DNA from: a bacterium
Lineage (GTDB): Bacteria > Patescibacteriota > Minisyncoccia > UBA6257 > WO2-44-18
Assembly (NCBI GenBank): GCA_030646995.1
Contig: JAUSKF010000004.1
Coordinates: 20,404-84,403 of the forward strand
DNA: 64,000 nucleotides
Direction: 5' to 3'
Shown: piece by piece, positions 1-64,000 of the stretch
How the letters are laid out: the number at the start of each line of letters is the position of its first letter
How positions within the stretch are numbered: position 1 is the stretch's first letter
The notes under the pieces: generated by a model
Seen by the model: the letters and a program-made list of their open reading frames with translations, nothing else
The model's database searches: none
Told to the model about the DNA's origin: nothing
Translations under genes and position numbers: made by a program

Positions 1-675
1 CTCCCGATTCTGGCGGAGAAGATTTTTGCGCTGAAAATTCCCGATCTCCACTTAATGGTAATAGATGATAACTCCCCTGACGGTACGGGCAAAATTGCGG
101 ACGAGCTACGTCAGAAGTATCCAATTTCCGTGATTCATCGTGAAAAAAAATCCGGGCTGGGAAAAGCCTACGCGCAAGGTTTCCAATCTTTACCGCCGGA
201 AACGGAAATAGTGATCCAAATGGACGCCGATCTTTCACACGACCCGGCTGTCATACCGGCAATGCTAGAAAAAATAAACTCTTCGGCTGGCTCAGGACAA
301 GTTCCCTGCGACCTGGTGCTAGGTTCACGATACGTTCCGGGTGGGAAAATTGAAAATTGGAATCTGATCCGTAGAATGATTAGCCGCTTTGGAAATTTCT
401 ACGCCCGAACTATTCTCGGACTTCCCTACCGCGACCTGACCGGAGGATTTAAATGTTTCCGTCGCGAAGTTTTAAAAACGATTCAACTCGACTCCTTAAG
501 TTCCACCGGCTATAATTTTCAAATTGAAACAACTTACGCAGCCCACAAAAAGGGATTTAAGATCTGCGAAGTCCCAATCACTTTCGCCGAACGCAAAACC
601 GGAAAATCAAAATTTAATCTTAGGATTATTTTAGAAAGCTTCTGGAAAGTACTGACTTTAAGGTTTAGGAACTAA
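1..675 (+). CDS. Polyprenol-phosphate mannosyl/glucosyltransferase (GT2, DPM1/GtrB-like), 5'-partial; frame open to window start
   Basis: ORF 55..675 continues upstream in frame (LPILAEKIFALKIPDLHLMVIDDNSPDGTG...); DxD-type GT2 motifs (IQMDADLSHDP), C-terminal DPM1-like region. Confidence 0.8.
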   Translation, partial: LPILAEKIFALKIPDLHLMVIDDNSPDGTGKIADELRQKYPISVIHREKKSGLGKAYAQGFQSLPPETEIVIQMDADLSHDPAVIPAMLEKINSSAGSGQVPCDLVLGSRYVPGGKIENWNLIRRMISRFGNFYARTILGLPYRDLTGGFKCFRREVLKTIQLDSLSSTGYNFQIETTYAAHKKGFKICEVPITFAERKTGKSKFNLRIILESFWKVLTLRFRN

Positions 676-2211
676 CTTCAATTTCTTGCTGGTGATTACC
701 AAGTAACGATTTTCAAATAGATTGGCATCAAAGAATCCCGACTGAATGTAGTTATCAATGTAAGTCTGGAACGCCCCCTCGTCTTTAAAGCCGAAGCTAT
801 CACCAAGATCAATGAGCACCATATCCATAAATTTCGGCTCGCTACCCAAAGCGTAAACGTATTCTCGATGCGCCAGATGAGGCACCATATTGGTATTGGC
901 GGCTACGCTTATGCCATCAGGCACTAAAGTAACCATACTTCGATAGGCCAATTTTTGCGGAGTATCCTGAAAATAAGAAATTGGGAAGTTTTTCGGAGAA
1001 AGCGGAGAACGGGTCAGGAATCCCAGCGCCGCCACAATAAGAATGACCCAGAAAAATAATCTTTCCCTCCGCCATCCGCCCTCTCTGGCGGAGGCGGATG
1101 GCCACCTATCAATCAAATTCTTCAACCCATAAACAGAGCCGATCAAAACCGCAGGAATTAAAATGGAATCATAGTGATAGAGGCCGCTAAATTGGAAATT
1201 GTAGTTGGTAAGTAAATTTTCCGGCAGGCCGGGTAGGAATAATATCCAGGTTTTCGGGGAAAAAATAGGCAAAAAAGCCACCGGGAAAAGCAAAATGAGC
1301 AGATAGAACAGTTTTTCCGGAGTAAAAATGGTTTGCGCTACCAACGCGGGATGAGTAACGGCGGTCGCAATCGCCGCGGCCGGAGTGGCGCCAAAATTGG
1401 CGTAACGATCAAAGCGCAACACTCCCCCGCCCAGCGCGGGCATAAAAACTTTGACCGCCAGCAGGAAATAAAATAATGCGAGTACTGCTATTATTATCCC
1501 AAAAGCCTTTTTTTTATTTCTCAAAACTCTAAATCCTAAATTCGAAATTCTAAATAAATTCAAAAGTTTAAAATTTTGAAGGTTAGAATTTTGATCTTGT
1601 TTAGAGTTTAGAGCTTCGGATTTAGGGTTTGTCTCAAGGAATAGAAAATAGATCCCGGCAAAAAATACCGCCAGAATCGCGTCTTCTTTGACGCTGGCCG
1701 CCAAGGCAAAAAATAATCCCGCCCAACCCCATCTTTTGCTTTCAACAAAATAAAACGCCGCCAGAAATAACGGAACGAAGAAAGTGATTTCGTGAAAATC
1801 ATAGAAGTTCGCCCAATGAAGTGAGGGGTACAGGAGGTACGAGAAAACAATGACAAAAGACAACCACTTACGACCGAGGACTTTTTGGGCCAGCAGATAC
1901 AGCGGCCACGCTCCAAGCGCCAAAGCCAACGTCTGAATGAATAATAGATAATAAGGGGTCTGGAAAAGCGCGTAGCCCGGCGCCAGCACCAGCAACCAAG
2001 GGCTCATATGCAAACCGAGATGGTTATGGACCTGCTCTAAATTATTTTCCATTATCCGCCCCTGCGCCGTATTCCAAAAAGTTTGTACGAATGCGGCTAA
2101 ATCCCAAGCTTGAGTCTGGAAATTATAATGGCGCAAGGCAGTCATCACGCCGAAAACAACAAAATAACCGAGGATTAAAAGCCAGATAGACTGCTTCGCG
2201 GTAATTCTCAT
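658..2211 (-). CDS. Polytopic membrane protein, DUF2079-like (putative glycan-related membrane protein)
   Basis: 517 aa, many TM helices, N-terminal similarity pattern to DUF2079; sits between GT2 and GT39 genes; internal AT-rich low-complexity insert around 1500-1620. Confidence 0.5.
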   Translation of the reverse strand: MRITAKQSIWLLILGYFVVFGVMTALRHYNFQTQAWDLAAFVQTFWNTAQGRIMENNLEQVHNHLGLHMSPWLLVLAPGYALFQTPYYLLFIQTLALALGAWPLYLLAQKVLGRKWLSFVIVFSYLLYPSLHWANFYDFHEITFFVPLFLAAFYFVESKRWGWAGLFFALAASVKEDAILAVFFAGIYFLFLETNPKSEALNSKQDQNSNLQNFKLLNLFRISNLGFRVLRNKKKAFGIIIAVLALFYFLLAVKVFMPALGGGVLRFDRYANFGATPAAAIATAVTHPALVAQTIFTPEKLFYLLILLFPVAFLPIFSPKTWILFLPGLPENLLTNYNFQFSGLYHYDSILIPAVLIGSVYGLKNLIDRWPSASAREGGWRRERLFFWVILIVAALGFLTRSPLSPKNFPISYFQDTPQKLAYRSMVTLVPDGISVAANTNMVPHLAHREYVYALGSEPKFMDMVLIDLGDSFGFKDEGAFQTYIDNYIQSGFFDANLFENRYLVITSKKLKLVPKP

Positions 2212-2251
2212 TTCTTTTATTCTACCCCAATTTAGAGCTAAACTTAATTTT

Positions 2252-3976
2252 GTGACTACGAAAAAACTCTTATTCGGAATTCTGCTTGCCGCGGCGATAT
2301 TGCGGCTAGCCGGACTGGGCTCCGGAGATCTGATTGGCAGCGATGAAATTTTTTACGGCGTCCGGGCAATCGGCATGCTGGACTATGACAACGCGCCAAA
2401 ACAATCCACGCCCCTTGAATGGTTCGACCCGATCAATCGGCAGAACCATATAATTCCCCACCCGGCAGATCTTTCGTTGGAGGGTGGCATTCCCTTGTGG
2501 ACAAAACTTTCTTTCCACGACCATCCGCCCCTGGTTTTTCTGGCGCAACATTTTTCAATGCAGATCTTCGGCGAGAATAAATTCGCCTTTCGTCTGCCTT
2601 CCGCGCTCGCCGGAATTTTAACGGTATATCTACTTTATCTGCTCGGGAAACGCCTAACGTCCGAAAAGGCCAGCCTCGCCGAGTCTAGGCGAGCGGGATT
2701 ATTTTCGGCGGCAATCGCTGCGGTAACCGTCAATTCAGTCCACAATTCACGGCTCGGCCTGCAAGAACCAATCCTGATTCTGCTGATGCTGGCGACGGTC
2801 TATTTTTTCACGCTTGCCAAAGATAATAAGAAACATCTCCTGACAACCGGCATCTTCGCGGGGCTGGCGATGCTCGCGAAATACAACGCCATCATCCTCG
2901 CGCCGATCTTTTTTACTTACATCCTGCTATTTCGAAGGGGTTGGCTGAAAGAAAAAAATCTCTGGCTCGGAATACTGCTCGCGATTGCCGTGTTTAGCCC
3001 GGTAATCATTTATAACTTGGGGCTCTATAATGCTACCAGCCACTTCGATTTCCAGCTTTCTTATCTTCTTGGGCAAAATGTGGAAGTCTGGCAATCCGCT
3101 CCCGGCAAAGAAAACGCTGGAACGCTGTTTAACAAAATGACAGCCATCGTTCCAAATCTAGCAAAATTCAACTCTTGGCCATTCCTGTTAATTAGCGTAG
3201 CAGGGCTTTGCTGGCTCACTTATCGCGCTCTAAAAAAAGATCAGCCAGCAACTTTTCTTCTTATAATAAATGGCTTTTTATTCCTGTTGATCGTTGTGGC
3301 TATTGGACCGGCATCAAGATTTCTGGCGATGCTAACTCCATTTCTTGCGCTGGCAGCCGGGAATCTTTTATCCCAGGCGCGCTTATCCGCGAAGCCGGTA
3401 ATCACTATCCTAGTAATATTTTTGGCTTGGGAACTCACCTACACGACAAACACCGACATCCTGAATTATCCGGTCGGACCGAAACATTTTGCCTGGTCGC
3501 GATTGCGTTACGAAAACTACCGCTGGGGATATAACCAACTCGACGATTATTTAGAAAAAGAGCTCGGTGGAAAATTTCCGGCTTTTGTTTTGAATCAAAA
3601 ATATCAATTCCTGGATAAAATAATCGACCGCGATATTACGCAACGGAAACGGCTGGGCGATCAACCCTATTCCGCTCTTTTTATTTATGACGACAATTTA
3701 CGGGATTCGGCAAGATTCTGGAGTCTAGACCGACTACAGATCTACCACGGCTGGCCCGTCATCAAAGCCGAGGGGTTCGCGGAGCTGCAAAAATTCGAAT
3801 TACCTCCCCGCACGACTTATTTCATTGCCCCTACCGACAAAGTACTGGTCAGAGAAGGGGCGAGACTAACCACGGACGGTCCAGCGCTTGAGCAATCTTT
3901 ACTGAAAAAAGGATTATCGCCGATAGAAATCAAAAACCCGAAAGGAGAGGTGGCTTTCAAAGTTTATAAATTTTAA
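2252..3976 (+). CDS. GT-C glycosyltransferase, family 39 / ArnT-PMT-like (dolichyl/undecaprenyl-phosphate-sugar dependent)
   Basis: 574 aa; N-terminal multi-TM region with ArnT/PMT_2-like signature, large C-terminal soluble domain. Confidence 0.7.
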   Translation: MTTKKLLFGILLAAAILRLAGLGSGDLIGSDEIFYGVRAIGMLDYDNAPKQSTPLEWFDPINRQNHIIPHPADLSLEGGIPLWTKLSFHDHPPLVFLAQHFSMQIFGENKFAFRLPSALAGILTVYLLYLLGKRLTSEKASLAESRRAGLFSAAIAAVTVNSVHNSRLGLQEPILILLMLATVYFFTLAKDNKKHLLTTGIFAGLAMLAKYNAIILAPIFFTYILLFRRGWLKEKNLWLGILLAIAVFSPVIIYNLGLYNATSHFDFQLSYLLGQNVEVWQSAPGKENAGTLFNKMTAIVPNLAKFNSWPFLLISVAGLCWLTYRALKKDQPATFLLIINGFLFLLIVVAIGPASRFLAMLTPFLALAAGNLLSQARLSAKPVITILVIFLAWELTYTTNTDILNYPVGPKHFAWSRLRYENYRWGYNQLDDYLEKELGGKFPAFVLNQKYQFLDKIIDRDITQRKRLGDQPYSALFIYDDNLRDSARFWSLDRLQIYHGWPVIKAEGFAELQKFELPPRTTYFIAPTDKVLVREGARLTTDGPALEQSLLKKGLSPIEIKNPKGEVAFKVYKF

Positions 3977-4024
3977 GAAGTTTGCAGTTGTTAGCGGTTA
4001 GTTGTAAGTTTAGACATTGCCAAT

Positions 4025-4762
4025 ATGAAAAAGGACACATCTTGGGGCGTGGAAACTGTCATCGGCCACTATCAAAAAACTTTGATTTTGCCGAACCTGC
4101 TCCGACTGATGAACATCAAGAAAGATGAAGATATTTTGGATATCGGGTCCGGTCCGGGTTTTTTTGCTAATGAATTCGCGAAAAGAGGAGCGGAGGTAAC
4201 AGGCGTAGAGCTTTCTCAAGCTTTGATAGCGGAGGCGAAAAAGAAATATCCCGGCTTGAAGTCCTGCGTTGGTTCGGCCGAGGATATGCCTTTTTTGCAA
4301 AAATCGGAATTCGATAAGGTGGCGGCCGTACTGGCTCTTCAAAATATGGATAACCCTCACAAAATACTGGCGGAATGCGCCCGTATTCTTAAAACTAACG
4401 GCAAGCTATATATAGTAATAACCCATCCGGCCTTCCGAGTTTTGAAAAATAGCGAATGGGGCTGGGACGACACGAAAAAAATCCAATATCGCCGCATTGA
4501 TAGCTATTTATCCGAGTCAAAAGAAAAAATCGCCATGCACCCCTCAATAGGAATGGGCAAAGACCCGAAAGATTATACCATCTCATTCCATAGGCCGCTA
4601 CAAACGTATTTCAAATTACTAAAAAATTCCGGTTTTGTGGTGAGCGCACTTGAGGAATGGGAGTCCAACAAAAAAAGCGAGATGGGGCCTAGGGCCAAGG
4701 CGGAAGATGTGGCGCGAAAAGAAATTCCTTTGTTTTTGTTTATTGAAGCGTCTAAACTGTAG
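4025..4762 (+). CDS. Class I SAM-dependent methyltransferase
   Basis: Motif I DILDIGSGPGFF, Methyltransf_11-like. Confidence 0.8.
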   Translation: MKKDTSWGVETVIGHYQKTLILPNLLRLMNIKKDEDILDIGSGPGFFANEFAKRGAEVTGVELSQALIAEAKKKYPGLKSCVGSAEDMPFLQKSEFDKVAAVLALQNMDNPHKILAECARILKTNGKLYIVITHPAFRVLKNSEWGWDDTKKIQYRRIDSYLSESKEKIAMHPSIGMGKDPKDYTISFHRPLQTYFKLLKNSGFVVSALEEWESNKKSEMGPRAKAEDVARKEIPLFLFIEASKL

Positions 4763-4766
4763 ATAT

Positions 4767-5465
4767 ATGAGACTGCACAGATTTATCGGCGATTTCGATT
4801 TATCGAAAGAATATTTAAAAATCAGCGACCGAGATTTGGTAAACCAGCTAAAGAACGTCTTCCGCCTAAAAACCGGCGATGAAATTCTACTTGGAGACGG
4901 AAAGAAAAATGAAGCGCTGGCTTGCGTAGAAGAAATTTCCAGAGGAGCCGCGACTTTGATTATCAAGCGTACACAGGAAAATACCAACGAACCGGAAATC
5001 TATGGGATTCTTTATTGCTCGATATTAAAAAAGGAAAACTTTGAACTCGCCGCCCAAAAAGCGGTGGAGGCGGGAATCTCTGAAATAGTGCCGATTATCG
5101 GCCAGCGAACGGTCAAAACAGCGATCAATCTTCCTCGTTTAGAGAAAATAGTTAAAGAAGCGGCGGAGCAATCCGGCCGAGGAATTATTCCGAAAGTTCA
5201 CCCGACTCTATCTTTTGAAAAAGCCTTTGAGCATGCCTCAACGAATAACGCGAATATATTTTTCCGCCCCAGCGGATTGCCGATAGCCAAAATAAAAATA
5301 CTGCCCCCGAAAGTCGGCATCTTTATCGGACCGGAAGGTGGCTGGAATGAACTGGAAACTGAATCAGCGGAAAAAAATCAATTTACTATGGCTTCTTTAG
5401 GAAAACTTATCCTCCGAGCAGAAACTGCGGCCTCGATTGCCTCCTACTTGGTACTCAACCGATAA
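4767..5465 (+). CDS. rsmE: 16S rRNA (uracil1498-N3)-methyltransferase RsmE
   Basis: MRLHRFIGDFDL... N-terminal PUA-like region plus C-terminal SPOUT domain; ORF 4650..5465 trimmed to the first ATG after upstream gene stop. Confidence 0.75.
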   Translation: MRLHRFIGDFDLSKEYLKISDRDLVNQLKNVFRLKTGDEILLGDGKKNEALACVEEISRGAATLIIKRTQENTNEPEIYGILYCSILKKENFELAAQKAVEAGISEIVPIIGQRTVKTAINLPRLEKIVKEAAEQSGRGIIPKVHPTLSFEKAFEHASTNNANIFFRPSGLPIAKIKILPPKVGIFIGPEGGWNELETESAEKNQFTMASLGKLILRAETAASIASYLVLNR

Positions 5466-5484
5466 AAGGTGTAGGCTAATCCTG

Positions 5485-6393
5485 ATGAAAAGACTAGTTT
5501 TCGCCCTGACATCTATAATCGCCCTAATAACCGCCTCCGGCGCAATTTTTGTGGGTTACAAGACTTATCAGCAGTTAACCTACCAACTGGAGGCCACACA
5601 AACTCAACTGGCCCTCTTAGAACGCTCCGTCGGCAATATACAAAACAAAACCACCGCCTCTCTCTCGAATCTTCAGGATAAAAACAAAACCCTATCCAAA
5701 GAATTGGAAAAGTCTCAAGGGGAATTGGAAGGCCTGTCTCTACCGCAGGATTTATTGCAGAACCTAATGGCACGTATCGTTTATGTTCAATGTAGGGATT
5801 CAGATAGCGCAGGGGATCGGGCGGGATCCGGAACCATCGGCTTGGTAAAAAGCACGGAAAGTGGCTTAGCGATTACGACCAACCTACACGTCACCGGATA
5901 TCCGACCTCTTTCTGTACCGCCCGACTACCAACTAGCCCAACTTATGAAAAACTTGGAGCAACGCGGCCGGCATTCGTGGGCAAATATGACAGCAATTAT
6001 CCGGATGTTGATGTGGCGCTAGTGCACGCGCAAAATGTGACGGAAAAGTTCGGGGTCTTCCCGATTCCCTTCTGCGCTCCAGCAGATATCAAAACCGGCA
6101 ACCCGATTACTTTATTCGGATACCCAAGCTTCGGCGGGAAAACCCTAACAATCACTGATGGAATTATCAGCGGAGTGCTACAAACTAAATGGGGGCCAAG
6201 ATATAAAACTTCTGCCAAAATTGATTTCGGCAACTCCGGCGGATTGGCGGTAGATAATAAACATCGCTGCGTAATCGGTATACCAACTTGGACTAAATTC
6301 GGCGGAGAGCTTGGGCAAAACCTAAGCACCGGAGAATCTCTGGGTCAAATCCAATCTTGGGAAATGATTAAAAAATCCGGAGAAATTTTCTAA
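5485..6393 (+). CDS. Membrane-anchored trypsin-like serine protease (S1 family) with N-terminal coiled coil
   Basis: N-terminal TM helix, coiled-coil stretch, DFGNSGG active-site serine motif; ORF 5437..6393 trimmed to MKRLVFALTS. Confidence 0.6.
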   Translation: MKRLVFALTSIIALITASGAIFVGYKTYQQLTYQLEATQTQLALLERSVGNIQNKTTASLSNLQDKNKTLSKELEKSQGELEGLSLPQDLLQNLMARIVYVQCRDSDSAGDRAGSGTIGLVKSTESGLAITTNLHVTGYPTSFCTARLPTSPTYEKLGATRPAFVGKYDSNYPDVDVALVHAQNVTEKFGVFPIPFCAPADIKTGNPITLFGYPSFGGKTLTITDGIISGVLQTKWGPRYKTSAKIDFGNSGGLAVDNKHRCVIGIPTWTKFGGELGQNLSTGESLGQIQSWEMIKKSGEIF

Positions 6394-6395
6394 CT

Positions 6396-6602
6396 ATGAA
6401 ACTATTTTCATATCTGATGTTCGCGCTAGGAACTGGCTCGCTCTTGCTAGGCATCTACTATGTGGCCAAATTATCGCAAGGCGCCGGTGGTTTAGCCGCA
6501 ATTCTGCCGCTATTCATTCTGGTCGCTTTTTGCCTGATTGGCGTTCTATTTTTTGGAATAATCGGATTAATTTCGTTTTTATTCGCCAAAAAGAAAAAAT
6601 GA
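6396..6602 (+). CDS. Small hydrophobic membrane protein
   Basis: 68 aa, two predicted TM helices; weak. Confidence 0.3.
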   Translation: MKLFSYLMFALGTGSLLLGIYYVAKLSQGAGGLAAILPLFILVAFCLIGVLFFGIIGLISFLFAKKKK

Positions 6603-6940
6603 TTAATTTTGAAGATTTTTCTAAAATTGAATTAAAGATTGCCAAAATTCTTTCCGCCGAGCGGATAGAAGGCTCGGATAAACTTTTAAAGCTTCAGCTG
6701 GATGCCGGGGATAAAGATGACGCCGGTAATTCCAAAAGCAGGCAGATCGTAGCCGGGATTGGGAAAGTATATGATCCGGCAACACTCGCGGGCAGAGAAA
6801 TCACCATTGTCGCTAATCTGGAGTCCAGAGCTTTAATGGGAATCGAGAGCCAAGGAATGCTCCTCGCCGCAAAAGACGAAAATGGCCCGGTAATTCTTAT
6901 TCCGGAAAAGGAAGTACCTCCGGGATCTGTAGTTGGTTGA
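6599..6940 (+). CDS. tRNA-binding domain protein (CsaA/EMAP-like, MetRS C-terminal domain homolog)
   Basis: MINFEDFSKIELKIAKILSAERIEGSDKLLKLQLDAGD... typical tRNA_bind OB fold signature; in-frame ATG inside ORF 6530..6940. Confidence 0.7.
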   Translation: MINFEDFSKIELKIAKILSAERIEGSDKLLKLQLDAGDKDDAGNSKSRQIVAGIGKVYDPATLAGREITIVANLESRALMGIESQGMLLAAKDENGPVILIPEKEVPPGSVVG

Positions 6941-6990
6941 TTAGTTGTTAGTCATTAGTCATTAGTCGTTAGTTATTGTATATTGAAGGC

Positions 6991-7152
6991 ATGCATCACT
7001 ACATTTGCCTCGGCGGCTGCGAAGGGGTAGCGGAAAAAGAAAGTAAGTGCGGGGATCCTAAATGCCCGGATTATCAAAAAGATCTGAAGCATTGTGATTG
7101 TACTGACGGAAAGCACGAAGGAGAGTTCGAAAAGAAAGACAAGCAGGCATAA
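6991..7152 (+). CDS. Small Cys/Lys/Glu-rich putative metal-binding protein (53 aa)
   Basis: MHHYICLGGCEGVAEKESKCGDPKCPDYQKDLKHCDCTDGKHEGEFEKKDKQA, 8 Cys in CxxxC/CxxxxC/CxC spacing; not on ORF track (<60 aa); weak RBS. Confidence 0.3.
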   Translation: MHHYICLGGCEGVAEKESKCGDPKCPDYQKDLKHCDCTDGKHEGEFEKKDKQA

Positions 7153-7232
7153 TGTAATCCTACGCTATGCTCAGGATTGCTACTGCTTACCAAATTTTTT
7201 GCTTCTTTGAATTGAAAATTTGGAGCAGTAGG
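7153..7232 (+). repeat. ~90-bp double-hairpin element, copy 1 (inverted copy at 55262-55340)
   Basis: AATCCTACGCTATGCTCAGGATT hairpin + long hairpin CTACTGCTTACCAAATTTT..AAAATTTGGAGCAGTAG; ~95% identity to reverse complement of copy 2. Confidence 0.7.
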
Positions 7233-7262
7233 TAAAAAAATCCCCGTAGCAATGCGGGGATT

Positions 7263-7751
7263 TCAAATGAACTCTTCCTGCTCTTCCGGAAATCGATAGA
7301 AAGAGATGGTGCGACCAAGATTCTGATCAAACTCTTCTTTGGTTTGCGCCGCCATACGAATAGCCAACTTAGGGTTTAGACAATCGTGCAAACCGGGAAT
7401 CATCTTTCTCCGAATCACCGAGATAATCAGCCTGCGGGGATCTTCGCCGGTGAAAGTGGCTAATGCCAAGGCGAACGGATAATCCATCGGAAGGATGCCA
7501 TTCAATTCGGCTACCAGACGGAAAAAGACTGATTCTATCTCGGTAATACCAAATCGAGGTTTAGTTATCTGAAGAAGAGCAAAAAGGTTTGCTTGCGCCT
7601 CTTTCCAGATTGGCATTACCGCGGCATGAAAACCCGTCGCGGAATTCGGCCTCTCCTCTTCAGCAAGTTTTTTCATTCGGAGTAGAGAGGCATTCGCCGA
7701 CAAAATAAGAAATTCTTCGAACAAAGATCTGCCGCGATCAACGGTCGACAT
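7263..7751 (-). CDS. Hypothetical protein
   Basis: 162 aa ORF, followed by intrinsic terminator at ~7228-7258. Confidence 0.5.
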   Translation of the reverse strand: MSTVDRGRSLFEEFLILSANASLLRMKKLAEEERPNSATGFHAAVMPIWKEAQANLFALLQITKPRFGITEIESVFFRLVAELNGILPMDYPFALALATFTGEDPRRLIISVIRRKMIPGLHDCLNPKLAIRMAAQTKEEFDQNLGRTISFYRFPEEQEEFI

Positions 7752-7865
7752 GCCGCCTCCTCTCTTTTTAATCTTCTGACTAAATTTTGCGCTGAAAATA
7801 TGTTTAAATCAAGAGTAAGAGCCTTCTTTAAATATTTAAATTTTTAAATAATAAAATATCCTACA

Positions 7866-8708
7866 ATGCCAATAATAGGTGCACACGTATCAACCAATGG
7901 AGGGCTTTCTAAATGTTTTGAAAACGCTGCGGCGATGGGAGCAAAGGCTATCCAAATTTTCGGATCCTCGCCCCAACAGTGGTTCACCAAAATGCCGACT
8001 GCGGAGGCAATACAGGATTTTACTTCTAAAAAAACCAATGCCGGCTCGCCACCGGTATATCTGCACGCCGGCTACCTGGTCAACCTAACAAGCCCAAATC
8101 CCATCAACCGAGAAAAGTCCATTAAGAGCCTCGCCGAGCATTATCAGATAGCCCAATCCCTGAATGCCGAAGGCTTAATTTTCCATCTTGGTTCTTTTGG
8201 AGAAGAGGGCCACGAAAAAGGCCTAAAAAATCTGATTTCCGGAATCCGCGAAGTTTTAAAAAAGGTTCCGGGAAACGCCCGCCTAATATTAGAAAACAGC
8301 GCCGGGGGGGGCAATAAATTAGGAAAAACCCTGGAAGAGCTGGCGGAAATCTTTGAAGGCGTGAATTCACCAAGGGCTAAGTTTTGTTTCGATACGGCGC
8401 ATGCCTTTGAAGCCGGAATGATCGGATATGAGTCAGCGAAAAAAGTTGAAGAATTCTTCAACCTCTGGGATAAAAAAATCGGCATCGGTAATATCGAAGT
8501 CCTGCACTCCAATGACTCAAAAACTATTTTTGAATCACATAACGATAGGCATGAAAATATCGGGCAGGGCGAAATTGGAAAAAAGGGATTCACAAATTTA
8601 GCGAAGGAAAAAAGACTGCACGGCAAGGTATGGCTGCTGGAGGTTCCGGGCGAAGATGACCGGGGGCCGGATAAAGAAAATATTGAGAAACTGAAAGCGC
8701 TGTTTTAA
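7866..8708 (+). CDS. nfo: Endonuclease IV (AP endonuclease family 2)
   Basis: MPIIGAHVSTNGGL...AIQIF.., conserved Nfo metal-binding His/Asp/Glu pattern; contains a G8 tract at 8305-8312. Confidence 0.85.
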   Translation: MPIIGAHVSTNGGLSKCFENAAAMGAKAIQIFGSSPQQWFTKMPTAEAIQDFTSKKTNAGSPPVYLHAGYLVNLTSPNPINREKSIKSLAEHYQIAQSLNAEGLIFHLGSFGEEGHEKGLKNLISGIREVLKKVPGNARLILENSAGGGNKLGKTLEELAEIFEGVNSPRAKFCFDTAHAFEAGMIGYESAKKVEEFFNLWDKKIGIGNIEVLHSNDSKTIFESHNDRHENIGQGEIGKKGFTNLAKEKRLHGKVWLLEVPGEDDRGPDKENIEKLKALF

Positions 8709-8747
8709 ACATTTCAATATTTCCAGATTTAAAATATAATTACTCTT

Positions 8748-9338
8748 ATGAAGAAACTCTTGGTCGCTACACAAAATCCCGGTAAAATATTGGAATACAA
8801 GGAATTGCTGAAAGATCTGCCGCTGGAAGTAATTACGCTACAGGATTTGGGAGTTACCGAAGAAGCTCCGGAAGACGCCCCAACATTTGAAGAAAATGCC
8901 AGATTGAAAGTGGCTTTTTATTCAAAACTCACAGAATTCCCGACGATTGCGGAGGATTCAGGTTTAGAAATCGACCACCTCAACGGAGAACCGGGGGTTA
9001 AATCACGACGCTGGCCGGGCCACCGCGCCACCGATGATGAGCTCGTAAAGCTGATTGAAGAAAAAATGCAGGGCGTGCCGAAAGAACAACGTGGAGCTCA
9101 ATTCCGGGTAGTTATGGCTCTAAAAATTCCCGGAAAAGACATAGTAACCGCAGAAGGCACAATGCGTGGAATTATTACCGATAAGCCGACCGAAACTATA
9201 ATTACCGGATTCCCCTTCCGATCAATGTTCTATGTGCCAGAACTAGATAAAGTACTTGGCGAGATGACTATGAACGAAGAAGCGAAGATTGGGCACCGCA
9301 AGCAGGCATTAGAAAAATTACTCCCCTTTCTTCTCTAA
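8748..9338 (+). CDS. rdgB: dITP/XTP pyrophosphatase (RdgB/HAM1 family)
   Basis: MKKLLVATQNPGKILEYKELL... Ham1p-like signature. Confidence 0.85.
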   Translation: MKKLLVATQNPGKILEYKELLKDLPLEVITLQDLGVTEEAPEDAPTFEENARLKVAFYSKLTEFPTIAEDSGLEIDHLNGEPGVKSRRWPGHRATDDELVKLIEEKMQGVPKEQRGAQFRVVMALKIPGKDIVTAEGTMRGIITDKPTETIITGFPFRSMFYVPELDKVLGEMTMNEEAKIGHRKQALEKLLPFLL

Positions 9339-9361
9339 AACTTCAGTGGACAACTTTTCGA

Positions 9362-9874
9362 TTGAGCCTTAGAGCGGCACCAATTATCATTATGGTAATG
9401 AATAAAAATATAATTGGCGCCGTTTTAATTCTCGCCGGCATCGCTATTGCAGTTTACAATTGGGGATATAAAACAGCGGTTACCCCTTCGCCCGTTCCGC
9501 CACCCGCGCAAATGAACATCATTCCACCGACTCCACCAACCGGCGGAATAAAACCGGCTCCTCCGCCAGCTGGCGGACCAACTCCGGCTCCGAGCTCTAT
9601 TAAACCGCAAGAACCCGCCTTTACCTCCAATATCCAAGTAGCCGTACGAGGTTTCGGGTTCGTTTCGGAAACTGTCCGGGTCAAAGCCGGCACAAAAATA
9701 ACCTGGACCAACTTTGATGCCGCCGGCCACACTGTTACCAGCGACACCGGCCTTTTCGCCAGTAAAATTTTAAGCCAAGGCAAGAGCTTTGAATACATCT
9801 TCAATACTCCAGGCACGTATTCCTATCACTGTATTCCACATCCTTACATGAAGGGGGAGATAGTAGTAGAATAG
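9362..9874 (+). CDS. Secreted cupredoxin (plastocyanin/azurin-like blue copper protein) with Pro-rich linker
   Basis: N-terminal TM/signal, PAPPPAGG linker, C-terminal HxxxxxxxxxxxxCxxHxxM-type copper site (YSYHCIPHPYMKG). Confidence 0.7.
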   Translation: MSLRAAPIIIMVMNKNIIGAVLILAGIAIAVYNWGYKTAVTPSPVPPPAQMNIIPPTPPTGGIKPAPPPAGGPTPAPSSIKPQEPAFTSNIQVAVRGFGFVSETVRVKAGTKITWTNFDAAGHTVTSDTGLFASKILSQGKSFEYIFNTPGTYSYHCIPHPYMKGEIVVE

Positions 9875-9881
9875 TTTCCAG

Positions 9882-10274
9882 ATGAAAAGGATATATTTCT
9901 TAGTTGCCGTTTTAATTGCAGCAATCGCGGCATTAATCTTTTGGTTTACACCAAAAAGTTTAATTGAGGTTTATTCTCCAAAGAATGATTCGATCATCAC
10001 CAGCCCGGTAACTATCAGCGGTCAGGCCCGCGGATTTTGGTACTTTGAAGCTTCTTTCCCCGCAAGATTACTGGACGGAAATGGGAAAGAAATCGCTATC
10101 ATTCCGGTGCAGGCCCTGGATGAGTGGATGACGGAAAGATTCGTCCCCTTCTCCACAAAGATGGAATTCATCGCCCCAAAGACCGACACCGGCACTTTGA
10201 TACTGCAAAAAGACAATCCCTCGGGTTTACCGGAGCACGACGCCGAAATTCGAATCCCAGTTAGATTCCGATAA
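9882..10274 (+). CDS. Hypothetical secreted protein (Ig-like/Gmad2-like?)
   Basis: 130 aa, N-terminal TM/signal. Confidence 0.45.
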   Translation: MKRIYFLVAVLIAAIAALIFWFTPKSLIEVYSPKNDSIITSPVTISGQARGFWYFEASFPARLLDGNGKEIAIIPVQALDEWMTERFVPFSTKMEFIAPKTDTGTLILQKDNPSGLPEHDAEIRIPVRFR

Positions 10275-10307
10275 TTCCGTTAACGGTTTTTTGTTATACT
10301 GGTAGGA

Positions 10308-11936
10308 ATGTCCTTAAAAGAAGAAATTAAATCATTTTTCAAAGGGGAAGTTTTTGACGACAACTCAACTCTAGAAAAATACAGCCGGGATGCCAGCTTA
10401 TTTGTGGTAAAACCGGCGATTGTAGCCGTTCCCCAGAACACGGAAGACATTAAAAATCTTGTAAAATTCGCGGGAAAGCATAAAAAGGAAAAGATTTCCC
10501 TTACCCCCCGTTCAGGTGGTACTTGCATGACCGGCGGCCCGCTTAGCGAATCGGTCATAGTGGACGTGAATCAACACCTCAATCACATAAAAGAGGTGGG
10601 CAATGGCTATGCAGTCACTGAACCAGGAGCTTTTTACCGTGATTTTGAAAAGGCCACTCTGGCGAAAGGGTGGATTTTGCCGTGCTATCCGGCATCCCGA
10701 GAAATTTGCACTGTTGGCGGAATGGTAGGCAATAACGCCGGCGGAGAAAAAACCTTAGCGTATGGGAAAACTGAAAAATACGTTGAAGAGCTAAAAGTAA
10801 TCTTGCGGGATGGCAACGAATACACTGTGAAGCCCCTTGCCGGAATAGAGCTGAAAAAAAAGCTGGACTCAAAAACAATCGAGGGGAAAATCTATAAAGA
10901 AATTTTTACTTTAATAGATAAAAATTATGAGCTTTTGCAGGCCGCAAAACCTAAGGTTTCAAAAAATTCCTCCGGATATTATCTTTGGAATGTTTGGGAT
11001 AAAAAAACCTTTGATCTGACTAAGCTTTTGGTCGGCTCCCAAGGCACTCTCGGCATCACTACTGAAATCAAATTCCGGCTCGTCAAACCAAAACCGCACA
11101 CTAAAATGCTGGCGATATTTTTGAAAGACTTGAAGCCGCTCGCTAAAATTATAAATATTGTACTTTCCTACAAGCCGGAAAGCTTTGAATCCTACGACGA
11201 CAACACTCTAAAATTAGCCATCCGATATCTACCGGACTTCATCAAGCTAATGAAAACTAATCTATTTTCTCTGGCATGGAGCTTCTTGCCGGAATTTTGG
11301 ACCGCCATTACCGGCGGTATACCAAAATTGATTCTAATTGCTGAATTCGCCGGTGATTCGGAGGAGGACGTGACACGTCGCGCCACTAATGCCAGAACTG
11401 CCCTCAAAGAATTTTCTGTGCGCTCCAGAATCACAAAAAGCGACAAGGAATCGAAAAAGTATTGGGTAATCAGACGGGAAAGCTTTAATTTGCTTCGTCA
11501 TCACATCAAAGGTAAACATACGGCTCCGTTTATAGACGATATGACCGTCCGCCCCGAACAGCTTCCGGAATTTCTGCCGCAATTAAACGAAATAATGGCC
11601 CAATACAAGCTGGTTTATACGGTCGCCGGCCACATTGGCGACGGCAATTTCCATATTATTCCATTGATGGACATGACCAATCCGGAGTCCAGAAAAATTA
11701 TTCCGGAGCTGTCCGAGAAGGTTTATGATTTAGTATTCAAATTTCACGGCTCAATGAGCGGTGAGCACAACGACGGCTTGATCCGCACGCCTTTTCTGGA
11801 AAAAATGTACGGCAAAAAGGTGATGGCATTATTCAGAAAAACCAAAAAGATATTCGACCCGGACAATCTATTTAACCCGGGCAAAAAAGTAGATGTTAGT
11901 ATAGAATATTCTATGGGACACCTAGCGGAGAAATAG
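10308..11936 (+). CDS. FAD-linked oxidase (GlcD/D-lactate dehydrogenase-like, PCMH-type FAD binding)
   Basis: FAD_binding_4 N-terminal pattern (VVKPAIVAVPQNTEDIKNLVKFA..), FAD-oxidase C domain. Confidence 0.8.
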   Translation: MSLKEEIKSFFKGEVFDDNSTLEKYSRDASLFVVKPAIVAVPQNTEDIKNLVKFAGKHKKEKISLTPRSGGTCMTGGPLSESVIVDVNQHLNHIKEVGNGYAVTEPGAFYRDFEKATLAKGWILPCYPASREICTVGGMVGNNAGGEKTLAYGKTEKYVEELKVILRDGNEYTVKPLAGIELKKKLDSKTIEGKIYKEIFTLIDKNYELLQAAKPKVSKNSSGYYLWNVWDKKTFDLTKLLVGSQGTLGITTEIKFRLVKPKPHTKMLAIFLKDLKPLAKIINIVLSYKPESFESYDDNTLKLAIRYLPDFIKLMKTNLFSLAWSFLPEFWTAITGGIPKLILIAEFAGDSEEDVTRRATNARTALKEFSVRSRITKSDKESKKYWVIRRESFNLLRHHIKGKHTAPFIDDMTVRPEQLPEFLPQLNEIMAQYKLVYTVAGHIGDGNFHIIPLMDMTNPESRKIIPELSEKVYDLVFKFHGSMSGEHNDGLIRTPFLEKMYGKKVMALFRKTKKIFDPDNLFNPGKKVDVSIEYSMGHLAEK

Positions 11937-11937
11937 C

Positions 11938-12405
11938 ATGTTGAAAAAATACTATATGCACTTCCTCGAAAAACTTGACCGGCAAATAATCTCCAAAATC
12001 AGCGCCGCCTTCCCTTTTGTGGCGCGCCTCGCATTATTTGTGGTTTTTTTCGGATTTGGTGCCCTAAAGCTCTTTGATGCAAGTCCGGCTAATCCACTGG
12101 TTGAAAACTTACTACACAACACCCTCCCTTTCATTGGATTTAACGAATTCATAATCGGTCTCGGAATCTTTGAGATGCTAATCGGAATCTGTTTCGCCAT
12201 TCCTCGCCTAGAGAGGCTGGCAATCCTGCTTTTGGTGCCGCACATGATTACTACCGGAATGCCGCTATTTCTCCTGCCTGAAATTGCCTGGAGCTCTTTC
12301 CTTGTTCCAACTCTTGAGGGGCAGTACATAATAAAAAACTTGGTAATTATCGCTCTCGCGATGGGCATCGCCAGCCAACTAAAACCGATTCACTTTAAGA
12401 AATAG
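11938..12405 (+). CDS. Membrane protein (DoxX-like?)
   Basis: 155 aa, 4 predicted TM helices. Confidence 0.45.
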   Translation: MLKKYYMHFLEKLDRQIISKISAAFPFVARLALFVVFFGFGALKLFDASPANPLVENLLHNTLPFIGFNEFIIGLGIFEMLIGICFAIPRLERLAILLLVPHMITTGMPLFLLPEIAWSSFLVPTLEGQYIIKNLVIIALAMGIASQLKPIHFKK

Positions 12406-12505
12406 TCTAATCCCCCATTCACGCTAGAATGAGGGATTTTTTTATGGCTTTGTGTTACGTGTACCAGACTTATAAAATTAGAGATAAAATGGTATAGTTA
12501 TTAGA

Positions 12506-12982
12506 ATGGAAGCAAAGACCTCCCCGAAAGATGTATTCCTACACCTCCTATCAATTGTTTCGCTATATACGAGCGGAATCGCTTTTTTAGTGCTGATTTT
12601 CCAATATGTGAATGTGCTCTTCCCCGATGCCGTAGCTGGAGATAATTATTATCAACTAGAGTCCGCTTATCGGATGATTCGATGGTCTATTTCTTCTCTA
12701 ATTATAGTTTTCCCGACCTATATTATCGCCACCTGGTTTTTGAATAAATCCTACGACAAAACTCCCGCCAAGAAAAAAATCTGGGTCCGAAAGTGGCTAG
12801 TCTATTTCACGCTCTTTGTCGCCGCGCTGATTATCATCGGCGACTTAGTAAGTCTGATTAACAATCTTCTCAACGGTGAATTAACGATGCGCTTCTTATT
12901 GAAGGTACTGGCTGTATTCTTTGTATCCGGAAATGTTTTTTATTACTACATCTGGGAGTTAAAACATAAAAAAGCTGAGTAA
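12506..12982 (+). CDS. DUF5671-like membrane protein
   Basis: 158 aa, 4 TM helices with DUF5671-like topology common in CPR. Confidence 0.45.
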   Translation: MEAKTSPKDVFLHLLSIVSLYTSGIAFLVLIFQYVNVLFPDAVAGDNYYQLESAYRMIRWSISSLIIVFPTYIIATWFLNKSYDKTPAKKKIWVRKWLVYFTLFVAALIIIGDLVSLINNLLNGELTMRFLLKVLAVFFVSGNVFYYYIWELKHKKAE

Positions 12983-13455
12983 TGAAATACTACGTTTATA
13001 CAATTATCGCAATTGTCGCGACATCGGTAGTAGCCGGTTTCTTTATCGTCGGCTCACCAAAAACTGCCCGCCTTTTCGAGCAAGACAATCAACGGCTCTC
13101 CAGTCTTCAAATGATTCAATCGGAAATAATTAATTTTTGGATTAACAAAGCAAGATTGCCGAAGATGCTTTCTGAATTAGAAGACGATATCCGCGGCGTG
13201 CGCATCCCGAGCGACCCCGAAACCGGCGCGCCTTATACCTACACCGTCACGGGAGCGGAAAGCTTTAAATTATGCGCCGTATTTGCAAAGCCAAGTCTAA
13301 TTTCAACCCGTTCAAATATTAGCCCGAAGCCTATACCGGCAATGTACTACGCAGAGCCGTACGCGCAAGATAATTGGCAACATGGCGAAGGAGAAGTTTG
13401 CTTTGATAGAACTATCGATAAGGAGATATACCGCCCGACCCCAATCAAGAAGTAG
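12982..13455 (+). CDS. Hypothetical secreted/anchored protein (pilin-like N-terminus?)
   Basis: 157 aa, single N-terminal TM; short hairpin terminator at ~13452-13470. Confidence 0.45.
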   Translation: MKYYVYTIIAIVATSVVAGFFIVGSPKTARLFEQDNQRLSSLQMIQSEIINFWINKARLPKMLSELEDDIRGVRIPSDPETGAPYTYTVTGAESFKLCAVFAKPSLISTRSNISPKPIPAMYYAEPYAQDNWQHGEGEVCFDRTIDKEIYRPTPIKK

Positions 13456-13496
13456 CTCGGCTACTTTTTGCTCTCTTACAAAAGGCTTGTTCGTAT

Positions 13497-13620
13497 TGCT
13501 TCTCGGACACAGAATAGCCCCACTCCAACGGTGGGGCTTTCTTCTCTCTCGGCGGTTAATCGTTCGTAAAATAATAACGAACGAACCAAGCTTAACCGCC
13601 TCCGAGATGTTCCTTAAAGC
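13497..13620 (+). repeat. Structured ~125-bp repeat element, copy A (family shared with 34014-34140 and 48568-48704)
   Basis: Shares CTCTCGGCGG-hairpin(GTTCGTTCG..CGAACGAAC)-CCAAGC..AACCGCCTCCGAGATGTTCCT core with copies B and C; 5' hairpin differs by compensatory changes. Confidence 0.7.
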
Positions 13621-13685
13621 AACACGACCAAGCCCCAAGACACCAAGAGAACAAAAAGTAGCCTCACTCATGTTGGGAGGCGTAG

Positions 13686-14462
13686 TTATTTTTTTGCGAA
13701 CAGCGATAACAGAAATACGGCCGCGCTGGATAAGACTACCAACGGCCCGGGGGGGAGATTGAAAGTAAACGCCAATAGAATGCCACCCAAGGCACTGACC
13801 GATCCTAGTATTACGCTCATAAAGCCATAGGTGCTGAAATTTTTCGCGATATTCTTTGAAGCAGCAGCCGGAATAACAACCAGCGCGCCCATTAATAAAG
13901 TTCCTACTACCTTCACGCCCAACGCCACAACCACCGCCACCAACGCCATAAACACAAAATTCCAGACACGCGTGTTAATTCCTTGGGACCGGGCGAGATC
14001 CGACGAAACTATGTCTAATAAAATCCGGCGACGAATTGCAAAAGTTGCCACCAGAACCACCAGCGACAAAACGACTCCCAAAATTGCGTCCATCAAATTA
14101 ACCTTGCTAATATCGCCGAACAACGACTCCAGTAATTCCGGCTCCGGAGTCACCAAGATGCCGACTGCCAGCGCCACGGCGAAAATAATACCCACAATCG
14201 CTTCGGCGGGAATATCCGTTTTCTCTTCTAGTTTCCAAACTAAGAATACTCCTACCGCCAAGGCAGAAAACGCCCCCAAGAAGGGATTTATACCATAAGT
14301 AAGGGCAATGCCAATGCCGGGCAGGGCAACGTGCGATAATGCATCCCCCACTAATGCCATGCGCTTCAAGACCATCAAAGAACCAAGGTAAGCCGAAGCC
14401 GCCCCCACAAATACACCCACTAAAATACTGGCGATTAAATTAGAATCAATGTTGGTGCTCAT
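13686..14462 (-). CDS. znuB: Metal (Zn/Mn) ABC transporter permease, ABC-3 family
   Basis: 258 aa, 7-8 TM helices, ABC-3 signature; overlaps ATPase gene. Confidence 0.75.
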   Translation of the reverse strand: MSTNIDSNLIASILVGVFVGAASAYLGSLMVLKRMALVGDALSHVALPGIGIALTYGINPFLGAFSALAVGVFLVWKLEEKTDIPAEAIVGIIFAVALAVGILVTPEPELLESLFGDISKVNLMDAILGVVLSLVVLVATFAIRRRILLDIVSSDLARSQGINTRVWNFVFMALVAVVVALGVKVVGTLLMGALVVIPAAASKNIAKNFSTYGFMSVILGSVSALGGILLAFTFNLPPGPLVVLSSAAVFLLSLFAKK

Positions 14463-15168
14463 GTGGGTAAATTCCTATCTGCGATCCGTACAACTCTTCC
14501 AAAATTTTCGGATTCAAAGCCTCTTTCGGCGAACCGAAACAAACTTTCTCTTTATTCAAACACAAAACTTTCTCGGCATAACGATATACGATATTAAAAT
14601 CATGGGTAATCAAAATAATAGTGAGGCCATGCTCGCGGTGCAGCTTCCCAAGTAGATTATAGATTGTCTCTTCGCCGCCAATATCAATGCCGGTGGTCGG
14701 CTCATCAAAAAGTAAAACGTCGGGGTGATTCATTAAAGCATAAGCTATCATCACCCTCTGAAATTGACCTCCCGATAGCTCACCAATGCGCGCGCCCAGA
14801 ACATGCCTCCGGAAATGATGTTGATCGGCAGACTCTCCGCGGCGCATTCCCACAGATTCTAAGGCTTCATAAATTTCCGCTTCTGAAGCTCCCTTCAAGC
14901 GCAAAAAATCCAATACACTCATCGGCAAATCCCTATCAATGGATAGCTTTTGAGGCACGTATCCCACCTTTACATTCGGCATCCAATCAATTTTTCCTTC
15001 ATATGGTAAAATACCCAAAAGCGCCCGGAAGAATACGGTCTTTCCGGCTCCATTCGGACCGATTACCGCGACTACTTCTCCCTTTGTTACCTCCAGAGAG
15101 AGATTACTAATCACCGGCTCGCCCCCAAAAACTACCCGTAGATCTTGAACTTTAAGTATTGCAGGCAT
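14446..15168 (-). CDS. znuC: Metal ABC transporter ATP-binding protein
   Basis: Walker A GPNGAGKT, ABC signature LSGGQFQR, Walker B LLFDEPT. Confidence 0.85.
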   Translation of the reverse strand: MPAILKVQDLRVVFGGEPVISNLSLEVTKGEVVAVIGPNGAGKTVFFRALLGILPYEGKIDWMPNVKVGYVPQKLSIDRDLPMSVLDFLRLKGASEAEIYEALESVGMRRGESADQHHFRRHVLGARIGELSGGQFQRVMIAYALMNHPDVLLFDEPTTGIDIGGEETIYNLLGKLHREHGLTIILITHDFNIVYRYAEKVLCLNKEKVCFGSPKEALNPKILEELYGSQIGIYPHEHQH

Positions 15169-15229
15169 AAATAAGTCATTGCTTTCAGTATAACTAAGAT
15201 ATGGTAAAATAAACAGTAATGACTGAACG

Positions 15230-15472
15230 CCCTTTTTCCCAATTGATAAGAGAAATTTTTACTCAAGCCCGAGGCTTGTTTATGCCGTCATATAAACATA
15301 TGACCAATAAACTTAACAAAGGGATTGATAAAAATTTCCTTACCCTTCCGGGAGGCGCGACTATAGCCGATTTCTTTGTCGCTCTTCTTCAGCGTAGAGT
15401 CTACGCTTTCATCGTCGCTTCGCGAAATCTAGGCTATAGTCGTAGCCTTCAATTGGAAAAGGAGGGTATTTA
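15230..15472 (+). repeat. Duplicated ~245-nt structured element, copy 1 (candidate ncRNA/leader), upstream of LOG-family gene
   Basis: ~93% identical 3' 140-bp block and identical 5' 30 bp with copy at 23734-23976; terminal closing helix CCCTTTTTCCCAATTGA/TCAATTGGAAAAGGAGGG; internal long stem CGACTATAGCCGATTTC/GAAATCTAGGCTATAGTCG. Confidence 0.55.
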
Positions 15473-15484
15473 GTCATTACCAAA

Positions 15485-16231
15485 ATGAAAAAAAATAAAA
15501 AACAAGATAAGCCCGTTCGGCAAGCTCAGAGCGAGAAAGATAAATTATTGGTTCCGGCGAAAGAATTGCCGATCCATCTCCACCCGAAAGATTGGCGTCA
15601 TTCTTTCCACTGGCGCATCTTCCGCATTATGGCGGAATTTGTGGACGGCTTTCAATTTTTAGCTGACCTAAAGAATACGGTTACTTTTTTCGGCTCTGCC
15701 CGCCTCAATGAAGGAACCCGCTGGTATGAAGTGGCTCGAGAGCTCAGCAAAATGCTCGCTAAGGCCAAATTTGGCGTAATTACAGGAGGCGGACCGGGTA
15801 TTATGGAAGCCGGTAACCGCGGCGCTTTTGAGGGTAAGGGCGACTCTATCGGAATCAACATCCAACTGCCTTTTGAGCAACGCATCAACGAATATGTAAC
15901 TAAAAGTCATGGTTTCTATTATTTCTTCACCAGAAAAATAATGCTCTCTTTCGCTTCGCAGGCTTATGTTTATTTTCCCGGTGGATTCGGAACTTTAGAT
16001 GAGCTTTTTGAAATCTTAACTTTAGTTCAAACAAAAAAGATTTATGACAAAATTCCGATAATTTTGGTAGGAAAAGAATTCTGGGGAGATATCGATAAAT
16101 GGATGCGCGAGAAACTCCTCTTGCAGCACAAGACAATCGATGCCGAAGATCTGGAGCTCTACACGATTGTAGATACCGCGAAAGAGGCTTTCGAGATAAT
16201 TAAGAAATCTAAACCCCGCGAAGAATTCTAA
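15485..16231 (+). CDS. LOG family protein (TIGR00730, cytokinin riboside 5'-monophosphate phosphoribohydrolase-like)
   Basis: GGGPGIMEA and PGGFGTLDEL LOG motifs. Confidence 0.8.
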   Translation: MKKNKKQDKPVRQAQSEKDKLLVPAKELPIHLHPKDWRHSFHWRIFRIMAEFVDGFQFLADLKNTVTFFGSARLNEGTRWYEVARELSKMLAKAKFGVITGGGPGIMEAGNRGAFEGKGDSIGINIQLPFEQRINEYVTKSHGFYYFFTRKIMLSFASQAYVYFPGGFGTLDELFEILTLVQTKKIYDKIPIILVGKEFWGDIDKWMREKLLLQHKTIDAEDLELYTIVDTAKEAFEIIKKSKPREEF

Positions 16232-16232
16232 T

Positions 16233-16262
16233 AAAAACCCCCTCTTTCGAGGGGGTTTTGTT
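16233..16262. terminator. Bidirectional intrinsic terminator
   Basis: AAAACCCCCTCTTTCGAGGGGGTTTTGTTTT hairpin with flanking A/T runs between convergent genes. Confidence 0.7.
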
Positions 16263-17372
16263 TTATTTCTTAATCTCTCCTTTGTAGCCTTCAGACTTTT
16301 CATAGCGCTCTTTGGCTTCATCTCCGCCAATAAACTGCTCGTAGGCCTGCCAAATCTTAGCGCCGCTCATTTCCTGCGAATCACCGACCGGATGGTTGCG
16401 CTGACGCTCATGAAGATCCCAAAGCACTTGCTGGCCATCCTCAGCCATTTGTACAAATCCCCTCCACGTAGCCTCCATATCGATACGCGCCTGAAGGATT
16501 GTGTGCCAAATCACCTTAAATCCAAGATCGCGCAGTTCGTTGAAGGTCGGGGGCAAACAATTGTGATTTTTTCGATAGTAACTCACCCAATCTTTATTGG
16601 GTGAGTAGTTGATACCCAAGATCATCTTCGGGTCATGCTTGAGCATTTCCGAAACCCAACGCTCAATCTGCTTTTTGCCAATCATAGCGTCCGCCCAAAG
16701 CACAGTTGGGCGCAAACCCCGATAATCCACATCCATGTAGCGCTTAGCTCGGTCGAGTGCGTTATCGATGCCACCGCCCACCGCTGTCAGAGCATCAGTG
16801 CGAACCATGAGACGCATCGAGGTACCGAGAGCTTTAGAAACATTCAACCAAGAACGAATCTTGGCAACCATCTTCTCTGGCGCGATACACTGCTTACCGC
16901 CAAGATTGCCACAGCGACGAGTCGCTTCAGAGTCCTGGTCTTCCATGTGAGCCAAACCCACACCCATCTGGTGATAAAGCTCGACCAATTCAGGAAGAGT
17001 TACCTCGGTTCCGAAGCCAGTTTCTGCGTCCACGATTGTTGGCAAGGGATAGGCCGATGAAACCGCATAACGAGCCATCAGGCTCATCATGGTGCGATCA
17101 TGAAATCCCATATCAGGACGGCGCCAATTCATTGCGCTGATTGACCAGCCACCGATGTAGACTCCATTGAAAACACAGGGTTGACTGACAGCCTTTCGCC
17201 TTAGCATGATTTCCTTGGCGATGTAGGCACCCATGGCGTTATAAACGCCAGGAGCAATAATACAGCCGTCGCGCTTGAGCGTGTTCATAAACACATCCCC
17301 AGGACGCTTGTGTCGGCACTGGAAAAGAACTTCGAAGTCCTTTTCCATGAAATCTTTGGATCCCATGGTCAA
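16263..17372 (-). CDS. Isocitrate lyase / PEP mutase superfamily enzyme (ICL-PEPM family)
   Basis: TIVDAETGFG and RRCGNLGGKQ resemble ICL/PEPM signature K-x-C-G-H (His replaced by Asn); GC-richer than surroundings. Confidence 0.6.
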   Translation of the reverse strand: MTMGSKDFMEKDFEVLFQCRHKRPGDVFMNTLKRDGCIIAPGVYNAMGAYIAKEIMLRRKAVSQPCVFNGVYIGGWSISAMNWRRPDMGFHDRTMMSLMARYAVSSAYPLPTIVDAETGFGTEVTLPELVELYHQMGVGLAHMEDQDSEATRRCGNLGGKQCIAPEKMVAKIRSWLNVSKALGTSMRLMVRTDALTAVGGGIDNALDRAKRYMDVDYRGLRPTVLWADAMIGKKQIERWVSEMLKHDPKMILGINYSPNKDWVSYYRKNHNCLPPTFNELRDLGFKVIWHTILQARIDMEATWRGFVQMAEDGQQVLWDLHERQRNHPVGDSQEMSGAKIWQAYEQFIGGDEAKERYEKSEGYKGEIKK

Positions 17373-17500
17373 CCTCTTAACTAATTAAGAACTGAGAATA
17401 TTCTAAACTTTTCCCTCCTGCAAATCAACTATAGTTCGGCCCTTCGACTAGCTCAGGGTAAACAGGCTCACTATAAATAAAAAATGACCCCTACTTGGGG

Positions 17501-17800
17501 TCATTGCTTAAATTTTATGCCGCATTCCGGACAATATTCGAAAGAGGATTTCTGATGACGACTATGGTCGGTCCGTTTGCAGAAAATTTTACAGAGAGAG
17601 CACCATCCTTCACAAGCCCTAATTAGGCTATGAAAGAAATTCGAGCAAACGCCATTCTCATCCGGCTCCCGCCATTGCTCTGTATCACTGCGCTCTTCCT
17701 CGGAAGGCGGATTTTTAGCTACCGGTAGAATCACTCCGCACATCCCACAAAAATTCGCTACCGAACCCATCTTATATCCGCAATTACCGCAAAGATTCAT
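17501..17800 (-). CDS. Zinc-ribbon domain protein (multiple CxxC pairs)
   Basis: CGNCG...CGMCG...CPECG motifs; intrinsic terminator just downstream (~17481-17505). Confidence 0.5.
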   Translation of the reverse strand: MNLCGNCGYKMGSVANFCGMCGVILPVAKNPPSEEERSDTEQWREPDENGVCSNFFHSLIRACEGWCSLCKIFCKRTDHSRHQKSSFEYCPECGIKFKQ

Positions 17801-18131
17801 GGCGACGCCCCCTTTTCTTATTCCGGCGATTTTCTAAAACCACCCCAACAAGTAGTCTTCCAATACGTGCACTACAATAGATAGCGACACACACAGCCAA
17901 AATACATAGTGGCGTATGGAGTACTCGATCCGGCCCGCCCCACAACATCGGCAAATGATCGATATCAATGAAGACAGCAGCCAGCCCAGCAAAAAGCCCA
18001 GCGCAAAGTGTGAAAGAAAAGCCATCACGGACCATTGCCAGCTCCAGATAGGATTTCTTAAGTCGGTAATAGGCGCTTTTAAGACCTTGAGCACATGATG
18101 TCCAGATGGCCACATTCTGCCTCCCTCTCAA
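17784..18131 (-). CDS. Hypothetical membrane protein (frame ambiguous with overlapping ORF 17834..18115)
   Basis: Two overlapping minus-strand ORFs in different frames both look hydrophobic; cannot choose from sequence alone. Confidence 0.25.
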   Translation of the reverse strand: MRGRQNVAIWTSCAQGLKSAYYRLKKSYLELAMVRDGFSFTLCAGLFAGLAAVFIDIDHLPMLWGGPDRVLHTPLCILAVCVAIYCSARIGRLLVGVVLENRRNKKRGRRHESLR

Positions 18132-18160
18132 TGTTCTAGAGTCAATTTAAACAAAATGCG

Positions 18161-19210
18161 CTAAGAAATCAAATACTTTTCCAAAAAGAAAAACACCAGG
18201 CCAAGCGCGCTAAAAATTGCGGAGATAATCCAAAAACGCATAGTAACTTTAGTTTCCGGCCAACCCAGGGCTTCAAAATGATGATGAATAGGGGCCGACA
18301 AAAAAACTTTCTTCCCACGAAACTTCTTACTAAGAACCTGCACGATAACAGAGAAAGATTCGAACACCATAACCGAAGCGAACAGCGGTAGTAGTAAAGT
18401 GGTGTTGGTCAGCATCGCGATTACGCCCATGGTTATTCCCAATGACATCGAACCGGTGTCTCCCATAAAAAAGCGGGCCGGATAGATATTGAACCATAAA
18501 AACGCGAGCAGGGCGCCGATGGTAACGCCGCTAAAAGCTGCCAAATCATAGCGACCGATGGCGAAGGCCACGACCGTAAGCGCCGAAAAAGCGAAAAGCA
18601 AAACCCCTCCAGCCAAACCATCCAAGCCATCAGTCTCATTGGCTGAAAAAGCGCTGGCTACGATAATAAATACGAATAGCGGTATATACCATAAGCCAAT
18701 TTCCAGATTTCCAACCAAAGGAATATGAAGAACGCTCCAATCCAATCGATAATAGAACCAAAGCGAACCAACTATCGCCAAGGTGAGATAGAGGACCAGT
18801 TTCTGAGTCATCCTCAATCCCCCTCCGTAGGGTCCAATCTTGAGAACCCCAAGTATGTCATCAGATAATCCTAAGATTGCCGCGATAAACATAGCCGCAA
18901 TCGGCAAATAAGTCTGAGCCCGATCCACGAAACTTAAATAGGTCCAGAATCCATCAAAAAGAAGATCGAGAATCAAAAAAAACATTGCTAAACCTAAGAC
19001 CGTAATCCAAATAATCGAGCCGCCCATCGTCGGCGTACCGGCTTTCTTGGCGTGTAAGCTGGAAAATATCGGAGCAGATTCACTGGAACGAATTTGTTTT
19101 GCGGCGTGAAATTTATAAAGCAGCTTGGAAATCAAGGGCGTTAAAGCCAATGCCACTAAAAATGACACTAGCGAAAGACCTATGACTCGGACTGCTTGAA
19201 GAACAATCAT
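18161..19210 (-). CDS. mraY: Phospho-N-acetylmuramoyl-pentapeptide transferase
   Basis: GT4 MraY signatures (DDxxG, NExDGLDGLA, ten TM helices). Confidence 0.9.
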   Translation of the reverse strand: MIVLQAVRVIGLSLVSFLVALALTPLISKLLYKFHAAKQIRSSESAPIFSSLHAKKAGTPTMGGSIIWITVLGLAMFFLILDLLFDGFWTYLSFVDRAQTYLPIAAMFIAAILGLSDDILGVLKIGPYGGGLRMTQKLVLYLTLAIVGSLWFYYRLDWSVLHIPLVGNLEIGLWYIPLFVFIIVASAFSANETDGLDGLAGGVLLFAFSALTVVAFAIGRYDLAAFSGVTIGALLAFLWFNIYPARFFMGDTGSMSLGITMGVIAMLTNTTLLLPLFASVMVFESFSVIVQVLSKKFRGKKVFLSAPIHHHFEALGWPETKVTMRFWIISAIFSALGLVFFFLEKYLIS

Positions 19211-19235
19211 TGGGGTGGTAATTAGTTGCTATTGA

Positions 19236-20153
19236 TTAATTATCGACTAGAAACCAGTCACTTAAAATCTCAGTATCTTCCGCCCGCTGTTTGCTTCCCA
19301 GAACGATGACCGCGAACGCGCGGTTGCGATAATTGAATAATGATACCAAGTTACCACCTGCCTCATCAATAAATCCGGTTTTCCCGCCGATAAAATTAGA
19401 ATATCCCGCAAAAGGATGGGTCGCGCCTTCGATTTTTTCTTGCGAGAGAGTTAATAGGTTTATATGTCTTGTGAATATATAATTCACAAGACGATTCAAA
19501 TCTTCTGCGGTGGTCAAATCCAGCGGCGAAAGTCCGCTTGAATCAAAGAATCGGGTATTAGACATTCCCATCTCCGATGCCTTTTTATTCATCATCGATA
19601 CAAAATTTTCTTTCCCGAAATGCTCTGCGATAGCTACTGCTGCGTCATTACTGGAAAAAACCATCATCACCCTCAAAAGATCCATAAGTGGATAAGATTT
19701 CCCGCTGACTAAATTACCGGCAGAACTTTCCGTGGCGATTGCAGCCGGGCTCACCTTAATAATCTGATCACTGCTTAAATTTTCGATCGCCACCACGGCC
19801 GTAACTAACTTGGCCAAAGAGGCGGCCGACCATTGTTTTTGAGAATTAAAACTAAACACCGGCTTAATAATTCCAATTTCTTGTACTAAGGCGGAAATTC
19901 CTGAAATGGAGGGGGTAAGAATTGCCGACTCTGTTACTTTCACTAATAAAGCGCCCCTCTTGGAAATCAGATCAGGAATAACGACCGCTTTGGCTAGTAT
20001 GTTATCTCGCGAGATAACACCTGATATTCTATCAGCCTGACGGATCTGCTCACGCTGACTGTGCCCGCGCGCGCCTCCGGCTAAAACCAAAATAAAAACC
20101 ACAATCGTAAAAAATAAACCGTGAAAATTATGCTCCTTGTGTTCCTTGGTCAT
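19236..20153 (-). CDS. dacA: D-alanyl-D-alanine carboxypeptidase (peptidase S11, PBP5-like)
   Basis: SxxK motif (SAASLAKL), SxN and KTG-like motifs, N-terminal signal anchor. Confidence 0.7.
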   Translation of the reverse strand: MTKEHKEHNFHGLFFTIVVFILVLAGGARGHSQREQIRQADRISGVISRDNILAKAVVIPDLISKRGALLVKVTESAILTPSISGISALVQEIGIIKPVFSFNSQKQWSAASLAKLVTAVVAIENLSSDQIIKVSPAAIATESSAGNLVSGKSYPLMDLLRVMMVFSSNDAAVAIAEHFGKENFVSMMNKKASEMGMSNTRFFDSSGLSPLDLTTAEDLNRLVNYIFTRHINLLTLSQEKIEGATHPFAGYSNFIGGKTGFIDEAGGNLVSLFNYRNRAFAVIVLGSKQRAEDTEILSDWFLVDN

Positions 20154-20207
20154 TGTAGAATATTTTTATTATTTAAAGATTTAAATATTGAAACATAAAG
20201 CGTGGGT

Positions 20208-20798
20208 TCATTCGGTTGGGAGACCAGCTGAAGTCTCGGGTGCCGCTGGGGGTGGACCAACCTCGGCGGGATTTCTTAATTTTGATATCAGGCTCTGGAA
20301 TTTTTCATAATCAGGTAAATCTTCAACTCTGGCCACGCCCAAAAACTTCAAAAGCTCGAAGTTAGGCTTATACAAATAAACATTCCCCCTCTTCGGGTCA
20401 GGATAACGCTCCACAAGCCCTCGGATAGAAAGATTCCGCAAGCTGAAGCTGGAATTGACGCCTCGGATATAATCCAGCTCTGCGCGAGTCATCGGGCCGG
20501 CATAAGCGACGATGGAAAGCGTCTCTAGGGCGGCCGGTGTCAGATTTTCCCGCAATTCTTCTTTCATCACTGTCTCCAGCAAAGAAGAGAAGTCTGGCTT
20601 GGTAGTTAGTTGAACTTTTTCTTTATCGTAAACCAAAAAAAGTCCGCGATTCCCGGCCTTCAACTCTTCCGCTAATTTCTTAAGCGCCGCCTCTACATCT
20701 TCTTCAGAAGCCTTTAAAGTTTGTGCAATCTTTTTTAAACCAATTGCATCTCCGTAGATAAAAAGTAGCGCCTCAATTTTAGCTATTATTTCAGCCAT
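20208..20798 (-). CDS. scpB: Segregation and condensation protein B
   Basis: Winged-helix ScpB pattern (LEALLFIYGD...TLSIVAYAGPMTRAELDYIRGV); start trimmed to MAEIIAKIE inside ORF 20208..20846; Pro/Ala-rich C-terminal tail. Confidence 0.8.
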   Translation of the reverse strand: MAEIIAKIEALLFIYGDAIGLKKIAQTLKASEEDVEAALKKLAEELKAGNRGLFLVYDKEKVQLTTKPDFSSLLETVMKEELRENLTPAALETLSIVAYAGPMTRAELDYIRGVNSSFSLRNLSIRGLVERYPDPKRGNVYLYKPNFELLKFLGVARVEDLPDYEKFQSLISKLRNPAEVGPPPAAPETSAGLPTE

Positions 20799-21504
20799 TA
20801 GATTTTTGAATAACCATGTCTTCAAACTGACTCCCCTGTTCAACATTAATAATACGCTCTTTCAAAAGATGCAGAATAGCCAAAAATAAAATAATTACTT
20901 CATGCCGAGCCTTCTGGCCGGACATTGTGCGAAAGCTGTGCTGACCAGCATCTTTAAATCTATTTAACAGCTCTTCCATCTTTTGTTCAATAGTTACCAC
21001 CGTCCTTTTGACGGTTTGCTCTTCCGGCAACAATACTTTTAAAATTGCCGCCAGATTATTCACGGCGCGAGCCAGATCAGAAATTTTCAAATCTTCCGGA
21101 GGATAAAAAATTGATTGCTCGCCTAAGCTAAAAAACAACGGCCTCGCATAGGCGGAAACATTCCTATCCCAAAGATTTTTAATGAACCCACTCGCCTGCT
21201 TGAACTCGCGATAAATTCTCAATCTGCCCTCCAAATCTTTAATATCTTCTTCCTCATCTTTAGAAAGCTCCAACATCGGTAAAAGCGCTTTTGATTTTAT
21301 AAGCACCAATTTCGCCGCCACCACCAAAAAATCGGCAATCACTCCTGGAGCCGTTTTCTCTAACGTTTTCACATATCGTAAAAAGTCGGCAGTAACCTCC
21401 GCCAAACTGACGGCGGTGATCTCCAACTTTTTTTCTTCGATTAATTCCAGCAGCTTCCCAAGTGGCCCGGCAAATTGTTGTGTTTTAACTTCGTAATTGG
21501 TCAT
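20791..21504 (-). CDS. scpA: Segregation and condensation protein A
   Basis: ScpA kleisin family pattern; directly upstream of scpB. Confidence 0.8.
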   Translation of the reverse strand: MTNYEVKTQQFAGPLGKLLELIEEKKLEITAVSLAEVTADFLRYVKTLEKTAPGVIADFLVVAAKLVLIKSKALLPMLELSKDEEEDIKDLEGRLRIYREFKQASGFIKNLWDRNVSAYARPLFFSLGEQSIFYPPEDLKISDLARAVNNLAAILKVLLPEEQTVKRTVVTIEQKMEELLNRFKDAGQHSFRTMSGQKARHEVIILFLAILHLLKERIINVEQGSQFEDMVIQKSNG

Positions 21505-21513
21505 AAAATATTC

Positions 21514-22722
21514 CTATGGCGTTTCAGGCTTCAGCGCATCTTTAGTATAAATGTTTGATGCGTTCCAAAGCATCCAGCCGCCATCAAGATCGGGGTGGCC
21601 GGCTACTGAATCTTCCCAAGCCTGAATCTGGGCCTTCACTTTCACGGCGTCATAGTCAGCCCCCAAATCAAAATCCTGAAACCACGGCCGAAGCTTGGCC
21701 CGAATCGGAGTAGTAGAAGCATAGACTTTAAATTCTTCAATTCTTTTCACCGCAGTGTCCATAGAGTATTTTATCACTTCATAAGGATACTCTGCCGGCT
21801 TTTCAAATCCGATGAATCCCGTGAAGTAATGAGATGGGTAAGTCATCGGAGCGATGGCATCTAAGTACGGCAGAGCGAATTCCAGATGCTGACCGATGCC
21901 CAATCCGTCTTTGTTTATAGTCACCAATCCGAACAAATCACCGGAAATTTTACCGTCAGGAATCTGCGCGTGAAGATACTCAAGAAATTGCCGAACGATT
22001 TTCGTTTTTAAAGTTTTCTCATCCCAAAAAGGATACTTGATATCATCCATATCGCCGTCGGAAGCAAAACGAATATAATCAAAATTCGCCTCATCCACTC
22101 CCCTGGCCAGAATCTCTTTAGCGATATCGGCATTGTATTGCCAAACTTCCGTAGAAGCCGTATCCATCCACATCAAACCTTTGAAATCTTTCCATAGTCC
22201 TCCGGTTGAAGAACTATAAAGAGCGAGGTCCGGACGGGCCAAGGCCAGACGTTGATCCTGAAAGACCGAAATACGGCCGATTACATAAATTCCTTCGTCA
22301 TGAAAACGCTTCACTAGTTGGTTCAGCTTGGGAATTCTAATTTCAATAGCGTCGTATTTTTTAGGAAGCTCTAAATCAGTGTTGTATGCCACGTAACCGG
22401 AATAATCCTTAATATCAATAACTATCGCATTTAATTCCGTTTCTTTTATCAGATCAATTAAATATTTTAATTTTTTTTCACTGCCGGCTGACCAGCTAGT
22501 AGCGTAGATAGCTTTGATTTTTTCCGGAGGATTGATCAGTGGCTTCTGCGGGGCAATATCAACAATTTTTGGAACAACCGGTTCCGCCGGAGCAACTTTT
22601 TTCTCTACCCCCATGTCTTCCGTAGATAGAATAATTATCTTATTGGATTCCTGTGAAAATAAAAAAAGCCCGAGGCCGGCTAAAAATATCCCTATTGAAA
22701 TTATCATATTCCTCACGCGCAT
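21514..22722 (-). CDS. Putative glycoside hydrolase-like protein (GHL/DUF4015 family), signal-anchored
   Basis: 402 aa, N-terminal TM, TIM-barrel GH-like motifs (YPSHYF, WFQDFDLGADYD). Confidence 0.45.
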   Translation of the reverse strand: MRVRNMIISIGIFLAGLGLFLFSQESNKIIILSTEDMGVEKKVAPAEPVVPKIVDIAPQKPLINPPEKIKAIYATSWSAGSEKKLKYLIDLIKETELNAIVIDIKDYSGYVAYNTDLELPKKYDAIEIRIPKLNQLVKRFHDEGIYVIGRISVFQDQRLALARPDLALYSSSTGGLWKDFKGLMWMDTASTEVWQYNADIAKEILARGVDEANFDYIRFASDGDMDDIKYPFWDEKTLKTKIVRQFLEYLHAQIPDGKISGDLFGLVTINKDGLGIGQHLEFALPYLDAIAPMTYPSHYFTGFIGFEKPAEYPYEVIKYSMDTAVKRIEEFKVYASTTPIRAKLRPWFQDFDLGADYDAVKVKAQIQAWEDSVAGHPDLDGGWMLWNASNIYTKDALKPETP

Positions 22723-22916
22723 GAATTTACCTTAATTTTACCTCACCCGAGGCCGACTGCCAATAAGACTTATAAGTCCTATGTGACGTATTTGTCCTAT
22801 GACACTCCTAGGTATTGACGGGTTCGAGAAAGTGTTGTAGGATGGCGGTAGCGAGATTTGGCGTGGTGCCAAGTCCTTACCAATTTTCAATAAGTTTCAG
22901 ATGAAGGAGGCGGCAG

Positions 22917-23666
22917 ATGGCCAGAGAAGAGAAGGCTAGAACGAAAGGTACGGGATTCGTTAAGCTGGTGAAGAAAGGCAAAGATGGTGAGTGGATCGAG
23001 TTGCTTCTCGTGCACAATCTTTCCAAGCCAATGCCCGATGGCAAACCCAAGAATGTTGGCTGGGGAACACCGGGCGGTGGAGTTCGCGAAGATGAAAATG
23101 AGTATGAGGGAACGCTCCGTGAGTTGTTTGAAGAAAGCAATGCATTCCTCAATGTCGTCAGAGAGCTGATGAAAGAATTTATCGGACGCGAGCATGAGTT
23201 CGGCTATCTGGAGTATATGAACGAGGAAGATCAGAAAAAAGTTCTCACCATTCACCGGTTTGAAAAAATGCCGGAAAGGCTGGACAGTCTCACAAGGGAG
23301 ATCAAGCGACTGAAGATCGAAGATCCTCGGCTGAAGCCGGCTGTTGAGGAACGCAATGCGATCATCACGGAATATGCCTCTGCCGCAAAGAAATTCGGCC
23401 TGATAAAAATGATCGGCCAGCCGACGCCAGAAAATGGCCGCGACGGTGGGACTCATACGACCTGGCTGTTTGAGGTAGATGCCGCCGACATCCTCAACAT
23501 CGATGATCTAGGAACTCGCAACGAGATCGCCGGGAACGTAGACGGCTGGATGTGGGCGATGCGCGAATATCTCGAAGAGCGCGGAAGAAATTACAAGAAC
23601 TCTTTCGGCAAACCCGACTACATCTACGTAAAACACCTGCGCCGTCTTGGATTGATTCAAGACTAA
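22917..23666 (+). CDS. Nudix-box containing protein (N-terminal Nudix-like domain, C-terminal unknown)
   Basis: GGVREDENEYEGTLRELFEESNA fits GX5EX7REUXEEXGU except G->N; strong RBS AAGGAGG; intrinsic terminator at ~23668-23705; GC-rich relative to neighbours. Confidence 0.5.
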   Translation: MAREEKARTKGTGFVKLVKKGKDGEWIELLLVHNLSKPMPDGKPKNVGWGTPGGGVREDENEYEGTLRELFEESNAFLNVVRELMKEFIGREHEFGYLEYMNEEDQKKVLTIHRFEKMPERLDSLTREIKRLKIEDPRLKPAVEERNAIITEYASAAKKFGLIKMIGQPTPENGRDGGTHTTWLFEVDAADILNIDDLGTRNEIAGNVDGWMWAMREYLEERGRNYKNSFGKPDYIYVKHLRRLGLIQD

Positions 23667-23733
23667 CAATCACCCGCCCCCCACAGGGGCGGTTTTTTTA
23701 CTTTTGTTATAGAATAATAGCAATGTCCAAATA

Positions 23734-23976
23734 CCCTTTTTCCCAATTGATAAGAGAAATTTTTATTCAATCTCCAAGGCGCGAGAGTGTAGCTGTAGAC
23801 TCTACTGCAAGCTTGAGCAACGAAGGAGTTTATAAAAATTTCCTTACCCATCCGGGAGGCACGACTATAGCCGATTTCTTTGTCGCTCCTCTTCAGGGTA
23901 GAGTCTACGCTTTCATCGTCGCTTCGCGAAATCTAGGCTATAGTCGTAGCCTTCAATTGGTAAAGGAGGGTATTTA
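23734..23976 (+). repeat. Duplicated ~245-nt structured element, copy 2, immediately upstream of dnaX
   Basis: See copy 1 at 15230-15472; all 5 substitutions in the shared 140-bp block would be non-synonymous in the ORF-track frame. Confidence 0.55.
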
Positions 23977-23987
23977 GACATTGCCGT

Positions 23988-25094
23988 ATGGCACTCGCTA
24001 TATATAGAAAGTACCGCCCGAAAAGTTTTGACGAGCTTTTGGGTCAAAAAGAAATAATCGAGGTACTCCGCAACGCGGCGCGGCAAAATAAAATCGCCCA
24101 CGCCTATCTTTTCTATGGCCCAAAGGGCACCGGCAAAACCACCGTCGCCCGCCTCGTTGCCAAACTCGCCAACTGCGAGACTCGCAAAGAAGACAAAGCT
24201 TTCGGCCAGAAAGGCGAACCCTGCAACAAATGCGCTCACTGTTCGGAGATAGATTCCGGCCGGGCGCTAGACGTAATTGAAATTGACGCCGCCTCCAACC
24301 GCGGCATAGACGACGTGCGCGAACTGCGCGAAGGCATCCGCCTCTCCCCTTCTTCTTACGACTACAAGGTGGTCATTCTAGACGAGGTCCACATGTTGAG
24401 CCGCGACGCATTTAACGCGCTTTTGAAAACTCTGGAAGAGCCGCCGGCGCACGCGATAATTATTTTGGCGACCACCGAACTGGAAAAGGTCCCTCCGACC
24501 ATCATCTCCCGCACCCAGCGATTTCATTTCCGAAAACTGACCGTGGAAGAAATTATTGAGAAGTTGAACCGGATTGCCGCCACGGAAAAATTCAAAGTCG
24601 CCGAAGATGCCATAGAATTGATTGCCGCCTCAGCCGAAGGTAGCTTGCGCGACGCCGAATCTCTGCTGGACCAGATGGCCAGCATCAAAACGGAGATCTC
24701 CGTTGAAGATATAGAAAAAATTATCGGCAAAGTGGGCCTCGCTCGCACTGCCGACTTCTCCGAACTGGTACTCTCCACCGATCTAGCGGGCGCTTTGAAA
24801 TATATTTCCGACCTGAACTCGGGCGGCTATAACTTAGTGGACTTCAACAAGGAACTGATAAATTACTGGCGCCGGTTGTTGAGTCTGAAATTTGACCCAA
24901 AGCTGGATGAGTTATATAAAAACGAACTGACGAAAAAAGAATTGGAAAAAATGAAAGCGCAAAGCGTGAAAGTCGTCGCCGATAAACACATTAATTTCAT
25001 AAAATCCCTCATCCGCGCCTACAGCGAAATGCGCTACTCCCCTTTTGCAATCGTCCCGCTGGAAATCGCGATAATTGAGAATTTGCAGAAATAG
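23988..25094 (+). CDS. dnaX: DNA polymerase III subunit gamma/tau (short form)
   Basis: AAA+ clamp-loader motifs (GPKGTGKTT, DEVHML, SRTQRF), zinc module CxxC...CxxC. Confidence 0.85.
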   Translation: MALAIYRKYRPKSFDELLGQKEIIEVLRNAARQNKIAHAYLFYGPKGTGKTTVARLVAKLANCETRKEDKAFGQKGEPCNKCAHCSEIDSGRALDVIEIDAASNRGIDDVRELREGIRLSPSSYDYKVVILDEVHMLSRDAFNALLKTLEEPPAHAIIILATTELEKVPPTIISRTQRFHFRKLTVEEIIEKLNRIAATEKFKVAEDAIELIAASAEGSLRDAESLLDQMASIKTEISVEDIEKIIGKVGLARTADFSELVLSTDLAGALKYISDLNSGGYNLVDFNKELINYWRRLLSLKFDPKLDELYKNELTKKELEKMKAQSVKVVADKHINFIKSLIRAYSEMRYSPFAIVPLEIAIIENLQK

Positions 25095-25095
25095 T

Positions 25096-25167
25096 TCCGG
25101 GGCAGGGAATCGAACCCCAATATCATCCTTCAAAGGGATGCGTCCGACCATTAGACGACCCCGGAAT
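25096..25167 (-). tRNA. tRNA-Gln (anticodon TTG)
   Basis: Reverse complement folds as cloverleaf: acceptor TCCGGGG/CCCCGGA, D-arm GTCT..GGAC, anticodon stem CATCC/GGATG with loop CTTTGAA, T-loop TTCGATT (T-stem has two G-U pairs). Confidence 0.65.
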
Positions 25168-25536
25168 AAACCTACTTTAACTCAAAAAAGCCATTCATTC
25201 AATCATTGAGGATTGCTGGGATTTTTATTCCTCCGTAGTTATGTATAATATATTTATGATGAATTTTAATTTTTCAACGATGAATTGGAGCCTCTGGACA
25301 CCGCTTATGGGGGCGGGAATGATTTTAAGCTTGGCTTTCGTAGTATGGTCTCTATTTGGAAGGGAATGTCGATGTGGAAAGCGGCTCAAAAAGGAGACCG
25401 TAATTGGTTTATTGCTCTATTGATACTCAATACGGCCGGAATTTTGGACATTCTTTATATCTATCATTTCAGCAAGAAGAACGAGGCGCCTGCAGAAGTA
25501 AAGCAATAAACGTTAAAATCGTGTAAAGTAGCAGTA

Positions 25537-27060
25537 ATGTCTAAGTATCTTACTTTCGGAGCTATTTTAGCTGTGATTATCAGCGCGGGACTTTTCTCTC
25601 TTGGCGACCCAGCTGAGCTGGGTCAGGCCACGCTTAGCGTGGCGAACAAAAAAACCGAAAATGTAGCAGCAAATCCCTCAACAAGCGGAGCAGGTTTTGT
25701 CATCAAGATGAGCGATGCCGGCTATGACAAGTTGGCTTTGGAAATAAAGCAGGGCGATACGGTCACTTTTGAAAATACTGGGACAACCAAATACCGCTGG
25801 CCGGCTTCCAACATCCATCCGACTCATCAAATATATTCGGAGTTTGATCCGAAGAAAAAAATGGCGCCCGGAGAATCCTGGAGCTTCACCTTTAACAAAC
25901 CCGGAACCTGGAAATTCCACGACCACCTCGCCCCCGGTATCGTTGGGGACATCAAAGTAATCCCGGTTGCCGGAGCGATCGAAAATATCGCGTCGGAAAA
26001 AGTTGAACCGAAAAAATCTGTTCCAAAACCGACCACTAAAACTGAAACTGATTTCGCCTCCATAAATATCATGGCGGCCCTGAAAGATAACGAACAGCTG
26101 ACCAAATGGCTGAACGCGGTCGGCCCGAAAAAAATAATGGAAAAACTACTGAAAGACACCAACGGCGGTTCGTTGGTGGACTGCCATCAGGAATCCCACA
26201 CCGTCGGACGATTAGCATTTAAAATATACGGCGCCTCGGCTTTCGGCGACGGCAATTCTTCCTGCCACTCCGGCTATTATCACGGAGCAATGGAAGAGTT
26301 GCTAAAAGAAAAGGGCACCGCCAATCTATCAAAAACCATCAATGATGTCTGTGATACTTTCAACACCAGCTTCGGACGCTTTGAATGTCTGCACGGTGTC
26401 GGCCATGGCGTCCTGGCCTATGATAACTACGACCTTCCGAAGGCCATAAAAACCTGCCGGCTCCTAAAGGATGACTACTCTGTCTCCTCCTGCTACGGCG
26501 GAATGTTTATGGAAAATATCATCACCGGCCAGGGTTCCGGCGGGAGTAAGGACCACGACACGGAATGGGTCAGCAAAGATCCGCAGTTCCCCTGTAATGC
26601 CATTGATCAGGACCACGAAGTTCAATATCAGTGCTATCAGATGCAGACCAGCTGGATGCTGACGCTGTTTAGTTATGACTTCAATAAAGTCTCTGAAGAA
26701 TGCCTGAAATCCCGCCCGGATATGGTTGAGGTCTGCTTTAAAAGCTATGGCAGGGACGCGGCCGGCCACACCCTGCGCAATCCGCAAAAGATTAAAGAAT
26801 TATGCGGAAAAATTCCGGACATCCAAAACTACTACTACATCTGCGTAGTGGGCGCGGTGAACGTGGTCGTTGATTTCTGGGGCGACCTGCTCACCACCCA
26901 AGCCACCGAGCTTTGCCAAATCCTTCCCGAAACCGGAAAACGCTCCTGCTACACTACACTCGCCTCTCGCCTGCTGGATGTATTCAACACACCAGAGCGC
27001 CGAAAACTTATCTGTGACGGCTTTGAGGCTGATTATAAAAATCTATGTCTAGCCAATTAG
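25537..27060 (+). CDS. Secreted two-domain protein: N-terminal cupredoxin-like domain fused to Cys/His-rich C-terminal domain
   Basis: Signal anchor; cupredoxin beta-sandwich pattern (TVTFENTGTTKYRWPASNIHPTH...HDHLAPGIVGDIKVI); C-terminal region with ~20 Cys. Confidence 0.55.
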   Translation: MSKYLTFGAILAVIISAGLFSLGDPAELGQATLSVANKKTENVAANPSTSGAGFVIKMSDAGYDKLALEIKQGDTVTFENTGTTKYRWPASNIHPTHQIYSEFDPKKKMAPGESWSFTFNKPGTWKFHDHLAPGIVGDIKVIPVAGAIENIASEKVEPKKSVPKPTTKTETDFASINIMAALKDNEQLTKWLNAVGPKKIMEKLLKDTNGGSLVDCHQESHTVGRLAFKIYGASAFGDGNSSCHSGYYHGAMEELLKEKGTANLSKTINDVCDTFNTSFGRFECLHGVGHGVLAYDNYDLPKAIKTCRLLKDDYSVSSCYGGMFMENIITGQGSGGSKDHDTEWVSKDPQFPCNAIDQDHEVQYQCYQMQTSWMLTLFSYDFNKVSEECLKSRPDMVEVCFKSYGRDAAGHTLRNPQKIKELCGKIPDIQNYYYICVVGAVNVVVDFWGDLLTTQATELCQILPETGKRSCYTTLASRLLDVFNTPERRKLICDGFEADYKNLCLAN

Positions 27061-27788
27061 TAATTCTGGCGGGTGGTCAGGGAAAACGGATGAATCATCA
27101 CCTGCCCAAACCGCTCGTTCCTATCGCAGGCAAAAGCATAATTGAGCGACTTCTGGAGCGAATGCGCGACCTCTTCCCGAAACCGGTGATTGTCATCGGC
27201 CACAAAAGCCAGGAAATCAGGAATGCTCTCGGATCTTCATACACCTACGCCGAGCAGAAGGAACAGCGTGGCACAGGCGACGCCCTGCTATCAGCCAAAG
27301 AAGCTCTATCCGATTTTGAAACCATCGTGGTAATTCCCGGAGACAATCCCCTGGTCAGCCGGGAAACAATAGAAGCAATGCTCGCCGATCAGGAGGGAAA
27401 CAACAGCGTGATGGCAATGGCAACGATTAAGGTACCGAATTTCGAAAATGAATTTAAAGTCTGCGAACGCTATGGGCGGGTCATCCGAAGCAGTGATGGT
27501 TCGGCCAACCGAATCGTGGAGTTCAAAGATGCCACAGACGAAGAGAAAAAGATCACCGAAGTTAATCCTAGTTATTATGTTTTTGATACCAATTGGCTCT
27601 GGGAAAATATCGGAAAAATAAAACCCAATAACGCCGCCGGCGAGTATTATTTAACTGATCTTTTGAATATCGCAACCGAGCAGGGTCATAAAGTCCCGGC
27701 CGTTAAAGTAAAAAATCCTATTGAAGGAATGGGTGTAAATAACCCGGAGGAGCTCGCGATAGTTGAGAAATATATTCAAAATTTGTAA
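27045..27788 (+). CDS. Sugar-phosphate nucleotidyltransferase (GlmU N-terminal/MobA-like NTP transferase)
   Basis: LAGGQGKRM pyrophosphorylase motif, PKPLVPIAGKSIIE. Confidence 0.75.
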   Translation: MSSQLVILAGGQGKRMNHHLPKPLVPIAGKSIIERLLERMRDLFPKPVIVIGHKSQEIRNALGSSYTYAEQKEQRGTGDALLSAKEALSDFETIVVIPGDNPLVSRETIEAMLADQEGNNSVMAMATIKVPNFENEFKVCERYGRVIRSSDGSANRIVEFKDATDEEKKITEVNPSYYVFDTNWLWENIGKIKPNNAAGEYYLTDLLNIATEQGHKVPAVKVKNPIEGMGVNNPEELAIVEKYIQNL

Positions 27789-27829
27789 GATAGAGGCAGT
27801 TCTTGCCTAGCTTCTAGGAGAAAACCAGA

Positions 27830-28672
27830 ATGGCAATGCCAAGGAGTCTACTGCTGGTGCGCCACGGAGAATCGGAAGGTAACGTCGCAAAAAAATTATC
27901 TGAAAAACGCGACCACAGTCTATTCACGGAAGCGTTTATGAAACGCCACAGCTCCACTTTCCGCCTTACAAACAAAGGCAGGAAGCAGGCAGAAATGGCC
28001 GGCGATTGGATTCGCAAGAACGTTGGCTTAGAATTCGACCGATGTTACACATCCGTATATCTACGCGCGATTGAAACAGCTTGCATCCTGCAACTTCCGT
28101 TCGCGGAATGGCGAGCAGAGATTTTTCTCCGCGAAAGGGACTGGGGCGATCTCGATGTAGTTTCTCAAGAAGAAAAGGAGACTAAATATAAAGAGATTAT
28201 GGAGGCGCGGAAATCAGATGGAATATTCTGGCGGCCACCAAACGGCGAGTCTATGTCGAACCTCTGCATTAGGGTAGATCGAGTTATTCAAACGATGGCT
28301 CGTGAATGTAGCGGCAAAAATGTGATTGTAGTCTGCCACGGGGAGACAATGAGGGCTTTCCGAATCATCTTGGAAAGAATGTCGCCTTGGGAATATGCCC
28401 GCCTTGATGCCTCGACCGATAAAAAAGACCGCATTCTCAACTGCCAAATCCTACAATATACCCGAGAAGATCGAGTGTTTAGCACGAACCCCGCCATCGG
28501 CGGGGCCACTAAAAAATCCAAAAAGCTTCTCCCCCACTTCACCTGGATGCGCTCCGTCTGCCCGACCAATACCGCCTTATCGAGTAATATCTGGACACCC
28601 ATCCAAAGAAAAAAATACAGCAACAGTGATCTTTGGGAAATCGCCGAACAGACAAAAAGAATGATTGAATAA
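27830..28672 (+). CDS. Histidine phosphatase family protein (phosphoglycerate mutase-like)
   Basis: LVRHGESEGN catalytic RHG motif. Confidence 0.75.
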   Translation: MAMPRSLLLVRHGESEGNVAKKLSEKRDHSLFTEAFMKRHSSTFRLTNKGRKQAEMAGDWIRKNVGLEFDRCYTSVYLRAIETACILQLPFAEWRAEIFLRERDWGDLDVVSQEEKETKYKEIMEARKSDGIFWRPPNGESMSNLCIRVDRVIQTMARECSGKNVIVVCHGETMRAFRIILERMSPWEYARLDASTDKKDRILNCQILQYTREDRVFSTNPAIGGATKKSKKLLPHFTWMRSVCPTNTALSSNIWTPIQRKKYSNSDLWEIAEQTKRMIE

Positions 28673-28705
28673 AAAAACCCGCTAAACGCGGGATTTTTGT
28701 TTTTC
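28673..28705. terminator. Bidirectional intrinsic terminator
   Basis: AAAAAACCCGCTAAACGCGGGATTTTTGTTTTT. Confidence 0.7.
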
Positions 28706-29449
28706 CATTCTTTCGTTAATTGTTGGCTTAACTTTCACGGCCAACCGCAACTTAATCAAAGCCCAGATAACTACCCAAGAGGGATCAAATTCACTCTTGA
28801 GAAATCCAAGCTTGGGCGAATTCTGATCATGATGATGATTGTTGTGCCACCCTTCTCCGGCACCCCACAATCCCAGCCACCAAACATTGGTAGCCGTATT
28901 ATCAAAATTTTTATACCCACGCGTATGGCCAATGCTATTGATGGCCGCAGCAGTTCTCAAATAAAGGTAGAGTTGGGCCACGAAAGCGAGGCCACCCGCC
29001 AGAACGCCCCACCAGCCGTAAAGCAAACCGAATGCCGACATTGAAGCAACAAATCCGATAGCTACGCCAAGCGGTCCATTTTCCAAAAGAACATCCGCTT
29101 TCGTTTTCGGAATGCCCCAGCAATACTCCTCCACCAATTGCGCGTTGTTAGCCGCCTCGGTGTAATACTTTTCATGCGTCCAGAAAAGACGCCAAAGACC
29201 AATTAGTACCGGGCTATGGGGATCTCCTTCAACGTCAGTAAAACGGTGATGCTTGCGATGTACTGCCACCCAGCTTCTCATCGCCTGCCAGGTAAACAAC
29301 CAGAGCCAAACCCTCATCATAAATGCCACAGCCGAATTCAATTTGATTCCTTGATGAGTCATAGCCCGATGCAAATAGATAGAAGTGAGTAGGCCGTCCA
29401 TCTGATGAGCAACCAAAACATAGCAGATCGCTGCGATGAAAAGATTCAT
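28682..29449 (-). CDS. Membrane fatty-acid desaturase (acyl-lipid/acyl-CoA delta-9 desaturase family)
   Basis: Three His boxes: HRAMTH, HRKHHRF, WHNNHH; 4 TM helices. Confidence 0.75.
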   Translation of the reverse strand: MNLFIAAICYVLVAHQMDGLLTSIYLHRAMTHQGIKLNSAVAFMMRVWLWLFTWQAMRSWVAVHRKHHRFTDVEGDPHSPVLIGLWRLFWTHEKYYTEAANNAQLVEEYCWGIPKTKADVLLENGPLGVAIGFVASMSAFGLLYGWWGVLAGGLAFVAQLYLYLRTAAAINSIGHTRGYKNFDNTATNVWWLGLWGAGEGWHNNHHHDQNSPKLGFLKSEFDPSWVVIWALIKLRLAVKVKPTINERMEKQKSRV

Positions 29450-29643
29450 CTCGGCCTCCTCTTACCCCTCAACGTCTGTCAAAGAATCTGGCTTCAGGGT
29501 AGCACTAAAGCATGCTCCGACACCAGAACGAGCGCCAATCTTCTCCAACATCGTCTTCGCCAAACAAAGCGCTACTCAATAAACTTAATTTGCGAACAAC
29601 TAGCTCCAGTATCAAAAGAACGGCTGGACGATGCAGCGCTCGG

Positions 29644-31167
29644 CTAGGTGCGGAGCTCCCCCATATCCAACTGATAATCAAAATTAATCTGCGCGGCGAA
29701 TTCCTTCATGTGACTGACTACAATCATCGCGCCATCATATTTACTCAATGCTTCGGCGATGACCGGCAGATGACGGAAATTAATATGGTTAGTCGGCTCA
29801 TCTAAAATCAATAATCCCGGCCTCTGCAGAACGAAGCGGGCGAAAGAAAGGAGCCCTTTCTGACCCTCCGACAACGAACCAACTTTATTTTTCAGAAGAT
29901 CATCAGTCAAAAGAAAATTCGCCGCTGCCGAACGCAAAGACTCTTCCGATCCCCCTTCCATAACATCCGCCAGAGATTTATAAACCGTCTGCTCAAAATC
30001 CAAGCCGGCAAAATCCTGCTGATAGTATCCGATTTTCACACCATCGCTAATTGAAGCCCCTTTAGCTTTTCCGGAAGCAATCAGCTGCAAAAAAGTACTC
30101 TTACCGATTCCGTTCGGACCTTTTAAAAGTAATTTGTTTTTCCGCTTCAAAATGACATTAACCTTTTTTTGAGTCGGCTTGTGATTTTCCATCACCGTCA
30201 CGGCTTTAATCTCGGCAATCTTCCATTCCGGCAATTCGGAATCTATGAAAGTCTGTACCGGAATCGCAAAATTCCGAATTGTTTTGTCTTCCTGTCTCAT
30301 ATCCACCAGTTGGGATTCCAGTTCTTCTATCGCCTCTCCCATCTTGCGGGCCACATCACGCATCTTGCCTCCTTTCTGGGCGAAAAAATTGAATTGTTCT
30401 TTGCGATTAGTAATATCCCGCTCCAAACGAACGTTGGCCTGACGCTCCCTTTCAATCCGACGGGCGATTTCCGCCACCACATCCAAATAATCACCGACAT
30501 ACTGCTCCATTTTTCTGGTAAAAGAATCCAGATATAAAACCCCATGCGTAAATGCATTTAAAAATTTCGCGTCGTGAGAAATAACAATGCAAGTCTTTTC
30601 ATAATCCACCAAAAACTTCGTTAATCGCTCAATGCCCTCTTTGTCGAGATTGTTAGTCGGCTCATCGAGCAACAAAATATCCGGATTTTGAATCAACGCA
30701 AAGGCCAACAATAAACGCGCCTGTTGGCCGCCGGAAAATTCCCGGACTTTCTTTTTTTCATCGAACTTCAAATTCACCACATTCAAGATTTTCTTTACCT
30801 TCGGCTCAATATCATAAACCTTCTCCTGAAATGCCTTTTCGAAAAATTGAATTACCGTCAAATCCAACTGATCACGAGGAATTACCTGCTTAGCAGTAGC
30901 AATAGTCGCGCCGTCTTTTATATTAATTGCGCCTTCTTCCGGCTCCACCTCTCCGGAAATCATTTTGAAAATGGTACTTTTTCCGGCGCCGTTCTGCCCC
31001 ATTAAAGTCATTTTGGCTCCTTCCCGTATGCTAAAATCCACCTCATCCAAAAGAGTCTTGGCGGCTGTGAATCCGAAAGTAACTTTATTAAACCTTAAAA
31101 CCACATCTCCGTGGTCGTAGTTTTTAGCCTCTTTTTGCGGTTGTTTAGCTTCCTTCTCCTTAGCCAT
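29644..31167 (-). CDS. ABC-F family ATPase (tandem ABC domains, translation-associated EttA/Uup-like)
   Basis: Two Walker A (GQNGAGKST, GPNGIGKST) and two ABC signatures (FSGGQQARL, LSEGQKGLL), no TM domain. Confidence 0.85.
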   Translation of the reverse strand: MAKEKEAKQPQKEAKNYDHGDVVLRFNKVTFGFTAAKTLLDEVDFSIREGAKMTLMGQNGAGKSTIFKMISGEVEPEEGAINIKDGATIATAKQVIPRDQLDLTVIQFFEKAFQEKVYDIEPKVKKILNVVNLKFDEKKKVREFSGGQQARLLLAFALIQNPDILLLDEPTNNLDKEGIERLTKFLVDYEKTCIVISHDAKFLNAFTHGVLYLDSFTRKMEQYVGDYLDVVAEIARRIERERQANVRLERDITNRKEQFNFFAQKGGKMRDVARKMGEAIEELESQLVDMRQEDKTIRNFAIPVQTFIDSELPEWKIAEIKAVTVMENHKPTQKKVNVILKRKNKLLLKGPNGIGKSTFLQLIASGKAKGASISDGVKIGYYQQDFAGLDFEQTVYKSLADVMEGGSEESLRSAAANFLLTDDLLKNKVGSLSEGQKGLLSFARFVLQRPGLLILDEPTNHINFRHLPVIAEALSKYDGAMIVVSHMKEFAAQINFDYQLDMGELRT

Positions 31168-31254
31168 ATGTTTGGAAATGATATCATAATTGCCTTATTT
31201 TGTCCCGTCGCGCCAATTTTAAATATAAAGAAGGCGGGATCCCGCGCAGCGGGA

Positions 31255-31285
31255 TAAAAAAACCCCCGAATTCGGGGGGTATTCT
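31255..31285 (-). terminator. Intrinsic terminator
   Basis: CCCCCGAATTCGGGGGG hairpin with T-run on minus strand after PP2C-like gene. Confidence 0.65.
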
Positions 31286-31904
31286 ATTTCAGTGGAACGA
31301 CTACGGCGGAGTAGTTCGGCCGGGGCAGCTTTTTCTGAGCCGCCTTCACCAAAGCCTCCGCAGACTTTTCGGGATCACAACATTCACGAACGATGCGGGA
31401 AATCTCGGAGATATCTAAAACCGAAAAAAGATTGGAATTTCCGGAAACCAGATAGAGGTCTTGGTCGTCAATCATCTCCCAATCGATCTTCGGCCGCGTG
31501 AATCCACTTTCCAGCACTTGCTGGGCAGGAGGACGAATCTTTATCAAACTGCTTTCACCATCCACCCGGACCCGCAATAGCTTAGCTTCGTCAGCAGCAG
31601 CAAACCAAATCCCATCGCCGGAAACCAAGAAGCATACGAAATTTTCAATACGCCGGCCGCTTTCCATCAAGACGTCATAGCCCTCCTGAAACGCCGAAAT
31701 CTGCGACCTGGTGGAATTCAACACTCTTAGAAACCGTCCGGTGAATTCGGTGACCAAACAGCTCGCTTCCTGAATTCCCGGATCAGCTTCCTCATAGAAG
31801 ACCCCGAACACCCATCCAGGCCGGTAAAAATCTCCAATCACATCGCCGGGCGACATCAACGAATCATCGCCACGCGACCGGAGAAAGCCTACAACTCTTT
31901 TCAT
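31284..31904 (-). CDS. PP2C-family Ser/Thr phosphatase-like protein (possibly degenerate)
   Basis: 206 aa; LVSGDGIW, LVSGNSNLFSVLD and C-terminal NYSAVVVPL resemble PP2C motifs. Confidence 0.4.
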   Translation of the reverse strand: MKRVVGFLRSRGDDSLMSPGDVIGDFYRPGWVFGVFYEEADPGIQEASCLVTEFTGRFLRVLNSTRSQISAFQEGYDVLMESGRRIENFVCFLVSGDGIWFAAADEAKLLRVRVDGESSLIKIRPPAQQVLESGFTRPKIDWEMIDDQDLYLVSGNSNLFSVLDISEISRIVRECCDPEKSAEALVKAAQKKLPRPNYSAVVVPLK

Positions 31905-31922
31905 TGCAAGCTCCTTATTCTA

Positions 31923-32480
31923 ATGAACCGATGGTTATATTACCAACTCTCCAGAAGAACGTCAAATATTCGCAATAGTGCTATAATTACCTTAATGATT
32001 GGAGAAATACTTTTAGTTTTAGCGGTGTTCGCCCTATTCGCAATCGGACTATTAGGCACGGTGCTACCGATATTGCCGGGGGTGCCACTAGCATGGCTTG
32101 GTTTATTTATTTACGCCTACGTGAAACATTTCGAACCGATTTCCCTGACTACCATCCTAGTCTCCCTTGGTCTAACCATCCTTACTCTGATTACCGACAT
32201 AATCGCTCCGCTGATTGGAGCCAAGCGATATCACGCTACCAAATATGGAGTAGTGGGCTCTTCGTTGGGTTTGCTGTTTGGAATATTCGCCCTCGGACCG
32301 CTGGGAGTAATCGTTGGTCCATTCTTGGGAGCGCTAATCGGAGAAGTTGCCGCGGGAAGAAAATCGAAGGACGCGATCCACTCCGCTATGGGAACCTTTC
32401 TCGGGTTCCTCGCCGGCTCACTGATTAAATTGATAGTCATTTTCGTAATGCTGGGATTTTTCATCGTTGCCTTGTTCTAG
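31923..32480 (+). CDS. DUF456-like membrane protein
   Basis: 185 aa, 4-5 TM helices, Gly-rich helices. Confidence 0.45.
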   Translation: MNRWLYYQLSRRTSNIRNSAIITLMIGEILLVLAVFALFAIGLLGTVLPILPGVPLAWLGLFIYAYVKHFEPISLTTILVSLGLTILTLITDIIAPLIGAKRYHATKYGVVGSSLGLLFGIFALGPLGVIVGPFLGALIGEVAAGRKSKDAIHSAMGTFLGFLAGSLIKLIVIFVMLGFFIVALF

Positions 32481-32483
32481 AAG

Positions 32484-32530
32484 AGTAATCGCTAATAATG
32501 CTAATTAAAGATTTAATATTGCGAATGGGC
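32484..32530 (+). repeat. 47-bp TGCGAAT-triplet motif, copy 1 (copies also at 47541-47587 and 62233-62283)
   Basis: AGTAATCGCTAATAATGCTAATTAAAGATTTAATATTGCGAAT; three spaced A(T/A)NGC(G/T)AAT half-sites. Confidence 0.6.
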
Positions 32531-32588
32531 TTAAATACTCATTATTTGCATTATTTGCCAAAATTCGTATTATTAGCGAAAACTAACT

Positions 32589-33557
32589 ATGTTAATTGAC
32601 GACGTTACAATCAAAATCGCCGCTGGGCATGGAGGCAAAGGTGCCGTGGCTTTTGATAAAAATAAATTAGCCCTCGGCCCGGCCGGAGGCAGTGGAGGCA
32701 AAGGAGGTAGCATCTTTTTTCAGGGCGTGGCCGACATCGGAGCACTGCGTCATTTTCGTTTCAGAAAAGTAGTAGAAGCAGAAAACGGCCAAGAGGGTCG
32801 CGGTCAATATCGCGACGGCCAAGATGGGCAGGATTTGGTCTTAAAAGTCCCCGCCGGCACAGTCATCCACAATCTCGCGACCGGAGCACACACGGAGGTC
32901 ACAAAAATTGGGGAGAAGATTTTAATCGCGCAAGGGGGCAAAGGAGGCAAGGGCAACTTTCAATTCCGCTCCCCTCGCGATACCAGCCCAGTCAGATTCC
33001 AATCTGGACTACCGGGAGATGAATTTCCTGTACGGCTAGAGCTCAAACTGATTGCCGGTGTTGGTTTAGTTGGCCTGCCGAATGCCGGTAAGTCCAGCTT
33101 GATAAATGAATTAACGGCCGCGAATAGTAAGGTGGCCAATTACCCCTTCACCACACTGGAGCCAAGTTTGGGCGCTTATTATGACCTAATTATCGCTGAC
33201 ATTCCGGGACTAATCGAAGGAGCATCGGGCGGCAAAGGCCTAGGAATAAAATTCCTTCGCCACGTAGAGCGCACGCAGACGATTTTCCATTTAGTTTCCG
33301 CCGAATCAGCGAATGTAGCCAAAGATTACAAAATTATCCGCGGTGAGCTGGGAGAATACAACCAAGAATTACTGGAAAAGAAAGAATATGTTTTCCTTAC
33401 AAAAAGCGACATGCTGGATGCCGCCGGATTGAAGAAAAAACTCGCCACCCTGAAAAAACTAAATAAAAACGCCATCGCCATTTCTATCCACGACTCCGAC
33501 AGCCTCGAGAAAGTAAAGAAAATCTTAAACAAGCTCATCGACGCGAAGAAATCTTAG
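32589..33557 (+). CDS. obgE: GTPase Obg/CgtA
   Basis: Obg-fold Gly-rich N-terminus (GGKGGSIFF), G1-G4 GTPase motifs. Confidence 0.9.
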   Translation: MLIDDVTIKIAAGHGGKGAVAFDKNKLALGPAGGSGGKGGSIFFQGVADIGALRHFRFRKVVEAENGQEGRGQYRDGQDGQDLVLKVPAGTVIHNLATGAHTEVTKIGEKILIAQGGKGGKGNFQFRSPRDTSPVRFQSGLPGDEFPVRLELKLIAGVGLVGLPNAGKSSLINELTAANSKVANYPFTTLEPSLGAYYDLIIADIPGLIEGASGGKGLGIKFLRHVERTQTIFHLVSAESANVAKDYKIIRGELGEYNQELLEKKEYVFLTKSDMLDAAGLKKKLATLKKLNKNAIAISIHDSDSLEKVKKILNKLIDAKKS

Positions 33558-33566
33558 GTATTTGAC

Positions 33567-33600
33567 AAAAAAACTAGCTAGAGTATGATAAACGAGTTCG
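33567..33600 (+). promoter_or_regulatory. Sigma70-like promoter for RRM gene
   Basis: TTGACA-16nt-TATGAT, ~65-nt 5'UTR. Confidence 0.4.
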
Positions 33601-33663
33601 TAGGTTTCTCAGTCAAGTTAAGTCTTCTGAGTGGTCGCCCTATGAAAATTAATTAAATTACAC

Positions 33664-33942
33664 ATGGCAAAGAAATTGTATGTTGGTAACTTGCCTTACA
33701 GCGCTAACGACGAATCTCTAAAGGAGATGTTCGCAGCTGCTGGCAGCGTAGAGTCCGCTACCATTATCATGGATCGCGCCACTGGCCGGTCAAAGGGCTT
33801 CGGTTTCGTCGAGATGACGAATGACGAGGAAGCTACTAAAGCTATTGAAATGTTCAATGGCAAAGATATGGGTGGTCGCGCTCTCACTGTTAACGAGGCA
33901 CGTCCAATGGAGCCCCGCGCTCCTCGCGAGTCCCGCTACTAA
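33664..33942 (+). CDS. RRM-domain RNA-binding protein
   Basis: RNP-2 LYVGNL and RNP-1 KGFGFVEM; terminator hairpin at ~33957-33992. Confidence 0.8.
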   Translation: MAKKLYVGNLPYSANDESLKEMFAAAGSVESATIIMDRATGRSKGFGFVEMTNDEEATKAIEMFNGKDMGGRALTVNEARPMEPRAPRESRY

Positions 33943-33971
33943 GCGCGACTTACACAAAAACCGCTCTCGAT

Positions 33972-35105
33972 TTATCGGAGCGGTTTTTGGTTGCAGAACA
34001 CCCTACATCTTTCGGCCAGACAGCTTCTCGGAAACAGAATAACTTTTCTCCTGCGGAAAAGTTTTCTTCGCTCTCGGCGGTTGTTCGTTCGATTATATAA
34101 ACGAACGAACCAAGCCCAACCGCCTCCGAGATGTTCCTCAAACCAATCTGACCGAAAGATGGGTACTTCCGTCGACGGAAGTAATAAATTTAGCCTCGCT
34201 TTTATTTTATTCGCGTTCCCATGCCCCAACATCCCCAAATATGACTGCCGGGATTGCTCATTTGGATTCTCTTTCAATCTCCGGAACATTTTCCACTTTG
34301 TGACGAAGCGAATAACCCTATGATCCGGGAAATGCACCCAGCCGAGAAAATCCACTCCCGAAACAAGGGTCTTCAGAAATAACTTGTCTTTGTGAATGAA
34401 TAATTTGAGATTCTCCTCAAGGAAATCCTGAATTTTCGGGATTATTTCCACAAGTCGTTCCTTGTCCGGAGACAAAAACACAAAGTCATCGGCGTATCTT
34501 ACGTAATGTCGGGCTTTGAGTTTATGCTTCACGAACTGGTCAAATTGATTCATATAAACATTAGCGAATAACTGGGAAGTGAGATTGCCGAGGGGCAGAC
34601 CAAAACCCGGCTTGGTGGAGAAACTACTTATGACATTCTCTAACAGCCAAATTATTTTCTGGTCGGGAATATATGCCTTCAGAATTTTGAGAAGAATCTG
34701 ATGATTAATGCTGTCAAAAAACTTTTTGATATCACACTTTAATACCCAGCAGGTTTTGGTGTGATTTTTGCTAACTTTATATGCTATCGCTCGGAAACGA
34801 TTAAGCGCTCGATGGGTTCCCTTTTTGATCCGGCAGGAAAACGAATCGGCAAAGAAAGTTTTATCAAAAAATGGATAAAGCAATCGGTGAATGGCGTGAT
34901 GAACGAGACGATCGCGAACTTCCGCCTTGTGAATGATGCGTGGTTTGGGGTCGGCGATTCGGAATTGATAATAGCCGCCGTGACGGTATCTTTGACTTGC
35001 CAACTCCCCGTGAAGCGATAGAATGTTATCCATAAGATTGAAACCGAATTCCTGCACATCCTTTTTACCTCGCTTCCCCTTCAAGAATTCCTGCCAAGCA
35101 ACCAA
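33972..35105 (-). CDS. Diversity-generating retroelement reverse transcriptase
   Basis: RT motifs incl. YADDFVF (motif C), GNLTSQLFANVY (DGR-type motif 4 with SQ), VDFLGW; N-terminal region colinear with Bordetella-phage-type bRT; last ~60 codons read through repeat element B and are probably not genuine. Confidence 0.85.
   Translation of the reverse strand: MVAWQEFLKGKRGKKDVQEFGFNLMDNILSLHGELASQRYRHGGYYQFRIADPKPRIIHKAEVRDRLVHHAIHRLLYPFFDKTFFADSFSCRIKKGTHRALNRFRAIAYKVSKNHTKTCWVLKCDIKKFFDSINHQILLKILKAYIPDQKIIWLLENVISSFSTKPGFGLPLGNLTSQLFANVYMNQFDQFVKHKLKARHYVRYADDFVFLSPDKERLVEIIPKIQDFLEENLKLFIHKDKLFLKTLVSGVDFLGWVHFPDHRVIRFVTKWKMFRRLKENPNEQSRQSYLGMLGHGNANKIKARLNLLLPSTEVPIFRSDWFEEHLGGGWAWFVRLYNRTNNRRERRKLFRRRKVILFPRSCLAERCRVFCNQKPLR
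34014..34140 (+). repeat. Structured ~125-bp repeat element, copy B; overlaps 3' end of RT ORF on opposite strand
   Basis: ~90% identical to copy C (48568-48704 reverse complement) and core-identical to copy A. Confidence 0.7.
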
Positions 35106-35166
35106 AAGATTTTCAATAGAAATTATATCCTCAAAACTATGACGGAATTGAATTCTACCTATAACG

Positions 35167-35176
35167 CCCCCCCCCC
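35167..35176. repeat. Homopolymeric C10 tract in divergent RT/avd promoter region
   Basis: ACGCCCCCCCCCCAGCC between RT start (35105) and avd start (35191). Confidence 0.8.
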
Positions 35177-35190
35177 AGCCGATTTTTCCG

Positions 35191-35532
35191 TTGTTGCATA
35201 AAATAAAAGATGCTTACGCGCTTTGGTATTCCTACTACCAGATTCTACCAAAAACCCACCGCTACTCGCTCGGCCAGAAAATTGACTCTCTTTTTGTAGA
35301 AATTATAGAAACCGTGGCTGCTGCCGGCTTTATCGCCAAGGAAAAGAAGCTGGCATATTTAAGTTTGGCGATTATGAAAGTAGATACGCTAAAAGTTTTG
35401 ATGATGGTTCTCTGGGAGAATAAATCGCTGAACGATAAAAAATATATTCAAATATCTTTTAAAATAAGCGAACTAGGAAAAATGCTTGGCGGCTGGCTGG
35501 GAAAGATTCAGAAACAAAACTCTCCCCGCTAA
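35191..35532 (+). CDS. avd: Avd-like accessory variability determinant (four-helix-bundle protein, TIGR02436-like)
   Basis: 113 aa, basic helical protein with pattern resembling 23S-IVS/four-helix-bundle family; divergent to RT and adjacent to TR. Confidence 0.65.
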   Translation: MLHKIKDAYALWYSYYQILPKTHRYSLGQKIDSLFVEIIETVAAAGFIAKEKKLAYLSLAIMKVDTLKVLMMVLWENKSLNDKKYIQISFKISELGKMLGGWLGKIQKQNSPR

Positions 35533-35544
35533 AAAGCGGGGAGA
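35521..35544. other. GC-rich hairpin flanking TR (DGR hairpin/cruciform candidate)
   Basis: CTCCCCGCTAAAAAGCGGGGAGAG; avd stop codon lies in loop. Confidence 0.6.
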
Positions 35545-35555
35545 GAAATAGATAG

Positions 35556-35690
35556 ATTTGCGACGACCGAACACCCAGACGTTGTCGGGATTCCAGAAGT
35601 TGTCAGCGTTGCCGTTGTTCGCGTTGAGCCAATGCTCATCGCTATTATGCTCCACGTTGAACACGTTCGGGTTGCCGTTCGAGTCAGTTA
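35556..35690 (-). repeat. DGR template repeat (TR), Asn/AAC-rich
   Basis: ~135 bp; coding-strand reads ...NGNPNVFNVEHNSDEHWLNANNGNADNFWNPDNVWVFGRRK; 24 of 25 mismatches vs VR lie at TR adenines. Confidence 0.85.
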
Positions 35691-35935
35691 TATATAAGAG
35701 GCTGCCTATGCCACCGCCCATTGAATACTCTCTGGGTTGTATCGAATTCCGTACCTAAAGTACGATAGCCTCTTATACCAAGTATCTCTATTTTTTTAGA
35801 GTTCTGCGCGCGCCACTCTATCTCCAACCTTGATCAGAAACACACTCGACACGCGGATACTGGATTCGGCAGCAAGGAACCTTAGTCCCCCGCGTATTCG
35901 CCTAATACCAAAATTATATTAACATACGCTAAAAA

Positions 35936-35970
35936 CAAAAACCCCCGCGCTCGAAAGCGCGGGGACAAAG
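35936..35970 (-). terminator. Intrinsic terminator after DGR target gene; doubles as VR-proximal hairpin
   Basis: CCCCCGCGCTCGAAAGCGCGGGG with T-run on minus strand. Confidence 0.65.
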
Positions 35971-36008
35971 AGTCAAAGGGCCAGGTCAAAAGTTCCAAGG
36001 ACTAAGAG

Positions 36009-36764
36009 CTACTTGCGACGACCGAACACCCAGACGTCGTCGGGATCCCAGAAGCGGCCAGCGTCGCCGTCGCTCGCGTGGAGCCAATGCCCACCGCCAT
36101 CCGGCTCCACGCAGAACACGAACGGGTAGCCGCTCGAGTCAGAAATCGGCTCCATTCCGACCAGAATCCATTCCCCGTAAGGCTGGTCCTGGTATTGGAG
36201 GCGGAGCTGGGGGCCGACTTCGGCAGGGCAGCGATCCAAGCCAAGCTCTTTGGCTTCGGCGTAGATCTGCTCGCGAGTGCCGCCACTGGGAAGTCCCAGT
36301 TGGGCGACCGTCATCTTGACCAGATCGATCTCTATCTCCTTGGGGTTGACCGAGATCTTTTTCAGAATGTCGTTGCCCCAGTCAGAGACCCGGTTTTTCT
36401 TGCCGATGATGGCCTTTCGGAGAGCCTCCGGAGACGGATGCGTTCCCAGCTTGAGGGTCTTCCAGACAGGAAGAGCGGAAGAGCATCGAATCGGCTTGAT
36501 CTCGCCAACCCTGGCAATCGCCTGGTCGATTCGGTCGCAGAACTGCTGAAGTCCGGTGATTTTTTCACCGAGCTCAGAACGAAGCACCTCCAAATCATTC
36601 TTGTGTGCCTGCTTCGCTTCCGAAAGCTGGTTTTCCAACTCTCCGATTTTCTTCACCTCTTCCTTGGCCTCCTCGCAAACTTTCGTCAAATCCCCACTCA
36701 AGTCGACGTCTTCTTCAGACTTCTTTTTTCCGCTCACCGGAGCTCTCCTGAATTGGGTTATCAA
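36009..36764 (-). CDS. DGR variable (target) protein: N-terminal coiled coil, C-terminal ligand-binding domain ending in VR
   Basis: C-terminus ...GYPFVFCVEPDGGGHWLHASDGDAGRFWDPDDVWVFGRRK encoded by VR; perfect TTGACA-17-TATATT promoter upstream. Confidence 0.8.
   Translation of the reverse strand: MITQFRRAPVSGKKKSEEDVDLSGDLTKVCEEAKEEVKKIGELENQLSEAKQAHKNDLEVLRSELGEKITGLQQFCDRIDQAIARVGEIKPIRCSSALPVWKTLKLGTHPSPEALRKAIIGKKNRVSDWGNDILKKISVNPKEIEIDLVKMTVAQLGLPSGGTREQIYAEAKELGLDRCPAEVGPQLRLQYQDQPYGEWILVGMEPISDSSGYPFVFCVEPDGGGHWLHASDGDAGRFWDPDDVWVFGRRK
36012..36147 (-). repeat. DGR variable repeat (VR)
   Basis: Matches TR over ~135 bp with adenine-specific substitutions (AAC->AGC/TAC/TTC/GAC/CAC etc.). 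Confidence 0.85.
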
Positions 36765-36803
36765 TTTTTATCCGCCGAATAGCGGATTTGTGAACTGCCG
36801 TAA

Positions 36804-36832
36804 ATATAGCAGAGTTGAGGCTATTTGTCAAC
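36804..36832 (-). promoter_or_regulatory. Sigma70 consensus promoter of DGR target gene
   Basis: TTGACA-17-TATATT on minus strand; paralogous promoter at 38407-38436. Confidence 0.6.
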
Positions 36833-36862
36833 CCCAACCTTTGGCCCTCCTTAGGGGGCAAC

Positions 36863-36950
36863 GGGGGGGGATATTGACTTAGTCCAAATGGAACGCTATA
36901 ATGGGGATACTAAACGTGAAGGGCATCCTATATGGGTGCCCTTCGTTTTT
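36863..36950 (+). promoter_or_regulatory. G8 tract + TTGACT-17-TATAAT promoter followed immediately by intrinsic terminator (tiny transcript unit)
   Basis: G8 36863-36870, -35 36874-36879, -10 36897-36902, hairpin GAAGGGCATCCTATATGGGTGCCCTTC 36918-36944 + T6. Confidence 0.5.
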
Positions 36951-37573
36951 TATTCCATTTTTATACGCTCTCTAAGATATTCGAAGTCCCTGAAATCACT
37001 GCCTGCAAACTGCTTGATTTCTTTAGCAGTCCTCGCTCCTCTACCTAAAACCACAACCTCTTTCTTCTCAGATCGAAGATGTTTCAATACGGGAAGGAAG
37101 TCTCCATCGCCTGACAAAACAAGAACTCTATCAAAATTGTCTTTTTCTCTCATTAAGTGAAAGGCCATATCCACATCACAATTAGCTTTTCTTTTTGTGG
37201 AACCGTCATCTTGGTTATATAGCTTTACTGGTTTAAGAAAAAGTTTGTATCCGAACTTCTCAAGACGAATATAGAATTTAACTCTTTGAAGATGTCTACT
37301 GATTAAAGCGAGCTGCGCTTCATTGAGCTTCCTGTCTTTGTTCTCGGGTAGCTGTCTCAAATACTTCTCTAGCTCTTTTAGAGGAACGGTCTCATTGGAT
37401 TGGTAATCATATGGAAATTCATAAATTTCCACGCCGCCAAAATAAAAAACCGTATCTACTCCATATTTTTCTTTTAGATACTCAAGGAGTTTTTTGTAGT
37501 CTATTTTCCAACCTAAACTCTTTTCGCCGCCATAAAAAAGATTGGATGCATCCACAAAACCATATGCTTTCAT
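36950..37573 (-). CDS. NYN-domain (LabA-like, PIN-fold) ribonuclease
   Basis: GFVDASNL..., ANCDVDMAFHLM, VLSGDGDF motifs of PF01936; AT-rich, sandwiched between the two DGR target paralogs. Confidence 0.7.
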   Translation of the reverse strand: MKAYGFVDASNLFYGGEKSLGWKIDYKKLLEYLKEKYGVDTVFYFGGVEIYEFPYDYQSNETVPLKELEKYLRQLPENKDRKLNEAQLALISRHLQRVKFYIRLEKFGYKLFLKPVKLYNQDDGSTKRKANCDVDMAFHLMREKDNFDRVLVLSGDGDFLPVLKHLRSEKKEVVVLGRGARTAKEIKQFAGSDFRDFEYLRERIKME

Positions 37574-37654
37574 GCGTCTATTTTATAATAAAAGCTCGCA
37601 ATAAAAAAGCCCTCATGAAGCTAGCTTCATGAGGGCGCCCAAGTGTCCAAGGGC

Positions 37655-38341
37655 CTAAGACTTGCGGACGGCGAGGAAACGATAGCTGCCGTACCAATCG
37701 CTGCCGAACCAGTAGAGATTGAGCTTCCGAACGTCGAACCAGTACAGATACGGCACGCGGCGGTTGCCGAACGAGCCCCGCCAAGGATTCCCGAGCCCGA
37801 CGATCGGATATTGCTTGTGCTCGTCGGGATGGGCCATCTGGTAGTGGAGGAGCGTCTTCAGGGAGGCCGGTTCGAAGCCGTCACGCTTCATCTCGGCGAC
37901 CACGTTGTCGGAATTCATGTCCCGACTGAAGTGATACATCTTGCACTCCAGCGTTTCCGTGCCGTCCGTCTTCTCCTGATTGAAATGCTTTTCCGTGATG
38001 TCGGAGTTGACGTAGCTAAACCCGGCTTCGCCGATGAGCTGAGAGATGGACTTTCCGTAGTTCACGATCAAGGAATTGTCCGGAGGCTTTCCGGATTTCG
38101 CGCGACCGAACTTGTCGATCACTGCCTGAATCTTCTCGGCCGTCGCTTTCGCGCTGGCCGCCACCTGCTCCATCTCCGACTTGGCTTCCTGAAGAACCTG
38201 CTCAGCTTCCTGCGACATCGTGTCTAGCTTGCCCTTGAGATCCTTATTGATCTCTTCCAAAGCAGCAATCACCGGGTCCCACATGTTCTGGCTGTTCTCC
38301 ACTGCCTCCTCCACGTCGGAAGACTTCTTTTCTTCGCTCAC
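37655..38341 (-). CDS. Paralog of DGR target protein (coiled-coil N-terminus; C-terminal region diverged from TR)
   Basis: Colinear with target 1 (…YQ..Y.IVG.G.P… then W/F/G-rich tail ending RKS); near-identical promoter/5'UTR to target 1 (TTGACA-18-TACATT). Confidence 0.6.
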   Translation of the reverse strand: MSEEKKSSDVEEAVENSQNMWDPVIAALEEINKDLKGKLDTMSQEAEQVLQEAKSEMEQVAASAKATAEKIQAVIDKFGRAKSGKPPDNSLIVNYGKSISQLIGEAGFSYVNSDITEKHFNQEKTDGTETLECKMYHFSRDMNSDNVVAEMKRDGFEPASLKTLLHYQMAHPDEHKQYPIVGLGNPWRGSFGNRRVPYLYWFDVRKLNLYWFGSDWYGSYRFLAVRKS

Positions 38342-38541
38342 GGCAATCTCCTTGAATTGGGTTTTCAGTTATTTTCCGCTTAATTGCGGACTTCAGAACT
38401 GCGGTAAATGTAGCACACTTTAGGCCTATTTGTCAAGAAGTCTGTTTAAGCACGCTAAAACCTCCTCAACGTCAACACCGCCTTCTCTAATAGACGTAAA
38501 ATCTATGATTGTTTCCCAGCCCTCTTCTTGTTTCTTTGACT

Positions 38542-38775
38542 CTAAAAATTTAGCCATTTGTCCTTTGGAATACCGGACTGCGCAATCATACCCTTGAAAG
38601 TTCGAGGTTTAAAAGTTTTTGATGAATGAAACGGTACGCAAACTTGCATCAATTTTCCCTCATAGACTCCGGTGAAAAAATGATGACTCCCCTCCGTATG
38701 ATTCAGGCGAAAACCGTGCTCTTTTAAAAACTCTACAACATCATGAAACGTCCAATTAAAAACCTTTCTAGGCAT
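38542..38775 (-). CDS. hicA: HicA-family toxin (mRNA interferase)
   Basis: 77 aa, YcfA/HicA pattern (…HTEGSHHFF…). Confidence 0.7.
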   Translation of the reverse strand: MPRKVFNWTFHDVVEFLKEHGFRLNHTEGSHHFFTGVYEGKLMQVCVPFHSSKTFKPRTFKGMIAQSGIPKDKWLNF

Positions 38776-39109
38776 GCACCAAGCTACGGTTACTCATGCT
38801 GCCAAAAGTAAACACGTTTGACGGCACATCTTCTTTATTAGACTTTTTTACCTCCAATGAGTTCCACATATTTTCATATTCGGAATCAGTTTTTTGATTC
38901 AAAATATGATTGATTCGAGCTTTGGCCTTTTTAGCTGATTTTAAATATCCACGGGTGGCTTCAAGCAAAAGGAACAGAGCCTCATCGGGCGTGTCGCCCG
39001 ATTCCACAATATTAAATTCCAAACCAACGCCATACCAAACACCCTCTTCGCGAAAGATTATATACCTTAAAGACCCTTTTTGCAGAGTATTTTGATGTAG
39101 TTTAGTCAT
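38768..39109 (-). CDS. hicB: HicB-family antitoxin (N-terminal HicB/UPF0150 domain)
   Basis: 113 aa, overlaps hicA start by 8 bp. Confidence 0.6.
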   Translation of the reverse strand: MTKLHQNTLQKGSLRYIIFREEGVWYGVGLEFNIVESGDTPDEALFLLLEATRGYLKSAKKAKARINHILNQKTDSEYENMWNSLEVKKSNKEDVPSNVFTFGSMSNRSLVHA

Positions 39110-39166
39110 TGACTGTTAGTTTAATTTTAACAGAGGGAGGGGGAGGGGTCAATCAGCTACCAAGCC

Positions 39167-40399
39167 CTACATCTGCCTTATTTCCTCCACTATCTTATCC
39201 AACCCAATCGCGCGGGAACCTTTTATCAATATCAAATCCCCTTTTTTCAATAAATCCTGCACCGGAATCCTTGCTTCATCTGCGAAGTCGAAAGTAAAAA
39301 TATTTTTCCTAGCCAGCCCGGCTTTCTGCGCGGCATCGGCAATAAACTTCGCTCTCGGCCCAACAGTTATGATAATATCAAAAACTTTTTCGGCTAACCG
39401 ACCGACGTTCTCATGAGCTTCAATTGCATACTTTCCAATCTCCAACATATCTCCCAGCACCGCTATTTTTCTTAGTGCCTTAAAATCTTTCATCGTATCA
39501 ATGGCGGCGTGCATTGAAAGCGGAGAGGCGTTATAGCTATCATCAAAAATTAAAGTATCTTTTATTCCTTTAATAATTCTACCGCGACGCTGTGGCACCT
39601 GATAATAAGCCAAGGCCTCCGAGATACGCACAAGATTCATACCGAAAGAAAATCCTACTGCTGCTGCTGCGGCGGCGGCATAAGCCTGAGCCCTACCAAA
39701 GGCTCCATCAAGACGAACCGGCACGAAACTGCCTCCATATTCCAATTTAAAAGTAAGACCGACAGGATGGCCGTCTTCCATTCTGTTTTCAAAATTAGTA
39801 ATCCGCACTTCGGCGCCACTCGCAAAACCAAAAGTAATCACGTGAGCGCGAGTCTTCTCCCTCATTTCATATACCGCCTCATCATCAAAATTCAGAACTG
39901 AAAAACCGATAGCCGGCAAAGCTTCAACCAATCTGGCTTTTTCCCGCGCCACCGCATCGGGCCCGCTATAAAACTCAACGTGCACAGGAATATCGCCGAT
40001 TGCCGTCACCACTCCGATCTGCGGCCGGGCCATCTCCAAAAGATATTTCAAATCGCCGGGCTTATCGGCTCCGTACTCCAATACCAAAATTTCCGGATAA
40101 GAGCCGCGAATCACTAGCCTCATCAAAGAGGAAAGAATCACTTTAATCCAGAAAAAAATACCCCCCGATTTTTCCCAAGTTCCTAAAATTGTGAGCGGCA
40201 AACCAAATTCATTATTAAAATTTCCGGTTGAGGCCCGAACTTTCCGGATTGAGCGTAGGGTCGTCAAAATCGCTTCTTTGGTAGAAGTCTTCCCTACGGT
40301 ACCGGTAATGCCCACAATTCCCGGCTGATACTTACGTAAAGTCCATCGCACCAGCAACCTCAAAATCCCCCTCAATTGATTGCGTAAAAATGATCGCAT
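39167..40399 (-). CDS. murF: UDP-N-acetylmuramoyl-tripeptide--D-alanyl-D-alanine ligase
   Basis: Mur ligase P-loop GITGTVGKTSTKE, Mur ligase C domain. Confidence 0.85.
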   Translation of the reverse strand: MRSFLRNQLRGILRLLVRWTLRKYQPGIVGITGTVGKTSTKEAILTTLRSIRKVRASTGNFNNEFGLPLTILGTWEKSGGIFFWIKVILSSLMRLVIRGSYPEILVLEYGADKPGDLKYLLEMARPQIGVVTAIGDIPVHVEFYSGPDAVAREKARLVEALPAIGFSVLNFDDEAVYEMREKTRAHVITFGFASGAEVRITNFENRMEDGHPVGLTFKLEYGGSFVPVRLDGAFGRAQAYAAAAAAAVGFSFGMNLVRISEALAYYQVPQRRGRIIKGIKDTLIFDDSYNASPLSMHAAIDTMKDFKALRKIAVLGDMLEIGKYAIEAHENVGRLAEKVFDIIITVGPRAKFIADAAQKAGLARKNIFTFDFADEARIPVQDLLKKGDLILIKGSRAIGLDKIVEEIRQM

Positions 40400-41994
40400 T
40401 AGTTTTTATCGGCCAAATCGTCTGCCGGAATATTATAGTAGTTTAGTATAAATTGAGCTAATTCCCTAAAAGCGGGCACCACGGTAGAGCCAGCAAGGCT
40501 CGCGCCTTTGGGTTTATCAATTTTCATCAGAATTGAAAACTTCGGATCAGAGGCCGGCCCAAATCCGACATAGCTATGAATATATTGGTCGCCGTATCCT
40601 CCCCTCTTAAAATCCGGAACCTGCGCAGTACCGGTTTTGCCGGCAATTTCATATCCATTAATTCTGGCAATCTCGGCCTTGTCTACGGCGGAGACCATCA
40701 TCGCAGTAACCAAATCAGCGGACTCTTTGGAAATTACATCATTCATTTTTTCGGCCGGCAAACCCTTGACGATGTGGGGCCGCATTAACTCTCCATCGTT
40801 AGCGATAGCAGAAACAGCGTTAATCAACTGCATGGGCGTTACCGAAACACCCTGACCGAAAGCGGCGGTAGCAAAATTGATATCCCGAGTGGCAGTTTTC
40901 AAATTAGTCAGTTTGCCCGATAATTCGCCGGGCAAAGTAATGCCGGTAGGATCATCAAAGCCAAACTTCAAAAGATAATTATAAAATATATCATGGCCGG
41001 TCTTTTTTTCCGCGAAAGATGCTCCGGTATTAATAGACTGCTCGATAACTTCGGTCATAGTGACATTGCCATGAGCTTTGCCGTCCCAGTTTTTAATTGT
41101 CTTCCCATTCAGAGTCAGGGAACCGCTGTCGTAAAATTTCGTAGTCGGAGTAATTTTGCCAGAATCAATTCCGGCCGCCATCGTCAACACCTTGAACACC
41201 GAACCGGGCTCATACACGCCCTGAATCGCCGGATTAGTGAAAGACCGAATCGGGTAATCAGCATATGCGTTAGGATCAAAATTCTCGAAACTTCCCATAG
41301 CTAGAATCTCTCCGGTCTTAGGCACCTGCACAATCACTGTGCCACCCTCTGCTCCATGTTTATCAATTAAAGCTTTTAGAATCTTTTCGGCCTGCGCCTG
41401 AATGTTTCGGTCGATGGTCAAGTAGACATCATCGCGGCCTAAAGAATCTTCGTAATAGGCTTCTACACCATAACGGCCCGTCAGGGCCCCATCTTCACTG
41501 CCCTGACCCACGAAACCAAGAACTTGAGATGCCAGATTAGCGAAAGGGTAGAATCGGAAATATTCACTGTCGATGTAAATACCCTTGAGGCCCAATGCCC
41601 GAACCTTTGACACCTGTTCGTTGGTTGCCTTGGAAGATAATAATTCATATTGATCGTTCGGCGTGGAAGGCTTCAGGTGAATTTTGCCGGCCGCAATATT
41701 CAAAATCGACGACAGGGCATTGGCTGCTTCATCGGGATCTTCCACGTCTTTCGGCACGGCAAAAATCACCGGAAATTGTCGGTTAAAAACCGCCGGAATC
41801 TCATTACCGCTTTTATCCGTAAAATAAATAGTGCCCCGAGTGGAATTTAAATAAGAAACACCCCGCGATTGCGAAACGGCTTTGGCGGCATAAATACTCC
41901 CCTTCTTAATCTGTAAATTATAGATATTCAGGATCAGCGCGGAATAAGTGAAAAATATTGAGGCGGTAATCAGCCATAATCTCCAAGTTTTCAT
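40399..41994 (-). CDS. ftsI: Penicillin-binding protein (class B transpeptidase, FtsI/PBP2-like)
   Basis: SVFK (SxxK), SxN, KTGTA motifs; N-terminal TM + dimerisation domain. Confidence 0.85.
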   Translation of the reverse strand: MKTWRLWLITASIFFTYSALILNIYNLQIKKGSIYAAKAVSQSRGVSYLNSTRGTIYFTDKSGNEIPAVFNRQFPVIFAVPKDVEDPDEAANALSSILNIAAGKIHLKPSTPNDQYELLSSKATNEQVSKVRALGLKGIYIDSEYFRFYPFANLASQVLGFVGQGSEDGALTGRYGVEAYYEDSLGRDDVYLTIDRNIQAQAEKILKALIDKHGAEGGTVIVQVPKTGEILAMGSFENFDPNAYADYPIRSFTNPAIQGVYEPGSVFKVLTMAAGIDSGKITPTTKFYDSGSLTLNGKTIKNWDGKAHGNVTMTEVIEQSINTGASFAEKKTGHDIFYNYLLKFGFDDPTGITLPGELSGKLTNLKTATRDINFATAAFGQGVSVTPMQLINAVSAIANDGELMRPHIVKGLPAEKMNDVISKESADLVTAMMVSAVDKAEIARINGYEIAGKTGTAQVPDFKRGGYGDQYIHSYVGFGPASDPKFSILMKIDKPKGASLAGSTVVPAFRELAQFILNYYNIPADDLADKN

Positions 41995-42281
41995 CGCTGC
42001 GCTAAATACTCCGGCTTGCGCTCCTTTATCAATCCTAATTTTCCGGCCAGAACATCAGCGTTTTCTATATCCAACGCCAAATAAAGCTGATTTTTCAAAT
42101 CGGCGTTCTCTGCCCGCACAATCTCTGTTTTTTTATGATTTTCTTTTAAAGAATAATTCAACTGCACGCTCTGATTATAAGCAAAAATACTTAAACCCGC
42201 TTCAAATAAAACCAAACCCATAAGCAAATAGGCTACTATTTTAGATTTAAAACTATTTTTATTTGGTTCAATGATTGTCAT
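41991..42281 (-). CDS. ftsL: Cell division protein FtsL-like (septum formation initiator)
   Basis: 96 aa, single TM then coiled coil; position between rsmH and ftsI. Confidence 0.55.
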   Translation of the reverse strand: MTIIEPNKNSFKSKIVAYLLMGLVLFEAGLSIFAYNQSVQLNYSLKENHKKTEIVRAENADLKNQLYLALDIENADVLAGKLGLIKERKPEYLAQR

Positions 42282-43168
42282 ATGATTTGTGCGGCCCGTA
42301 TCTTGGCCGAGCGAGAGCGTGGATTACTCCTCACCTCTTCGTCGCTGGCCTCAACCGGTTTTTTGGTCAGAATTTTCAATTTCTCTTCCTTGGCATAATC
42401 ACGGAAATAATTTTTGACTATCTTGTCTTCCAAAGAATGGAACGAAATTATCGCGACTCGCCCGCCGGATTTAACTATCTTGAACAAATCCTTCAAAACT
42501 TTTTCCAGATTGCCCAGCTCGTTGTTGGCATAAATGCGCAGCGCTTGGAAAGTACGGGTCGCGGGATGAATTCTTCCATGCTCATAATTTCCTGGCACTG
42601 CTGATTTCACCGCCTCCGCTAAATCGAAGGTGGTGTTAATTCCCCGTCGGTGAATGATCTCTTTGATTACTCGGGCGATTCTCCCCGAAAATTTCTCTCC
42701 TCCCAAATCCCGAATGATTCCTGCTAACTCTTTCTCGGTCAGCTCTTTTAAAATCGTGCGGACGGGATTTTGATTGATGTCATAAACCATCGCCAACGGT
42801 TCATTGATCTGAAAGCTGAAGCCCTTGCCACCGCCAAGCTGCTCGGAAGAGAAACCTAAATCAAGAAGAAGACCATCGGCTTTGCCCAGTTTTTTGGCTT
42901 TCAAAATCTCCACAAGGTCGGCGTAATTTTCTCCGGTCTTTTCCCAATCAATGGCCAGTAGCCTCCCTCCGCCGGCTGGCGGACCAATCCGTTCCTGAAT
43001 CGCCCGACTATGACCACCGGCTCCGAAGGTTCCGTCAATGAAAAATTCTCCCGGCTTCGGTTCGAGAAATTTCAGAACTTCATTTAAAAGAACGGGCACG
43101 TGACCACCGACTGACGACTTATGACTGGCGACTGAAGGACTTGTCGTTAGTTGTTTGTCGTAAGTCAT
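42278..43168 (-). CDS. rsmH: 16S rRNA (cytosine1402-N4)-methyltransferase
   Basis: HVPVLLNEVL...FIDGTFGAGGHS MraW signature. Confidence 0.9.
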   Translation of the reverse strand: MTYDKQLTTSPSVASHKSSVGGHVPVLLNEVLKFLEPKPGEFFIDGTFGAGGHSRAIQERIGPPAGGGRLLAIDWEKTGENYADLVEILKAKKLGKADGLLLDLGFSSEQLGGGKGFSFQINEPLAMVYDINQNPVRTILKELTEKELAGIIRDLGGEKFSGRIARVIKEIIHRRGINTTFDLAEAVKSAVPGNYEHGRIHPATRTFQALRIYANNELGNLEKVLKDLFKIVKSGGRVAIISFHSLEDKIVKNYFRDYAKEEKLKILTKKPVEASDEEVRSNPRSRSAKIRAAQII

Positions 43169-43171
43169 TTG

Positions 43172-43603
43172 TTAAATTCCGAGCTCTCCCAACTTTTCGG
43201 CTATGTCGTCGGAAGAGGCTTCGGTTTTAGATTTGTAGGACTTCCAGTTTGCTTCATCCCAAATTTCAATTCGGTCGTAGAGTCCGGCAAAAATCGCCTG
43301 CTTTTTTAGCGATGCATAAATTCGCAAATATTCCGGAATCAGAATTCTTCCCTGATTATCAAATTCCACTTCACTCGCGCCGGCGAGCATCAAACGAGCA
43401 AACGCCCGAGAGTCGGATTTCATAAAAGACATAGCCGCAATCTTGGCAGTTAATTTTTCCCAGCTCTCTTTCGTGAATACAAATAAACAATGATCAAGTC
43501 CACGCGCGATAATTGCTCCATCGCCAAGCTTCGGCCGAAATTTAGCGGGTAAAGCTACTCGCCCCTTAGTATCTAAGCTATGTGTGTATTCTCCAATGAA
43601 CAT
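43172..43603 (-). CDS. mraZ: Transcriptional regulator MraZ
   Basis: Duplicated DxxxR(V/I)xLP MraZ motifs. Confidence 0.85.
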   Translation of the reverse strand: MFIGEYTHSLDTKGRVALPAKFRPKLGDGAIIARGLDHCLFVFTKESWEKLTAKIAAMSFMKSDSRAFARLMLAGASEVEFDNQGRILIPEYLRIYASLKKQAIFAGLYDRIEIWDEANWKSYKSKTEASSDDIAEKLGELGI

Positions 43604-43817
43604 TTTTTATATTTTTTAAGCTCGTTTAAGCTTAATTACTCTCCTATCAGTTGTCCCCAGATTCGGCGGTTATCCCCACCTTTATCCACTTTTCACCACT
43701 ACCAACTAAATATAGCTTAAAGTGAGCTCATGCAAAACCCACTTTATCCCCAAAAGTTAATCACGACTTTTTAGGCATTGAAAAAGAACCAATTAAGCAT
43801 TAGATTAAATAAATCTT

Positions 43818-43890
43818 GCGCCCTTAGCTCAGTGGTAGAGCGTTCCATTCACATTGGAAAGGCCGTTGGTCCGATTCCAACAGGGCGCAC
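43818..43890 (+). tRNA. tRNA-Val (anticodon CAC)
   Basis: GCGCCCT acceptor, GCTCAGTGGTAGAGC D-arm, anticodon loop TTCACAT, T-arm GTTGGTCCGATTCCAAC, 3' AGGGCGC+A; followed by hairpin CCGCCCGGTTAGGGGCGGG. Confidence 0.75.
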
Positions 43891-43925
43891 AATAAAAAAA
43901 TCCGCCCGGTTAGGGGCGGGGGCTA

Positions 43926-44255
43926 TCAACTGATGAACTTTCGTGCACTGCGAATCCACGGCCTTTTTTCTCTGTGTCCATTCTGACAAGACGAAAGATT
44001 GACGAGCAATTTCTTAGCCAGCATGTCCACGGGTGTCGCCAGGAAACGCTTCAAAATATTAAGACGATTTTGCAGATGAAGACTGCGACCTTCCGGCAAC
44101 GGCTCGGGGGTAATCATCAAATTTGATCCCCGATTCGTCGCAGAGTGATCCCGCAAAGCTTTACGCATTTCATGGGATCGAGCGTAAACCTTCATTCCTC
44201 TTCGATTCGCCCAGCCTTTCTTGAGAACTGATCCTTCGCCGGGAAACTGCAGCAT
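43926..44255 (-). CDS. Hypothetical basic protein downstream of rplL
   Basis: 109 aa ORF bracketed by two terminators; no recognisable family. Confidence 0.3.
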   Translation of the reverse strand: MLQFPGEGSVLKKGWANRRGMKVYARSHEMRKALRDHSATNRGSNLMITPEPLPEGRSLHLQNRLNILKRFLATPVDMLAKKLLVNLSSCQNGHREKRPWIRSARKFIS

Positions 44256-44295
44256 CCGTTTCTCCTTAATTTGAAACCGAAAAGATTATAAATCA

Positions 44296-44330
44296 AAAAG
44301 ACCCCACAGTCAAGGGGGTCTTTTTGATAG
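44296..44330 (-). terminator. Intrinsic terminator after rplL
   Basis: AAAAGACCCCACAGTCAAGGGGGTCTTTTTGA. Confidence 0.7.
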
Positions 44331-44333
44331 AAT

Positions 44334-44705
44334 TTATTTCAATTCCACAGTCGCGCCGGCAGCTTCCAACTTTTTCTTCAAGTCTTCGGCTTCCTCTTTC
44401 TTCATTCCGGCTTTCACAACTTTCGGGGCGGCATCTACGATGTCCTTAGCTTCTTTCAAGCCAAGACCTGTGACTTCGCGGATAACCTTGATGACCTGGA
44501 TTTTCTGGCCACCACCCACAGTCAACATGACATCCCAAGCGGTTTTCTCTTCCGCTTCGGCGCCACCTGCTCCACCACCTACTCCGGCAGCGGCCGGCAT
44601 CGAGGCAGAAACTCCGAACTTCTCTTCCATTGCTTTTACTAACTCAGCAAGCTCGGTAACTTTCATATCGCCAATCTTAGTGAGTAAATCTTGATATTTT
44701 TCCAT
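44334..44705 (-). CDS. rplL: 50S ribosomal protein L7/L12
   Basis: Classic L12 NTD, Ala/Gly hinge, CTD (…[22 protein letters not shown]…). Confidence 0.9.
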
Positions 44706-44734
44706 TGTTTTGTTTATTTATTATTTCGACTTTT

Positions 44735-45379
44735 TTATTGACTAGCTGGGGCTGGCTCAACCGCAGGGGCTCCGCCAGTTGGCGGATGGACTGCTTCCGA
44801 AGCTGGCACTACAGACGTTTCCGCTGAAGATTCAACGGGGGCTGGAACGCTAGCCACAGGAGCTTTATCCGCCGAGGCGGAGGCTTTCTTTGCTAACTCG
44901 CCAAGCATGTACATGAACGCGCGAAGCGGACCTGTAATACCACTAATCACCATCGAAAGCAGAACCTCGCGGCCCGGCAATTTGGCGATTACAGCAAACT
45001 CTTCTACGGAAACGGCTTGCTTGTTCGCTAAGTCATAAGCCCCCAAGACGATAAAATTTTTCTTGGTTCTGGCCAACTCTTTAGCAAACTTGTGAATCGT
45101 AGCCGCGATAGAACTCAAATCTTCAGGAATAAAGAAGGTGCCGACTTGGGTTTTAAATTGCAAAGGATCAAACGCCACTCCCATTTCTTTCAGGGTGATG
45201 TTCAATAAACGCTTTTTGAAAACCTTGAAGGACGCGCCAACTTTCTTCGCCTCGATCTTGATTCTGCGGATGGAAGCGGTGTCTACGCCGGTAAAATCAG
45301 CAAATACCAAAGTCTTGCTCCCCTTCACCATCTCTGCGCTCTTATCTATGTGCTGTTTTTTCTGCGCTTTAGTTAACAT
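44735..45379 (-). CDS. rplJ: 50S ribosomal protein L10 with Ala/Pro-rich C-terminal extension
   Basis: L10 core plus ~45-aa A/P/S-rich tail. Confidence 0.85.
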   Translation of the reverse strand: MLTKAQKKQHIDKSAEMVKGSKTLVFADFTGVDTASIRRIKIEAKKVGASFKVFKKRLLNITLKEMGVAFDPLQFKTQVGTFFIPEDLSSIAATIHKFAKELARTKKNFIVLGAYDLANKQAVSVEEFAVIAKLPGREVLLSMVISGITGPLRAFMYMLGELAKKASASADKAPVASVPAPVESSAETSVVPASEAVHPPTGGAPAVEPAPASQ

Positions 45380-45624
45380 TTATTTTTTGAACGAAGTGAA
45401 ATGAATCACTCCGCTATCTAGCATTTCGACCTTTTTTATTTTTGTAATTCAGGCCTCCGCTAACAAAAATGGACCTTTACGGTCCACAGGTGAATTCAGT
45501 AACTAGTAACTAGAAAATAGTAACTAGAACTTGGATTTCCTAGGCGGGACTTGTTTCGCTTTTTCGCGAATGCCCACCGTCTGCGGATTACGAATAATAT
45601 ACTCCACCTCCTCACAAAAGTCAA
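45380..45624 (-). promoter_or_regulatory. rplJ promoter (TTGACT-18-TATATT at ~45595-45624) and ~200-nt structured leader (candidate L10 leader)
   Basis: Long untranslated stretch upstream of rplJ with hairpins and TAGTAAC heptad repeats; position equivalent to L10 autoregulatory leader. Confidence 0.35.
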
Positions 45625-45754
45625 CGTCGCTATTCAGTCATTGCGAGCGAAGCGCGGCAATCTTACGATAGTGCTATTTATAAATAACATCAGTGTAAGA
45701 TTACTTCATTTCACTCGTAATGACGGATAGAGTAAGTGCCTCGCGATGACATAT

Positions 45755-45790
45755 AAAAAAATCCCCGTGTTTAACGCGTTGAACACGGGG
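45755..45790 (-). terminator. Intrinsic terminator
   Basis: TCCCCGTGTTTAACGCGTTGAACACGGGGA hairpin, T-run on minus strand. Confidence 0.7.
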
Positions 45791-45800
45791 ATTTGAAATT

Positions 45801-46568
45801 CTAGTGAACGACTGCCGTACTGGGAGCTCGATCGCAAATCATCTTGGCCAGATGAGGCACGTCGCCAAGCTTCATCTTGCCGTTCTTGCCAACCTCGACA
45901 GCCTCTCCGAGAAGCGTCCAGCCTTCCTCCTCGGAAACCTTGTCCTTATCCTGGATCTTGCTGAACATCGTCAGATGACTTTGCGGAGCCATGACCTTCG
46001 CCTCCGGAATCTCTTCTTTTGGACTGGGCTTCGGACTCATCAGGTACCTGTAGTAGGCCCCGCCAGCCATGAAGAGACCCACGAAGACGTTGCTGGCCAG
46101 GAGGAGAGCCGATGCGGCGAAAACATAATGCAACGGCTGGATCATCCCCATCTGATGCAATTTCCACACGGAACTCGGCAGGCTGGCAAGCGGAGTCTCT
46201 GCAAGAGCAATCCAGGGAACGCTCGAGGAAGTGGTGAGCGCAGCCGTAACGAGACAATATAGGTAAAAGACCATCGCGCCAAACACGACACCCCCATCAG
46301 AGCCCTCATCCTTCGCGACTTTGATGGAGGCGAACGGAAAGATCGCGATTGATCCGCGATTGCGGATTGCCCACTTCCCCACCGCGATCGGCACGGTAAT
46401 CGGCAACTTCAGGATAGAACCGAGATTCCACAGGATCAGCATCGGAAGCTGGACGAGAGCCACATAAGCTCCCGACCCGATCACCTGCAAGATCGCCATC
46501 GGCACCATCAGCGGGTACACCACCAGCTTGACCGGGAACAGCGCGGACGAACCGAGAAACTTCAGCAT
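45801..46568 (-). CDS. GC-rich integral membrane protein, unknown function
   Basis: Start set at MLKFLGSS with strong RBS GGGAGAAAGG; ~6 TM helices; local GC clearly above window average. Confidence 0.5.
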   Translation of the reverse strand: MLKFLGSSALFPVKLVVYPLMVPMAILQVIGSGAYVALVQLPMLILWNLGSILKLPITVPIAVGKWAIRNRGSIAIFPFASIKVAKDEGSDGGVVFGAMVFYLYCLVTAALTTSSSVPWIALAETPLASLPSSVWKLHQMGMIQPLHYVFAASALLLASNVFVGLFMAGGAYYRYLMSPKPSPKEEIPEAKVMAPQSHLTMFSKIQDKDKVSEEEGWTLLGEAVEVGKNGKMKLGDVPHLAKMICDRAPSTAVVH

Positions 46569-46867
46569 TGCCTTTCTCCCTAAATCAAACTTGTTTGATC
46601 GGGCGATCAATCCGCAATGGATTAATCTAGCCTTTCGAGGGACTGGCGGTATAATAAACAAAAAACTCCGCAAAGTCAATAGCGGAGCTACTCATAGTTT
46701 TTCGGATTCACGAAAATTCGGAAAGCAATTAAAGCGGCAATGATGCCCATTACTACCAACAAACTCCACGGCGGATTCAGAAACCAGACCAGCAGAAGCC
46801 CTGTAACCATGATTGCCAACGGCACGAATCGGATCATCGCGATCGCCTCCAGAGAACTAATATAAAT

Positions 46868-47536
46868 CTAAGCCTTCCCCCGCTCCTGGTCAATTTTCTT
46901 ATGATGCCCACTCACGAGAACCTTGGGGACGCGCCAGATTTTTGACTTACGACCAACGACAGCCTTGAATTCCTCGGGGCGAGTGTAGACTTCATACGAG
47001 CCTTTTATTTCTTCCAGAGATTCCATTTTTCCCAATACTCCTTGGATTTGGCGAGAGACGGCGTCTAGCAAAACCAGCGCCGGCAACTCCCCTCCCGACA
47101 ACACATAATCCCCGATAGAAATTTCTTCATCTGCCACATATTTCGCCACTCGTTCATCTACGCCTTCATAGCGACCGCAGATTAAAATCAGCTGGTCGTA
47201 TTTAGATAATCTTTTCGCGATTGTGTTATCAAACTTCTTCCCGCGGGTACTAAAAAGAATTGTCCTAACTTTCGGCTTCTTCCCCCGCTTCCCCATACTT
47301 AATACTTGATACTTAATACTTGATACTGCTTTGTAGATTGGCTCCACCTTCATCACCATCCCCGGCCCACCGCCGTAAACCTTATCGTCTACTTTATTGT
47401 GCTTATCGGTAGCGTAGTCGCGGATATTATGCGCCTGAATTTTAATAAGGCCTTTTTCTTGAGCGCGCTTAATAATGGACTCGGAAATATAGGAGTCAAA
47501 AATTTTCGGGAAAATTGTGAGAATGTGGAATTTCAT
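46868..47536 (-). CDS. trmD: tRNA (guanine37-N1)-methyltransferase
   Basis: SPOUT TrmD motifs (YGGGPGMVM, CGRYEGVDERV, GDYVLSGGELPA); linker encoded by a 14-bp tandem duplication. Confidence 0.9.
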   Translation of the reverse strand: MKFHILTIFPKIFDSYISESIIKRAQEKGLIKIQAHNIRDYATDKHNKVDDKVYGGGPGMVMKVEPIYKAVSSIKYQVLSMGKRGKKPKVRTILFSTRGKKFDNTIAKRLSKYDQLILICGRYEGVDERVAKYVADEEISIGDYVLSGGELPALVLLDAVSRQIQGVLGKMESLEEIKGSYEVYTRPEEFKAVVGRKSKIWRVPKVLVSGHHKKIDQERGKA

Positions 47537-47540
47537 ATGG

Positions 47541-47587
47541 AGTAATCGCGAATAATGCTAATTAAAGATTTAATAATGCGAATAAGC
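47541..47587 (+). repeat. 47-bp TGCGAAT-triplet motif, copy 2 (abuts trmD start codon)
   Basis: AGTAATCGCGAATAATGCTAATTAAAGATTTAATAATGCGAAT. Confidence 0.6.
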
Positions 47588-47616
47588 TCATGGTACTGCG
47601 GATCCGGGAAAACTAA

Positions 47617-47642
47617 AACCCCGCAATAATCGGGGTTTTAGT
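47617..47642. terminator. Bidirectional intrinsic terminator
   Basis: AAAACCCCGATTATTGCGGGGTTTTAG. Confidence 0.65.
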
Positions 47643-47667
47643 TATGTAAGATCCGCCAGCTGGCGGA

Positions 47668-47961
47668 CTACTCTTTTTCCTGACGTTCACGAGGAACGTG
47701 AGTGGAACCTTCCGGCTCTTCAATTTTTAAGTTCACGCGGGCATTATTCTTAATGCCAACGATTCTCAAAAGAGAGCGGATGGCCTTGGCGGTAGCGCCT
47801 TCGCGGCCGACTACCTGACCCATGTCCTGGAGATGTACTTTCAAAGAAAGTAGAACTCCCATTTCATCTACCGTGCGCTTCACCACGACATCATCGGGAT
47901 GATCAACGATAGATTTGACAAGGTATTCCAAGAACTCAAGATCTGTAGATTTTTCTGCCAT
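47668..47961 (-). CDS. KH-domain RNA-binding protein (YlqC/UPF0109)
   Basis: GxxG KH motif (VVGREGATAKAI); conserved rpsP-KH-(rimM)-trmD neighbourhood. Confidence 0.75.
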   Translation of the reverse strand: MAEKSTDLEFLEYLVKSIVDHPDDVVVKRTVDEMGVLLSLKVHLQDMGQVVGREGATAKAIRSLLRIVGIKNNARVNLKIEEPEGSTHVPRERQEKE

Positions 47962-47983
47962 TTCTTTCTATTCAGAATTTTAT

Positions 47984-48382
47984 TTACGCGACCTTTTCTG
48001 CGGGGGCTTCAGCGGCTGGATCTGCGGCGGCCGGAGCTTTATCCGCCGAGGCGGGAGCTGCTGGAGCAGCTGCGGCGGGTCCGCCAGCTGGCGGATTCGC
48101 ATCCCCTTCTTTCTTCTTCGGCTGGCTATGAACTGCAATCTTTTTTCCGGAAAGAATCCCGGCGGTAATCAGCAAATTGTAGACGGTGTCGGTCGGCTTA
48201 GCGCCGGTTTTCATCCAATATTCCACTCGGTCTTTCTTAATTTCAGATTTATCCGTGCGGGGATTGTACCAGCCCAAATCTTCAACGTGCCTACCAAAAA
48301 GCTTGTGGCGCTTTTCATCCACAATAAGGCGGAAGCTCGCTTGGTGCTTCTTGCCAATCCGTTTTAGCTTTAACATCAACAT
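47984..48382 (-). CDS. rpsP: 30S ribosomal protein S16 with Ala/Pro-rich C-terminal extension
   Basis: MLKLKRIGKK…S16 core (~80 aa) plus ~50-aa A/P-rich tail containing PPAGG. Confidence 0.9.
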   Translation of the reverse strand: MLMLKLKRIGKKHQASFRLIVDEKRHKLFGRHVEDLGWYNPRTDKSEIKKDRVEYWMKTGAKPTDTVYNLLITAGILSGKKIAVHSQPKKKEGDANPPAGGPAAAAPAAPASADKAPAAADPAAEAPAEKVA

Positions 48383-48425
48383 TGATAGATATTCTATATC
48401 AGTCTGAGGACAAAGTCAAAGGGCT

Positions 48426-48547
48426 ACGGGAATAGCCCCTCGGAAACGGCATAATTTGCTTCCGGCGAGCAAATTTGCCTCTCCCTCGCTTCGCCACTAT
48501 TAAGACCAAGCTGGCGAAGCTCCGGCATGTTCCTCGAAACTATTCCC
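48426..48547 (+). repeat. ~125-bp hairpin-rich element L with 8-bp terminal inverted repeats (GGGAATAG/CTATTCCC)
   Basis: ~85% identical to reverse complement of 49429-49556; internal stems show compensatory changes between copies. Confidence 0.7.
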
Positions 48548-48567
48548 TTCGCTCTTTTTAAGAGTAA

Positions 48568-48704
48568 GGCTAGACAGCTTTAAGGAACATCTCGGAGGCG
48601 GTTGTGCTTGGCTCGTTCGTTATGTCCGAACGAACAGCCGCCGAGAGAGAAGGAAACTTTTCCGCAGGAGAAAAGTTATTCTGCTTCCAAGAAGCTGTCT
48701 GGCC
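48568..48704 (-). repeat. Structured ~125-bp repeat element, copy C, with 13-bp terminal inverted repeats (GGCCAGACAGCTT/AAGCTGTCTAGCC)
   Basis: Reverse complement ~90% identical to copy B at 34014-34140. Confidence 0.7.
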
Positions 48705-48768
48705 GAGCCATTGACTTGAAAATACTGTAGGCGTACTTTTAAGGCAGCTACTTTTCAAGGAAAAGCCG

Positions 48769-49377
48769 ATGAAAAGCTTCATTGCTCTACTCGTTTCCGC
48801 GACTGCGATTTTTGCCTATCCCGACGAAGAAGTCAAAGAGGAAGCAAAGGCTCCTAACATCGAAGGCTGGACGGTTTCCGATGCGGATCCGCCCAAGCAC
48901 GGCTTCCAGGCCGTGCGTATGAGCAAGACCGGCACCGCCCTGAAGCCCGACGATGCACGCCAGCCCGTGATGGAAAGTGTTTTTTATGAAGACCCGGATA
49001 ACCCCGGCGAATACGGCGGCATCTACCGCTCCAAGAACGATAGGGGTGAATGGGTGACCTTCGCTAAGGTCTGGGGCATCAAAAAAGTTGAAGGTAAATA
49101 TATGCAGGATGAAGACAGGGACGGCAACGGCGTACCCGACGGCAACGGCGAGATGAACTATGCAGTTCTCGACGAAAACGGGAAATGGGTTCCCGGCTTG
49201 CCCGGAAAAACCATCATGGCCTGGAAGACCGTCTGGAACGACTCGGATACGAAAGACTATCCAGTCGGTTTCAGCTACTGCCTGTGTTATGAAGATGAAG
49301 GCGACGCCAGCGGTCTCTTTATGAAGACCGGAAATGTCTGGATTGAAAAGCCGGAAGCCGAAAAAGACGAAGAGTAA
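48769..49377 (+). CDS. GC-rich secreted acidic protein, unknown function
   Basis: Signal peptide MKSFIALLVSATAIFAY; Asp/Glu-rich; terminator at ~49381-49410; flanked by inverted copies of element L/R. Confidence 0.55.
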   Translation: MKSFIALLVSATAIFAYPDEEVKEEAKAPNIEGWTVSDADPPKHGFQAVRMSKTGTALKPDDARQPVMESVFYEDPDNPGEYGGIYRSKNDRGEWVTFAKVWGIKKVEGKYMQDEDRDGNGVPDGNGEMNYAVLDENGKWVPGLPGKTIMAWKTVWNDSDTKDYPVGFSYCLCYEDEGDASGLFMKTGNVWIEKPEAEKDEE

Positions 49378-49428
49378 AACCAAAACCCCTCTCATGAGGG
49401 GCTTTTTGTTGTTTTCAAATTAACCAAA

Positions 49429-49556
49429 GCGAAGGAAATAGCTTCGAGGAACATGCCGGAGTTTCGCCAGCTGGGTCTTTCAGAAGTGGCGAAACGAGGG
49501 AGAGGCAAATTGAGCCGCTGGAGCTCAATTATGCCGTTTCCGAGGAACTATTCCCG
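49429..49556 (-). repeat. Element R, inverted copy of element L
   Basis: Reverse complement aligns with 48426-48547 end to end. Confidence 0.7.
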
Positions 49557-49561
49557 GAGCC

Positions 49562-51760
49562 CTATTCTAGTTTTAATGAAAGCACCCGCGAAGTCCCATC
49601 ATCTCCCATAGTCACACCATACATCACGCTGGCGGCTTCCATTGTGGCGCGGTTATGAGTAACCAATAAGAACTGGGTTTTTTCGGAAAAAGTTTTAATT
49701 AAGTCGGAGAAGCGGCGAGCGTTGCGTTCATCAAGCGGCGCATCTATTTCATCAAGCACCAGAAATGGCGGGGGGCTGACCGAGATAAGAGCAAAAAGCG
49801 CGGCGATAGAAACCAAACTCTTTTCTCCGCCCGAGAGCATTTCCAAACTACTGATTTTCTTACGGGGAATGCTGACGTGCACCTCCAAGCCACCATGGTC
49901 TACTTTGTGACCCGCATCTTCGTCCTCACTGGGAACCTCATCGCCCGGAGTCGCATTTTCCATATTAACCTCATCAGAAACTTCCGGCTTCGGCTCATCC
50001 TTTACCAATTTCAAGCTAGCCTTCCCGCCTCCGAACATCAGTTTAAAATACCTATCAAATTCATCGTTAATTGACGACATCGCTCTATCAAATTCGGTAT
50101 GAATTTTCTCATCCAAATCATTAATCAAAACTCCCAAGTCATCGGAAGCTTTATCCAAATCCGCCATTTGGGTAGACAAGAAATTATGTCGCGCCTCAGT
50201 ATCTTGGGCTTCTTTTACCAAAGCCGGATCCAAATCCCCTATTCCGGCCAACTCGGCCCGCAACTTAAACATCTTCTTCTCTAATTCCGCTAATCCGCCT
50301 CCGCCAACCAGGGCGGATGACGGACTCCCACCCACCAATTCCTTCGCAGAGAAATCACTCAACTTACGACCGGCCTGCGCCGCCAAATTATGCAATTCTT
50401 GCCGCCGAATAGTTATCCTTTCCCTATCAAAAAGCAGTCTATTTTTCTCATTTTCCAACTTCTGAATCTCATCTTTCTTTGCCTCCACTAATTCAAAAGC
50501 CTTCTTAAACACCGCGTTAAACCCGCGCAAATCTTCTGCTAACTTATCTTCCATGCCGGTCAACTGACCAAGCTCGGCATCCACTGCCGCCAAATCGGAA
50601 AATAATTTTTCTTTAGACTTTTCCAATTCTTTTACCTTTCCTTCGCGATTATCTGAACCAACGGAAAGTACACGCTCAATCTTATCTGAAAGCTCGCGCA
50701 AAATTGATTTCAAGCCCACTAGGTCGTCCTCTACTAGGGCTTCACCAATCTTTTCCCTCGTTTCTTCAAGCAGTTTCACCGCTTCGGCAGCCTTCATCTC
50801 CGACTTTGGCTGATTCACCAAAAATTCCATCTGCGCCTCCAAACGGCCGATGTCTTTTTGAAAAATAGACTTCTTAAAGAGAAAATCTGCCTGCTTCTTT
50901 TTAAAATCCTGAAAATTCTGGTCCCCTTTCGGGCCTGATTTATCGACTTTCGCCAACTCGCCCTGCACGTCTTTTAGTTCTCGTCGTTTGTCGTTGGTCT
51001 CTTTGTCTAAGCCGTTAAGTTGCGGCTCCAAATCTTTTAAATCCTTTTCTATATCAAATAAACGACCGCCGAAATAAATGGCCTCCAGGTCGTGGAGTTC
51101 TTTTTCCACATCTGCCTGCTTCTCCCACTTGGCGGCCTGACGACGGAGTAAACGTAAATGCGGGGTTAACTCATCAATCATCGCTTTCACTTTTTCCAAA
51201 TTAAATTTAGTAGAAACTAGTTTCCGTTCCGCCTCATGCTTTTTTAATTGGAACTGGCGCAATCCCAAAACCTCCTCAATCATCGCGCGGCGTTCCTTCG
51301 GAGTAGCGCGCACAAAAATATCGCTATTGCCCTGATTTACTATAGTAAGGCCACGGGTTCCAAGACGGGCTTTGGCAAAAAAATCTATGATATCTTTCAG
51401 GCGAACCGAGGCTTCATTTAAAAAATATTCCGAATCACCTCCGCGGCTGACTTTGCGGGTGATGGAAACTTCATCATAATCCACGGGAAAGAAATGATCG
51501 CTGTTTTCAAAAATCATTGTTGCCTGCGCCATACCCATGCGCGGCTTCTGTGGCGTGCCCGCGAAAATAAGATCTTCAGATTTAGTGCCGCGGATATTTT
51601 TCGCGTCACGCTCTCCTAGGAGCCAACGAATCGCATCAATCACGTTAGATTTACCCGAACCATTCGGGCCGACAATGGCCGTAATTCCTGCCGGAAAATC
51701 CAAAACCGTCTTTTGGGCAAAAGACTTAAAACCGACTAGTTCTAGCCGCTTCAACTGCAT
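49562..51760 (-). CDS. smc: Chromosome segregation protein SMC (short-coil form)
   Basis: N-terminal Walker A GPNGSGKSN, long coiled coils, C-terminal LSGGEKSLVSIA signature and Walker B LVLDEIDA; scpA/scpB present elsewhere in window. Confidence 0.75.
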   Translation of the reverse strand: MQLKRLELVGFKSFAQKTVLDFPAGITAIVGPNGSGKSNVIDAIRWLLGERDAKNIRGTKSEDLIFAGTPQKPRMGMAQATMIFENSDHFFPVDYDEVSITRKVSRGGDSEYFLNEASVRLKDIIDFFAKARLGTRGLTIVNQGNSDIFVRATPKERRAMIEEVLGLRQFQLKKHEAERKLVSTKFNLEKVKAMIDELTPHLRLLRRQAAKWEKQADVEKELHDLEAIYFGGRLFDIEKDLKDLEPQLNGLDKETNDKRRELKDVQGELAKVDKSGPKGDQNFQDFKKKQADFLFKKSIFQKDIGRLEAQMEFLVNQPKSEMKAAEAVKLLEETREKIGEALVEDDLVGLKSILRELSDKIERVLSVGSDNREGKVKELEKSKEKLFSDLAAVDAELGQLTGMEDKLAEDLRGFNAVFKKAFELVEAKKDEIQKLENEKNRLLFDRERITIRRQELHNLAAQAGRKLSDFSAKELVGGSPSSALVGGGGLAELEKKMFKLRAELAGIGDLDPALVKEAQDTEARHNFLSTQMADLDKASDDLGVLINDLDEKIHTEFDRAMSSINDEFDRYFKLMFGGGKASLKLVKDEPKPEVSDEVNMENATPGDEVPSEDEDAGHKVDHGGLEVHVSIPRKKISSLEMLSGGEKSLVSIAALFALISVSPPPFLVLDEIDAPLDERNARRFSDLIKTFSEKTQFLLVTHNRATMEAASVMYGVTMGDDGTSRVLSLKLE

Positions 51761-51811
51761 TGCTATTATTTTAACTAAAAAAGCCGCGTATTGCTACGCG
51801 GCTTCATATTT

Positions 51812-53632
51812 TTACGTCGGATTAGCACAACCGGCAATCACTGCATCAATTTCATCACCGGTCAGAACCTTCTTTTCCAGTAGTTCGGCAACCAACGCGT
51901 CGCGCTGACGCAAATTATCCTTAACAATCTGCTGGGCGCGCTCAAAGGCATCATCCAGAATCTTTTTAATCTCTTCGTCCACAATCTGAGCAAAAGCATC
52001 AGAACAGCTTAGATTGTTGGAGGACGCTCCCAAGAAATCACTACGCTGGGCAATCACCGCCAAACCAATGCGCTCGCTCATTCCGAATTCACAGACCATA
52101 CGACGAGCAAGGTCAGTGGCCATTTTACGATCCTGATGATCACCAATACAAGATTTTCCGTACTTAGCAATCTCTCCGGCTTTTCCGCCAAAGAGCATGT
52201 CGAGCATATTTTTGAAGTATTGCAGGTGAGCGCGGGTCATCTGATTTTCTTCCATAACCAGTCCGGTATAACCACCGGCTTTAGCTCGCGGAAGATTTGT
52301 AACTTTGCGCACAGAAATCTTGTGATGTCTCGCAACGATTGTATGTCCGATCTCATGATGGGTCACCAATTCCAAATCATCATCTGTCATCTCCCGACTC
52401 TTTTTAATCGGGCCCCAAGCGACTCGGTCAATCGCTTCGTCAAACTCCTTCATTCCGATCTCGTCTTTTTTGGCCCGAATAGCCATGAATGCGGCTTCAT
52501 TCGCAACCGCTTCCAACTTGGCGCCGGAATGATTAGGAGTCCACTTCGCGACTTGCATAAGGTCAACTTCTGGAGCCTTGGGTTTATTTCTGGTATGAAT
52601 CTTCAAGATTAATTCGCGGGCCTTCAAGTCAGGCAAATCAATACTGATTTCCCTATCCAAGCGGCCAGGCCTCTTCACCGCTTCATCCAGATTTTCCGGA
52701 CGATTAGTGGCGGCAATCACCAGAACACGTTCGTCGGTTTTGAATCCGTCCATCTCATCCAGCAGCGCCGTTACAGTCTGGGCTTTTTCGTCATTTCCAC
52801 CCGGACCAGGCATCCGCTGCGATGCAACCGCGTCAAACTCATCGAAAAAAATAATTGATGGGGCATGAGCGCGAGCCATGGCGAATGTTTCACGAATACG
52901 CATTGCGCCGACACCAACGAAAACCTGCACAAAATCCGAACCGCTCAAAGCATAGAAGGAGGCGCCGCATTCACCGGCCATAGCTTTAGCCATCAGGGTC
53001 TTGCCGACTCCGGGAGAACCCGTGAGCAAAATACCGCGCGGAGCCTTCGCTCCAAACTTCCGGTAAATTTCCGGGCGCTTCAAGGCATCAATCGCTTCCT
53101 GCGTTTCCTCAATCGCCTCATCGCAACCGGCAACATCAGAGAATCTTTCTTTCCGAGCCTTACTGGTCAAATTTCCTACACTAAGCATTGCCTTCTGCCG
53201 TCTAGAATTGAACCAGAAAAAGAAAACTATTAGCAAAACCAAAATCCCCCAAGAAGCAAAGAATTGCAAAGCATACACCCACCATTCAGTACCAAGGGGC
53301 TTGGCAGTCAGCTTCACGTTTTTGGCCAGCGCTATGGCTTCCAGCTTCTCGACGTCGGCGACTTGAGTATGGAAAAGTTTATTGCTGGAAAATTTTCCAG
53401 CGACCACTCCGGTGTTTCGATCGATGTTCATTTCTTTCACCGAACCACTGTCAATTTCCTTATACAACTCATCAATCGTGATGGCCTTGTCTTCAACATT
53501 CGGACCGCCGAAGAATCGATCATAGGCTCCGATTATCAACAAAGAGATAATAAAAATCATCAACAGCCGAAAAGAAGGAGGGCGAAATTTAGGGGAACGA
53601 CCCGGCGGAATTCCCTGCTGATTGGCAGGCAT
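51812..53632 (-). CDS. ftsH: ATP-dependent zinc metalloprotease FtsH
   Basis: AAA+ motifs (GSPGVGKTL, DEFDA), SRH, HEIGHT zinc site. Confidence 0.9.
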   Translation of the reverse strand: MPANQQGIPPGRSPKFRPPSFRLLMIFIISLLIIGAYDRFFGGPNVEDKAITIDELYKEIDSGSVKEMNIDRNTGVVAGKFSSNKLFHTQVADVEKLEAIALAKNVKLTAKPLGTEWWVYALQFFASWGILVLLIVFFFWFNSRRQKAMLSVGNLTSKARKERFSDVAGCDEAIEETQEAIDALKRPEIYRKFGAKAPRGILLTGSPGVGKTLMAKAMAGECGASFYALSGSDFVQVFVGVGAMRIRETFAMARAHAPSIIFFDEFDAVASQRMPGPGGNDEKAQTVTALLDEMDGFKTDERVLVIAATNRPENLDEAVKRPGRLDREISIDLPDLKARELILKIHTRNKPKAPEVDLMQVAKWTPNHSGAKLEAVANEAAFMAIRAKKDEIGMKEFDEAIDRVAWGPIKKSREMTDDDLELVTHHEIGHTIVARHHKISVRKVTNLPRAKAGGYTGLVMEENQMTRAHLQYFKNMLDMLFGGKAGEIAKYGKSCIGDHQDRKMATDLARRMVCEFGMSERIGLAVIAQRSDFLGASSNNLSCSDAFAQIVDEEIKKILDDAFERAQQIVKDNLRQRDALVAELLEKKVLTGDEIDAVIAGCANPT

Positions 53633-53691
53633 GCGTACACCTCTCTTAATTTCAAAGAGCTGAAAACTAGCCCAAGTAAAGCAATAATTTA

Positions 53692-54375
53692 CTAGTCGAG
53701 CAAGGACAAAGCCTCTTTCGCGGCATCTGCTTCCGCCTCTTGTTTAGACTGGCCGGTGCCTTTAGCAATCATTTTTTCCCCGAAATAAACTCCCACAGTA
53801 AATACCTTCGCATGATCCGGTCCGATTTCCGACAATACTTTATAAACCGGCGTGACTCGCTTGGTTTCCTGCACTTTTTCCTGAAGCTTGCTCTTCGGAT
53901 CCTTATAAGACCCGGCCCGTAAAACTTCTTCCAAATGCTCTAAAACAAATTTATTTACAAAGCTGTTTGCTACATCCTGTCCGCCATCAAGGTATATCGC
54001 GCCAATCAACGCCTCCATCGCGTTCGCCAGAATAACCTCACGCGCTTTTCCGCCATCTCTTGCCTCTCCACGGGAAAGCAAAACAAATTTCTCCAAGCCT
54101 ATATCTCCGGCAATCCGAGCCATCATCACATAATTCACTAAAGCGGCTCGATAACTCGTGAGCGCTCCTTCTTTCTGCTCCGGAAAACGCTTGTACAATT
54201 CTTCGGTAACCGATAATTCTAAAACCGCATCTCCCAAAAATTCCAATCGCTCATTGTCCGGCACATCCCACTTAGGATTTTCATTCAAATAAGAACGGTG
54301 AGTTACCGCCTCTTTCAAAAGGTTTTTTTCTTCAAACTTATAACCGATTACTTTTTCTAATTTAGATAACTCCAT
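53692..54375 (-). CDS. rnc: Ribonuclease III
   Basis: ERLEFLGDAVLEL RNase III signature + C-terminal dsRBD. Confidence 0.9.
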   Translation of the reverse strand: MELSKLEKVIGYKFEEKNLLKEAVTHRSYLNENPKWDVPDNERLEFLGDAVLELSVTEELYKRFPEQKEGALTSYRAALVNYVMMARIAGDIGLEKFVLLSRGEARDGGKAREVILANAMEALIGAIYLDGGQDVANSFVNKFVLEHLEEVLRAGSYKDPKSKLQEKVQETKRVTPVYKVLSEIGPDHAKVFTVGVYFGEKMIAKGTGQSKQEAEADAAKEALSLLD

Positions 54376-54459
54376 TTGTTTGGAGTTATTAAGTAACTAA
54401 GTAATTTCGTCATTCAACCGCCAAATAACCAAATTACTTAACAACTTAATAACTGAATT
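54376..54459. repeat. Intergenic inverted repeat between rnc and nusB
   Basis: TTATTAAGTAACTAAGTAATTT ... AAATTACTTAACAACTTAATAA. Confidence 0.5.
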
Positions 54460-54924
54460 TTATTCTTCTTTTTTCTCTTCTTTTGGCTTTTCCACTATCT
54501 GCCCAGAAGCCAACATTTCTTTATAAATGGTGCCGAGAACACCGTTGATGAACTTTCCGGAGTTCGGCCCACCGTAATTCTTGGAAATTTCGATGGCTTC
54601 ATTTATAGCAACCTTTGGCGGAACCTCCTCATGGTCCGCATGCAGCAACTCATAAAGACCTATGCGCAAAGCATTGCGATCGATAATGGCAATCTGCTCA
54701 ATCGGCCAGTCCGGCGCGGCGCGAGTGATAATGGTGTCCAGCTCTTCCAGATTATCCACGATTCCTTTCATCAATCTCCAAGCAAATTCCGGCTCATCAA
54801 TGCCGGGAGCAAATTCCGCAAGGTTTCTTTCCAAGACTTTCGTCAAATCTTCTTTCTTGTGGTAAAAGTCCCACTCAAAGAGTGATTGGAGGACTACTGA
54901 TCTTGCAAGTTGTCGAGTTGCCAT
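54460..54924 (-). CDS. nusB: Transcription antitermination factor NusB
   Basis: NusB all-helical fold pattern; Lys/Glu-rich C-terminal tail. Confidence 0.85.
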
Positions 54925-54982
54925 TCTTTCAGTTTGTAATTTTCAAACTTTCTATTTTCTACTTACTACTCTCTACTTACTG

Positions 54983-55147
54983 CTATTTCGCCTTCTCGTA
55001 CACTCCACACTGCGGGCAAGCCTTATGTGGAAGCATCGGACCCTGACACTTCAGGCAAGCGATAATCATGTGTTTTTTCAAAGCCAAATGCGACCGGCGA
55101 CGGCCGACTTTCGATTTAGAATGATGTTTTACTGGTACGCCACCCAT
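54983..55147 (-). CDS. rpmF: 50S ribosomal protein L32
   Basis: 54 aa: MGGVPVKHHSKSKVGRRRSHLALKKHMIIACLKCQGPMLPHKACPQCGVYEKAK (CxxC…CxxC zinc ribbon); not on ORF track (<60 aa). Confidence 0.75.
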   Translation of the reverse strand: MGGVPVKHHSKSKVGRRRSHLALKKHMIIACLKCQGPMLPHKACPQCGVYEKAK

Positions 55148-55261
55148 ATGAATAGTAGCTAGTGGCTAGTAGATAGTAGCTAGAACAGCCAATAGCAATA
55201 CTTTTAAGATAGCGGGTTTCAAGAAAATTGTCAAAGAGTCAGAGGATACTTGATTTTTTTA

Positions 55262-55340
55262 CCTACTGCTCCAAATTTTCAATTCAAAGAAGCAGAAAAT
55301 TTGGTTAGCAGTAGCAATCCTGAGCGTAGCGTAGGATTAC
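55262..55340 (-). repeat. ~90-bp double-hairpin element, copy 2
   Basis: See copy 1; lies in rpmF upstream/divergent region. Confidence 0.7.
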
Positions 55341-55414
55341 ATTTACCGTGTTGCCAAAATTAAAAGCCTATGCGACATTAATTATAGCGTTTTGACATAG
55401 AGAAAGGTCAGAAC

Positions 55415-56386
55415 ATGAAACCTCGCAATGCCCTGATTGCCGGTACGCTTGCCGTACTTGTTGCTACTTTTTGCTTCGTTTACGTACAGAAAAAGATTGA
55501 AAATACGCGCAAAGATAGCGAACAGGCCAATGTCATACTTACCGAAAGAGTGCTGGAACTTGAAGATGCCCGTGTCGCAACGGAAAAAGAAAAAGCCGAA
55601 ATGAATCTGCAGATTGGTTTTCTTCTTTATGCGCTCGGCGAAAACGTCGGACATCTGACTGACCAAAATACGAATCTGGCGGACCAGAACGATGATCTGC
55701 GCGATGAACTGAACAAGCTCCGCGAAGATTTCGAAAGCTACAAGAACTGCATCGTCAAGATCTATGGCGAAGCCGGCTACCTGACCCATCTGATGGTGGA
55801 TTATAGCAACACAAAAGAACCCACTAAGAAGGCGCGGTCCTGCCTGTCGGGCTCGATCATCCGCTACGAAGGCAACACCTACATCCTGACTGCCGGCCAT
55901 CTGGATATGGCGGGCTACACGGTCTCCAAGATCACGGCGACCTTCAACTTCGGAGTCAGCACCCAGGAAGCGGAGATCGTGGGCTACGATCATAGCTATG
56001 ACGTGATGCTGCTCAAGTTCAAAGACCCGAACTTCAAATATGAAGGCTACACCCCAGGCTTCGCCGATAAGGACAGTCTGAAGGTGGGCCATCGGGTCGT
56101 GGCAATGGGCTCCCCTCTCTGCAAACCTTTCGTGCTGTCGGTGGGGTGTATCGGTAAAATTTACCGGGATTCCCCGGCCACTCGGGACCTGCTGATGCAT
56201 AATGCCCTAATCAACCCCGGCAACTCCGGCGGACCGCTACTCAACGAAGATGGCCAAATCGTCGGCATCAACACGATGGTCACCGGCGACCCCGTCAATA
56301 ACTTCGTTTCGGCAATGGGGATCGCGGTATCCGTAAGAAGCATTCTGGAAGTCATGCCCGAACTGATCAGAGGACAAAAAAATTAA
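55415..56386 (+). CDS. Membrane-anchored trypsin-like serine protease (S1C/HtrA-like catalytic domain, no PDZ) with N-terminal coiled coil
   Basis: LTAGHL (His), catalytic GNSGGPL; N-terminal TM + coiled coil; GC-rich; antisense ORF 55382..56200 is a shadow. Confidence 0.7.
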   Translation: MKPRNALIAGTLAVLVATFCFVYVQKKIENTRKDSEQANVILTERVLELEDARVATEKEKAEMNLQIGFLLYALGENVGHLTDQNTNLADQNDDLRDELNKLREDFESYKNCIVKIYGEAGYLTHLMVDYSNTKEPTKKARSCLSGSIIRYEGNTYILTAGHLDMAGYTVSKITATFNFGVSTQEAEIVGYDHSYDVMLLKFKDPNFKYEGYTPGFADKDSLKVGHRVVAMGSPLCKPFVLSVGCIGKIYRDSPATRDLLMHNALINPGNSGGPLLNEDGQIVGINTMVTGDPVNNFVSAMGIAVSVRSILEVMPELIRGQKN

Positions 56387-56454
56387 TAAAAATCCCCGCG
56401 CGAAACCTGCCTACCAGCAGGCAGGCGCGGGGCTTTTATTTTAAGAAAATTTTA

Positions 56455-59400
56455 TTGATAAAAACCGGTGCGCCGAGTAAAATTAGTCCAACGAACTCAA
56501 TGCCTAAATTTACTCACTTACATACCCACTCCCATTACTCTCTTCTTGATGGCCTCGCTAAAATTGACCAGCTAGTAGACCGCGCCAAGGAGTTAGGAAT
56601 GGATTCGCTAGCCCTAACCGACCACGGCAATCTTTACGGCGCCATCGAATTTTATAAAGTCGCCAAAGCCGCAGGCATCAAACCGATTATCGGCGTGGAG
56701 GCCTACATCATGCCGGAAAAAGAAAACGCCACGGAAAGATATTTCCATATGATTTTGCTCTGCCAGAACGAAACCGGCTGGAAGAATCTTTTAAAACTGA
56801 TTACTCACGCCAACTTCGAAGGCTTCTATTATAAGCCGCGTATCAACAAAGATTTTTTACGAAAACACAGCGAAGGGCTGATTGCACTCTCCGCTTGCCT
56901 GTCTGGTGAAGTCGGGCGAAATATTTTGAATAACCAAAATGCGGAGGCAGAAAGGGTGGCGCTGGATTATGAAAGTATTTTCGGCAAAGGAAAATTCTTT
57001 CTTGAAACCGGCTATCACCCCGGCATTAAAGAAACCATCAAAGTTCACAAGGGCGTAGTTGAGCTATCTAAAAAAACCGGCATTCCTCTGATCGCGACTC
57101 ACGATGTTCATTATTTAAAAGCTGAAGATGCGAAATATCACGACATTTTGTTGGCGGTTCAGACCGGCAACAAACTTGACGACCCTGATCGCCTCTCGCT
57201 GAAAGACGACGACTTCTCAATGAAGTCTCCTGACGAAATGGCGGAAATGTTCAAAGATTTGCCGGAGGCTATCAGCAATACGCAGGTGGTTGCAGACCAA
57301 TGCAATCTGGAAATCGAATTAAATAAAATCCGATTGCCGAAATTTGAAGTTCCGGAAGGCGAAACACCCAATACTCACATGCGAAAGTTGGTAGCCGAGC
57401 GGCTGGCTTACCGCTACCCGAATCCAACACAAGAAGTAAAAGACCGCATAGAATTTGAAATGAGCGTGGTGGAGAAGATGGGTTTTGCCGATTATTTCTT
57501 GATTGTGCAGGATTTTGTGAATTGGGCGAAAGACCGAGGGGTAGTCGTAGGGCCGGGCCGTGGTTCCGCCGCCGGTAGCATTCTCTCCTATATACTGCGC
57601 ATTACCGATATTGACCCGATTAAATACGACCTCCTTTTTGAACGCTTCTTGAACCCAGACCGTATCCAGATGCCTGATATCGACATAGATATCACCGACA
57701 AACGCCGCGACGAGGTGTTCGGATATCTGCGCGAAAAATACGGCGAAGATCACGTCGCCCACATTATTACCTTCGGAACGATGGCAGCGCGCGCCGCAGT
57801 CCGTGACGTAGGTCGCGCGATGGGCATCAGTTATGGATTTTGCGACCAACTCGCCAAGCTAATCCCCTTCAACCAAGACCTCGAAGAGGCGATGGAGAAT
57901 GAAGACTTGAAAAAACTTTACGACACCCAACCCGACGCCAAAAAGATTCTTGATGCCGCGCGGAAAATGGAAGGCGTTGCCCGTCATGCTTCGGTGCACG
58001 CCTGCGGCACAGTTATTTCCGGCGCCCCGCTGACGGATTATATGCCGCTCCAAAAAGCTCCGCAGGATCCGGATGTGACCGTCACTCAATTTGAAATGCA
58101 CAGCGTTGAAGACCTTGGCCTTTTAAAAATGGACTTACTGGGATTAAAAAACCTGACCATCATCGAAGACGCCGTCCGCCTGATTAATGAAACCTATCCC
58201 GATAAAGTTGATATCAACAAACTTCCGGAAAATGACCCGAAGGCTTTCAAGCTTTTCCAAGCTGGCGACACCACCGGCGTCTTCCAGTTGGAATCTTCAG
58301 GAATGAAGCGCTACCTCAAAGAATTAAAACCGACCGAGCTAGAAGACATCATCGCCATGGTTTCTCTATATCGCCCGGGTCCGATGGAACTTATCCCAAG
58401 CTACATTGCCCGCAAGCATGGCTTGGAAAAAGTCGTCTACCTCCATCAGAAGCTGGAGCCAATCATGAGAAAGACTTACGGCGTGGGCGTTTATCAGGAG
58501 CAAATGATGAGAATCGCGCGTGATTTGGCCGGCTTTACTCTTGCTGAAGCCGACGGACTTCGAAAAGCTATCGGCAAAAAAATCAAAGCTCTGTTGGATC
58601 AGCAGAAGGGCAAGTTAATAAACGGGATGATTGCGAATGGAATTGATAAAAAAATCGCCGAGGAAATCTGGGAATTGTTCCCGCCATTCGCCCGCTACGG
58701 CTTCAACCGCTCACACGCCGCCTGCTACGCCACCATCGCCTACCAAACCGCCTACCTGAAAGCTCATTATCCCGTGGAGTTTATGGCCAGCCTGCTCAAT
58801 TCCGAATCCGGAGATGTAGATCGTATCGCCGAGCTGATGTCGGAGTGCAAGAAAATGAGCATCGCCGTTTTGCCGCCGGATATAAACAAAAGCTCGGCGG
58901 ATTTCACTGCCGATAACGGCAATATCCGCTTCGGATTGGCGGCGATTAAAAACGTGGGCGAAAATATCGTACAGGTAATTATTGAGGAGCGTCAGCGTGG
59001 AGGTGAATTTAAAAAACTTTCCGAGATGATTTACCGTGTGCTTCACCGCGATTTGAACAAAAAATCAATGGAAAGCTTGGCGAAATGCGGCGCCTTTGAC
59101 TCCTTCGGCTTAGAACGCAATGCCATTCTTACGAATATGGAAGAGATTTTGAAGTTCAGCCAAGGCATCAGGAAAAATAAAGAAAGTTCTCAAGTTGGCC
59201 TCTTCGCCAATCCATTCGCCAACCTTTCTATTAAATTCCAGCCGGCCACTCCTGCTACCTCGCACGAGAAGCTGACTTGGGAGCGCGAATTGCTGGGTCT
59301 TTATGTGTCGGACCATCCGTTGAACGTGCACCGCGAAAAAATTGCCGCCAAGGGCGCTAAGCCTATCAAACAGGTAAAGCTAATGACCTCCGGCGTCGTG

Positions 59401-59634
59401 AATATTGCCGGCCTCATCTCCACGGCGAAAAAAATTATGACTAAAAATGGGAAGCCGATGATGTTTGTGAAAGTGGATGGCTTAGATGATTCGGTGGAAG
59501 TGGTGGTCTTCCCCGATATAATGGCAAAATACGCCAATCTTTGGGTGGAAAATAAGATTGTGCTAGTCTCCGGCAAAGTCTCCCCCCGCGACGGTGAATG
59601 TAAGATCATTTGTGATTGGGTGCAGGAACTATAA
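56455..59634 (+). CDS. dnaE: DNA polymerase III alpha subunit (compact form)
   Basis: PHP domain HLHTHSHYSLLDG, Pol III alpha palm/fingers motifs, C-terminal OB; probable true start at MPKFTHLH (~56500). Confidence 0.9.
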   Translation: MIKTGAPSKISPTNSMPKFTHLHTHSHYSLLDGLAKIDQLVDRAKELGMDSLALTDHGNLYGAIEFYKVAKAAGIKPIIGVEAYIMPEKENATERYFHMILLCQNETGWKNLLKLITHANFEGFYYKPRINKDFLRKHSEGLIALSACLSGEVGRNILNNQNAEAERVALDYESIFGKGKFFLETGYHPGIKETIKVHKGVVELSKKTGIPLIATHDVHYLKAEDAKYHDILLAVQTGNKLDDPDRLSLKDDDFSMKSPDEMAEMFKDLPEAISNTQVVADQCNLEIELNKIRLPKFEVPEGETPNTHMRKLVAERLAYRYPNPTQEVKDRIEFEMSVVEKMGFADYFLIVQDFVNWAKDRGVVVGPGRGSAAGSILSYILRITDIDPIKYDLLFERFLNPDRIQMPDIDIDITDKRRDEVFGYLREKYGEDHVAHIITFGTMAARAAVRDVGRAMGISYGFCDQLAKLIPFNQDLEEAMENEDLKKLYDTQPDAKKILDAARKMEGVARHASVHACGTVISGAPLTDYMPLQKAPQDPDVTVTQFEMHSVEDLGLLKMDLLGLKNLTIIEDAVRLINETYPDKVDINKLPENDPKAFKLFQAGDTTGVFQLESSGMKRYLKELKPTELEDIIAMVSLYRPGPMELIPSYIARKHGLEKVVYLHQKLEPIMRKTYGVGVYQEQMMRIARDLAGFTLAEADGLRKAIGKKIKALLDQQKGKLINGMIANGIDKKIAEEIWELFPPFARYGFNRSHAACYATIAYQTAYLKAHYPVEFMASLLNSESGDVDRIAELMSECKKMSIAVLPPDINKSSADFTADNGNIRFGLAAIKNVGENIVQVIIEERQRGGEFKKLSEMIYRVLHRDLNKKSMESLAKCGAFDSFGLERNAILTNMEEILKFSQGIRKNKESSQVGLFANPFANLSIKFQPATPATSHEKLTWERELLGLYVSDHPLNVHREKIAAKGAKPIKQVKLMTSGVVNIAGLISTAKKIMTKNGKPMMFVKVDGLDDSVEVVVFPDIMAKYANLWVENKIVLVSGKVSPRDGECKIICDWVQEL

Positions 59635-59639
59635 ATAAA

Positions 59640-59672
59640 AAAACGCCGCCCAGATAGGGCGGCGGATCTACT
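59640..59672. terminator. Bidirectional intrinsic terminator
   Basis: AAAAAACGCCGCCCAGATAGGGCGGCG. Confidence 0.7.
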
Positions 59673-60381
59673 AATAAAAAGAGTCCCAGCTAGCGGCGTA
59701 CTTGATGGCGAACTTCTTCTGAGCCTCGGTCCAAGGAATTACTTCCGGTGTTCCTTTGAACGGGCCAGAGGCTTTCTGAAAGGCGGCCTGATAAAGATTC
59801 CAGTTGTCGCTATCTTTGACGAACTCGCCACACTGCCTAACAAGCTTAATCCTTTTCTTCTCAAGAAGATCACGCTGGATCCGACTCATCACTTCCTCAG
59901 CGTAAAGAGGAGTCTGACAGATTTGAATGACGAGATGACCGTCGTCACGCAAAATACGCAAGGCCTCCTTGATCATCGCCCACTTAGCCCCTTCGGTGAT
60001 ACAGGTTTCATCCGGATAAGGCTCTGAAACTGGCGTAGTGCCTGGGATCGGAGCCGAAAGTATATCCGAAAGAAGCACAACATCTGCAGAGCCAGTTGCG
60101 ATCCTAAGGCTTCTCGCATCTCCGGCTTTAAAAGAAATCTTAGATGTGTCAAACCATGACCACTTTTTCTCCTTGATGGATTTCTTACAAGAAGCAATCG
60201 ACTCTTTATGCCGATCAATCCCGATATATCGATCCCCTTCCTTGATTGCCAAAAAATCCCTTGAAAGCGGCGTTGAGTAAATCAAACGCTCCTTAGATCT
60301 TGCCTCCTGTTCAATATCAACAAAAACCGGCCTCGCGCCACAACCGATATCGACGACCAGCCGACCTTTCGTTTCAGGCAT
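59671..60381 (-). CDS. Putative SAM-dependent methyltransferase
   Basis: VVDIGCGARP Gly-rich motif I; otherwise unassigned. Confidence 0.4.
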   Translation of the reverse strand: MPETKGRLVVDIGCGARPVFVDIEQEARSKERLIYSTPLSRDFLAIKEGDRYIGIDRHKESIASCKKSIKEKKWSWFDTSKISFKAGDARSLRIATGSADVVLLSDILSAPIPGTTPVSEPYPDETCITEGAKWAMIKEALRILRDDGHLVIQICQTPLYAEEVMSRIQRDLLEKKRIKLVRQCGEFVKDSDNWNLYQAAFQKASGPFKGTPEVIPWTEAQKKFAIKYAASWDSFY

Positions 60382-60472
60382 ACGATATTCCTTTTTAAGA
60401 GGATTGAGATGTTAAGCTTCTGCTTGATATATTACAAGATTATTAGATTAAAGTCAAGCTCAATGGACTTGA

Positions 60473-62248
60473 TTGTATTTTATGAGTAAAATTGTATCTA
60501 TGGCTTCCGAAACTAATCTAGAAAATATTCGCCACTCGCTCGCCCATTTGTTAGCGGCGGCGGTTTTAAAAAAATATCCGAAAGTAAAACTCGGTATTGG
60601 CCCCGTCATTGAGAACGGGTTTTATTATGATTTTGACCTGCCCGAAGCGCTGACTCCCGAAGACCTGCAAGATTTCACAAAAGAAATGCGGAAAATGATT
60701 AACGCCAAACTCCCCTTCTCGGGCGAGGAAGTTACAGCCGCGGCCGCCACCAAGCGGATGAAGGGCCAGAAATATAAGCTGGAATTAATCAAAGATTTTT
60801 CCAAAGAAGATCAGAAGCTTTCTATATATAAAACCGGCGATGTCTTTGAAGACCTTTGCCGCGGAGGCCATGTGGCCGACACTTCGGAAATAAATGCCGA
60901 AGGTTTTAAGTTGGATTCCATCGCCGGAGCTTATTGGAAAGGCAGCGAGAAAAATGCCCAGCTTCAACGTATCTATGGATTGGCCTTCGCCAACAAAAAC
61001 GAACTGGAAGCCTTCTTAAAAATGCGCGAAGAGGCCCAGAAGCGGGACCACCGCAAACTCGGCAAAGAGCTAGAACTTTTTGAGATCATTGATGAAGTCG
61101 GCCCAGGATTGCCGTTGTTCCATCCGAAAGGCGCGATCTTGCGCCGCGTCGTAGAAAACTACATCACCGAACTTCAGGAAAGCCGAGGCTACCAACCGAT
61201 CTGGATCCCCCACATTACCAAAGGCGAGCTCTACAAGATCTCCGGCCATTTGGATAAATACGACGCGATGTACCCGCCAATGAAGCTCAAAGACGAGGCG
61301 GATTACTACATCAAACCGATGAACTGCCCGCACTTTATGATGCTTTATAAAGCTCAACAGCATTCATATAAAGAGCTACCAGTGCGCTGGACCTGCACCA
61401 CCACCAACTATCGCCACGAAAAATCCGGCGAGCTTTCCGGCTTAACTCGCGTGCGCTCACTCACCCAAGACGATTGCCACGTGTTTGCCCGACCGGATCA
61501 GATAGAACCAGAAATTAATCTGATGCTGGATATGATAGAAGAGGTTTATAAAAAATTCGGCTTCAACGATTTCTGGGTCCGCATCTCCACGCGCGATCCG
61601 AATCCGCCAGCTGGCGGATCGAAAGATAAATATATCGGCGATGAGAAGGTCTGGCAGGAATCCGAAGAAGCTCTGGCTCGGCTCATCCAAAAGCGCGGCT
61701 GGAAGCATGAGATCGGCGTGGGCGAGGCCGCCTTCTATGGTCCAAAGTTGGATTTCATTTTCAAAGACGTGATTGGCCGCGATTGGCAGCTTTCCACAAT
61801 TCAATTAGATATGAACCTGCCGAAAAGATTTGATTTGGAATACACCGACACCGATGGCACCAAAAAAGCTCCAGTGGTCATTCATCGCGCAATCTTAGGC
61901 TCTACCGAGCGCTTCTTGGGAATACTCATTGAGCACTATGGCGGCGCCTTCCCTGCTTGGCTCGCTCCTGTGCAGGTAAAAATCGTGCCGATTTCAGAAA
62001 AGCATCTGGCCTATGCGGAAAAAATCAAAAAGGAATTGGTTGGCTATCGCGTAGAAATTGCTTCCGAAAACGACACGCTTGGGAAAAAAATCCGCAACGC
62101 TGAAAAGGAAAAAGTGCCGTTCTTGGCGGTGGTTGGAGATAAAGAAATGGAAAGCGGCATGGTTAGCCTGCGCGAACACGGCGGCAAAGACCACGGCTCG
62201 ATAAGTGTAGAAAAACTGAAAGAAATGCTCCGGAGTAATCGCGAATAA
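60473..62248 (+). CDS. thrS: Threonine--tRNA ligase (lacking N-terminal TGS domain)
   Basis: Class II aaRS motifs, second additional domain (HxxxH…CGGxH), anticodon-binding domain; contains in-frame CCGCCAGCTGGCGG (NPPAGG). Confidence 0.9.
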   Translation: MYFMSKIVSMASETNLENIRHSLAHLLAAAVLKKYPKVKLGIGPVIENGFYYDFDLPEALTPEDLQDFTKEMRKMINAKLPFSGEEVTAAAATKRMKGQKYKLELIKDFSKEDQKLSIYKTGDVFEDLCRGGHVADTSEINAEGFKLDSIAGAYWKGSEKNAQLQRIYGLAFANKNELEAFLKMREEAQKRDHRKLGKELELFEIIDEVGPGLPLFHPKGAILRRVVENYITELQESRGYQPIWIPHITKGELYKISGHLDKYDAMYPPMKLKDEADYYIKPMNCPHFMMLYKAQQHSYKELPVRWTCTTTNYRHEKSGELSGLTRVRSLTQDDCHVFARPDQIEPEINLMLDMIEEVYKKFGFNDFWVRISTRDPNPPAGGSKDKYIGDEKVWQESEEALARLIQKRGWKHEIGVGEAAFYGPKLDFIFKDVIGRDWQLSTIQLDMNLPKRFDLEYTDTDGTKKAPVVIHRAILGSTERFLGILIEHYGGAFPAWLAPVQVKIVPISEKHLAYAEKIKKELVGYRVEIASENDTLGKKIRNAEKEKVPFLAVVGDKEMESGMVSLREHGGKDHGSISVEKLKEMLRSNRE

Positions 62249-62283
62249 TGCGAATTAAAGAGGTAATATTGCGAATAATAAAC
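62233..62283 (+). repeat. 47-bp TGCGAAT-triplet motif, copy 3 (overlaps thrS last four codons)
   Basis: AGTAATCGCGAATAATGCGAATTAAAGAGGTAATATTGCGAATAATAAAC. Confidence 0.6.
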
Positions 62284-62289
62284 TCTTAA

Positions 62290-62325
62290 GAAAAAGCCCC
62301 CCGTTAACCCGGGGGTCTTTTGAAT
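62290..62325. terminator. Bidirectional intrinsic terminator
   Basis: AAAAAGCCCCCCGTTAACCCGGGGGTCTTTTG. Confidence 0.7.
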
Positions 62326-62747
62326 GCCTGCGCCATTATGCCGTCTTTATTGTGAATTGCCAGAGTAATTTCTTTAAAGGGCGCGACCTTTTCTCTAGAA
62401 TTCATCTCCAACTCATCACCTTTTTCCATTAGGAACCAGCGCCCGCCCAAACACACCGCCTGTTGCCCTCCACTCGATTCCAGCTCACTGAAGAAGCCCC
62501 AATTCTGCATCGCAAGCTCCTTTCCGAAAACCTTGAAAGCATGACAGACGACCATATTGTCATCATTAAGCTTTCCCTGCGAGTCATCCAAAAAATATAC
62601 ATCAGTATGACCAATCCAGTATTTATCTTTGGTTCTCGTAGAAAATAAGCTTGAGTCCAGTCCGGACCCCCGGATTGAAAGATAAAAATTATCCACGAAA
62701 ACCCATTTCCGATCGGGGTTGCCGATCGGAGAAACGATTTCTCTCAT
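62304..62747 (-). CDS. Hypothetical protein
   Basis: 147 aa ORF, no recognisable motif. Confidence 0.4.
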   Translation of the reverse strand: MREIVSPIGNPDRKWVFVDNFYLSIRGSGLDSSLFSTRTKDKYWIGHTDVYFLDDSQGKLNDDNMVVCHAFKVFGKELAMQNWGFFSELESSGGQQAVCLGGRWFLMEKGDELEMNSREKVAPFKEITLAIHNKDGIMAQAFKRPPG

Positions 62748-62790
62748 CGGTGGTCCCCTAAATGTTCTACGCCAATTTTAACACAAAAAA

Positions 62791-64000
62791 TTACTTTTTT
62801 AAGGTCTCCTCGAAAATCTTCCGCAACACCTCCGGATTACCCGAACCCTTCAAAGCGCCCATTGCCCGGCCAACTAAAAATTGCACCGCCGCCATTTTTC
62901 CTTTGCGATAATCCTCGATTGCCTTCGGATTCTCGGCGATAATTTTATCCACAATCGGTTGTAGAGCTCCTTCATCAGAAACCTGCGCCAACCCTTCCTT
63001 TTTCATAATCTCCCTCGGGTCTAATCCTGTTTCCATCATTTTTACCAAGATATCCTTAGCGCCACGGCTGGAAATTTCCTTTTTACTGATTAACACAATC
63101 AAATCAGCGAAGTTTTCCGCGTCAATCTTCAATTCCGAGAAAGTCAGCCCTTTATCCATAATCAAACCCCAAAGATCGCTGGTCAGATAATTAAAGGCCA
63201 ATTTTATTTTTTCCAGTGCTCCCGATTCATCTTCCTCGCGGATTTCCGAAACCGTTTCTTCAAAAAATTGCGCCGCTTCACGATTTTGAATCAAAGCCTC
63301 CGCCTGCTCCGGCAGGAGACCATATTCTTTTGTGAAGCGCAGACGCTTGGCGTGCGGCAATTCAGGAACTTCCAACTTCAATTTTTTCAAATCAAAACCG
63401 GCCAAGTCCAACGGCGGTAGATCAGGCTCCGGGAAATATCGATAATCGTGCGCCTCTTCTTTCAAGCGCTGGGAGAAGGTGGAATTTTTTGCATCATCCC
63501 AACCCCTCGTCTCCTGCACCACTTTTCCTCCGGACTTTATAAGTTCTTCCTGCCTCTTTAGTTCGTAATTAATCGCGCCAAAAACCGCCCTAAAAGAATT
63601 GATGTTTTTCACCTCAACTTTAGTCCCCATATTCAAGCTAATATTGGCCTCCACGCGCATCTGACCCTTTTCCATATCCGCATCCGAAATGCCCAAATAA
63701 CGCAAAATTAGCTGTAATTCCTTGCCAAACTGCACCGCCTGCTCGGCGCTGGTGATATCCGGCTCGGTTACCAATTCCATCAATGGGACGCTGGAACGGT
63801 TATAGTCCACATAAGAAGATTTACCGTCTTCAGAGTGAGCTAATCGGCCAGTGTCTTCTTCAAGGTGAATACGACGCAAGCGGACTCCCAATAATGAACC
63901 ACCGAATACAAACGGCAGGTCGTATTGAGAAAGTTGATAAGCTTTGGGCAGGTCAGGGTAAAAATAATTTTTCCGGTCGAATTTAGAAAACTGCGGAATA
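62791..64000 (-). CDS. gatB: Asp/Glu-tRNA(Asn/Gln) amidotransferase subunit B, 5'-partial (continues beyond window end)
   Basis: GatB catalytic and YqeY-like tail domains; frame stays open to position 64000 (…GVRLRRIHLEED). Confidence 0.85.
   Translation of the reverse strand, partial: IPQFSKFDRKNYFYPDLPKAYQLSQYDLPFVFGGSLLGVRLRRIHLEEDTGRLAHSEDGKSSYVDYNRSSVPLMELVTEPDITSAEQAVQFGKELQLILRYLGISDADMEKGQMRVEANISLNMGTKVEVKNINSFRAVFGAINYELKRQEELIKSGGKVVQETRGWDDAKNSTFSQRLKEEAHDYRYFPEPDLPPLDLAGFDLKKLKLEVPELPHAKRLRFTKEYGLLPEQAEALIQNREAAQFFEETVSEIREEDESGALEKIKLAFNYLTSDLWGLIMDKGLTFSELKIDAENFADLIVLISKKEISSRGAKDILVKMMETGLDPREIMKKEGLAQVSDEGALQPIVDKIIAENPKAIEDYRKGKMAAVQFLVGRAMGALKGSGNPEVLRKIFEETLKK

What the first reader, a model, noticed from the sequence alone, without database searches (positions are those of the whole stretch)
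13497..13620. Three-copy ~125-bp structured element with compensatory hairpin changes (13.5 kb, 34.0 kb, 48.6 kb)
Copies A (13497-13620, +), B (34014-34140, +) and C (48568-48704, -) share a conserved core: CTCTCGGCGG, then a hairpin GTTCGTTCG..CGAACGAAC, then CCAAGCnnAACCGCCTCCGAGATGTTCCT. Two changes look compensatory. The 5' hairpin is AACTTTTC..GAAAAGTT in B and C but GCCCCAC..GTGGGGC in A. The inner loop and closing pairs also vary in a pair-preserving way between copies. B and C additionally share a 5' block GGCCAGACAGCTTCT, which in C is mirrored at the 3' end as a 13-bp TIR. Conserved structure together with TIRs suggests either a MITE-like mobile element or a small structured RNA family. 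The contexts differ: two copies lie between convergent genes and one in a divergent region, so a cis-leader role is unlikely.
Basis: seen in the sequence. Interest (0 to 1): 0.65.

Follow-up and report, generated by a model that had tools for sequence, protein, structure and literature searches.

The report
Structured dispersed repeat family in CPR bacteria
The three look-alike stretches are real: they are three of five copies in this window of an uncatalogued family of 140-180-base dispersed repeats in candidate-phyla-radiation bacteria, which fold into a conserved three-armed structure, differ in presence between close relatives, and sit at gene ends and beside promoters, with a function still unknown.

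Summary
A covariance model finds five copies in the window: A, B and C, plus divergent D (49431-49558 -) and E (48425-48550 +). About 40 homologs occur in at least 13 Patescibacteria assemblies.

All copies share one fold: a long variable basal stem, then a three-way junction (P1, P2, P3a/P3b-P4). 44 of 48 pairs show changes on both sides, and 93% of cells are paired against 64% in shuffles.

A few unpaired motifs are near-invariant: the P2 loop CUCCNGCGG, the internal loop UC/UCC, and CCAAGC.

No Rfam family matches, and my paper searches found no description.

Each of the five window copies is missing at the orthologous site of at least one close relative. B-C and D-E are recent duplicates, so the family is duplicative or mobile. 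At one syntenic locus, however, the element is better conserved than the neighbouring coding sequence.

Copies lie at gene 3' ends, often starting at the stop codon, in tail-to-tail pairs, or abutting -35 boxes, in either orientation. G-U pairs are about 1%.

Best reading: a new REP/ERIC/Correia-like structured interspersed repeat acting at transcript boundaries. A folded-DNA recombination substrate, an sRNA family and a ribozyme are not excluded.

The parts
13488..13630 (+). Copy A (family 1). The core hairpin is enclosed by a further 19-nt inverted repeat, so the whole foldback spans about 13459-13663.
   Evidence: cmsearch gives 134.8 bits with R1 and 133.1 with R2. Extended fold. It lies between a hypothetical gene (12982-13455 +) and an ABC-3 permease (13686-14462 -). 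The orthologous site is empty in L253 and L250-252.
34006..34161 (+). Copy B (family 1), including the outer helix CATCTTTCGG/CCGAAAGATG. The model match is 34013-34154.
   Evidence: cmsearch gives 135.6 and 132.6 bits. Inverted-repeat arms 34006-34033 and 34134-34161. B is the first sequence inside a 5.15-kb island that is absent from L246 and L247.
34030..34035 (+). B: P1 5' strand GGAAAC, which pairs with GUUCC at 34133-34137.
   Evidence: P1 is 95% paired, and 3 of 5 pairs show changes on both sides (GGAA/UUCC, GAGAA/UUCUC, AGCAA/UUGCU).
34036..34067 (+). B: P2 hairpin, a 12-bp stem with one bulge. The apical loop UCCUGCG is at 34049-34055 (family consensus CUCCNGCGG).
   Evidence: 12 of 12 pairs show changes on both sides, and 98.9% of cells are paired.
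34071..34075 (+). B: P3a 5' strand CUC (34071-34073), followed by the conserved unpaired UC (34074-34075).
   Evidence: Register B is 95.8% paired, with CUC/GAG, CCC/GGG, CGC/GCG and GUC/GAC variants. Register A is 92.4% paired with no changes on both sides.
34076..34124 (+). B: P3b (GGCGGUUG/CCCAACCGCC region), enclosing the P4 hairpin (34084-34091 with 34102-34109) and the conserved internal loop CCAAGC (34110-34115).
   Evidence: P3b has 8 of 8 pairs with changes on both sides and is 97.8% paired. P4 has 7 of 8. P4 is absent from L084, L095 and L070.
34125..34137 (+). B: conserved unpaired UCC (34125-34127), P3a 3' strand GAG (34128-34130), then A-U, then P1 3' strand GUUCC (34133-34137).
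   Evidence: UCC is kept in every subfamily, including those where P1 and P3 sequences differ.
48567..48705 (-). Copy C (family 1). It is 87% identical to B and sits tail-to-tail with E, 16 nt away. Its 5' flank supplies TTGACT, the -35 box of a promoter-like site facing the gene 48769-49377.
   Evidence: cmsearch gives 133.4 and 131.6 bits. Identity. Flank sequence. Absent from the syntenic loci L241 and L243.
48425..48550 (+). Copy E (divergent subfamily 2, P3b GCUUCGCC/GGCGAAGC). The outer helix extends the element to 48418-48557. Its 5' flank overlaps the -35 (TTGACT) of the predicted rpsP promoter at 48419-48391.
   Evidence: cmsearch gives 76 bits with R1 and 99.2 with R2. Fold. Promoter scan. 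An element in the same position and orientation relative to rpsP exists in L244.
49431..49558 (-). Copy D (subfamily 2, 85% identical to E). The outer helix reaches 49425-49565 and includes the UAG stop codon of the SMC gene (49562-51760 -). D is followed by the bidirectional terminator at 49382-49405.
   Evidence: cmsearch gives 78.2 and 100.8 bits. Fold. Terminator. The orthologous site is empty in L243, and filled by a different variant in L244.

Best explanation
These are copies of a previously uncatalogued family of interspersed, duplicative structured repeats of Patescibacteria. The family is the same general kind of thing as REP/BIME, ERIC and Correia elements.

Each copy is a long imperfect foldback. 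Its basal stem differs in sequence from copy to copy, and its top is a conserved three-way junction.

Shown:
- The family is real.
- The fold is maintained by compensatory change in every helix.
- A few unpaired nucleotides are near-invariant.
- Copies are gained or lost between close relatives and are duplicated within a genome.
- Copies occupy transcript boundaries, in either orientation.

Inferred:
- The element is carried on the transcripts of its neighbours. This is clearest for D and its counterpart in L244, which lie between a stop codon and a terminator.
- There it acts as a boundary module. The long A/U-flanked foldback with a U-rich 3' tail works as a terminator-like, 3'-end-protecting hairpin.
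- The 5' end can supply an outward -35 box to the next gene.
- The conserved junction, with its two exposed UCC/CUCC motifs, is the docking site for one trans-acting factor. That factor could be an RNA-binding protein or the enzyme that copies the element.

How new copies are made is unknown.
For: Family and fold:
- The exact 18-mer scan gave about 28 true homologs, all in CPR assemblies.
- The metagenome scan added 6 more.
- Covariance-model searches give 40 or more copies.
- 92.7% of cells are paired, against 64.3% in shuffles and 40-48% when partners are slid.
- 44 of 48 pairs show changes on both sides.

Not catalogued:
- Rfam gave nothing.
- Paper searches gave nothing.

Turnover:
- The syntenic 22-kb loci L241 and L243 have no copy where the window has C, D and E.
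- The A site is empty in L253 and L250-252.
- The B site is empty in L246 and L247.
- L070 has a copy after the ABC-F gene where the window has none.
- B-C are 87% identical and D-E 85%.
- L016 and L033 carry different subfamilies at one orthologous site.

Selection:
- At the syntenic L080/L089 locus the element is about 92% identical outside P2, while the adjoining coding DNA is about 80% identical.

Position:
- At least 7 copies start at the stop codon of a co-directional gene.
- D and L244a lie between a stop codon and an intact terminator.
- The sense 3' flank is T-rich at +4 to +14.
- Most copies between convergent genes have no other terminator.
- 8 copies abut a TTGAC -35 box with a 17-18-nt spacer and a good -10.
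- Tail-to-tail pairs recur: window E/C, L095, L079 and L016.
- No protein family recurs next to the copies.
Against: - No expression data exist, so transcription of any copy is inferred only from gene and terminator layout.
- A and B are separated from the upstream gene by that gene's own terminator. Read-through transcription may therefore be low.
- Orientation relative to flanking genes is close to random, which is odd for a one-strand RNA function.
- G-U pairs are about 1%, and A-C mismatches are at least as common. That fits a structure which must pair on both strands, or as DNA.
- A plain terminator or stabiliser does not need a conserved three-way junction.
- The U-tract is weak or absent in several copies.
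- No mobilising enzyme, conserved terminal repeat or regular target duplication was found.
Confidence: 0.45

Rival explanations
1. The conserved fold works as single-stranded or extruded DNA. It would be the substrate of a trans-encoded transposase or recombinase, as with REP/RAYT, IS200/IS605 ends, integron attC or the folded attP of CTX phage. On this reading the conserved junction and unpaired bases are protein-recognition features, the element is essentially selfish, and any effects on transcripts are side effects.
For: - There are almost no G-U pairs and no strand asymmetry.
- Both strands fold about equally well.
- Orientation is independent of the neighbours.
- Presence and absence change rapidly between relatives.
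- B is the first sequence inside a 5.15-kb island flanked by the 10-bp direct repeat CCCTACATCT. B's outer helix is built from that repeat and an inverted copy of it, with a 3-nt bulge. This resembles a recombination core at the base of a folded site.
- Tail-to-tail doublets recall REPINs.
Against: - No Y1 transposase, tyrosine recombinase or integron integrase recurs near copies. None was seen among the window ORFs scanned, which were about 45 of 70.
- The other four window copies show no flanking repeat.
- The syntenic L080/L089 copy has been kept under stronger constraint than the coding DNA beside it, which is unexpected for a purely selfish site.
- The sense-strand U-rich tail and the stop-codon abutment suggest a transcript-level role.
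Confidence: 0.25
2. The copies are independent genes for a multi-copy ('sibling') small RNA of about 110-170 nt, possibly excised from longer transcripts by cleavage in the long basal stem. The two exposed C/U-rich motifs (the CUCC loop and the UCC internal loop) would act in trans. They could pair with GGAG-type ribosome-binding sites or titrate a protein such as a KH-domain RNA binder.
For: - Unpaired motifs are near-invariant in all subfamilies, even where P1 and P3 sequences change.
- The basal stem covaries but is not conserved in sequence, as expected for a processing stem.
- Copies in divergent regions (C, E, L033, L086) are not in anyone's 3' UTR and would need their own promoter.
- Some copies are followed by their own terminator: D, L089, L008 and L244a.
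Against: - No convincing sense-strand promoter was found upstream of A, B, C or E. A and B begin 15-30 nt after another gene's terminator.
- Close relatives lack any copy in 10-22-kb syntenic stretches, so individual genes are dispensable.
- G-U pairs are unusually rare for a functional RNA.
- Many copies start at a stop codon, leaving no room for a promoter.
Confidence: 0.15
3. The conserved three-way junction is a catalytic or ligand-binding RNA: a new self-cleaving ribozyme that trims transcripts, or a regulated terminator whose basal stem closes when the junction binds a ligand.
For: - The architecture is typical of small ribozymes and aptamers. It is compact, has a few invariant unpaired nucleotides at a junction and internal loops, and has freely covarying stems.
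- It is multi-copy and intergenic, like many bacterial hammerhead and twister loci (from general knowledge).
- Two alternative pairings exist for the 3' strand in family 1.
- The basal stem is followed by a U-rich tail.
Against: - There is no match to any Rfam ribozyme or riboswitch model, even at E up to 10.
- At least 15 of 27 copies have no co-directional downstream gene to regulate.
- The P4 arm and the CCAAGC loop are dispensable in some members.
- The low G-U content and the orientation independence argue against a strictly RNA-level role.
Confidence: 0.07
4. The similarity is trivial: terminator fragments or chance inverted repeats.
For: The copies lie where terminators lie, and they have A/U-rich flanks.
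Against: - A 21-mer is shared exactly by three copies, with 0 expected by chance.
- Model scores are 76-145 bits across 40 copies in many genomes.
- The branched fold is conserved with covariation.
Confidence: 0.01

Closest known systems
ERIC / IRU (enterobacterial repetitive intergenic consensus, about 127 bp)
   Same: - It is an imperfect-palindrome repeat of similar size.
- It is confined to intergenic, transcribed regions and occurs in either orientation.
- It is conserved across genera.
- Copy presence differs between close relatives.
- Its function is still unclear.
(ERIC properties are from general knowledge.)
   Different: - There is no sequence relation.
- This element is branched (a three-way junction) rather than a simple foldback.
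- Its basal arms are not conserved in sequence.
- It occurs in tiny CPR genomes, at roughly one copy per 13 kb in this window.
Correia elements (CREE/NEMIS) of Neisseria
   Same: - It is a 100-160-bp intergenic repeat.
- Copies can supply outward promoter elements and terminator-like hairpins to neighbouring genes.
- Their long stems are RNase III targets.
- Copies differ between strains.
(Correia properties are from general knowledge. Outward -35 boxes were seen here.)
   Different: - Correia elements have conserved 26-bp terminal inverted repeats and a TA target duplication.
- Here the arms vary and no regular duplication is seen.
- RNase III cleavage was not tested.
REP / BIME / REPIN with RAYT transposase
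   Same: - It is a high-copy structured intergenic repeat at gene 3' ends.
- Inverted doublets occur.
- Roles are known both at the DNA level (mobilisation, protein binding) and the RNA level (3'-end protection, attenuation, effects when close to stop codons).
(From general knowledge.)
   Different: - REPs are 20-40-nt simple hairpins with a conserved GTAG.
- No RAYT-like gene was found near any copy.
- This element is about five times longer and branched.
Folded single-strand recombination sites (integron attC; CTX phage attP(+))
   Same: - They are 60-150-nt foldbacks conserved in structure more than in sequence.
- They carry unpaired or extrahelical bases.
- They sit at the edge of inserted DNA, with a short core repeated at both junctions.
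- Copy B sits at the edge of the DGR island with CCCTACATCT on both sides.
   Different: - There is no integrase, no array and no common orientation.
- The internal sequence is strongly conserved, unlike attC.
- Only one of the five window copies is at an island edge.
Sibling small RNAs with C-rich loops (e.g. LhrC1-5 of Listeria, csRNAs of streptococci)
   Same: They are multi-copy structured RNAs of about 100-150 nt that expose UCC/CUCC-type motifs able to pair with ribosome-binding sites (from general knowledge).
   Different: - Those are promoter-driven genes at fixed loci.
- Here no promoters were found.
- Copies are gained and lost between close relatives.
- Orientation and position look like those of an inserted repeat.

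Membership tests
Any Rfam 15 family (riboswitches, ribozymes, sRNAs, 6S, SRP, 5S, Y RNA and others) | A match to the family covariance model at or near its gathering score | tested here: not met
   At the gathering threshold, the whole window gives only two tRNAs. In E-value mode on B and on the C/D/E region, the best hits are 10-23 bits against cut-offs of 39-111 bits.
MITE | Terminal inverted repeats conserved in sequence among copies | tested here: not met
   The basal arms pair in every copy, but all 12 of their positions vary between copies. Only recent duplicates (B and C) share arm sequence.
MITE | A target-site duplication of fixed length flanking each copy | tested here: not met
   Filled and empty sites were compared for D and A, and no duplication was seen. 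The only direct repeat found, 10 bp, flanks the whole 5.15-kb island that begins with B.
MITE | A related autonomous element encoding a transposase | tested here: inconclusive
   No recurrent protein was found in 29 loci plus the window flanks. No full-length version with an internal ORF was found among the hits. Whole genomes could not be searched.
REP / REPIN | A short (20-40 nt) palindrome with a conserved 5' GTAG, plus a RAYT gene flanked by REPs | tested here: not met
   The element is 140-205 nt and branched. No Y1-transposase-like neighbour was found.
Riboswitch / cis leader | The element lies upstream of, and on the same strand as, the regulated gene in most members | tested here: not met
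   At least 15 of 27 copies face a convergent gene on their 3' side. C and E lie upstream of the predicted promoters, not in the leaders.
Intrinsic terminator | A stem immediately followed by a U-tract on the transcribed strand, at the end of a transcription unit | tested here: inconclusive
   The sense 3' flank is T-rich (about 38% against 25% for the antisense side). L070 and E have clear U-runs. Many copies have weak tails, however, and D and L244a are followed by a separate classical terminator.
Integron attC | R''/R' core sites (RYYYAAC/GTTRRRY), arrays in a single orientation, and an integron integrase or CALIN context | tested here: not met
   The copies are 14-20 kb apart or in opposite orientation. 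The arms show no core consensus. No integrase was found among the scanned ORFs.
DGR component (TR/VR or accessory RNA) | An adenine-specific mismatch pattern between repeats, or a position within the avd-TR-RT transcript | tested here: not met
   Differences between A, B and C are not adenine-specific. The true TR/VR pair lies elsewhere (35558-35687 and 36013-36142), with 20 of 21 mismatches at TR adenines. B is on the strand opposite the RT gene and beyond its 3' end.
Structured nucleic-acid family in general | Helices supported by compensatory changes beyond what shuffles and shifted registers give | tested here: met
   No shuffle out of 500 reaches the observed value on any of the five measures. 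The covariation score is 0.67, against 0.09-0.15 for slid registers.

The most novel reading that the evidence does not exclude
The element is a new class of folded-nucleic-acid recombination or mobility module specific to candidate-phyla-radiation bacteria. Its conserved three-way junction would be recognised by an as-yet-unidentified enzyme. That enzyme would copy the element, and could carry adjacent cargo such as the DGR/HicA island that begins with copy B, into sites at gene ends, building the variable basal stem from an inverted copy of the target sequence. Alternatively and equally novel, the junction is a new self-cleaving or protein-recruiting RNA used genome-wide to define transcript ends in these minimal genomes.
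Probability: 0.2. Interest if true: 0.85.

Novelty: new variant of a known kind. Interest (0 to 1): 0.62.

Why it matters
CPR/Patescibacteria genomes are about 1 Mb, tightly packed, and usually described as nearly free of repeats and mobile DNA. A repeat that fills five intergenic gaps in 64 kb of such a genome is unexpected. It keeps a branched fold through wholesale compensatory change, and at one syntenic locus (L080/L089) it is held more constant than the coding DNA beside it. Yet it differs in presence between relatives whose proteins are 75-88% identical.

If it defines transcript ends or supplies promoters, it is part of how these minimal genomes organise expression. If it is a recombination or mobility substrate, it points to an unknown enzyme and to a route by which accessory islands (here a DGR plus a toxin gene) enter CPR chromosomes.

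There are practical uses too. The elements break short-read assemblies (three contigs here end inside a copy). The covariance model built here could annotate them and could seed an Rfam or repeat-library entry.

Tried and rejected
- **Rfam.** The gathering threshold on the window and E-value mode on two sub-regions gave no family.
- **Single-sequence MFE fold.** The pairing 5' UCUCGGA with UCCGAGA was rejected. It has 24 broken cells, and L158 cannot form it.
- **First P3a register.** UCUC/GAGA with a 3-nt bulge was replaced by CUC/GAG with a UC/UCC internal loop, after divergent copies showed CCC/GGG, CGC/GCG and GUC/GAC.
- **Riboswitch or leader.** Rejected on context.
- **Protein-coding on the reverse strand.** tblastn 'hits' to the last 55 aa of the RT ORF are only translated element. 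Loop lengths differ by non-multiples of 3, and stems covary.
- **DGR TR/VR or RT-linked RNA.** No other locus has an RT nearby, and the real TR/VR pair is elsewhere.
- **K-turn in P3.** The two bases opposite the GA step are U and C in Watson-Crick pairs, so this is not a K-turn (reading of the sequence).
- **Twister-like similarity (CCAAGC, CCGCC-U).** The topology does not fit and Rfam models do not match.
- **Insertion into terminator loops.** Refuted at the D site, where the terminator is intact downstream of the element.
- **Phage origin.** The two viral-contig matches to the 18-mer are chance.
- **Linked partner protein.** ORF clustering across loci found none.
- **Strand assignment from G-U against A-C counts.** Uninformative.
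- **Literature.** Seven searches on CPR ncRNAs and repeats found no description.
Full report
**1. Checking the observation.**
The 21-mer AACCGCCTCCGAGATGTTCCT is exact in all three, and no shuffle of the window gives a single match.
- A lies between a hypothetical gene and an ABC-3 permease that converge.
- B lies between an RRM-protein gene and a reverse-transcriptase gene that converge.
- C lies in a divergent region next to rpsP.

**2. The family beyond the window.**
Rfam 15 has nothing that matches. The window gives only two tRNAs at gathering thresholds, and E-value mode on B and on the C/D/E region gives only noise.

I scanned one genome per bacterial species for the invariant 18-mer CCGCCTCCGAGATGTTCC. 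It returned 117 loci. Most are coding-sequence coincidences in GC-rich genomes. About 28 are clear homologs, and all of these are in Patescibacteria assemblies:
- The records are labelled Saccharibacteria, Parcubacteria, Harrisonbacteria or 'Patescibacteria group'.
- One MAG carries up to eight copies.

A metagenome scan anchored on the P2 loop and junction was largely wasted on a conserved coding region. It still added six more divergent members.

I built a covariance model from 31 sequences and a second from 40. With filters off, they find exactly five copies in the window:
- A, B and C.
- D, at 49431-49558 (-).
- E, at 48425-48550 (+).

The models also find extra divergent copies in many of the 8-kb loci. 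Matches to the 18-mer in viral contigs are chance.

**3. Anatomy.**
The comparative fold differs from the single-sequence fold. All members share these parts:
- A long basal stem (P0, 12-25 bp with mismatches) whose sequence differs from copy to copy.
- P1, GGAA(A)C/GUUCC in the main subfamily. Variants are GAGAA/UUCUC, AGCAA/UUGCU and GGGAA/UUCCC.
- P2, a 12-bp hairpin with one bulge and the loop CUCCNGCGG.
- A short junction.
- P3a, three pairs: CUC/GAG, CCC/GGG, CGC/GCG or GUC/GAC.
- A conserved internal loop, 5' UC opposite 3' UCC.
- P3b.
- A variable P4 hairpin beside a conserved CCAAGC loop. P4 is missing in L070, L084 and L095.

Counts on the 40-sequence alignment:

| Measure | Observed | Control |
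|---|---|---|
| Cells forming a standard pair | 92.7% | 64.3% in shuffles; 40-48% with slid partners |
| Pairs with changes on both sides | 44 of 48 | - |
| Shuffles reaching the observed value | 0 of 500, on all five measures | - |

Two alternatives were tested and are worse:
- A four-pair P3a register has no changes on both sides and 12 broken cells.

G-U pairs are very rare. P2 has about 0.6% (3 of about 470 cells, read from the pair table). A-C mismatches are as common as G-U or more so. Both strands fold with similar or better predicted stability. The data therefore prove a conserved fold but do not say which strand folds, or whether it folds as RNA or as DNA.

**4. Where the copies sit.**
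Flanking genes are ordinary housekeeping genes: rplU, tuf, pnp, recR, dnaJ, ftsH, smc and rpsP. Clustering of all ORFs in the family loci found no recurrent neighbour. Several regularities stand out:

- **Stop codons.** At least seven copies begin at the stop codon of a co-directional upstream gene: D, L244a, L070, L089, L080, L117 and L012. D and its counterpart in L244 sit exactly between the SMC stop codon and an intact bidirectional terminator.
- **Convergent genes.** Many copies fill the whole gap between convergent genes and are the only hairpin there. The sense-strand 3' flank is T-rich at +4 to +14, and an A-rich run precedes the element.
- **Tail-to-tail pairs.** Pairs 15-60 nt apart recur: window E/C, L095, L079 and L016.
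- **Outward promoters.** In eight copies that face a divergent gene, the 5' outer flank is GTCAA(N)GGC. Its complement TTGAC is the -35 box of an outward promoter-like site with a 17-18-nt spacer and a good -10. Examples are E to rpsP, C to the 202-aa gene, L033 and L016 (TTGACA/T-17-TATAAT), L037 to tuf, L086, L008 and L244b.
- **Orientation.** Overall orientation relative to the neighbours is close to random. That excludes a leader or riboswitch role.

**5. Turnover and constraint.**
The window belongs to a Patescibacteria MAG. Its closest relatives have SMC proteins 84-88% identical. Each orthologous site tells the same story:

| Window site | Empty in close relatives | Other states |
|---|---|---|
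| C, D, E | 22-kb syntenic loci L241 and L243 have no copy. In L243 the SMC stop is followed by 22 nt and a terminator, and the rpsP upstream region is only 119 nt. | L244 has a copy at the D site and one abutting the rpsP promoter, but of different sequence variants. |
| A | L253 (86% identical permease; a single terminator fills a 29-nt gap) and L250-252. | L249 holds unrelated sequence. |
| B | L246 and L247. | - |

Further points:
- L070 has a copy after the ABC-F gene, and the window has none there.
- Within the window, B and C are 87% identical and share otherwise variable stems. D and E are 85% identical. The two subfamilies are only 53-62% alike.
- L016 and L033 carry different subfamilies at one site whose flanks are about 95% identical by eye.
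- These facts show duplication and gain or loss on a short timescale.
- Against a purely decaying selfish repeat, the syntenic L080/L089 pair is about 92% identical outside P2, while the adjoining coding sequence is about 80% identical. The P2 differences there are compensatory.

**6. Copy B and the island.**
Compared with L246, the window carries a 5.15-kb insertion (34011-39164) between the RRM gene's terminator and the 3' end of a Mur ligase gene. The insertion is flanked by the direct repeat CCCTACATCT, and the empty site has one copy, TTCTACATCT. The island contains:
- B at its very left edge.
- A diversity-generating retroelement. Its parts are the RT (RVT_1) and bAvd, a template repeat at 35558-35687, and a variable repeat at 36013-36142. 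20 of 21 mismatches fall at template adenines.
- A NYN-domain gene.
- A HicA toxin gene.

B's outer helix (CATCTTTCGG/CCGAAAGATG, then CCC/GGG across a 3-nt bulge) is built from the duplicated target and an inverted copy of it. A is likewise enclosed by a 19-nt inverted repeat of its flank.

This hints that outer stems arise by inverted duplication of the target, or that B acts as a folded attachment site. It is one case, though, and the D and A junctions show no duplication. The RT ORF runs on through the antisense of B for about 55 codons that are only translated element.

**7. Interpretation.**
*Shown:* this is a real, widespread, uncatalogued family of branched foldback repeats. It is under selection for its fold and for a few unpaired motifs, it is duplicative, and it is placed at transcript boundaries.

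*Inferred:* the copies ride on neighbouring transcripts and act as boundary modules. The foldback would serve as a terminator-like or 3'-protective hairpin, with an occasional outward -35 box. The conserved junction would be the docking site of one trans factor.

I put about 0.45 on this REP/ERIC/Correia-like reading. The main rival, at 0.25, is that the fold works as DNA for an unknown recombinase or transposase. The near absence of G-U pairs, the orientation independence and the B junction favour that rival. A sibling-sRNA family (0.15) and a ribozyme or ligand-controlled terminator (0.07) remain possible. Chance is excluded.

**8. Comparison with known systems and novelty.**
The element behaves most like ERIC and Correia elements and, more loosely, REP/REPIN. 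It fails the defining tests for these families:
- MITE: conserved terminal repeats, a regular target duplication, and a parent IS.
- REP: size, the GTAG motif, and a RAYT gene.
- attC: core sites, arrays, and an integrase.
- Riboswitch: position relative to the regulated gene.
- DGR components, and every Rfam family.

I therefore class it as a new variant of a known kind, the bacterial structured interspersed repeat. Its unusual features are a branched core whose invariant 18-mer is shared by assemblies labelled as different CPR groups, and a high density in a minimal genome.

One caveat on breadth. Record labels are inconsistent: a MAG labelled Saccharibacteria has an SMC protein 88% identical to the window's, whose other relatives are labelled Parcubacteria or Harrisonbacteria. 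The true phylogenetic span may be narrower than the labels suggest.

Noticed in passing
window 34150-36764: A complete diversity-generating retroelement. The RT (ORF 33972-35105 -, RVT_1, with a LGNLTSQLFANVY motif) is on the minus strand and bAvd (35191-35532) on the plus strand. The template repeat is 35558-35687. The variable repeat, 36013-36142, lies at the 3' end of gene 36009-36764 (-). 20 of 21 mismatches fall at template adenines.
   Followed up: yes
window 34001-34010 and 39165-39174: A 5.15-kb accessory island (element B, the DGR, a NYN-domain gene and a HicA toxin) is flanked by the 10-bp direct repeat CCCTACATCT. It is absent from the relatives L246 and L247, whose empty site carries one copy (TTCTACATCT). 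The integration mechanism is unknown, and no integrase was seen in the island.
   Followed up: partly
window 38542-38775 (-) and 38768-39109 (-): A HicA toxin gene (Pfam E = 8e-12) is preceded by a 113-aa gene with no Pfam match. By position and sequence it looks like the HicB-type antitoxin partner.
   Followed up: partly
window 33972-34160 (-): The RT ORF has no stop until 33972. Its last 55 or so codons are the antisense of element B, the duplicated target and part of the RRM gene's terminator. The element may have displaced the original stop codon.
   Followed up: partly
window 48391-48419 (-), 48711-48740 (+); L033 about 935-975; L016 about 5945-5985; L244 13217-13250: The complement of the element's 5' flank (TTGAC) serves as the -35 box of outward promoter-like sites (17-nt spacer, -10 of TAGAAT, TATAAT or TACTTT) that face rpsP, tuf, a tRNA and other genes. 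In L243, which lacks the element, the region upstream of rpsP contains no TTGAC box.
   Followed up: partly
L240 (end at 1579), L245 (end at 5608), L244 (end at 13317), L016, L094: Several short-read contigs end inside or just beside a copy of the element. This suggests the repeat breaks metagenome assemblies of these organisms.
   Followed up: no
window 13459-13477 and 13645-13663: A 19-nt inverted repeat (GGCTACTTTTTGCTCTCTT / AAGAGAACAAAAAGTAGCC) encloses copy A. It doubles as the U-tracts of the two convergent genes' terminators. In the relative L253 a single bidirectional terminator stands here instead.
   Followed up: partly
L249 3960-4140: At the site orthologous to copy A, this relative carries about 180 nt of unrelated GC-rich sequence with a T-arm-like GGGATCGAAGTC motif on the strand opposite to that displayed. 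It could be a tRNA-like or other RNA gene. Not analysed.
   Followed up: no
L016 5715-5800 and L033 1075-1160: A tRNA-like gene and two conserved non-coding blocks lie between the element and the downstream 611-aa gene in both genomes. The promoter that uses the element's -35 box appears to drive them.
   Followed up: no
record titles of L008/L079/L244 (CAZDBT): An assembly labelled 'uncultured Candidatus Saccharibacteria' has an SMC protein 88% identical to the window's. The window's other relatives are labelled Parcubacteria or Harrisonbacteria. Taxon labels of these MAGs look unreliable, so the family's apparent breadth across CPR classes needs checking against GTDB.
   Followed up: no
window 36717-36821 and 38321-38425: A 105-nt direct repeat (76% identity) covers the 5' ends of two minus-strand genes in the island (36009-36764 and 37655-38341). 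They may be paralogous DGR-target-like genes.
   Followed up: no

Follow-up and report, generated by a model that had tools for sequence, protein, structure and literature searches.

A structured RNA element with a conserved open frame and no protein-type selection on its peptide abuts functionally unrelated genes in Saccharibacteria and related CPR genomes

In the 64-kb stretch of DNA analysed here (the window), two short segments, one in front of a LOG-family gene and the other in front of dnaX, resemble each other closely at both ends, and the ORF calls place a small protein in each. We asked whether such a segment is a protein gene, a structured RNA or something with features of both. An earlier note, made from the sequence alone, had described a duplicated element of ~245 nt that looks like structured RNA and not like a protein gene. 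The duplication was confirmed: the two copies, A and B, have equal length (~265 nt from base to base of their closing helix) and a spacing of exactly 8504 nt (Table 1). The first 32 nt of the element as then delimited are identical (15230-15261 and 23734-23765), the middle ~70 nt are unrelated, and the 3' ~145 nt differ at five positions within the ORF and at one just past the TAG. All five ORF differences are non-synonymous (L/H, A/T, L/P, R/G and E/V); this pattern of identical 5' end, unrelated middle and near-identical 3' block with six differences is as the note had described it, and each of its factual statements holds. The ORF calls, in turn, stood for copy A (84 aa) and not for copy B, where the 141-aa call begins too far upstream, at 23552, and crosses an intrinsic terminator (23674-23699); the true homologue has 84 aa.

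Table 1. Coordinates of the two element copies and associated features in the window
Feature	Position	Strand	Remarks
Copy A, whole element (closing-helix base to base)	15216..15480	+	
Copy B, whole element	23720..23984	+	each feature = copy A coordinate + 8504
Copy A ORF, 84 codons	15219..15473	+	ATG 15219, TAG 15471-15473; frame conserved, peptide not
Copy B ORF, 84 codons	23723..23977	+	homologous to copy A ORF
P1, 5' strand	15216..15246	+	GTA ATG ACT GAA CGC CCTTTTTCC CAATTGA; includes ORF start codon
P2	15247..15342	+	conserved 12-bp base, internal loop with invariant G..C / AAC..AG, copy-specific distal hairpin
P3	15343..15352	+	small hairpin CCC-NNNN-GGG, variable loop
P4	15353..15448	+	long stem GGCGCGACTATAGCCGATTTC / GAAATC..GGCTATAGTCGTAGCC, apical hairpin GCGTAGAGTCTACGC
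P1, 3' strand	15449..15480	+	TCAATTGGAAAAGGAGGGTATTTAGTCATTAC; includes SD-like AAGGAGGG (15459-15466) and stop TAG
-10-like TAAAAT, copy A	15205..15210	+	8 nt before ORF ATG
-10-like TAGAAT, copy B	23710..23715	+	7 nt before ORF ATG; directly after intrinsic terminator 23674-23699
Downstream gene of copy A, LOG / Lysine_decarbox family	15485..16231	+	no SD between element and ATG
Downstream gene of copy B, dnaX	23988..25094	+	start confirmed by N-terminus MALAIYRKYRP; no SD after element
Empty site, start of SMC-like gene	51758..51800	-	terminator - TAAAAT - AATAGCA - ATG

The search for more copies, which the note had proposed, found two in the window (shuffled sequences gave no match) and 13 further DNA copies in Saccharibacteria/CPR genomes and groundwater metagenomes, 15 in all; nhmmer, run over the window and the 186 kb of all loci retrieved, added none. 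Genomes hold two to three copies, with three in one MAG. A protein search of a 1.8-billion-protein library returned 36 representative clusters at E <= 0.001, most of them 83-86 aa long, and about 30 clusters beyond the DNA copies also have 83-86 codons. Two matches from the representative search, P0018 (4344 aa) and P0041 (1412 aa), were discarded as unrelated repeat proteins; the three matches from a DNA pattern scan of JGI metagenome contigs were all due to chance and lacked the element, as were two of the six genome-collection pattern matches (Nodosilinea and Bacteroidota), and pattern scans of viral contigs gave none. The copies evolve in a mosaic, concerted manner, with near-identical 3' blocks within a genome and differing middles. 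Other palindromic repeat families are also present in the genome to which the window belongs.

Each copy folds with a minimum free energy of -93 kcal/mol (z = -7.4 for A and -6.6 for B), and none of 200 shuffled sequences was equally stable. The closing helix and the ~17-bp internal stem with its GCGTAGAGTCTACGC hairpin, both proposed earlier, are present in these folds, although the closing helix is longer than had been stated: its ~31 bp start 3 nt 5' of the ATG and end at CATYRC past the TAG. The consensus derived from the 15 copies is a predicted four-way-junction RNA with helices P1 to P4, P1 being the ~31-bp closing helix. RNAalifold detected compensatory changes in 47 of its 87 pairs. 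In a curated structure, 93.4% of the pair cells are paired, as against 37-46% when the partners are slid, and double changes occur in 53 of 98 pairs, as against 9-19 in slid and 24.6±2.5 in shuffled controls. They are spread over P1 (helix 1; 29 pairs, 97.5% of cells paired, double changes in 9), P2 (helices 2-6; 24 of 34 pairs) and P4 (helices 8-11; 20 of 33), the stem of P3 being invariant and hence without covariation support. Covariation reaches internal helices of unrelated sequence, such as the entire P4 of locus L025. The distal hairpin of P2 (about 15260-15330) is the unrelated middle of the copies, and the apical sequence of P4 is common to the copies of one genome. The GG of the GGAGG within P1 never forms Watson-Crick pairs; columns 22/330 form a wobble in 14 of 15 copies and the neighbour is bulged. 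When read on the + strand, the alignment holds 55 G·U cells as against 21 A·C cells, together with two conserved wobble pairs, and this excess points to an RNA of the + strand. The earlier structured-RNA claim is thus borne out by strong covariation across 15 homologues. Rfam returned two tRNAs only for the whole window at gathering thresholds, and a single chance match for the element region at E <= 10 (TeloSII_ncR49, 20 bits against a threshold of 55); no family, including the 6S RNA, SRP RNA and riboswitch models put forward in the note, matched the element at threshold. We conclude that the ~265-nt element is a real structured RNA, not previously described and absent from Rfam. An integron attC site, a group II intron, a hairpin ribozyme, a tRNA-like structure and an IscB/TnpB guide RNA were also considered and rejected, as neither a defining feature nor a neighbour gene was found for any of them.

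The other half of the earlier claim, that the element is not a protein gene, stood as regards the peptide but not as regards the ORF, which is no accident. In the 15 copies, frame 0 contains no stop codon, whereas frames +1 and +2 contain 73 and 84; for the variable middle by itself, the figures are 0, 18 and 40. The insertions found among homologues (21, 33, 21 and 3 nt) and a 3-nt deletion all keep the frame, and a +1/-1 indel pair in the middle region is mutually compensated. About 45 sequences share the ORF length, the start and the stop, a figure to be read with the bias towards intact ORFs that comes from finding most homologues through a protein database, the DNA-only finds being four (A, B, L010 and L012). 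The UAG is invariant: column 340 is always A although its partner, column 12, is C in five copies, which gives a C·A mismatch and not UGG, so that UAG is kept against the pairing preference (G). The start codon was lost in one locus, L012, where ACA stands in its place, the tail has changed to compensate and an in-frame GTG lies just upstream.

The peptide behaves otherwise. Entropies at codon positions 1, 2 and 3 are 0.65, 0.57 and 0.60, with no third-position excess, and dN/dS is ~0.9 (range 0.45-1.76), in line with the doubt about purifying selection that the note had raised. In all 105 pairs, identity is higher at the nucleotide level (73.6%) than at the amino-acid level (55.4%). Compensatory stem changes replace two codons at once, and in L025/P0015 the C-terminal half consists of unrelated residues while the helix is retained. 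AlphaFold2, run on the peptide with a 14-sequence alignment, gave a pLDDT of 50.1 and a pTM of 0.22, and Pfam and NCBIfam gave no match to either peptide at any threshold. Conservation is confined to N- and C-terminal motifs that are exactly the two P1 strands. Homologous small ORFs, which the earlier note would have counted against its RNA reading, do exist, but their divergence is not dominated by synonymous changes and no domain matches them. By these sequence measures the peptide is under no protein-type selection, and the ORF is very probably translated, with the act of translation mattering and not its product. An open frame around a freely evolving peptide suggests that ribosomes must pass through the element to reach the gene behind it.

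Orientation is strict. All 15 copies point at the next gene and abut it, which agrees with the cis-acting leader suggested earlier, and 8-11 nt separate the UAG from the AUG in 13 of the 14 complete copies (11 nt in A and 10 nt in B), L002 having 45 nt, in keeping with the closeness of the downstream start codons that the note had remarked on. The intervening tail, ACAUYRCY(N0-4)AUG, contains no SD (no GGAG); the GGAGG of the element lies 5 nt before the UAG and 17-20 nt from the host AUG. Elsewhere in the window, genes carry the canonical SD AAGGAGG 5-7 nt from their ATG, which makes the GGAGG a meaningful motif in this organism. The genes behind the copies (LOG, dnaX, holB-like, SMC, murG, rpe, NUDIX, pfkB, GT2 glycosyltransferase, VirD4-like and AI-2E permease) have no functional coherence of the kind expected for a riboswitch. 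No terminator was found between the element and the next gene, no transposase beside any of the copies and no target-site duplication in the flanks of the 15 copies, whose 5' flank ends in A and whose 3' flank begins with C.

On the upstream side, the gene preceding copy A is divergent, so that the promoter of this copy must lie in 15169-15218. The -10-like boxes of both copies were recognised by eye only, a strict sigma-70 -35/-10 scan upstream of both giving no match, and the arrangement of a -10 box, 6-8 nt and ATG occurs in 5-8 of the 54 ORFs of the window, a modest enrichment. Copies within operons (L004, L018 and L023) begin 0-6 nt past the preceding stop codon. The same sites are found both filled and empty: (i) dnaX carries the element in the window and lacks it in L001, where the order is terminator-TAGAAT-TAGGGA-ATG (proteins 79% identical), and (ii) an SMC-like gene carries it in L016 and lacks it in the window (proteins 84% identical). 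The AUG of the element occupies the position of the host AUG of element-free orthologues, 6-8 nt past the -10 box, and, judged by this layout, the empty sites are leaderless-type starts. A solo tail, TTTAGACATTGCCAAT-ATG, precedes a methyltransferase gene at 4009..4027 (+) of the window without an element, and another lies at position 6060 of L021; the former is possibly the remnant of a lost copy.

The reading that we favour, at about an even chance, is that of an inserted, translated leader cassette coupled to its host gene by termination-reinitiation, the mechanism being what we infer. That leaderless-type genes of Saccharibacteria and related CPR bacteria acquired the cassette by insertion between promoter and start codon, or that it at least comes and goes there, seems to us similarly balanced. 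A ribosome would start at the 5'-proximal AUG, in leaderless mode or, within operons, coupled to the preceding cistron; it would translate along the 83-85-codon frame, melting the structure, terminate at the UAG and re-initiate on the host AUG close by, which lacks its own SD. Such read-through and re-initiation would account for the retention of frame, AUG and UAG while the peptide drifts. The features expected of termination-reinitiation are in place, namely an invariant UAG close to the main AUG and a main ORF that has no SD although SDs are used elsewhere. The fold might serve in mRNA control or stability, because P1, once formed, sequesters both start regions, or it might serve in the propagation of the element.

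Several observations speak against this model. The ORF AUG has no SD and is buried in a 31-bp helix, so that its use is restricted to leaderless mode or to the time before P1 has formed. The three bases 5' of the AUG covary and are therefore part of the RNA, which means that the mRNA is not strictly leaderless. At 17-20 nt, the GGAGG is too far from the host AUG for a normal SD, and L012, without an AUG, would need its upstream in-frame GTG. The model also leaves the conservation of P2-P4 and the solo tails unaccounted for. A more speculative version, which we put forward tentatively and consider rather doubtful, would make the element a harmless insertion: a structured RNA/DNA cassette that settles at the 5' ends of leaderless genes, presents its own AUG at the leaderless position and keeps expression of the host gene, often an essential one, intact through obligatory read-through and re-initiation, its four-way junction being bound by a mobility or regulatory factor.

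Among the alternatives to the translated cassette, an untranslated cis-acting leader is unlikely. In it, P1 would be cleaved, RNase III being one candidate because it acts on rRNA processing stems and on the inverted repeats of Correia elements, or would open in response to temperature, a ligand or a protein. The outcome would be a host mRNA with its AUG 1-5 nt from the new 5' end, fit for a leaderless-friendly organism. The near-perfect ~31-bp duplex with the host AUG 1-5 nt past its base, the leaderless type of the empty sites, the presence of the SD-like motif and both start regions within P1 and a four-way junction whose invariant P2 internal-loop bases (G..C / AAC..AG) resemble a binding site all fit such a leader, and RNase III is known to cut MITE transcripts at inverted repeats (PMC10969869). 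It leaves unexplained, however, the open frame, the in-frame indels and the retained UAG and AUG; Rfam holds no matching family, and the functionally unrelated downstream genes are unlike those of a ligand-specific riboswitch. Distinctly unlikely is a selfish, MITE-like element that acts as a palindromic repeat at the level of DNA, with inverted repeats and hairpins that serve transposition or replication and with an RNA fold and an ORF that are by-products. P1 does resemble ~30-bp terminal inverted repeats, and the low copy number in differing contexts, the filled and empty orthologous sites, the mosaic evolution and the further palindromic families of the same genome agree with it, as does what is known of MITEs, which often precede genes and provide promoters and can contain ORFs (PMC10969869). 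Yet random intergenic insertion would not be expected to orient 15 of 15 copies towards the next gene at a fixed AUG distance, no target-site duplication was seen in the flanks, and no transposase is known for the element, none adjoining any copy. Neither the selection on the frame nor the covariation in internal helices of unrelated sequence is explained by it, and the G·U excess with its two conserved wobbles points to RNA.

An ordinary gene for a small protein of ~84 aa, co-transcribed with the next gene and with an mRNA structured by chance, is very unlikely. Conserved length, start and stop, the terminal peptide motifs and a start context similar to the one seen at real leaderless genes in the same genome would suit it; dN/dS near neutrality without a third-position excess, the higher nucleotide than amino-acid identity in every pair, the two codons altered together by stem compensation, the replaced C-terminal half of L025/P0015 with its helix kept, the pLDDT of 50 and the missing domain match would not, and the conserved peptide ends coincide with the P1 strands. 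We consider a stand-alone, trans-acting small RNA of a multicopy family extremely unlikely. The predicted 5' end near the base of P1, the compact fold and the several copies per genome are compatible with it, but there is no terminator between element and next gene, the element has a fixed place before the downstream AUG, and the duplex energies of distal P2 with its own downstream genes and with others (means of -33.4 and -33.5 kcal/mol) show no preference.

CPR bacteria (Patescibacteria) have tiny genomes with few regulators, and hardly any of their RNA biology has been characterised by experiment; the element adds to it a new, covariation-supported fold of ~265 nt. Its unusual signature, selection on the frame and none on the peptide, separates being translated from encoding a protein, and it is a warning for small-protein annotation in metagenomes, given that about 45 hypothetical proteins in the databases belong to this element. 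The natural pairs of filled and empty sites at leaderless starts allow a direct test of coupling or re-initiation behind a leaderless ORF. Should the cassette prove mobile, it would show how an insertion between the promoter and the start of essential genes (dnaX, SMC) can be survived; if the harmless-insertion reading is true, the element would be the translational counterpart of introns, inteins and in-frame Rickettsia palindromic elements (RPEs), which rely on splicing or fusion.

Parallels with known systems are partial. In hok/sok-type mRNAs, fold-back inhibition pairs the 5' end of the mRNA with a 3' segment and thereby silences translation start regions. The element shares with them long-range 5'-3' pairing, dependence (putative for the element) on translation of an overlapping or upstream frame, multicopy families and covariation-supported folds; it differs in having no conserved hydrophobic toxin peptide (conservation of its peptide is limited to the ends that P1 encodes), in showing no sign of an antisense RNA and in being fused to housekeeping genes. 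In Mycobacterium tuberculosis, expression of ppe2 depends on translation of a uORF inside a riboswitch leader through termination-reinitiation (PMC11260477), a process also studied in Escherichia coli (PMC2268962). As in that B12-riboswitch leader, an ORF lies in a structured 5' leader, and a gene that lacks an efficient ribosome-binding site follows a few nt past its stop. Here, however, the putatively translated ORF spans the whole 265-nt fold instead of lying beside an aptamer and begins at the 5' end in a leaderless-type context, the cassette is repeated before unrelated genes, and no ligand class is implied. MITEs such as the Correia elements of Neisseria and ERIC (PMC10969869) are likewise short, multicopy and bounded by ~30-bp inverted repeats, vary in presence between related genomes and lie just upstream of genes, co-transcribed as long hairpins that are potential RNase III substrates. 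The element departs from them in its strict orientation, fixed start-codon distance and lack of a target-site duplication, in its four-way junction with covarying internal helices, in its conserved frame and in having only 2-3 copies per genome. RPEs, finally, are also palindromic repeats that keep an open frame so that host gene expression survives the insertion; whereas they are inserted into host ORFs without breaking the frame and end up as part of the host protein, the element has its own start and stop and precedes the host ORF.

We compared the two copies of the element by pairwise alignment, which showed that they are of the same length and lie at an offset of exactly 8504 nt. The description given in the earlier note holds in all details: the first 32 nt are identical (CCCTTTTTCCCAATTGATAAGAGAAATTTTTA), the ~70-nt middle regions are unrelated, and the ~145-nt 3' blocks differ at five positions within the ORF, all of which replace residues (L/H, A/T, L/P, R/G and E/V), and at one position past the TAG. 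The 141-aa ORF called over copy B (23552-23977) proved to be an artefact, in which the 84-aa frame is extended upstream through the terminator of the preceding NUDIX gene; the homologous ORF has its ATG where copy A does. The start codon of dnaX is fixed by the N-terminus of its product, MALAIYRKYRP. Both copies fold at -93 kcal/mol (z = -7.4 for A and -6.6 for B against dinucleotide shuffles) and adopt one architecture despite their differing middles. Searches allowing up to 3 mismatches and a repeat scan found no third copy in the 64-kb window.

A search with the 84-aa translation, followed by one with a profile, matched 15 small ORFs among 5.8 billion predicted proteins. Against 1.84 billion cluster representatives, a profile returned 36 clusters (E <= 0.001), almost all of them 83-86 aa long; two large proteins among the latter matches were dropped as unrelated repeat proteins. 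DNA was retrieved for 12 homologous loci, and a DNA pattern scan that did not depend on ORFs, run over one genome per species, yielded two more copies (L010 and L012). The data set amounts to 15 different DNA copies; the one in L006 is interrupted by an insertion. The hosts in the genome scan are uncultured Candidatus Saccharibacteria MAGs, one with three copies; a distant member is annotated as Candidatus Harrisonbacteria, and many other homologues are from 0.1-µm fractions of Hainich groundwater. Pattern scans of JGI metagenomes and viruses gave chance matches or nothing. The element had no match in Rfam at gathering or permissive thresholds, its peptides had none in Pfam or NCBIfam, and none of the papers returned by full-text searches describes it.

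The RNA structure is real. RNAalifold predicted 87 pairs on the 15-sequence alignment, 47 of them with compensatory double changes. In the curated structure of 98 pairs, for which P4 was completed from a single-sequence fold before counting, 93.4% of the cells form a standard pair, against 37-46% when the 3' partners are slid by 1-3 columns and 83.8% after shuffling; 53 pairs changed on both sides, against 9-19 and 24.6 ± 2.5, respectively. None of 500 shuffles reached the observed values for any measure. P1 (~31 bp) runs from 3 nt before the ATG to CATYRC past the TAG, with ATGACT/AGTCAT in copy A versus ATGTCC/AGACAT in others; a further compensation, ACATCT/AGATGT, occurs in L012. P2 has a 12-bp base that is conserved, followed by an internal loop (G..C / AAC..AG, invariant) and, distally, by the hairpin of the unrelated middle; in P2, GTCATAT/ATATGAC is replaced by GCTATAT/ATATAGC, GCCATAT/ATATGGC or CGGCATG/CATGCCG. 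P3 (CCC-loop-GGG) lacks covariation support because its stem is invariant. P4 is a long stem capped by an apical hairpin; within P4, GCGTAG/CTACGC is swapped for GTGTG/CACAC, and in L025 the sequence of P4 is entirely unrelated while the helices are unchanged. As the junction contains no unpaired nucleotides, it is a perfect four-way junction. Furthermore, G·U exceeds A·C (55 cells at 27 positions, of which two are conserved, against 21 cells at 17 positions), which favors a plus-strand RNA over a minus-strand one or a pure DNA hairpin.

The earlier note had taken the element for a structured RNA and not a protein gene; the structure bears out the former, and the peptide is not that of a protein-type gene, whereas the behavior of the reading frame does not fit an accidental ORF. 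The encoded peptide is without protein-level constraint: codon positions 1, 2 and 3 vary to the same degree (entropies 0.65, 0.57 and 0.60), Nei-Gojobori dN/dS averages ~0.9 (0.45-1.76; 17 pairs), mean nucleotide identity (73.6%) exceeds amino-acid identity (55.4%), as it does in 105 of 105 pairs, and AlphaFold2 on a 14-row alignment gave pLDDT 50 and pTM 0.22. The sole well-conserved peptide segments, MSKYPFSQLIRE and LQLxKEGI, correspond to the two P1 strands. The frame itself, however, is maintained: frame 0 has no stop at all, whereas the other two have 73 and 84 (variable middle only: 0 against 18 and 40). The insertions in L004 (21 and 33 nt), L023 (21 nt) and L012 (3 nt) keep to the frame, as does a 3-nt deletion in P3; a +1/-1 pair separated by 25 nt is seen in the second type of middle, and L025 regains the frame ahead of the conserved end. 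Finding copies through protein databases is biased towards intact ORFs. Against this bias, just 1 of the 15 protein-database matches is truncated; in the copies found from DNA only (A, B, L010 and L012) the ORF is open in all four, and we estimate the chance of four independent open middles at ~5 x 10^-4 (~1.9 stops per off-frame middle). Besides, the UAG is kept beyond the need of pairing: where the 5' strand has a C opposite its middle base, the 3' strand still has A, a C·A mismatch, and the pairing G would make UGG. In the SD-like AAGGAGGG, neither G of the GG ever forms a Watson-Crick pair (one wobbles and the other is bulged, in 14 of 15 copies), so the motif appears to be retained in its own right. 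Canonical SDs are present on other genes of the window organism.

All 15 copies point towards the next gene, and UAG and host ATG are 8-11 nt apart in 13 of 14 complete copies (45 nt in L002), in agreement with the cis-acting position suggested earlier. In those 13 copies the host ATG lies 1-5 nt past the base of P1, after a tail ACAUYRCY without SD. Host genes are mutually unrelated: LOG, dnaX, holB-like, SMC-like, murG, rpe, NUDIX, pfkB, a GT2 glycosyltransferase, a VirD4/TraG-like ATPase and an AI-2E permease. A -10-like box precedes the ORF ATG by 6-11 nt in 13 of 15 copies, and a strict -35/-10 scan gave no match upstream of copy A or B; in L004, L018 and L023 the ORF begins 0-6 nt past the stop of the preceding gene. 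The 3' tail also stands alone, as TTTAGACATYRCY-N-ATG, before a methyltransferase gene in the window and a DUF192 gene in L021; these solo tails could be what is left of lost copies, or the tail might function alone.

Presence/absence polymorphism was found at two orthologous gene pairs. dnaX is filled in the window and empty in L001, a Saccharibacteria MAG (proteins 79% identical), where a terminator is followed by TAGAAT, TAGGGA and ATG GCC CTA GCG; the SMC-like 733-aa gene is filled in L016 and empty in the window (84%), which reads terminator, TAAAAT, AATAGCA, ATG CAG TTG. Judging by these identities, the organism behind the window is probably related to the hosts of the two fetched contigs. 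Both empty sites show the leaderless layout of a -10 box, 6-7 nt and ATG, and at filled sites the element ATG takes that position and the host ATG is internal. This layout is common to several other window genes, with modest enrichment. Genes 6-8 nt past a TAnnnT box without SD suggest leaderless mRNAs, and others carry strong AAGGAGG SDs, so the genome seems to use the two initiation modes side by side. Within genomes, 3' blocks are near-identical and middles differ (A versus B; L001, L010, L012), which indicates concerted evolution or mosaic recombination.

Other repeats were noticed. What looks like a diversity-generating retroelement has TR/VR mismatches nearly all on TR adenines, the TR being rich in AAC codons. 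A second, palindromic ~130-nt repeat family, unrelated to the element, has a compensating inner hairpin (GCCCCAC/GTGGGGC versus ACTTTTC/GAAAAGT), and one copy overlaps the 3' end of the reverse-transcriptase ORF. A 21-nt palindrome with the pattern CCTGCCTGCCGGCAGGCAGG, inserted at three different element sites in three organisms and in frame ('LPAGRQG') in L004 and L023, resembles a distinct, tiny mobile hairpin belonging to CPR genomes. Inverted repeats enclose a 203-codon stretch open on both strands, and neither ORF matches Pfam.

Coordinates of the element copies, neighboring features and other repeats (window positions unless a fetched locus, L, is named)
Feature	Position	Strand	Remark
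Copy A	15216-15480	+	
LOG/Lysine_decarbox-family gene	start 15485		downstream of copy A
Intrinsic terminator of NUDIX gene	23674-23699		crossed by 141-aa ORF call
Copy B	23720-23984	+	
Copy B homologous ORF	23723-23977		84 aa
dnaX	start 23988		downstream of copy B
Solo tail TTTAGACATTGCCAAT-ATG	4009-4027		directly before methyltransferase start codon
Solo tail TTTAGACATCGCTC-ATG	L021 6060-6076		directly before DUF192 start codon
TAnnnT-box genes without SD (examples)	2211, 8748, 10308, 12506, 25537, 37573, 51760		
Putative diversity-generating retroelement	33972-36764	-	
Reverse transcriptase	33972-35105	-	Pfam RVT_1, 1.6e-26
Template repeat (TR)	~35558-35687	-	
Variable repeat (VR)	~36013-36142	-	3' end of ORF 36009-36764
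~130-nt repeat	13498-13629; 34012-34153	+	
~130-nt repeat	48572-48706	-	
21-nt palindrome	L004 588-608; L006 ~455-475; L023 ~5992-6012		
Inverted repeats	48420-48561 / 49420-49563		79 and 60 nt, 84-88% complementary
203-codon ORF	48769-49377; 48787-49395		one per strand
92-nt inverted pair	7151-7242 / 55252-55343		97% complementary, 48 kb apart
49-nt direct repeat GAGTAATCGCGAATAATGCTAATTAAAGATTTAATATTGCGAATGGGCT	32483-32531; 47540-47588; 62233-62281		82-92% identical

Taken together, the reading that covers most of the facts is a translated leader cassette, to which we give an even chance. The ribosome would start at the 5'-proximal AUG, either in leaderless mode before P1 forms or by coupling in operons, translate through the structure, terminate at the invariant UAG beside the SD-like tether and re-initiate on the adjoining host AUG. 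Under this model AUG, frame, UAG and spacing would be kept while the peptide drifts because the cassette is read through, and read-through with re-initiation would explain why it is tolerated before essential genes. P2-P4 fall outside this account; mRNA stabilization or silencing by P1, factor binding and propagation of the element are candidate roles.

An untranslated processing or regulatory leader, in which for example RNase III would cut P1 and leave a near-leaderless host mRNA, is unlikely; transcripts of Correia elements are cut in such a manner (PMC10969869). Somewhat less probable still is a purely DNA-level MITE: no target-site duplication was seen, orientation is strict, G·U pairs are in excess and the frame is conserved, all of which weaken this reading. 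We regard an ordinary small protein as improbable and a trans-acting sRNA as very improbable. The unusual property of the element is that translatability is selected and its product is not, inside a covariation-supported four-way-junction RNA. It joins features of translated leaders with those of MITE-like repeats, a combination that we did not find described in the literature searched. For the proposed translated leader with termination-reinitiation, a precedent exists in the ppe2 leader of M. tuberculosis, where translation of a uORF lying in a riboswitch leader is required and termination-reinitiation produces PPE2 (PMC11260477).

Follow-up and report, generated by a model that had tools for sequence, protein, structure and literature searches.

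The locus at positions 33972-36764 of the window (the whole stretch of 64,000 nucleotides that was analysed) raises the question of whether its reverse transcriptase (RT), accessory variability determinant (Avd), template repeat (TR) and variable repeat (VR) make up an intact diversity-generating retroelement (DGR) and, if so, how the RNA of such an element may be organised. A first-pass annotation had described a complete DGR with an adenine-mutagenised VR at the C terminus of the target protein, and this description was borne out in every test run, with all four of the four parts found at or close to the coordinates that it gave. The locus is very probably an intact chromosomal DGR with the layout that is normal for CPR/Patescibacteria, namely target with VR, TR, reverse-strand avd and RT (published type B3).

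Components and layout of the locus

Table 1. Features of the DGR locus, in window coordinates.
Feature	Position	Strand	Remarks
RT ORF	33972-35105	-	377 aa; homologous RT part approximately aa 1-314 (34164-35105)
RT/avd divergent intergenic region	35106-35190		85 nt between both starts
avd (accessory variability determinant)	35191-35532	+	113 aa; strand opposite RT, TR and target
82-aa ORF	35473-35721		the TR itself, not an extra gene
Post-TR hairpin	35520-35545	-	GC-rich, then U-tract; 12 nt after TR; avd stop codon in loop
Post-TR strand TATCTATTT	35546-35554	-	pairs with leader strand 35785-35793
TR	35558-35687	-	130 nt, 35 adenines
Leader core	35689-35797	-	conserved RNA, helices by covariation
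P5	35716-35737	-	leader core
P4	35751-35763	-	leader core
P3	35767-35778 with 35692-35703	-	leader core; closes 4 nt before TR
Invariant linker TACTTG	35779-35784	-	leader core
Primer-like strand AAATAGAGA	35785-35793	-	leader core
Leader 5' domain	35807-35913	-	block TTTGGTATTAGGCGAATAC, P1, TGCCGAATCCAGTA, P2
Long hairpin P2	35807-35855	-	leader 5' domain, after conserved TGCCGAATCCAGTA
Hairpin P1	35872-35893	-	leader 5' domain, between conserved TTTGGTATTAGGCGAATAC and TGCCGAATCCAGTA
Extended -10-like box TGTTAATAT	35914-35926	-	putative promoter of leader-TR RNA
Post-target hairpin	35941-35966	-	GC hairpin and T-run, 47 nt downstream of VR
RYCCTTDG repeat array	35967-36008	-	short degenerate repeats, period 7-8 nt, between VR/stop codon and hairpin
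Target gene	36009-36764	-	251-aa ORF; likely start at 36737, giving 242 aa
VR	36013-36142	-	130 nt, last 44 codons of target gene
234-aa ORF	36078-36782	+	antisense to target, not an extra gene
Target promoter-like site	36803-36831	-	TTGACA-17-TATATT with TG

The RT open reading frame (ORF) contains LGNLTSQLFANVY and YADDFVF; its signature LGNLTSQ fits the DGR RT motif [I/V/L]GxxxSQ as defined in PMC7826257, and the catalytic YADD is intact. Pfam RVT_1 was matched with E=1.6e-26, and the best solved relative was bRT (PDB 8ub7, E=9e-42), in agreement with the DGR motif and the likeness to bRT recorded in the first-pass annotation. An Arg in the sequence PKPR was aligned to bRT R74 and a Leu to I181 (residues counted by hand). 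A reading of the RT as that of a group II intron, a retron or a defence system, with the 130-nt direct repeat as an ordinary partial gene duplication, would be favoured by the NCBIfam search, in which the best match was the group II intron RT/maturase model TIGR04416 (139 bits, well under the cut-off of 300) and no DGR RT family was among the matches. However, among structure-database matches bRT lay 22 orders of magnitude ahead of any group II intron RT (best 2.8e-19) and retron RTs reached 1e-4 or worse. Although the present RT belongs to the same superfamily as group II intron RTs and matches TIGR04416 weakly, it is without maturase/endonuclease domains or intron RNA and carries LGxxxSQ rather than QGxxxSP; an avd gene adjoins it, the mismatches between the repeats are adenine-specific, and no intron RNA or retron RNA family was found in the Rfam search. 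This reading is already contradicted, and its probability is negligible.

The annotation had assigned the whole ORF to the RT, which holds for all but the last ~60 codons (about 33972-34153). Related RTs end at 305-326 aa, and the tail of the present ORF is read through a 130-nt structured repeat, a second copy of which lies at 13498-13629. This repeat was absent from all related loci, and no Rfam family was matched by it at gathering or E-value thresholds. The foreign C-terminal tail of ~60 aa might impair the thumb domain.

The divergent 113-aa ORF, proposed as Avd, an accessory protein of most though not all DGRs, was confirmed as such by Pfam PF22296 (bAvd; 47.8 bits, over the cut-off of 40), with NCBIfam DivGenRetAVD reaching E=7.8e-18 and 64.7 bits, under its curated cut-off of 80. 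The intergenic region that separates avd from the RT gene is presumed to hold the promoters of both genes; no site was found in a promoter consensus scan of 35106-35190.

The target had been described as a 251-aa protein ending in the VR. The VR does form its C terminus, but a length of 242 aa is likelier, because the deposited protein and its homologues are of that length; the start would then lie 9 codons into the ORF, at a Val codon (presumably GTG). The coiled-coil N terminus that had been proposed agrees with a long helix predicted at residues 26-87. For the C-terminal domain of ~155 aa, which ends in the VR, structure prediction, the course suggested by the annotation, returned a C-type lectin fold, and the protein is likened to the C-type-lectin-fold DGR variable proteins Mtd and Treponema TvpA (2y3c) and to FGE-sulfatase-type domains. 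The target is without a signal peptide, and in the CPR DGR clade targets typically have no signal peptide, no membrane segment and no known domain (PMC8144416).

The promoter-like site of the target gene is inside a 105-nt stretch common with the upstream region of the gene at 37655-38341, a member of a second VR-type family. No homology between this family and that of the target was significant by BLASTP or hhalign (E=0.15), with the alignment being collinear. This gene was considered as a second target of the present TR and rejected, as it has no DNA match to the TR and the window holds no second leader; no cognate TR of its own was found within the window. A same-genome paralogue was also noted (P0122, Q7S83_03370).

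The divergence of avd and RT had been given in the first-pass annotation as one reason to call the locus unusual, and this did not stand: it is a mark of architecture B3, 'TR-(avd)-RT', to which 90% of CPR DGRs belong (Wu et al. 2018, PMC5758913). Read along the minus strand, the order found was TR (35687-35558), avd (35191-35532, plus strand) and RT (35105-33972). Nor are extra genes embedded in the locus, as had also been stated, since none lies between the DGR parts and the two ORFs in question are accounted for by the TR and by the antisense strand of the target (Table 1). An identical layout was found in 31 related loci, the named ones being mostly Patescibacteria MAGs, and avd lay on the reverse strand in 31/31 related loci in which it was detected. 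Across the related loci, RT identity was 45-82%, with the exception of one Pseudomonadota MAG (L040) at 29%, and 27 A-biased TR/VR pairs were detected. The element is thus ordinary, its layout being the normal one for CPR bacteria. Gene order, strands, reverse-strand avd and host lineage are those of the CPR B3 DGRs (PMC5758913) and of DGR clade 2 of Roux et al. 2021 (PMC8144416), as is the single target with a C-terminal VR and without a recognisable domain, signal peptide or membrane segment, and no essential difference from them was seen. Peculiar to the present copy are the RT ORF that runs into the repeat element and the orphan VR-type paralogue 0.9 kb upstream of the target.

Template and variable repeats and the possible activity of the element

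TR and VR form a direct repeat of 130 nt that is 84% identical; the span first proposed for the TR (~135 bp) and that for the VR (36012-36147, the last ~45 codons) were correctly placed and slightly generous. On the minus strand the repeats differ at 21 positions, 20 of which are TR adenines (hypergeometric P=3.5e-13 on 35 TR adenines), which upholds the statement that the differences lie almost exclusively at adenines. The changes from TR to VR comprise 13 A>G, 4 A>T and 3 A>C, and the sole mismatch outside adenines, T>G, adjoins a mutated A. In the VR reading frame, 36/37 TR adenines occupy codon positions 1-2 and the TR codons include 10 AAC and 2 AAT. A stop codon can be reached from none of the diversified codons, the sole capable codon being an AAA beyond the 3' end of the repeat, and the repeat can encode about 10^21 proteins. 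TR and VR agree throughout their last 23 nt (GTCTGGGTGTTCGGTCGTCGCAA) and diverge immediately after them (candidate IMH/IMH* region). In an alignment of the target family the scaffold was conserved and the VR positions were hypervariable. In a comparison with the orthologous VR of a related genome (L001), 29 sites differed, of which 24 fall in TR-adenine columns, with the flanking 300 nt being 84% identical.

It is plausible that the element has been recently active, and it may be so at present. Strain variants of the target gene were sought in a metagenome collection by an exact 42-nt scan, which gave no match. The locus could instead be a fossil in which the parts are recognisable, retrohoming has been lost and the VR pattern is no more than a record of past activity. 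Such a history would fit the RT ORF lacking a normal stop and running on into the repeat element, as well as the one TR/VR mismatch outside adenines; among the related loci, L001 has an orthologous target without an adjacent TR, avd or RT, and in L025 the RT translation stops after 95 aa from the start of the match, with tblastn matching residues 1-313. Against this, all ORFs are open, the window preserves the catalytic YADD and SQ motifs as well as the helices of the leader RNA, and the TR adenines have kept their codon positions. Moreover, 20/21 differences still fall at adenines, and therefore little ordinary drift has taken place since the last homing event. Taken on balance, loss of activity appears improbable.

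The leader RNA and the sequences that follow TR and VR

A non-coding leader of ~220 nt precedes the TR; it is conserved, and covaries strongly, across 30 loci. RNAalifold gave 48 pairs with compensatory changes in 42, and in pair counts 91.9% of cells were paired compared with 40-53% in slid controls, with 0/500 shuffles as good. The strand adjoining the 5' end of the TR finds its partner upstream, in P3, with 10/12 pairs covarying. A covariance model of the leader (R1) covered 30 loci with one match per locus, including one match in the window, and wherever the TR was mapped the matches ended at or within about 10 nt of its start. No Rfam family was matched by the leader and TR region at gathering or E-value thresholds (Rfam 15), and no description of such a structured leader was found in Rfam 15 or the searchable literature. 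The extended -10-like box immediately 5' of the leader is the putative promoter of the leader-TR RNA, as judged from a TGnTAnnAT-like block that is conserved in an alignment of 20 loci (A7), with the TG missing or shifted in a few; the box was not reported by a consensus promoter scan.

The primer-like strand of the leader core can pair with the strand that follows the TR. This helix was proposed by eye and then tested by pair counts and permutations: 82.8% of cells were paired compared with 49-63% in slid controls, and the duplex energy was -6.6 kcal/mol within loci compared with -3.9 kcal/mol across loci, with 0/2000 permutations as good. In the window the helix has one mismatch in 9 bp. This long-range helix was not predicted by RNAalifold alone.

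The post-TR hairpin has a stem of 10-11 bp, scored as a terminator-like site in a scan, and most of the 27 related loci inspected have a hairpin with a T-run at the equivalent position, with stems of differing sequence. Avd-binding stem-loops just downstream of the TR have been described in 207/278 DGRs (bioRxiv 10.1101/2023.10.23.563531). The hairpin could terminate the TR RNA, serve as a stem-loop for Avd binding, or do both.

A second hairpin follows the target gene; it is read as a terminator, is also present in related loci, and is possibly the counterpart of the post-VR hairpin of the Bordetella phage DGR. Between it and the VR lies an array of RYCCTTDG repeats, the unit of which resembles the leader linker ACTTGG. 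The array and hairpin follow VRs, including those of orphan targets, and the array is absent after the TR: in 27 x 70 nt after VRs, CTTNG was counted 85 times with ~9 expected, as against 5 after TRs. The array and hairpin could mark the recipient site and so distinguish VR from TR. No description of such a mark on VRs was found in Rfam 15 or the searchable literature. How the DGR cDNA finds and replaces the VR is not known to have been settled in the field.

Proposed mechanism and its meaning for CPR retroelements

A mechanism can be proposed by analogy with the DGR of Bordetella phage BPP-1 (mtd-avd-TR-brt). The two elements have in common a bRT-homologous RT with the SQ motif and the equivalent of R74, an Avd, a TR of ~130 nt with AAC codons, a VR at the C terminus of a C-type-lectin-fold protein, a GC hairpin after the VR and a stem-loop just 3' of the TR. 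They differ in that the present element is chromosomal and not phage-borne, its avd lies on the opposite strand between TR and RT, and its post-VR hairpin stands 47 nt from the VR after the repeat array, whereas that of BPP-1 follows the VR immediately. In RNA of the BPP-1 type, the primer, the strand of the stop duplex and the RT-binding elements lie in the spacer downstream of the TR (bioRxiv 10.1101/2023.10.23.563531). The present locus has no such non-coding spacer 3' of the TR; its RNA scaffold is placed upstream of the TR instead. Because the strands that covary as pairing partners are found in the upstream leader, the RNA may work like that of BPP-1 without having its linear order. The BPP-1 order of primer strand, stop strand, short stem-loop, single strand and stem-loop would be kept as primer strand, TACTTG, 5' arm of P3, P4, conserved single strand and P5, all 5' of the TR, and is apparently circularly permuted. 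That the RNA of B3-type CPR DGRs is circularly permuted relative to that of the Bordetella phage, and that the array and hairpin after the VR could be a recipient-site signal, is put forward tentatively, at somewhat less than even chances.

Under this model, a non-coding RNA of ~400 nt, comprising the leader, the TR and the 3' hairpin, would be transcribed from a start near 35910 as far as the hairpin and U-tract at 35545-35515, where we infer that it ends. The post-TR strand would serve as primer-binding site and the leader strand 35785-35793 as primer strand, so that cDNA synthesis would be primed by an internal nucleotide of the leader, annealed immediately 3' of the TR. The RT-Avd complex would copy the TR into cDNA, misincorporating opposite the 35 template adenines, and polymerisation would be halted by the P3 duplex at the 5' edge of the TR. 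Thus the leader would supply both the primer strand and the polymerisation-stop duplex. The cDNA would then replace the VR, with up to 23 codons being recoded on the C-type-lectin-fold domain of the 242-aa protein.

Alternatively, the standard order may apply without permutation, with the TR transcript reading through the hairpin into antisense avd, which would supply the primer strand and the RT-binding elements, and with the leader having another role, e.g. regulation, Avd loading, or provision of the upstream strand of the stop duplex only. In BPP-1 all such elements are indeed downstream of the TR, and transcription need not stop at a hairpin that directly follows the TR. However, the non-coding sequence downstream of the TR amounts to 12 nt and the hairpin only, the rest being avd coding sequence; the T-run after the hairpin in most of the 27 loci resembles that of an intrinsic terminator; all conserved, covarying non-coding sequence, together with the covarying partner of the strand next to the 5' end of the TR, lies upstream; and the published survey covered only 40 nt upstream of the TR. 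We regard the standard order as rather unlikely.

As a DGR, the locus is one more example, and since the class has already been catalogued in thousands in CPR genomes, little is altered by this one alone. It is valuable because it gives access to two clade-wide features, the structured leader and the array and hairpin that mark VRs. With a sequence signal that is confined to the recipient site, the VR-replacement step would become testable. Through the leader, a primer-like strand would come to lie at the TR 3' end and a duplex would close the TR 5' end; the leader would also give a compact, defined RNA of ~400 nt with which a CPR DGR could be reconstituted. If the permuted model is true, the cis-priming mechanism known from cryo-EM of a single phage element would persist, in rewired form, in the group that makes up the largest DGR reservoir.

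Identity of the retroelement and its layout among relatives

[quoted passage not shown] The two copies of a 130-nt direct repeat (35558-35687 and 36013-36142, 84% identity) show 21 mismatches when read on the minus strand, of which 20 (13 A>G, 4 A>T and 3 A>C) coincide with adenines in 35558-35687 (P=3.5e-13 given the 35 adenines of the 130-nt repeat), the sole exception being a T>G change adjoining a changed adenine. Therefore, 35558-35687 was assigned as the TR and 36013-36142 as the VR, and the earlier statement that the differences lie almost exclusively at TR adenines stands. In the VR frame, 36 of 37 TR adenines occupy codon positions 1 or 2, with 10 AAC and 2 AAT codons. A stop codon is unreachable by adenine substitution in any diversified codon, the only stop-capable codon being an AAA just beyond the 3′ end of the repeat, and ~10^21 proteins are encodable from the TR.

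The RT ORF was compared with solved structures, yielding E=9e-42 for bRT, the RT of the Bordetella phage BPP-1 DGR (PDB 8ub7), versus 2.8e-19 at best for group II intron RTs and far poorer scores for retron and defence RTs. Its LGNLTSQ motif fits the DGR signature [I/V/L]GxxxSQ and not QGxxxSP, the form seen in introns and retroviruses (PMC7826257), and YADD is also there. In the 8ub7 alignment (residues counted by hand), the Arg of PKPR and a Leu align with bRT R74 and I181, respectively, both of which are reported to promote adenine mutagenesis (PMC7826257). No DGR RT family was among the NCBIfam matches of the RT, the best being a group II intron model far under its cut-off. The Avd ORF was additionally matched by NCBIfam DivGenRetAVD with E=7.8e-18, under the model cut-off. 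The initial assignment of the RT to the DGR type is upheld by the structure comparison and the SQ motif, and that of the opposite-strand ORF to Avd by the Pfam bAvd threshold.

A total of 38 loci encoding RT relatives, mostly from Patescibacteria MAGs, were fetched for comparison (named L001, L007 and so on). An avd homologue was detected in 31, in every case encoded on the other strand from the RT, and an adenine-biased TR/VR pair in 27; the loci where both were detected all run from target/VR through TR and reverse avd to RT. TR-(avd)-RT is architecture B3, found in 90% of Candidate Phyla Radiation (CPR) DGRs (Wu et al. 2018, PMC5758913). No extra genes lie between the four parts, the ORFs there being the TR itself and one antisense ORF. 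Therefore, the locus is a typical member of a known DGR class, and the grounds on which it had been called unusual, a divergent avd/RT arrangement and extra genes embedded in the locus, were wrong. Two VRs, both matching one TR, were seen in each of L007 and L012.

Coordinates and attributes of the features of the locus and its surroundings
Feature	Position	Strand	Remarks
RT ORF	33972-35105	-	Pfam RVT_1 match
Avd ORF	35191-35532	+	Pfam bAvd above threshold
Post-TR hairpin	35545-35520		10-11 bp and U-tract; 12 nt beyond TR; terminator-scoring
Helix P3	35767-35778 with 35692-35703		12 bp; closes 4 nt before TR
Hairpin P4, single strand GGAATTCGATACA, hairpin P5			enclosed by P3; P4 short, single strand conserved
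Linker TACTTG	35779-35784		almost invariant
Primer-like strand AAATAGAGA	35785-35793
Hairpin P2	35807-35855
Hairpin P1	35872-35893
Extended -10-like box	35914-35926		from leader alignment
Short-repeat array	35967-36008		between VR stop codon and target terminator (35941-35966)
Target ORF	36009-36764	-	last 44 codons are the VR
NYN-domain (RNase-like) gene	36950-37573		between the two VR-type genes
VR-type gene	37655-38341	-	family scaffold with hypervariable positions
HicA toxin gene	38542-38775		beyond the VR-type genes
113-aa ORF	38768-39109		overlaps HicA, antitoxin position; no Pfam or NCBIfam match

Target protein, RT tail and activity

At 242 aa, the deposited target protein and its homologues place the start 9 codons into the ORF, at 36737. 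The protein has no match in Pfam or NCBIfam, and a Pfam domain was found in none of the 120 listed among its 296 homologues, the few with an organism name being from MAGs of Parcubacteria, Berkelbacteria and Nealsonbacteria; targets of a CPR-restricted DGR clade are typically without membrane segments or known domains (Roux et al. 2021, PMC8144416). In the alignment, the N-terminus is variable and the C-terminal domain (~150 aa) is conserved, the last 45 residues displaying a fixed scaffold of W, L, W and F with hypervariable positions between. AlphaFold predicts a long helix for residues 26-87, consistent with the helical (coiled-coil) N-terminal region described earlier, followed by a compact domain, which was modelled alone with a pLDDT of 95.6.

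Since the RT relatives are 305-326 aa long, their alignment covering only residues 1-314 of the window ORF, and since the last ~60 RT codons overlap a 130-nt element (34023-34153), the RT carries a foreign C-terminal tail. A second copy of the element is located at 13498-13629 (77-85% identity), and both copies lie between convergent genes, fold with plus-strand z-scores of -4.5 and -8.6, and show compensatory changes between them in one hairpin. No match to the element was found in Rfam, nor was it found in the related loci searched. In L025 (3024-3953), the RT translation from the match start stops after 95 aa and tblastn still matches residues 1-313; the gene could be frameshifted or a pseudogene, or the contig could be misassembled.

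Activity is favoured by the open reading frames, by motifs and RNA helices that remain intact and by mismatches lying almost wholly at adenines, and the DGR is probably functional; the RT tail counts against certainty. A comparison with L001 (Parcubacteria Gr01-1014_19) was also counted for activity: of 29 sites differing between the orthologous VRs, 24 are at TR-adenine columns (69% of such columns versus 5% of the others), and the 300 nt preceding the VR are 84% identical. In L001 (292-1100), a target orthologue of 78% identity still has the VR, the array and a terminator hairpin that is almost the same, and unrelated genes, radical SAM among them, come next in place of leader, TR, avd and RT; the DGR cassette was either lost or is sited elsewhere in the L001 genome.

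Neighbouring VR-type gene and VR-flanking array

The gene at 37655-38341 belongs to a second CPR protein family (29 proteins), with a charged helical N-terminus predicted for its product and a C-terminal family scaffold, GSVWR..G.R.VPYL....R.L.L.WF...W....RFLAVRK, whose fixed residues are separated by hypervariable positions, as would be anticipated for the variable region of a DGR. Templating of this gene by the window TR was rejected, as it has no DNA match to the TR, and the covariance model of the leader core identified no second leader/TR in the window. A paralogue, 62% identical, is present on another contig of the same genome, with differences in the VR-like part of the Asn/Tyr/Asp/Ser/His kind (read by eye). 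The gene would be an orphan or else the distant target of another TR.

A stretch of 105 nt is 76% identical between 36717-36821 and 38321-38425 and includes, in the target as in the 37655-38341 gene, a promoter-like site, the 5′ UTR and the opening codons, which suggests a common regulatory and N-terminal module. Sharing of the same kind was observed between paralogues in L042 (9915-9985 and 20232-20303, with a further 51 identical nt inside the genes). No evidence that the NYN, HicA and 113-aa genes belong to the DGR was found. Elsewhere, a 49-nt AT-rich element (GAGTAATCGCTAATAATGCTAATTAAAGATTTAATATTGCGAAT...) is repeated at 32483-32531, 47540-47588 and 62233-62281 (82-100% identity, apparently intergenic), and two segments (55 and 167 nt) each have a second copy 8.5 kb away (15212-15481 and 23716-23985, 85-93% identity).

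The array following the VR consists of RYCCTTDG units spaced 7-8 nt apart, followed by a GC hairpin. In 27 loci, the 70-nt stretches that follow VRs contain 85 CTTNG in total versus ~9 expected, roughly a tenfold enrichment, and 5 were counted after TRs, which the array itself does not follow. Array and hairpin also follow the orthologous target in L001 (L001:1017-1065), with no adjacent TR, avd or RT, the 37655-38341 gene (downstream region 37590-37654) and the L042 homologue of that gene (L042:10583-10650), which has no RT gene within 10 kb. From their position, array and hairpin could mark the VR as recipient, as the VR-end element IMH and a hairpin do in BPP-1. The array unit resembles the ACTTGG of the leader linker. 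No published description of a VR-specific flanking array was found.

Leader RNA and its proposed likeness to the BPP-1 RNA

An alignment of 20 loci, starting at the stop codon of the target and extending past the TR, showed conservation of the ~220 nt of non-coding sequence 5′ of the TR despite mostly only ~60% RT identity. RNAalifold applied to this leader alignment yielded 48 base pairs, 42 of them with compensatory changes. For the named structure, 91.9% of cells are paired versus 40-53% with the partners slid by 1-3 columns, and the covariation score is 0.70 versus at most 0.22 in controls, with 0 of 500 shuffles reaching the observed values. A covariance model of the leader core (109 positions) matched 30 loci once each, 13 of them outside the model-building set, and the match ended at the TR start or within ~10 nt of it wherever a TR was mapped; the single match in the window is 35689-35797. 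Rfam holds no family for the region, and no published description of a clade-wide structured leader RNA was found.

The strand AAATAGAGA is complementary to 35546-35554, directly after the TR, with one mismatch in 9 bp in the window. On the alignment, 82.8% of cells of this long-range helix are paired versus 49-63% in slid controls, and A-U/G-C exchanges occur at two positions. In an alignment-free calculation, the mean duplex energy was -6.6 kcal/mol within loci versus -3.9 between loci (0 of 2000 permutations as good), and in the divergent loci L007, L008 and L023 the strands are clearly different yet complementary. The avd stop codon falls within the loop of the post-TR hairpin, and most related loci have such a hairpin, its stem sequence differing between them.

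In BPP-1, cDNA is primed from the 2′-OH of spacer nucleotide A56 (PMC6182149), and the RNA resolved by cryo-EM runs from an upstream stop strand through the TR, an Avd-binding stem-loop and the primer strand to a second stop strand, a short stem-loop and unpaired adenosines, with a single-stranded 'thumb ring' and then an RT-binding stem-loop as 3′ elements (bioRxiv 10.1101/2023.10.23.563531). The DGR survey of the same study, CPR included, was limited to 40 nt on the 5′ side of the TR and 100 nt on its 3′ side. Whereas the BPP-1 spacer lies 3′ of the TR, the CPR clade described here has no non-coding spacer downstream of it. Instead, the leader presents its elements in the BPP-1 order: a strand that pairs where the TR ends at its 3′ side, a short conserved linker and a strand pairing just 5′ of the TR, followed by a short stem-loop, an A-rich single strand and a further stem-loop. 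The simplest reading, proposed tentatively and given somewhat less than an even chance, is that the leader-TR RNA may be a circular permutation of the BPP-1 RNA, opened after the Avd stem-loop and before the primer strand. The geometry agrees with this: as the 3′ direction of the leader strand points into the TR, cDNA extended from it would span the entire TR, and P3 would sit where synthesis should halt. Under this model the RNA would begin near 35910 and end near 35515-35520, with the RNA-cDNA junction predicted within GAUAC (35788-35782) and copying predicted to start at 35555-35557.

The locus is of moderate interest on two counts: it reveals a structured leader RNA found across the clade, together with a testable model of permuted priming, and a flanking array specific to VRs.
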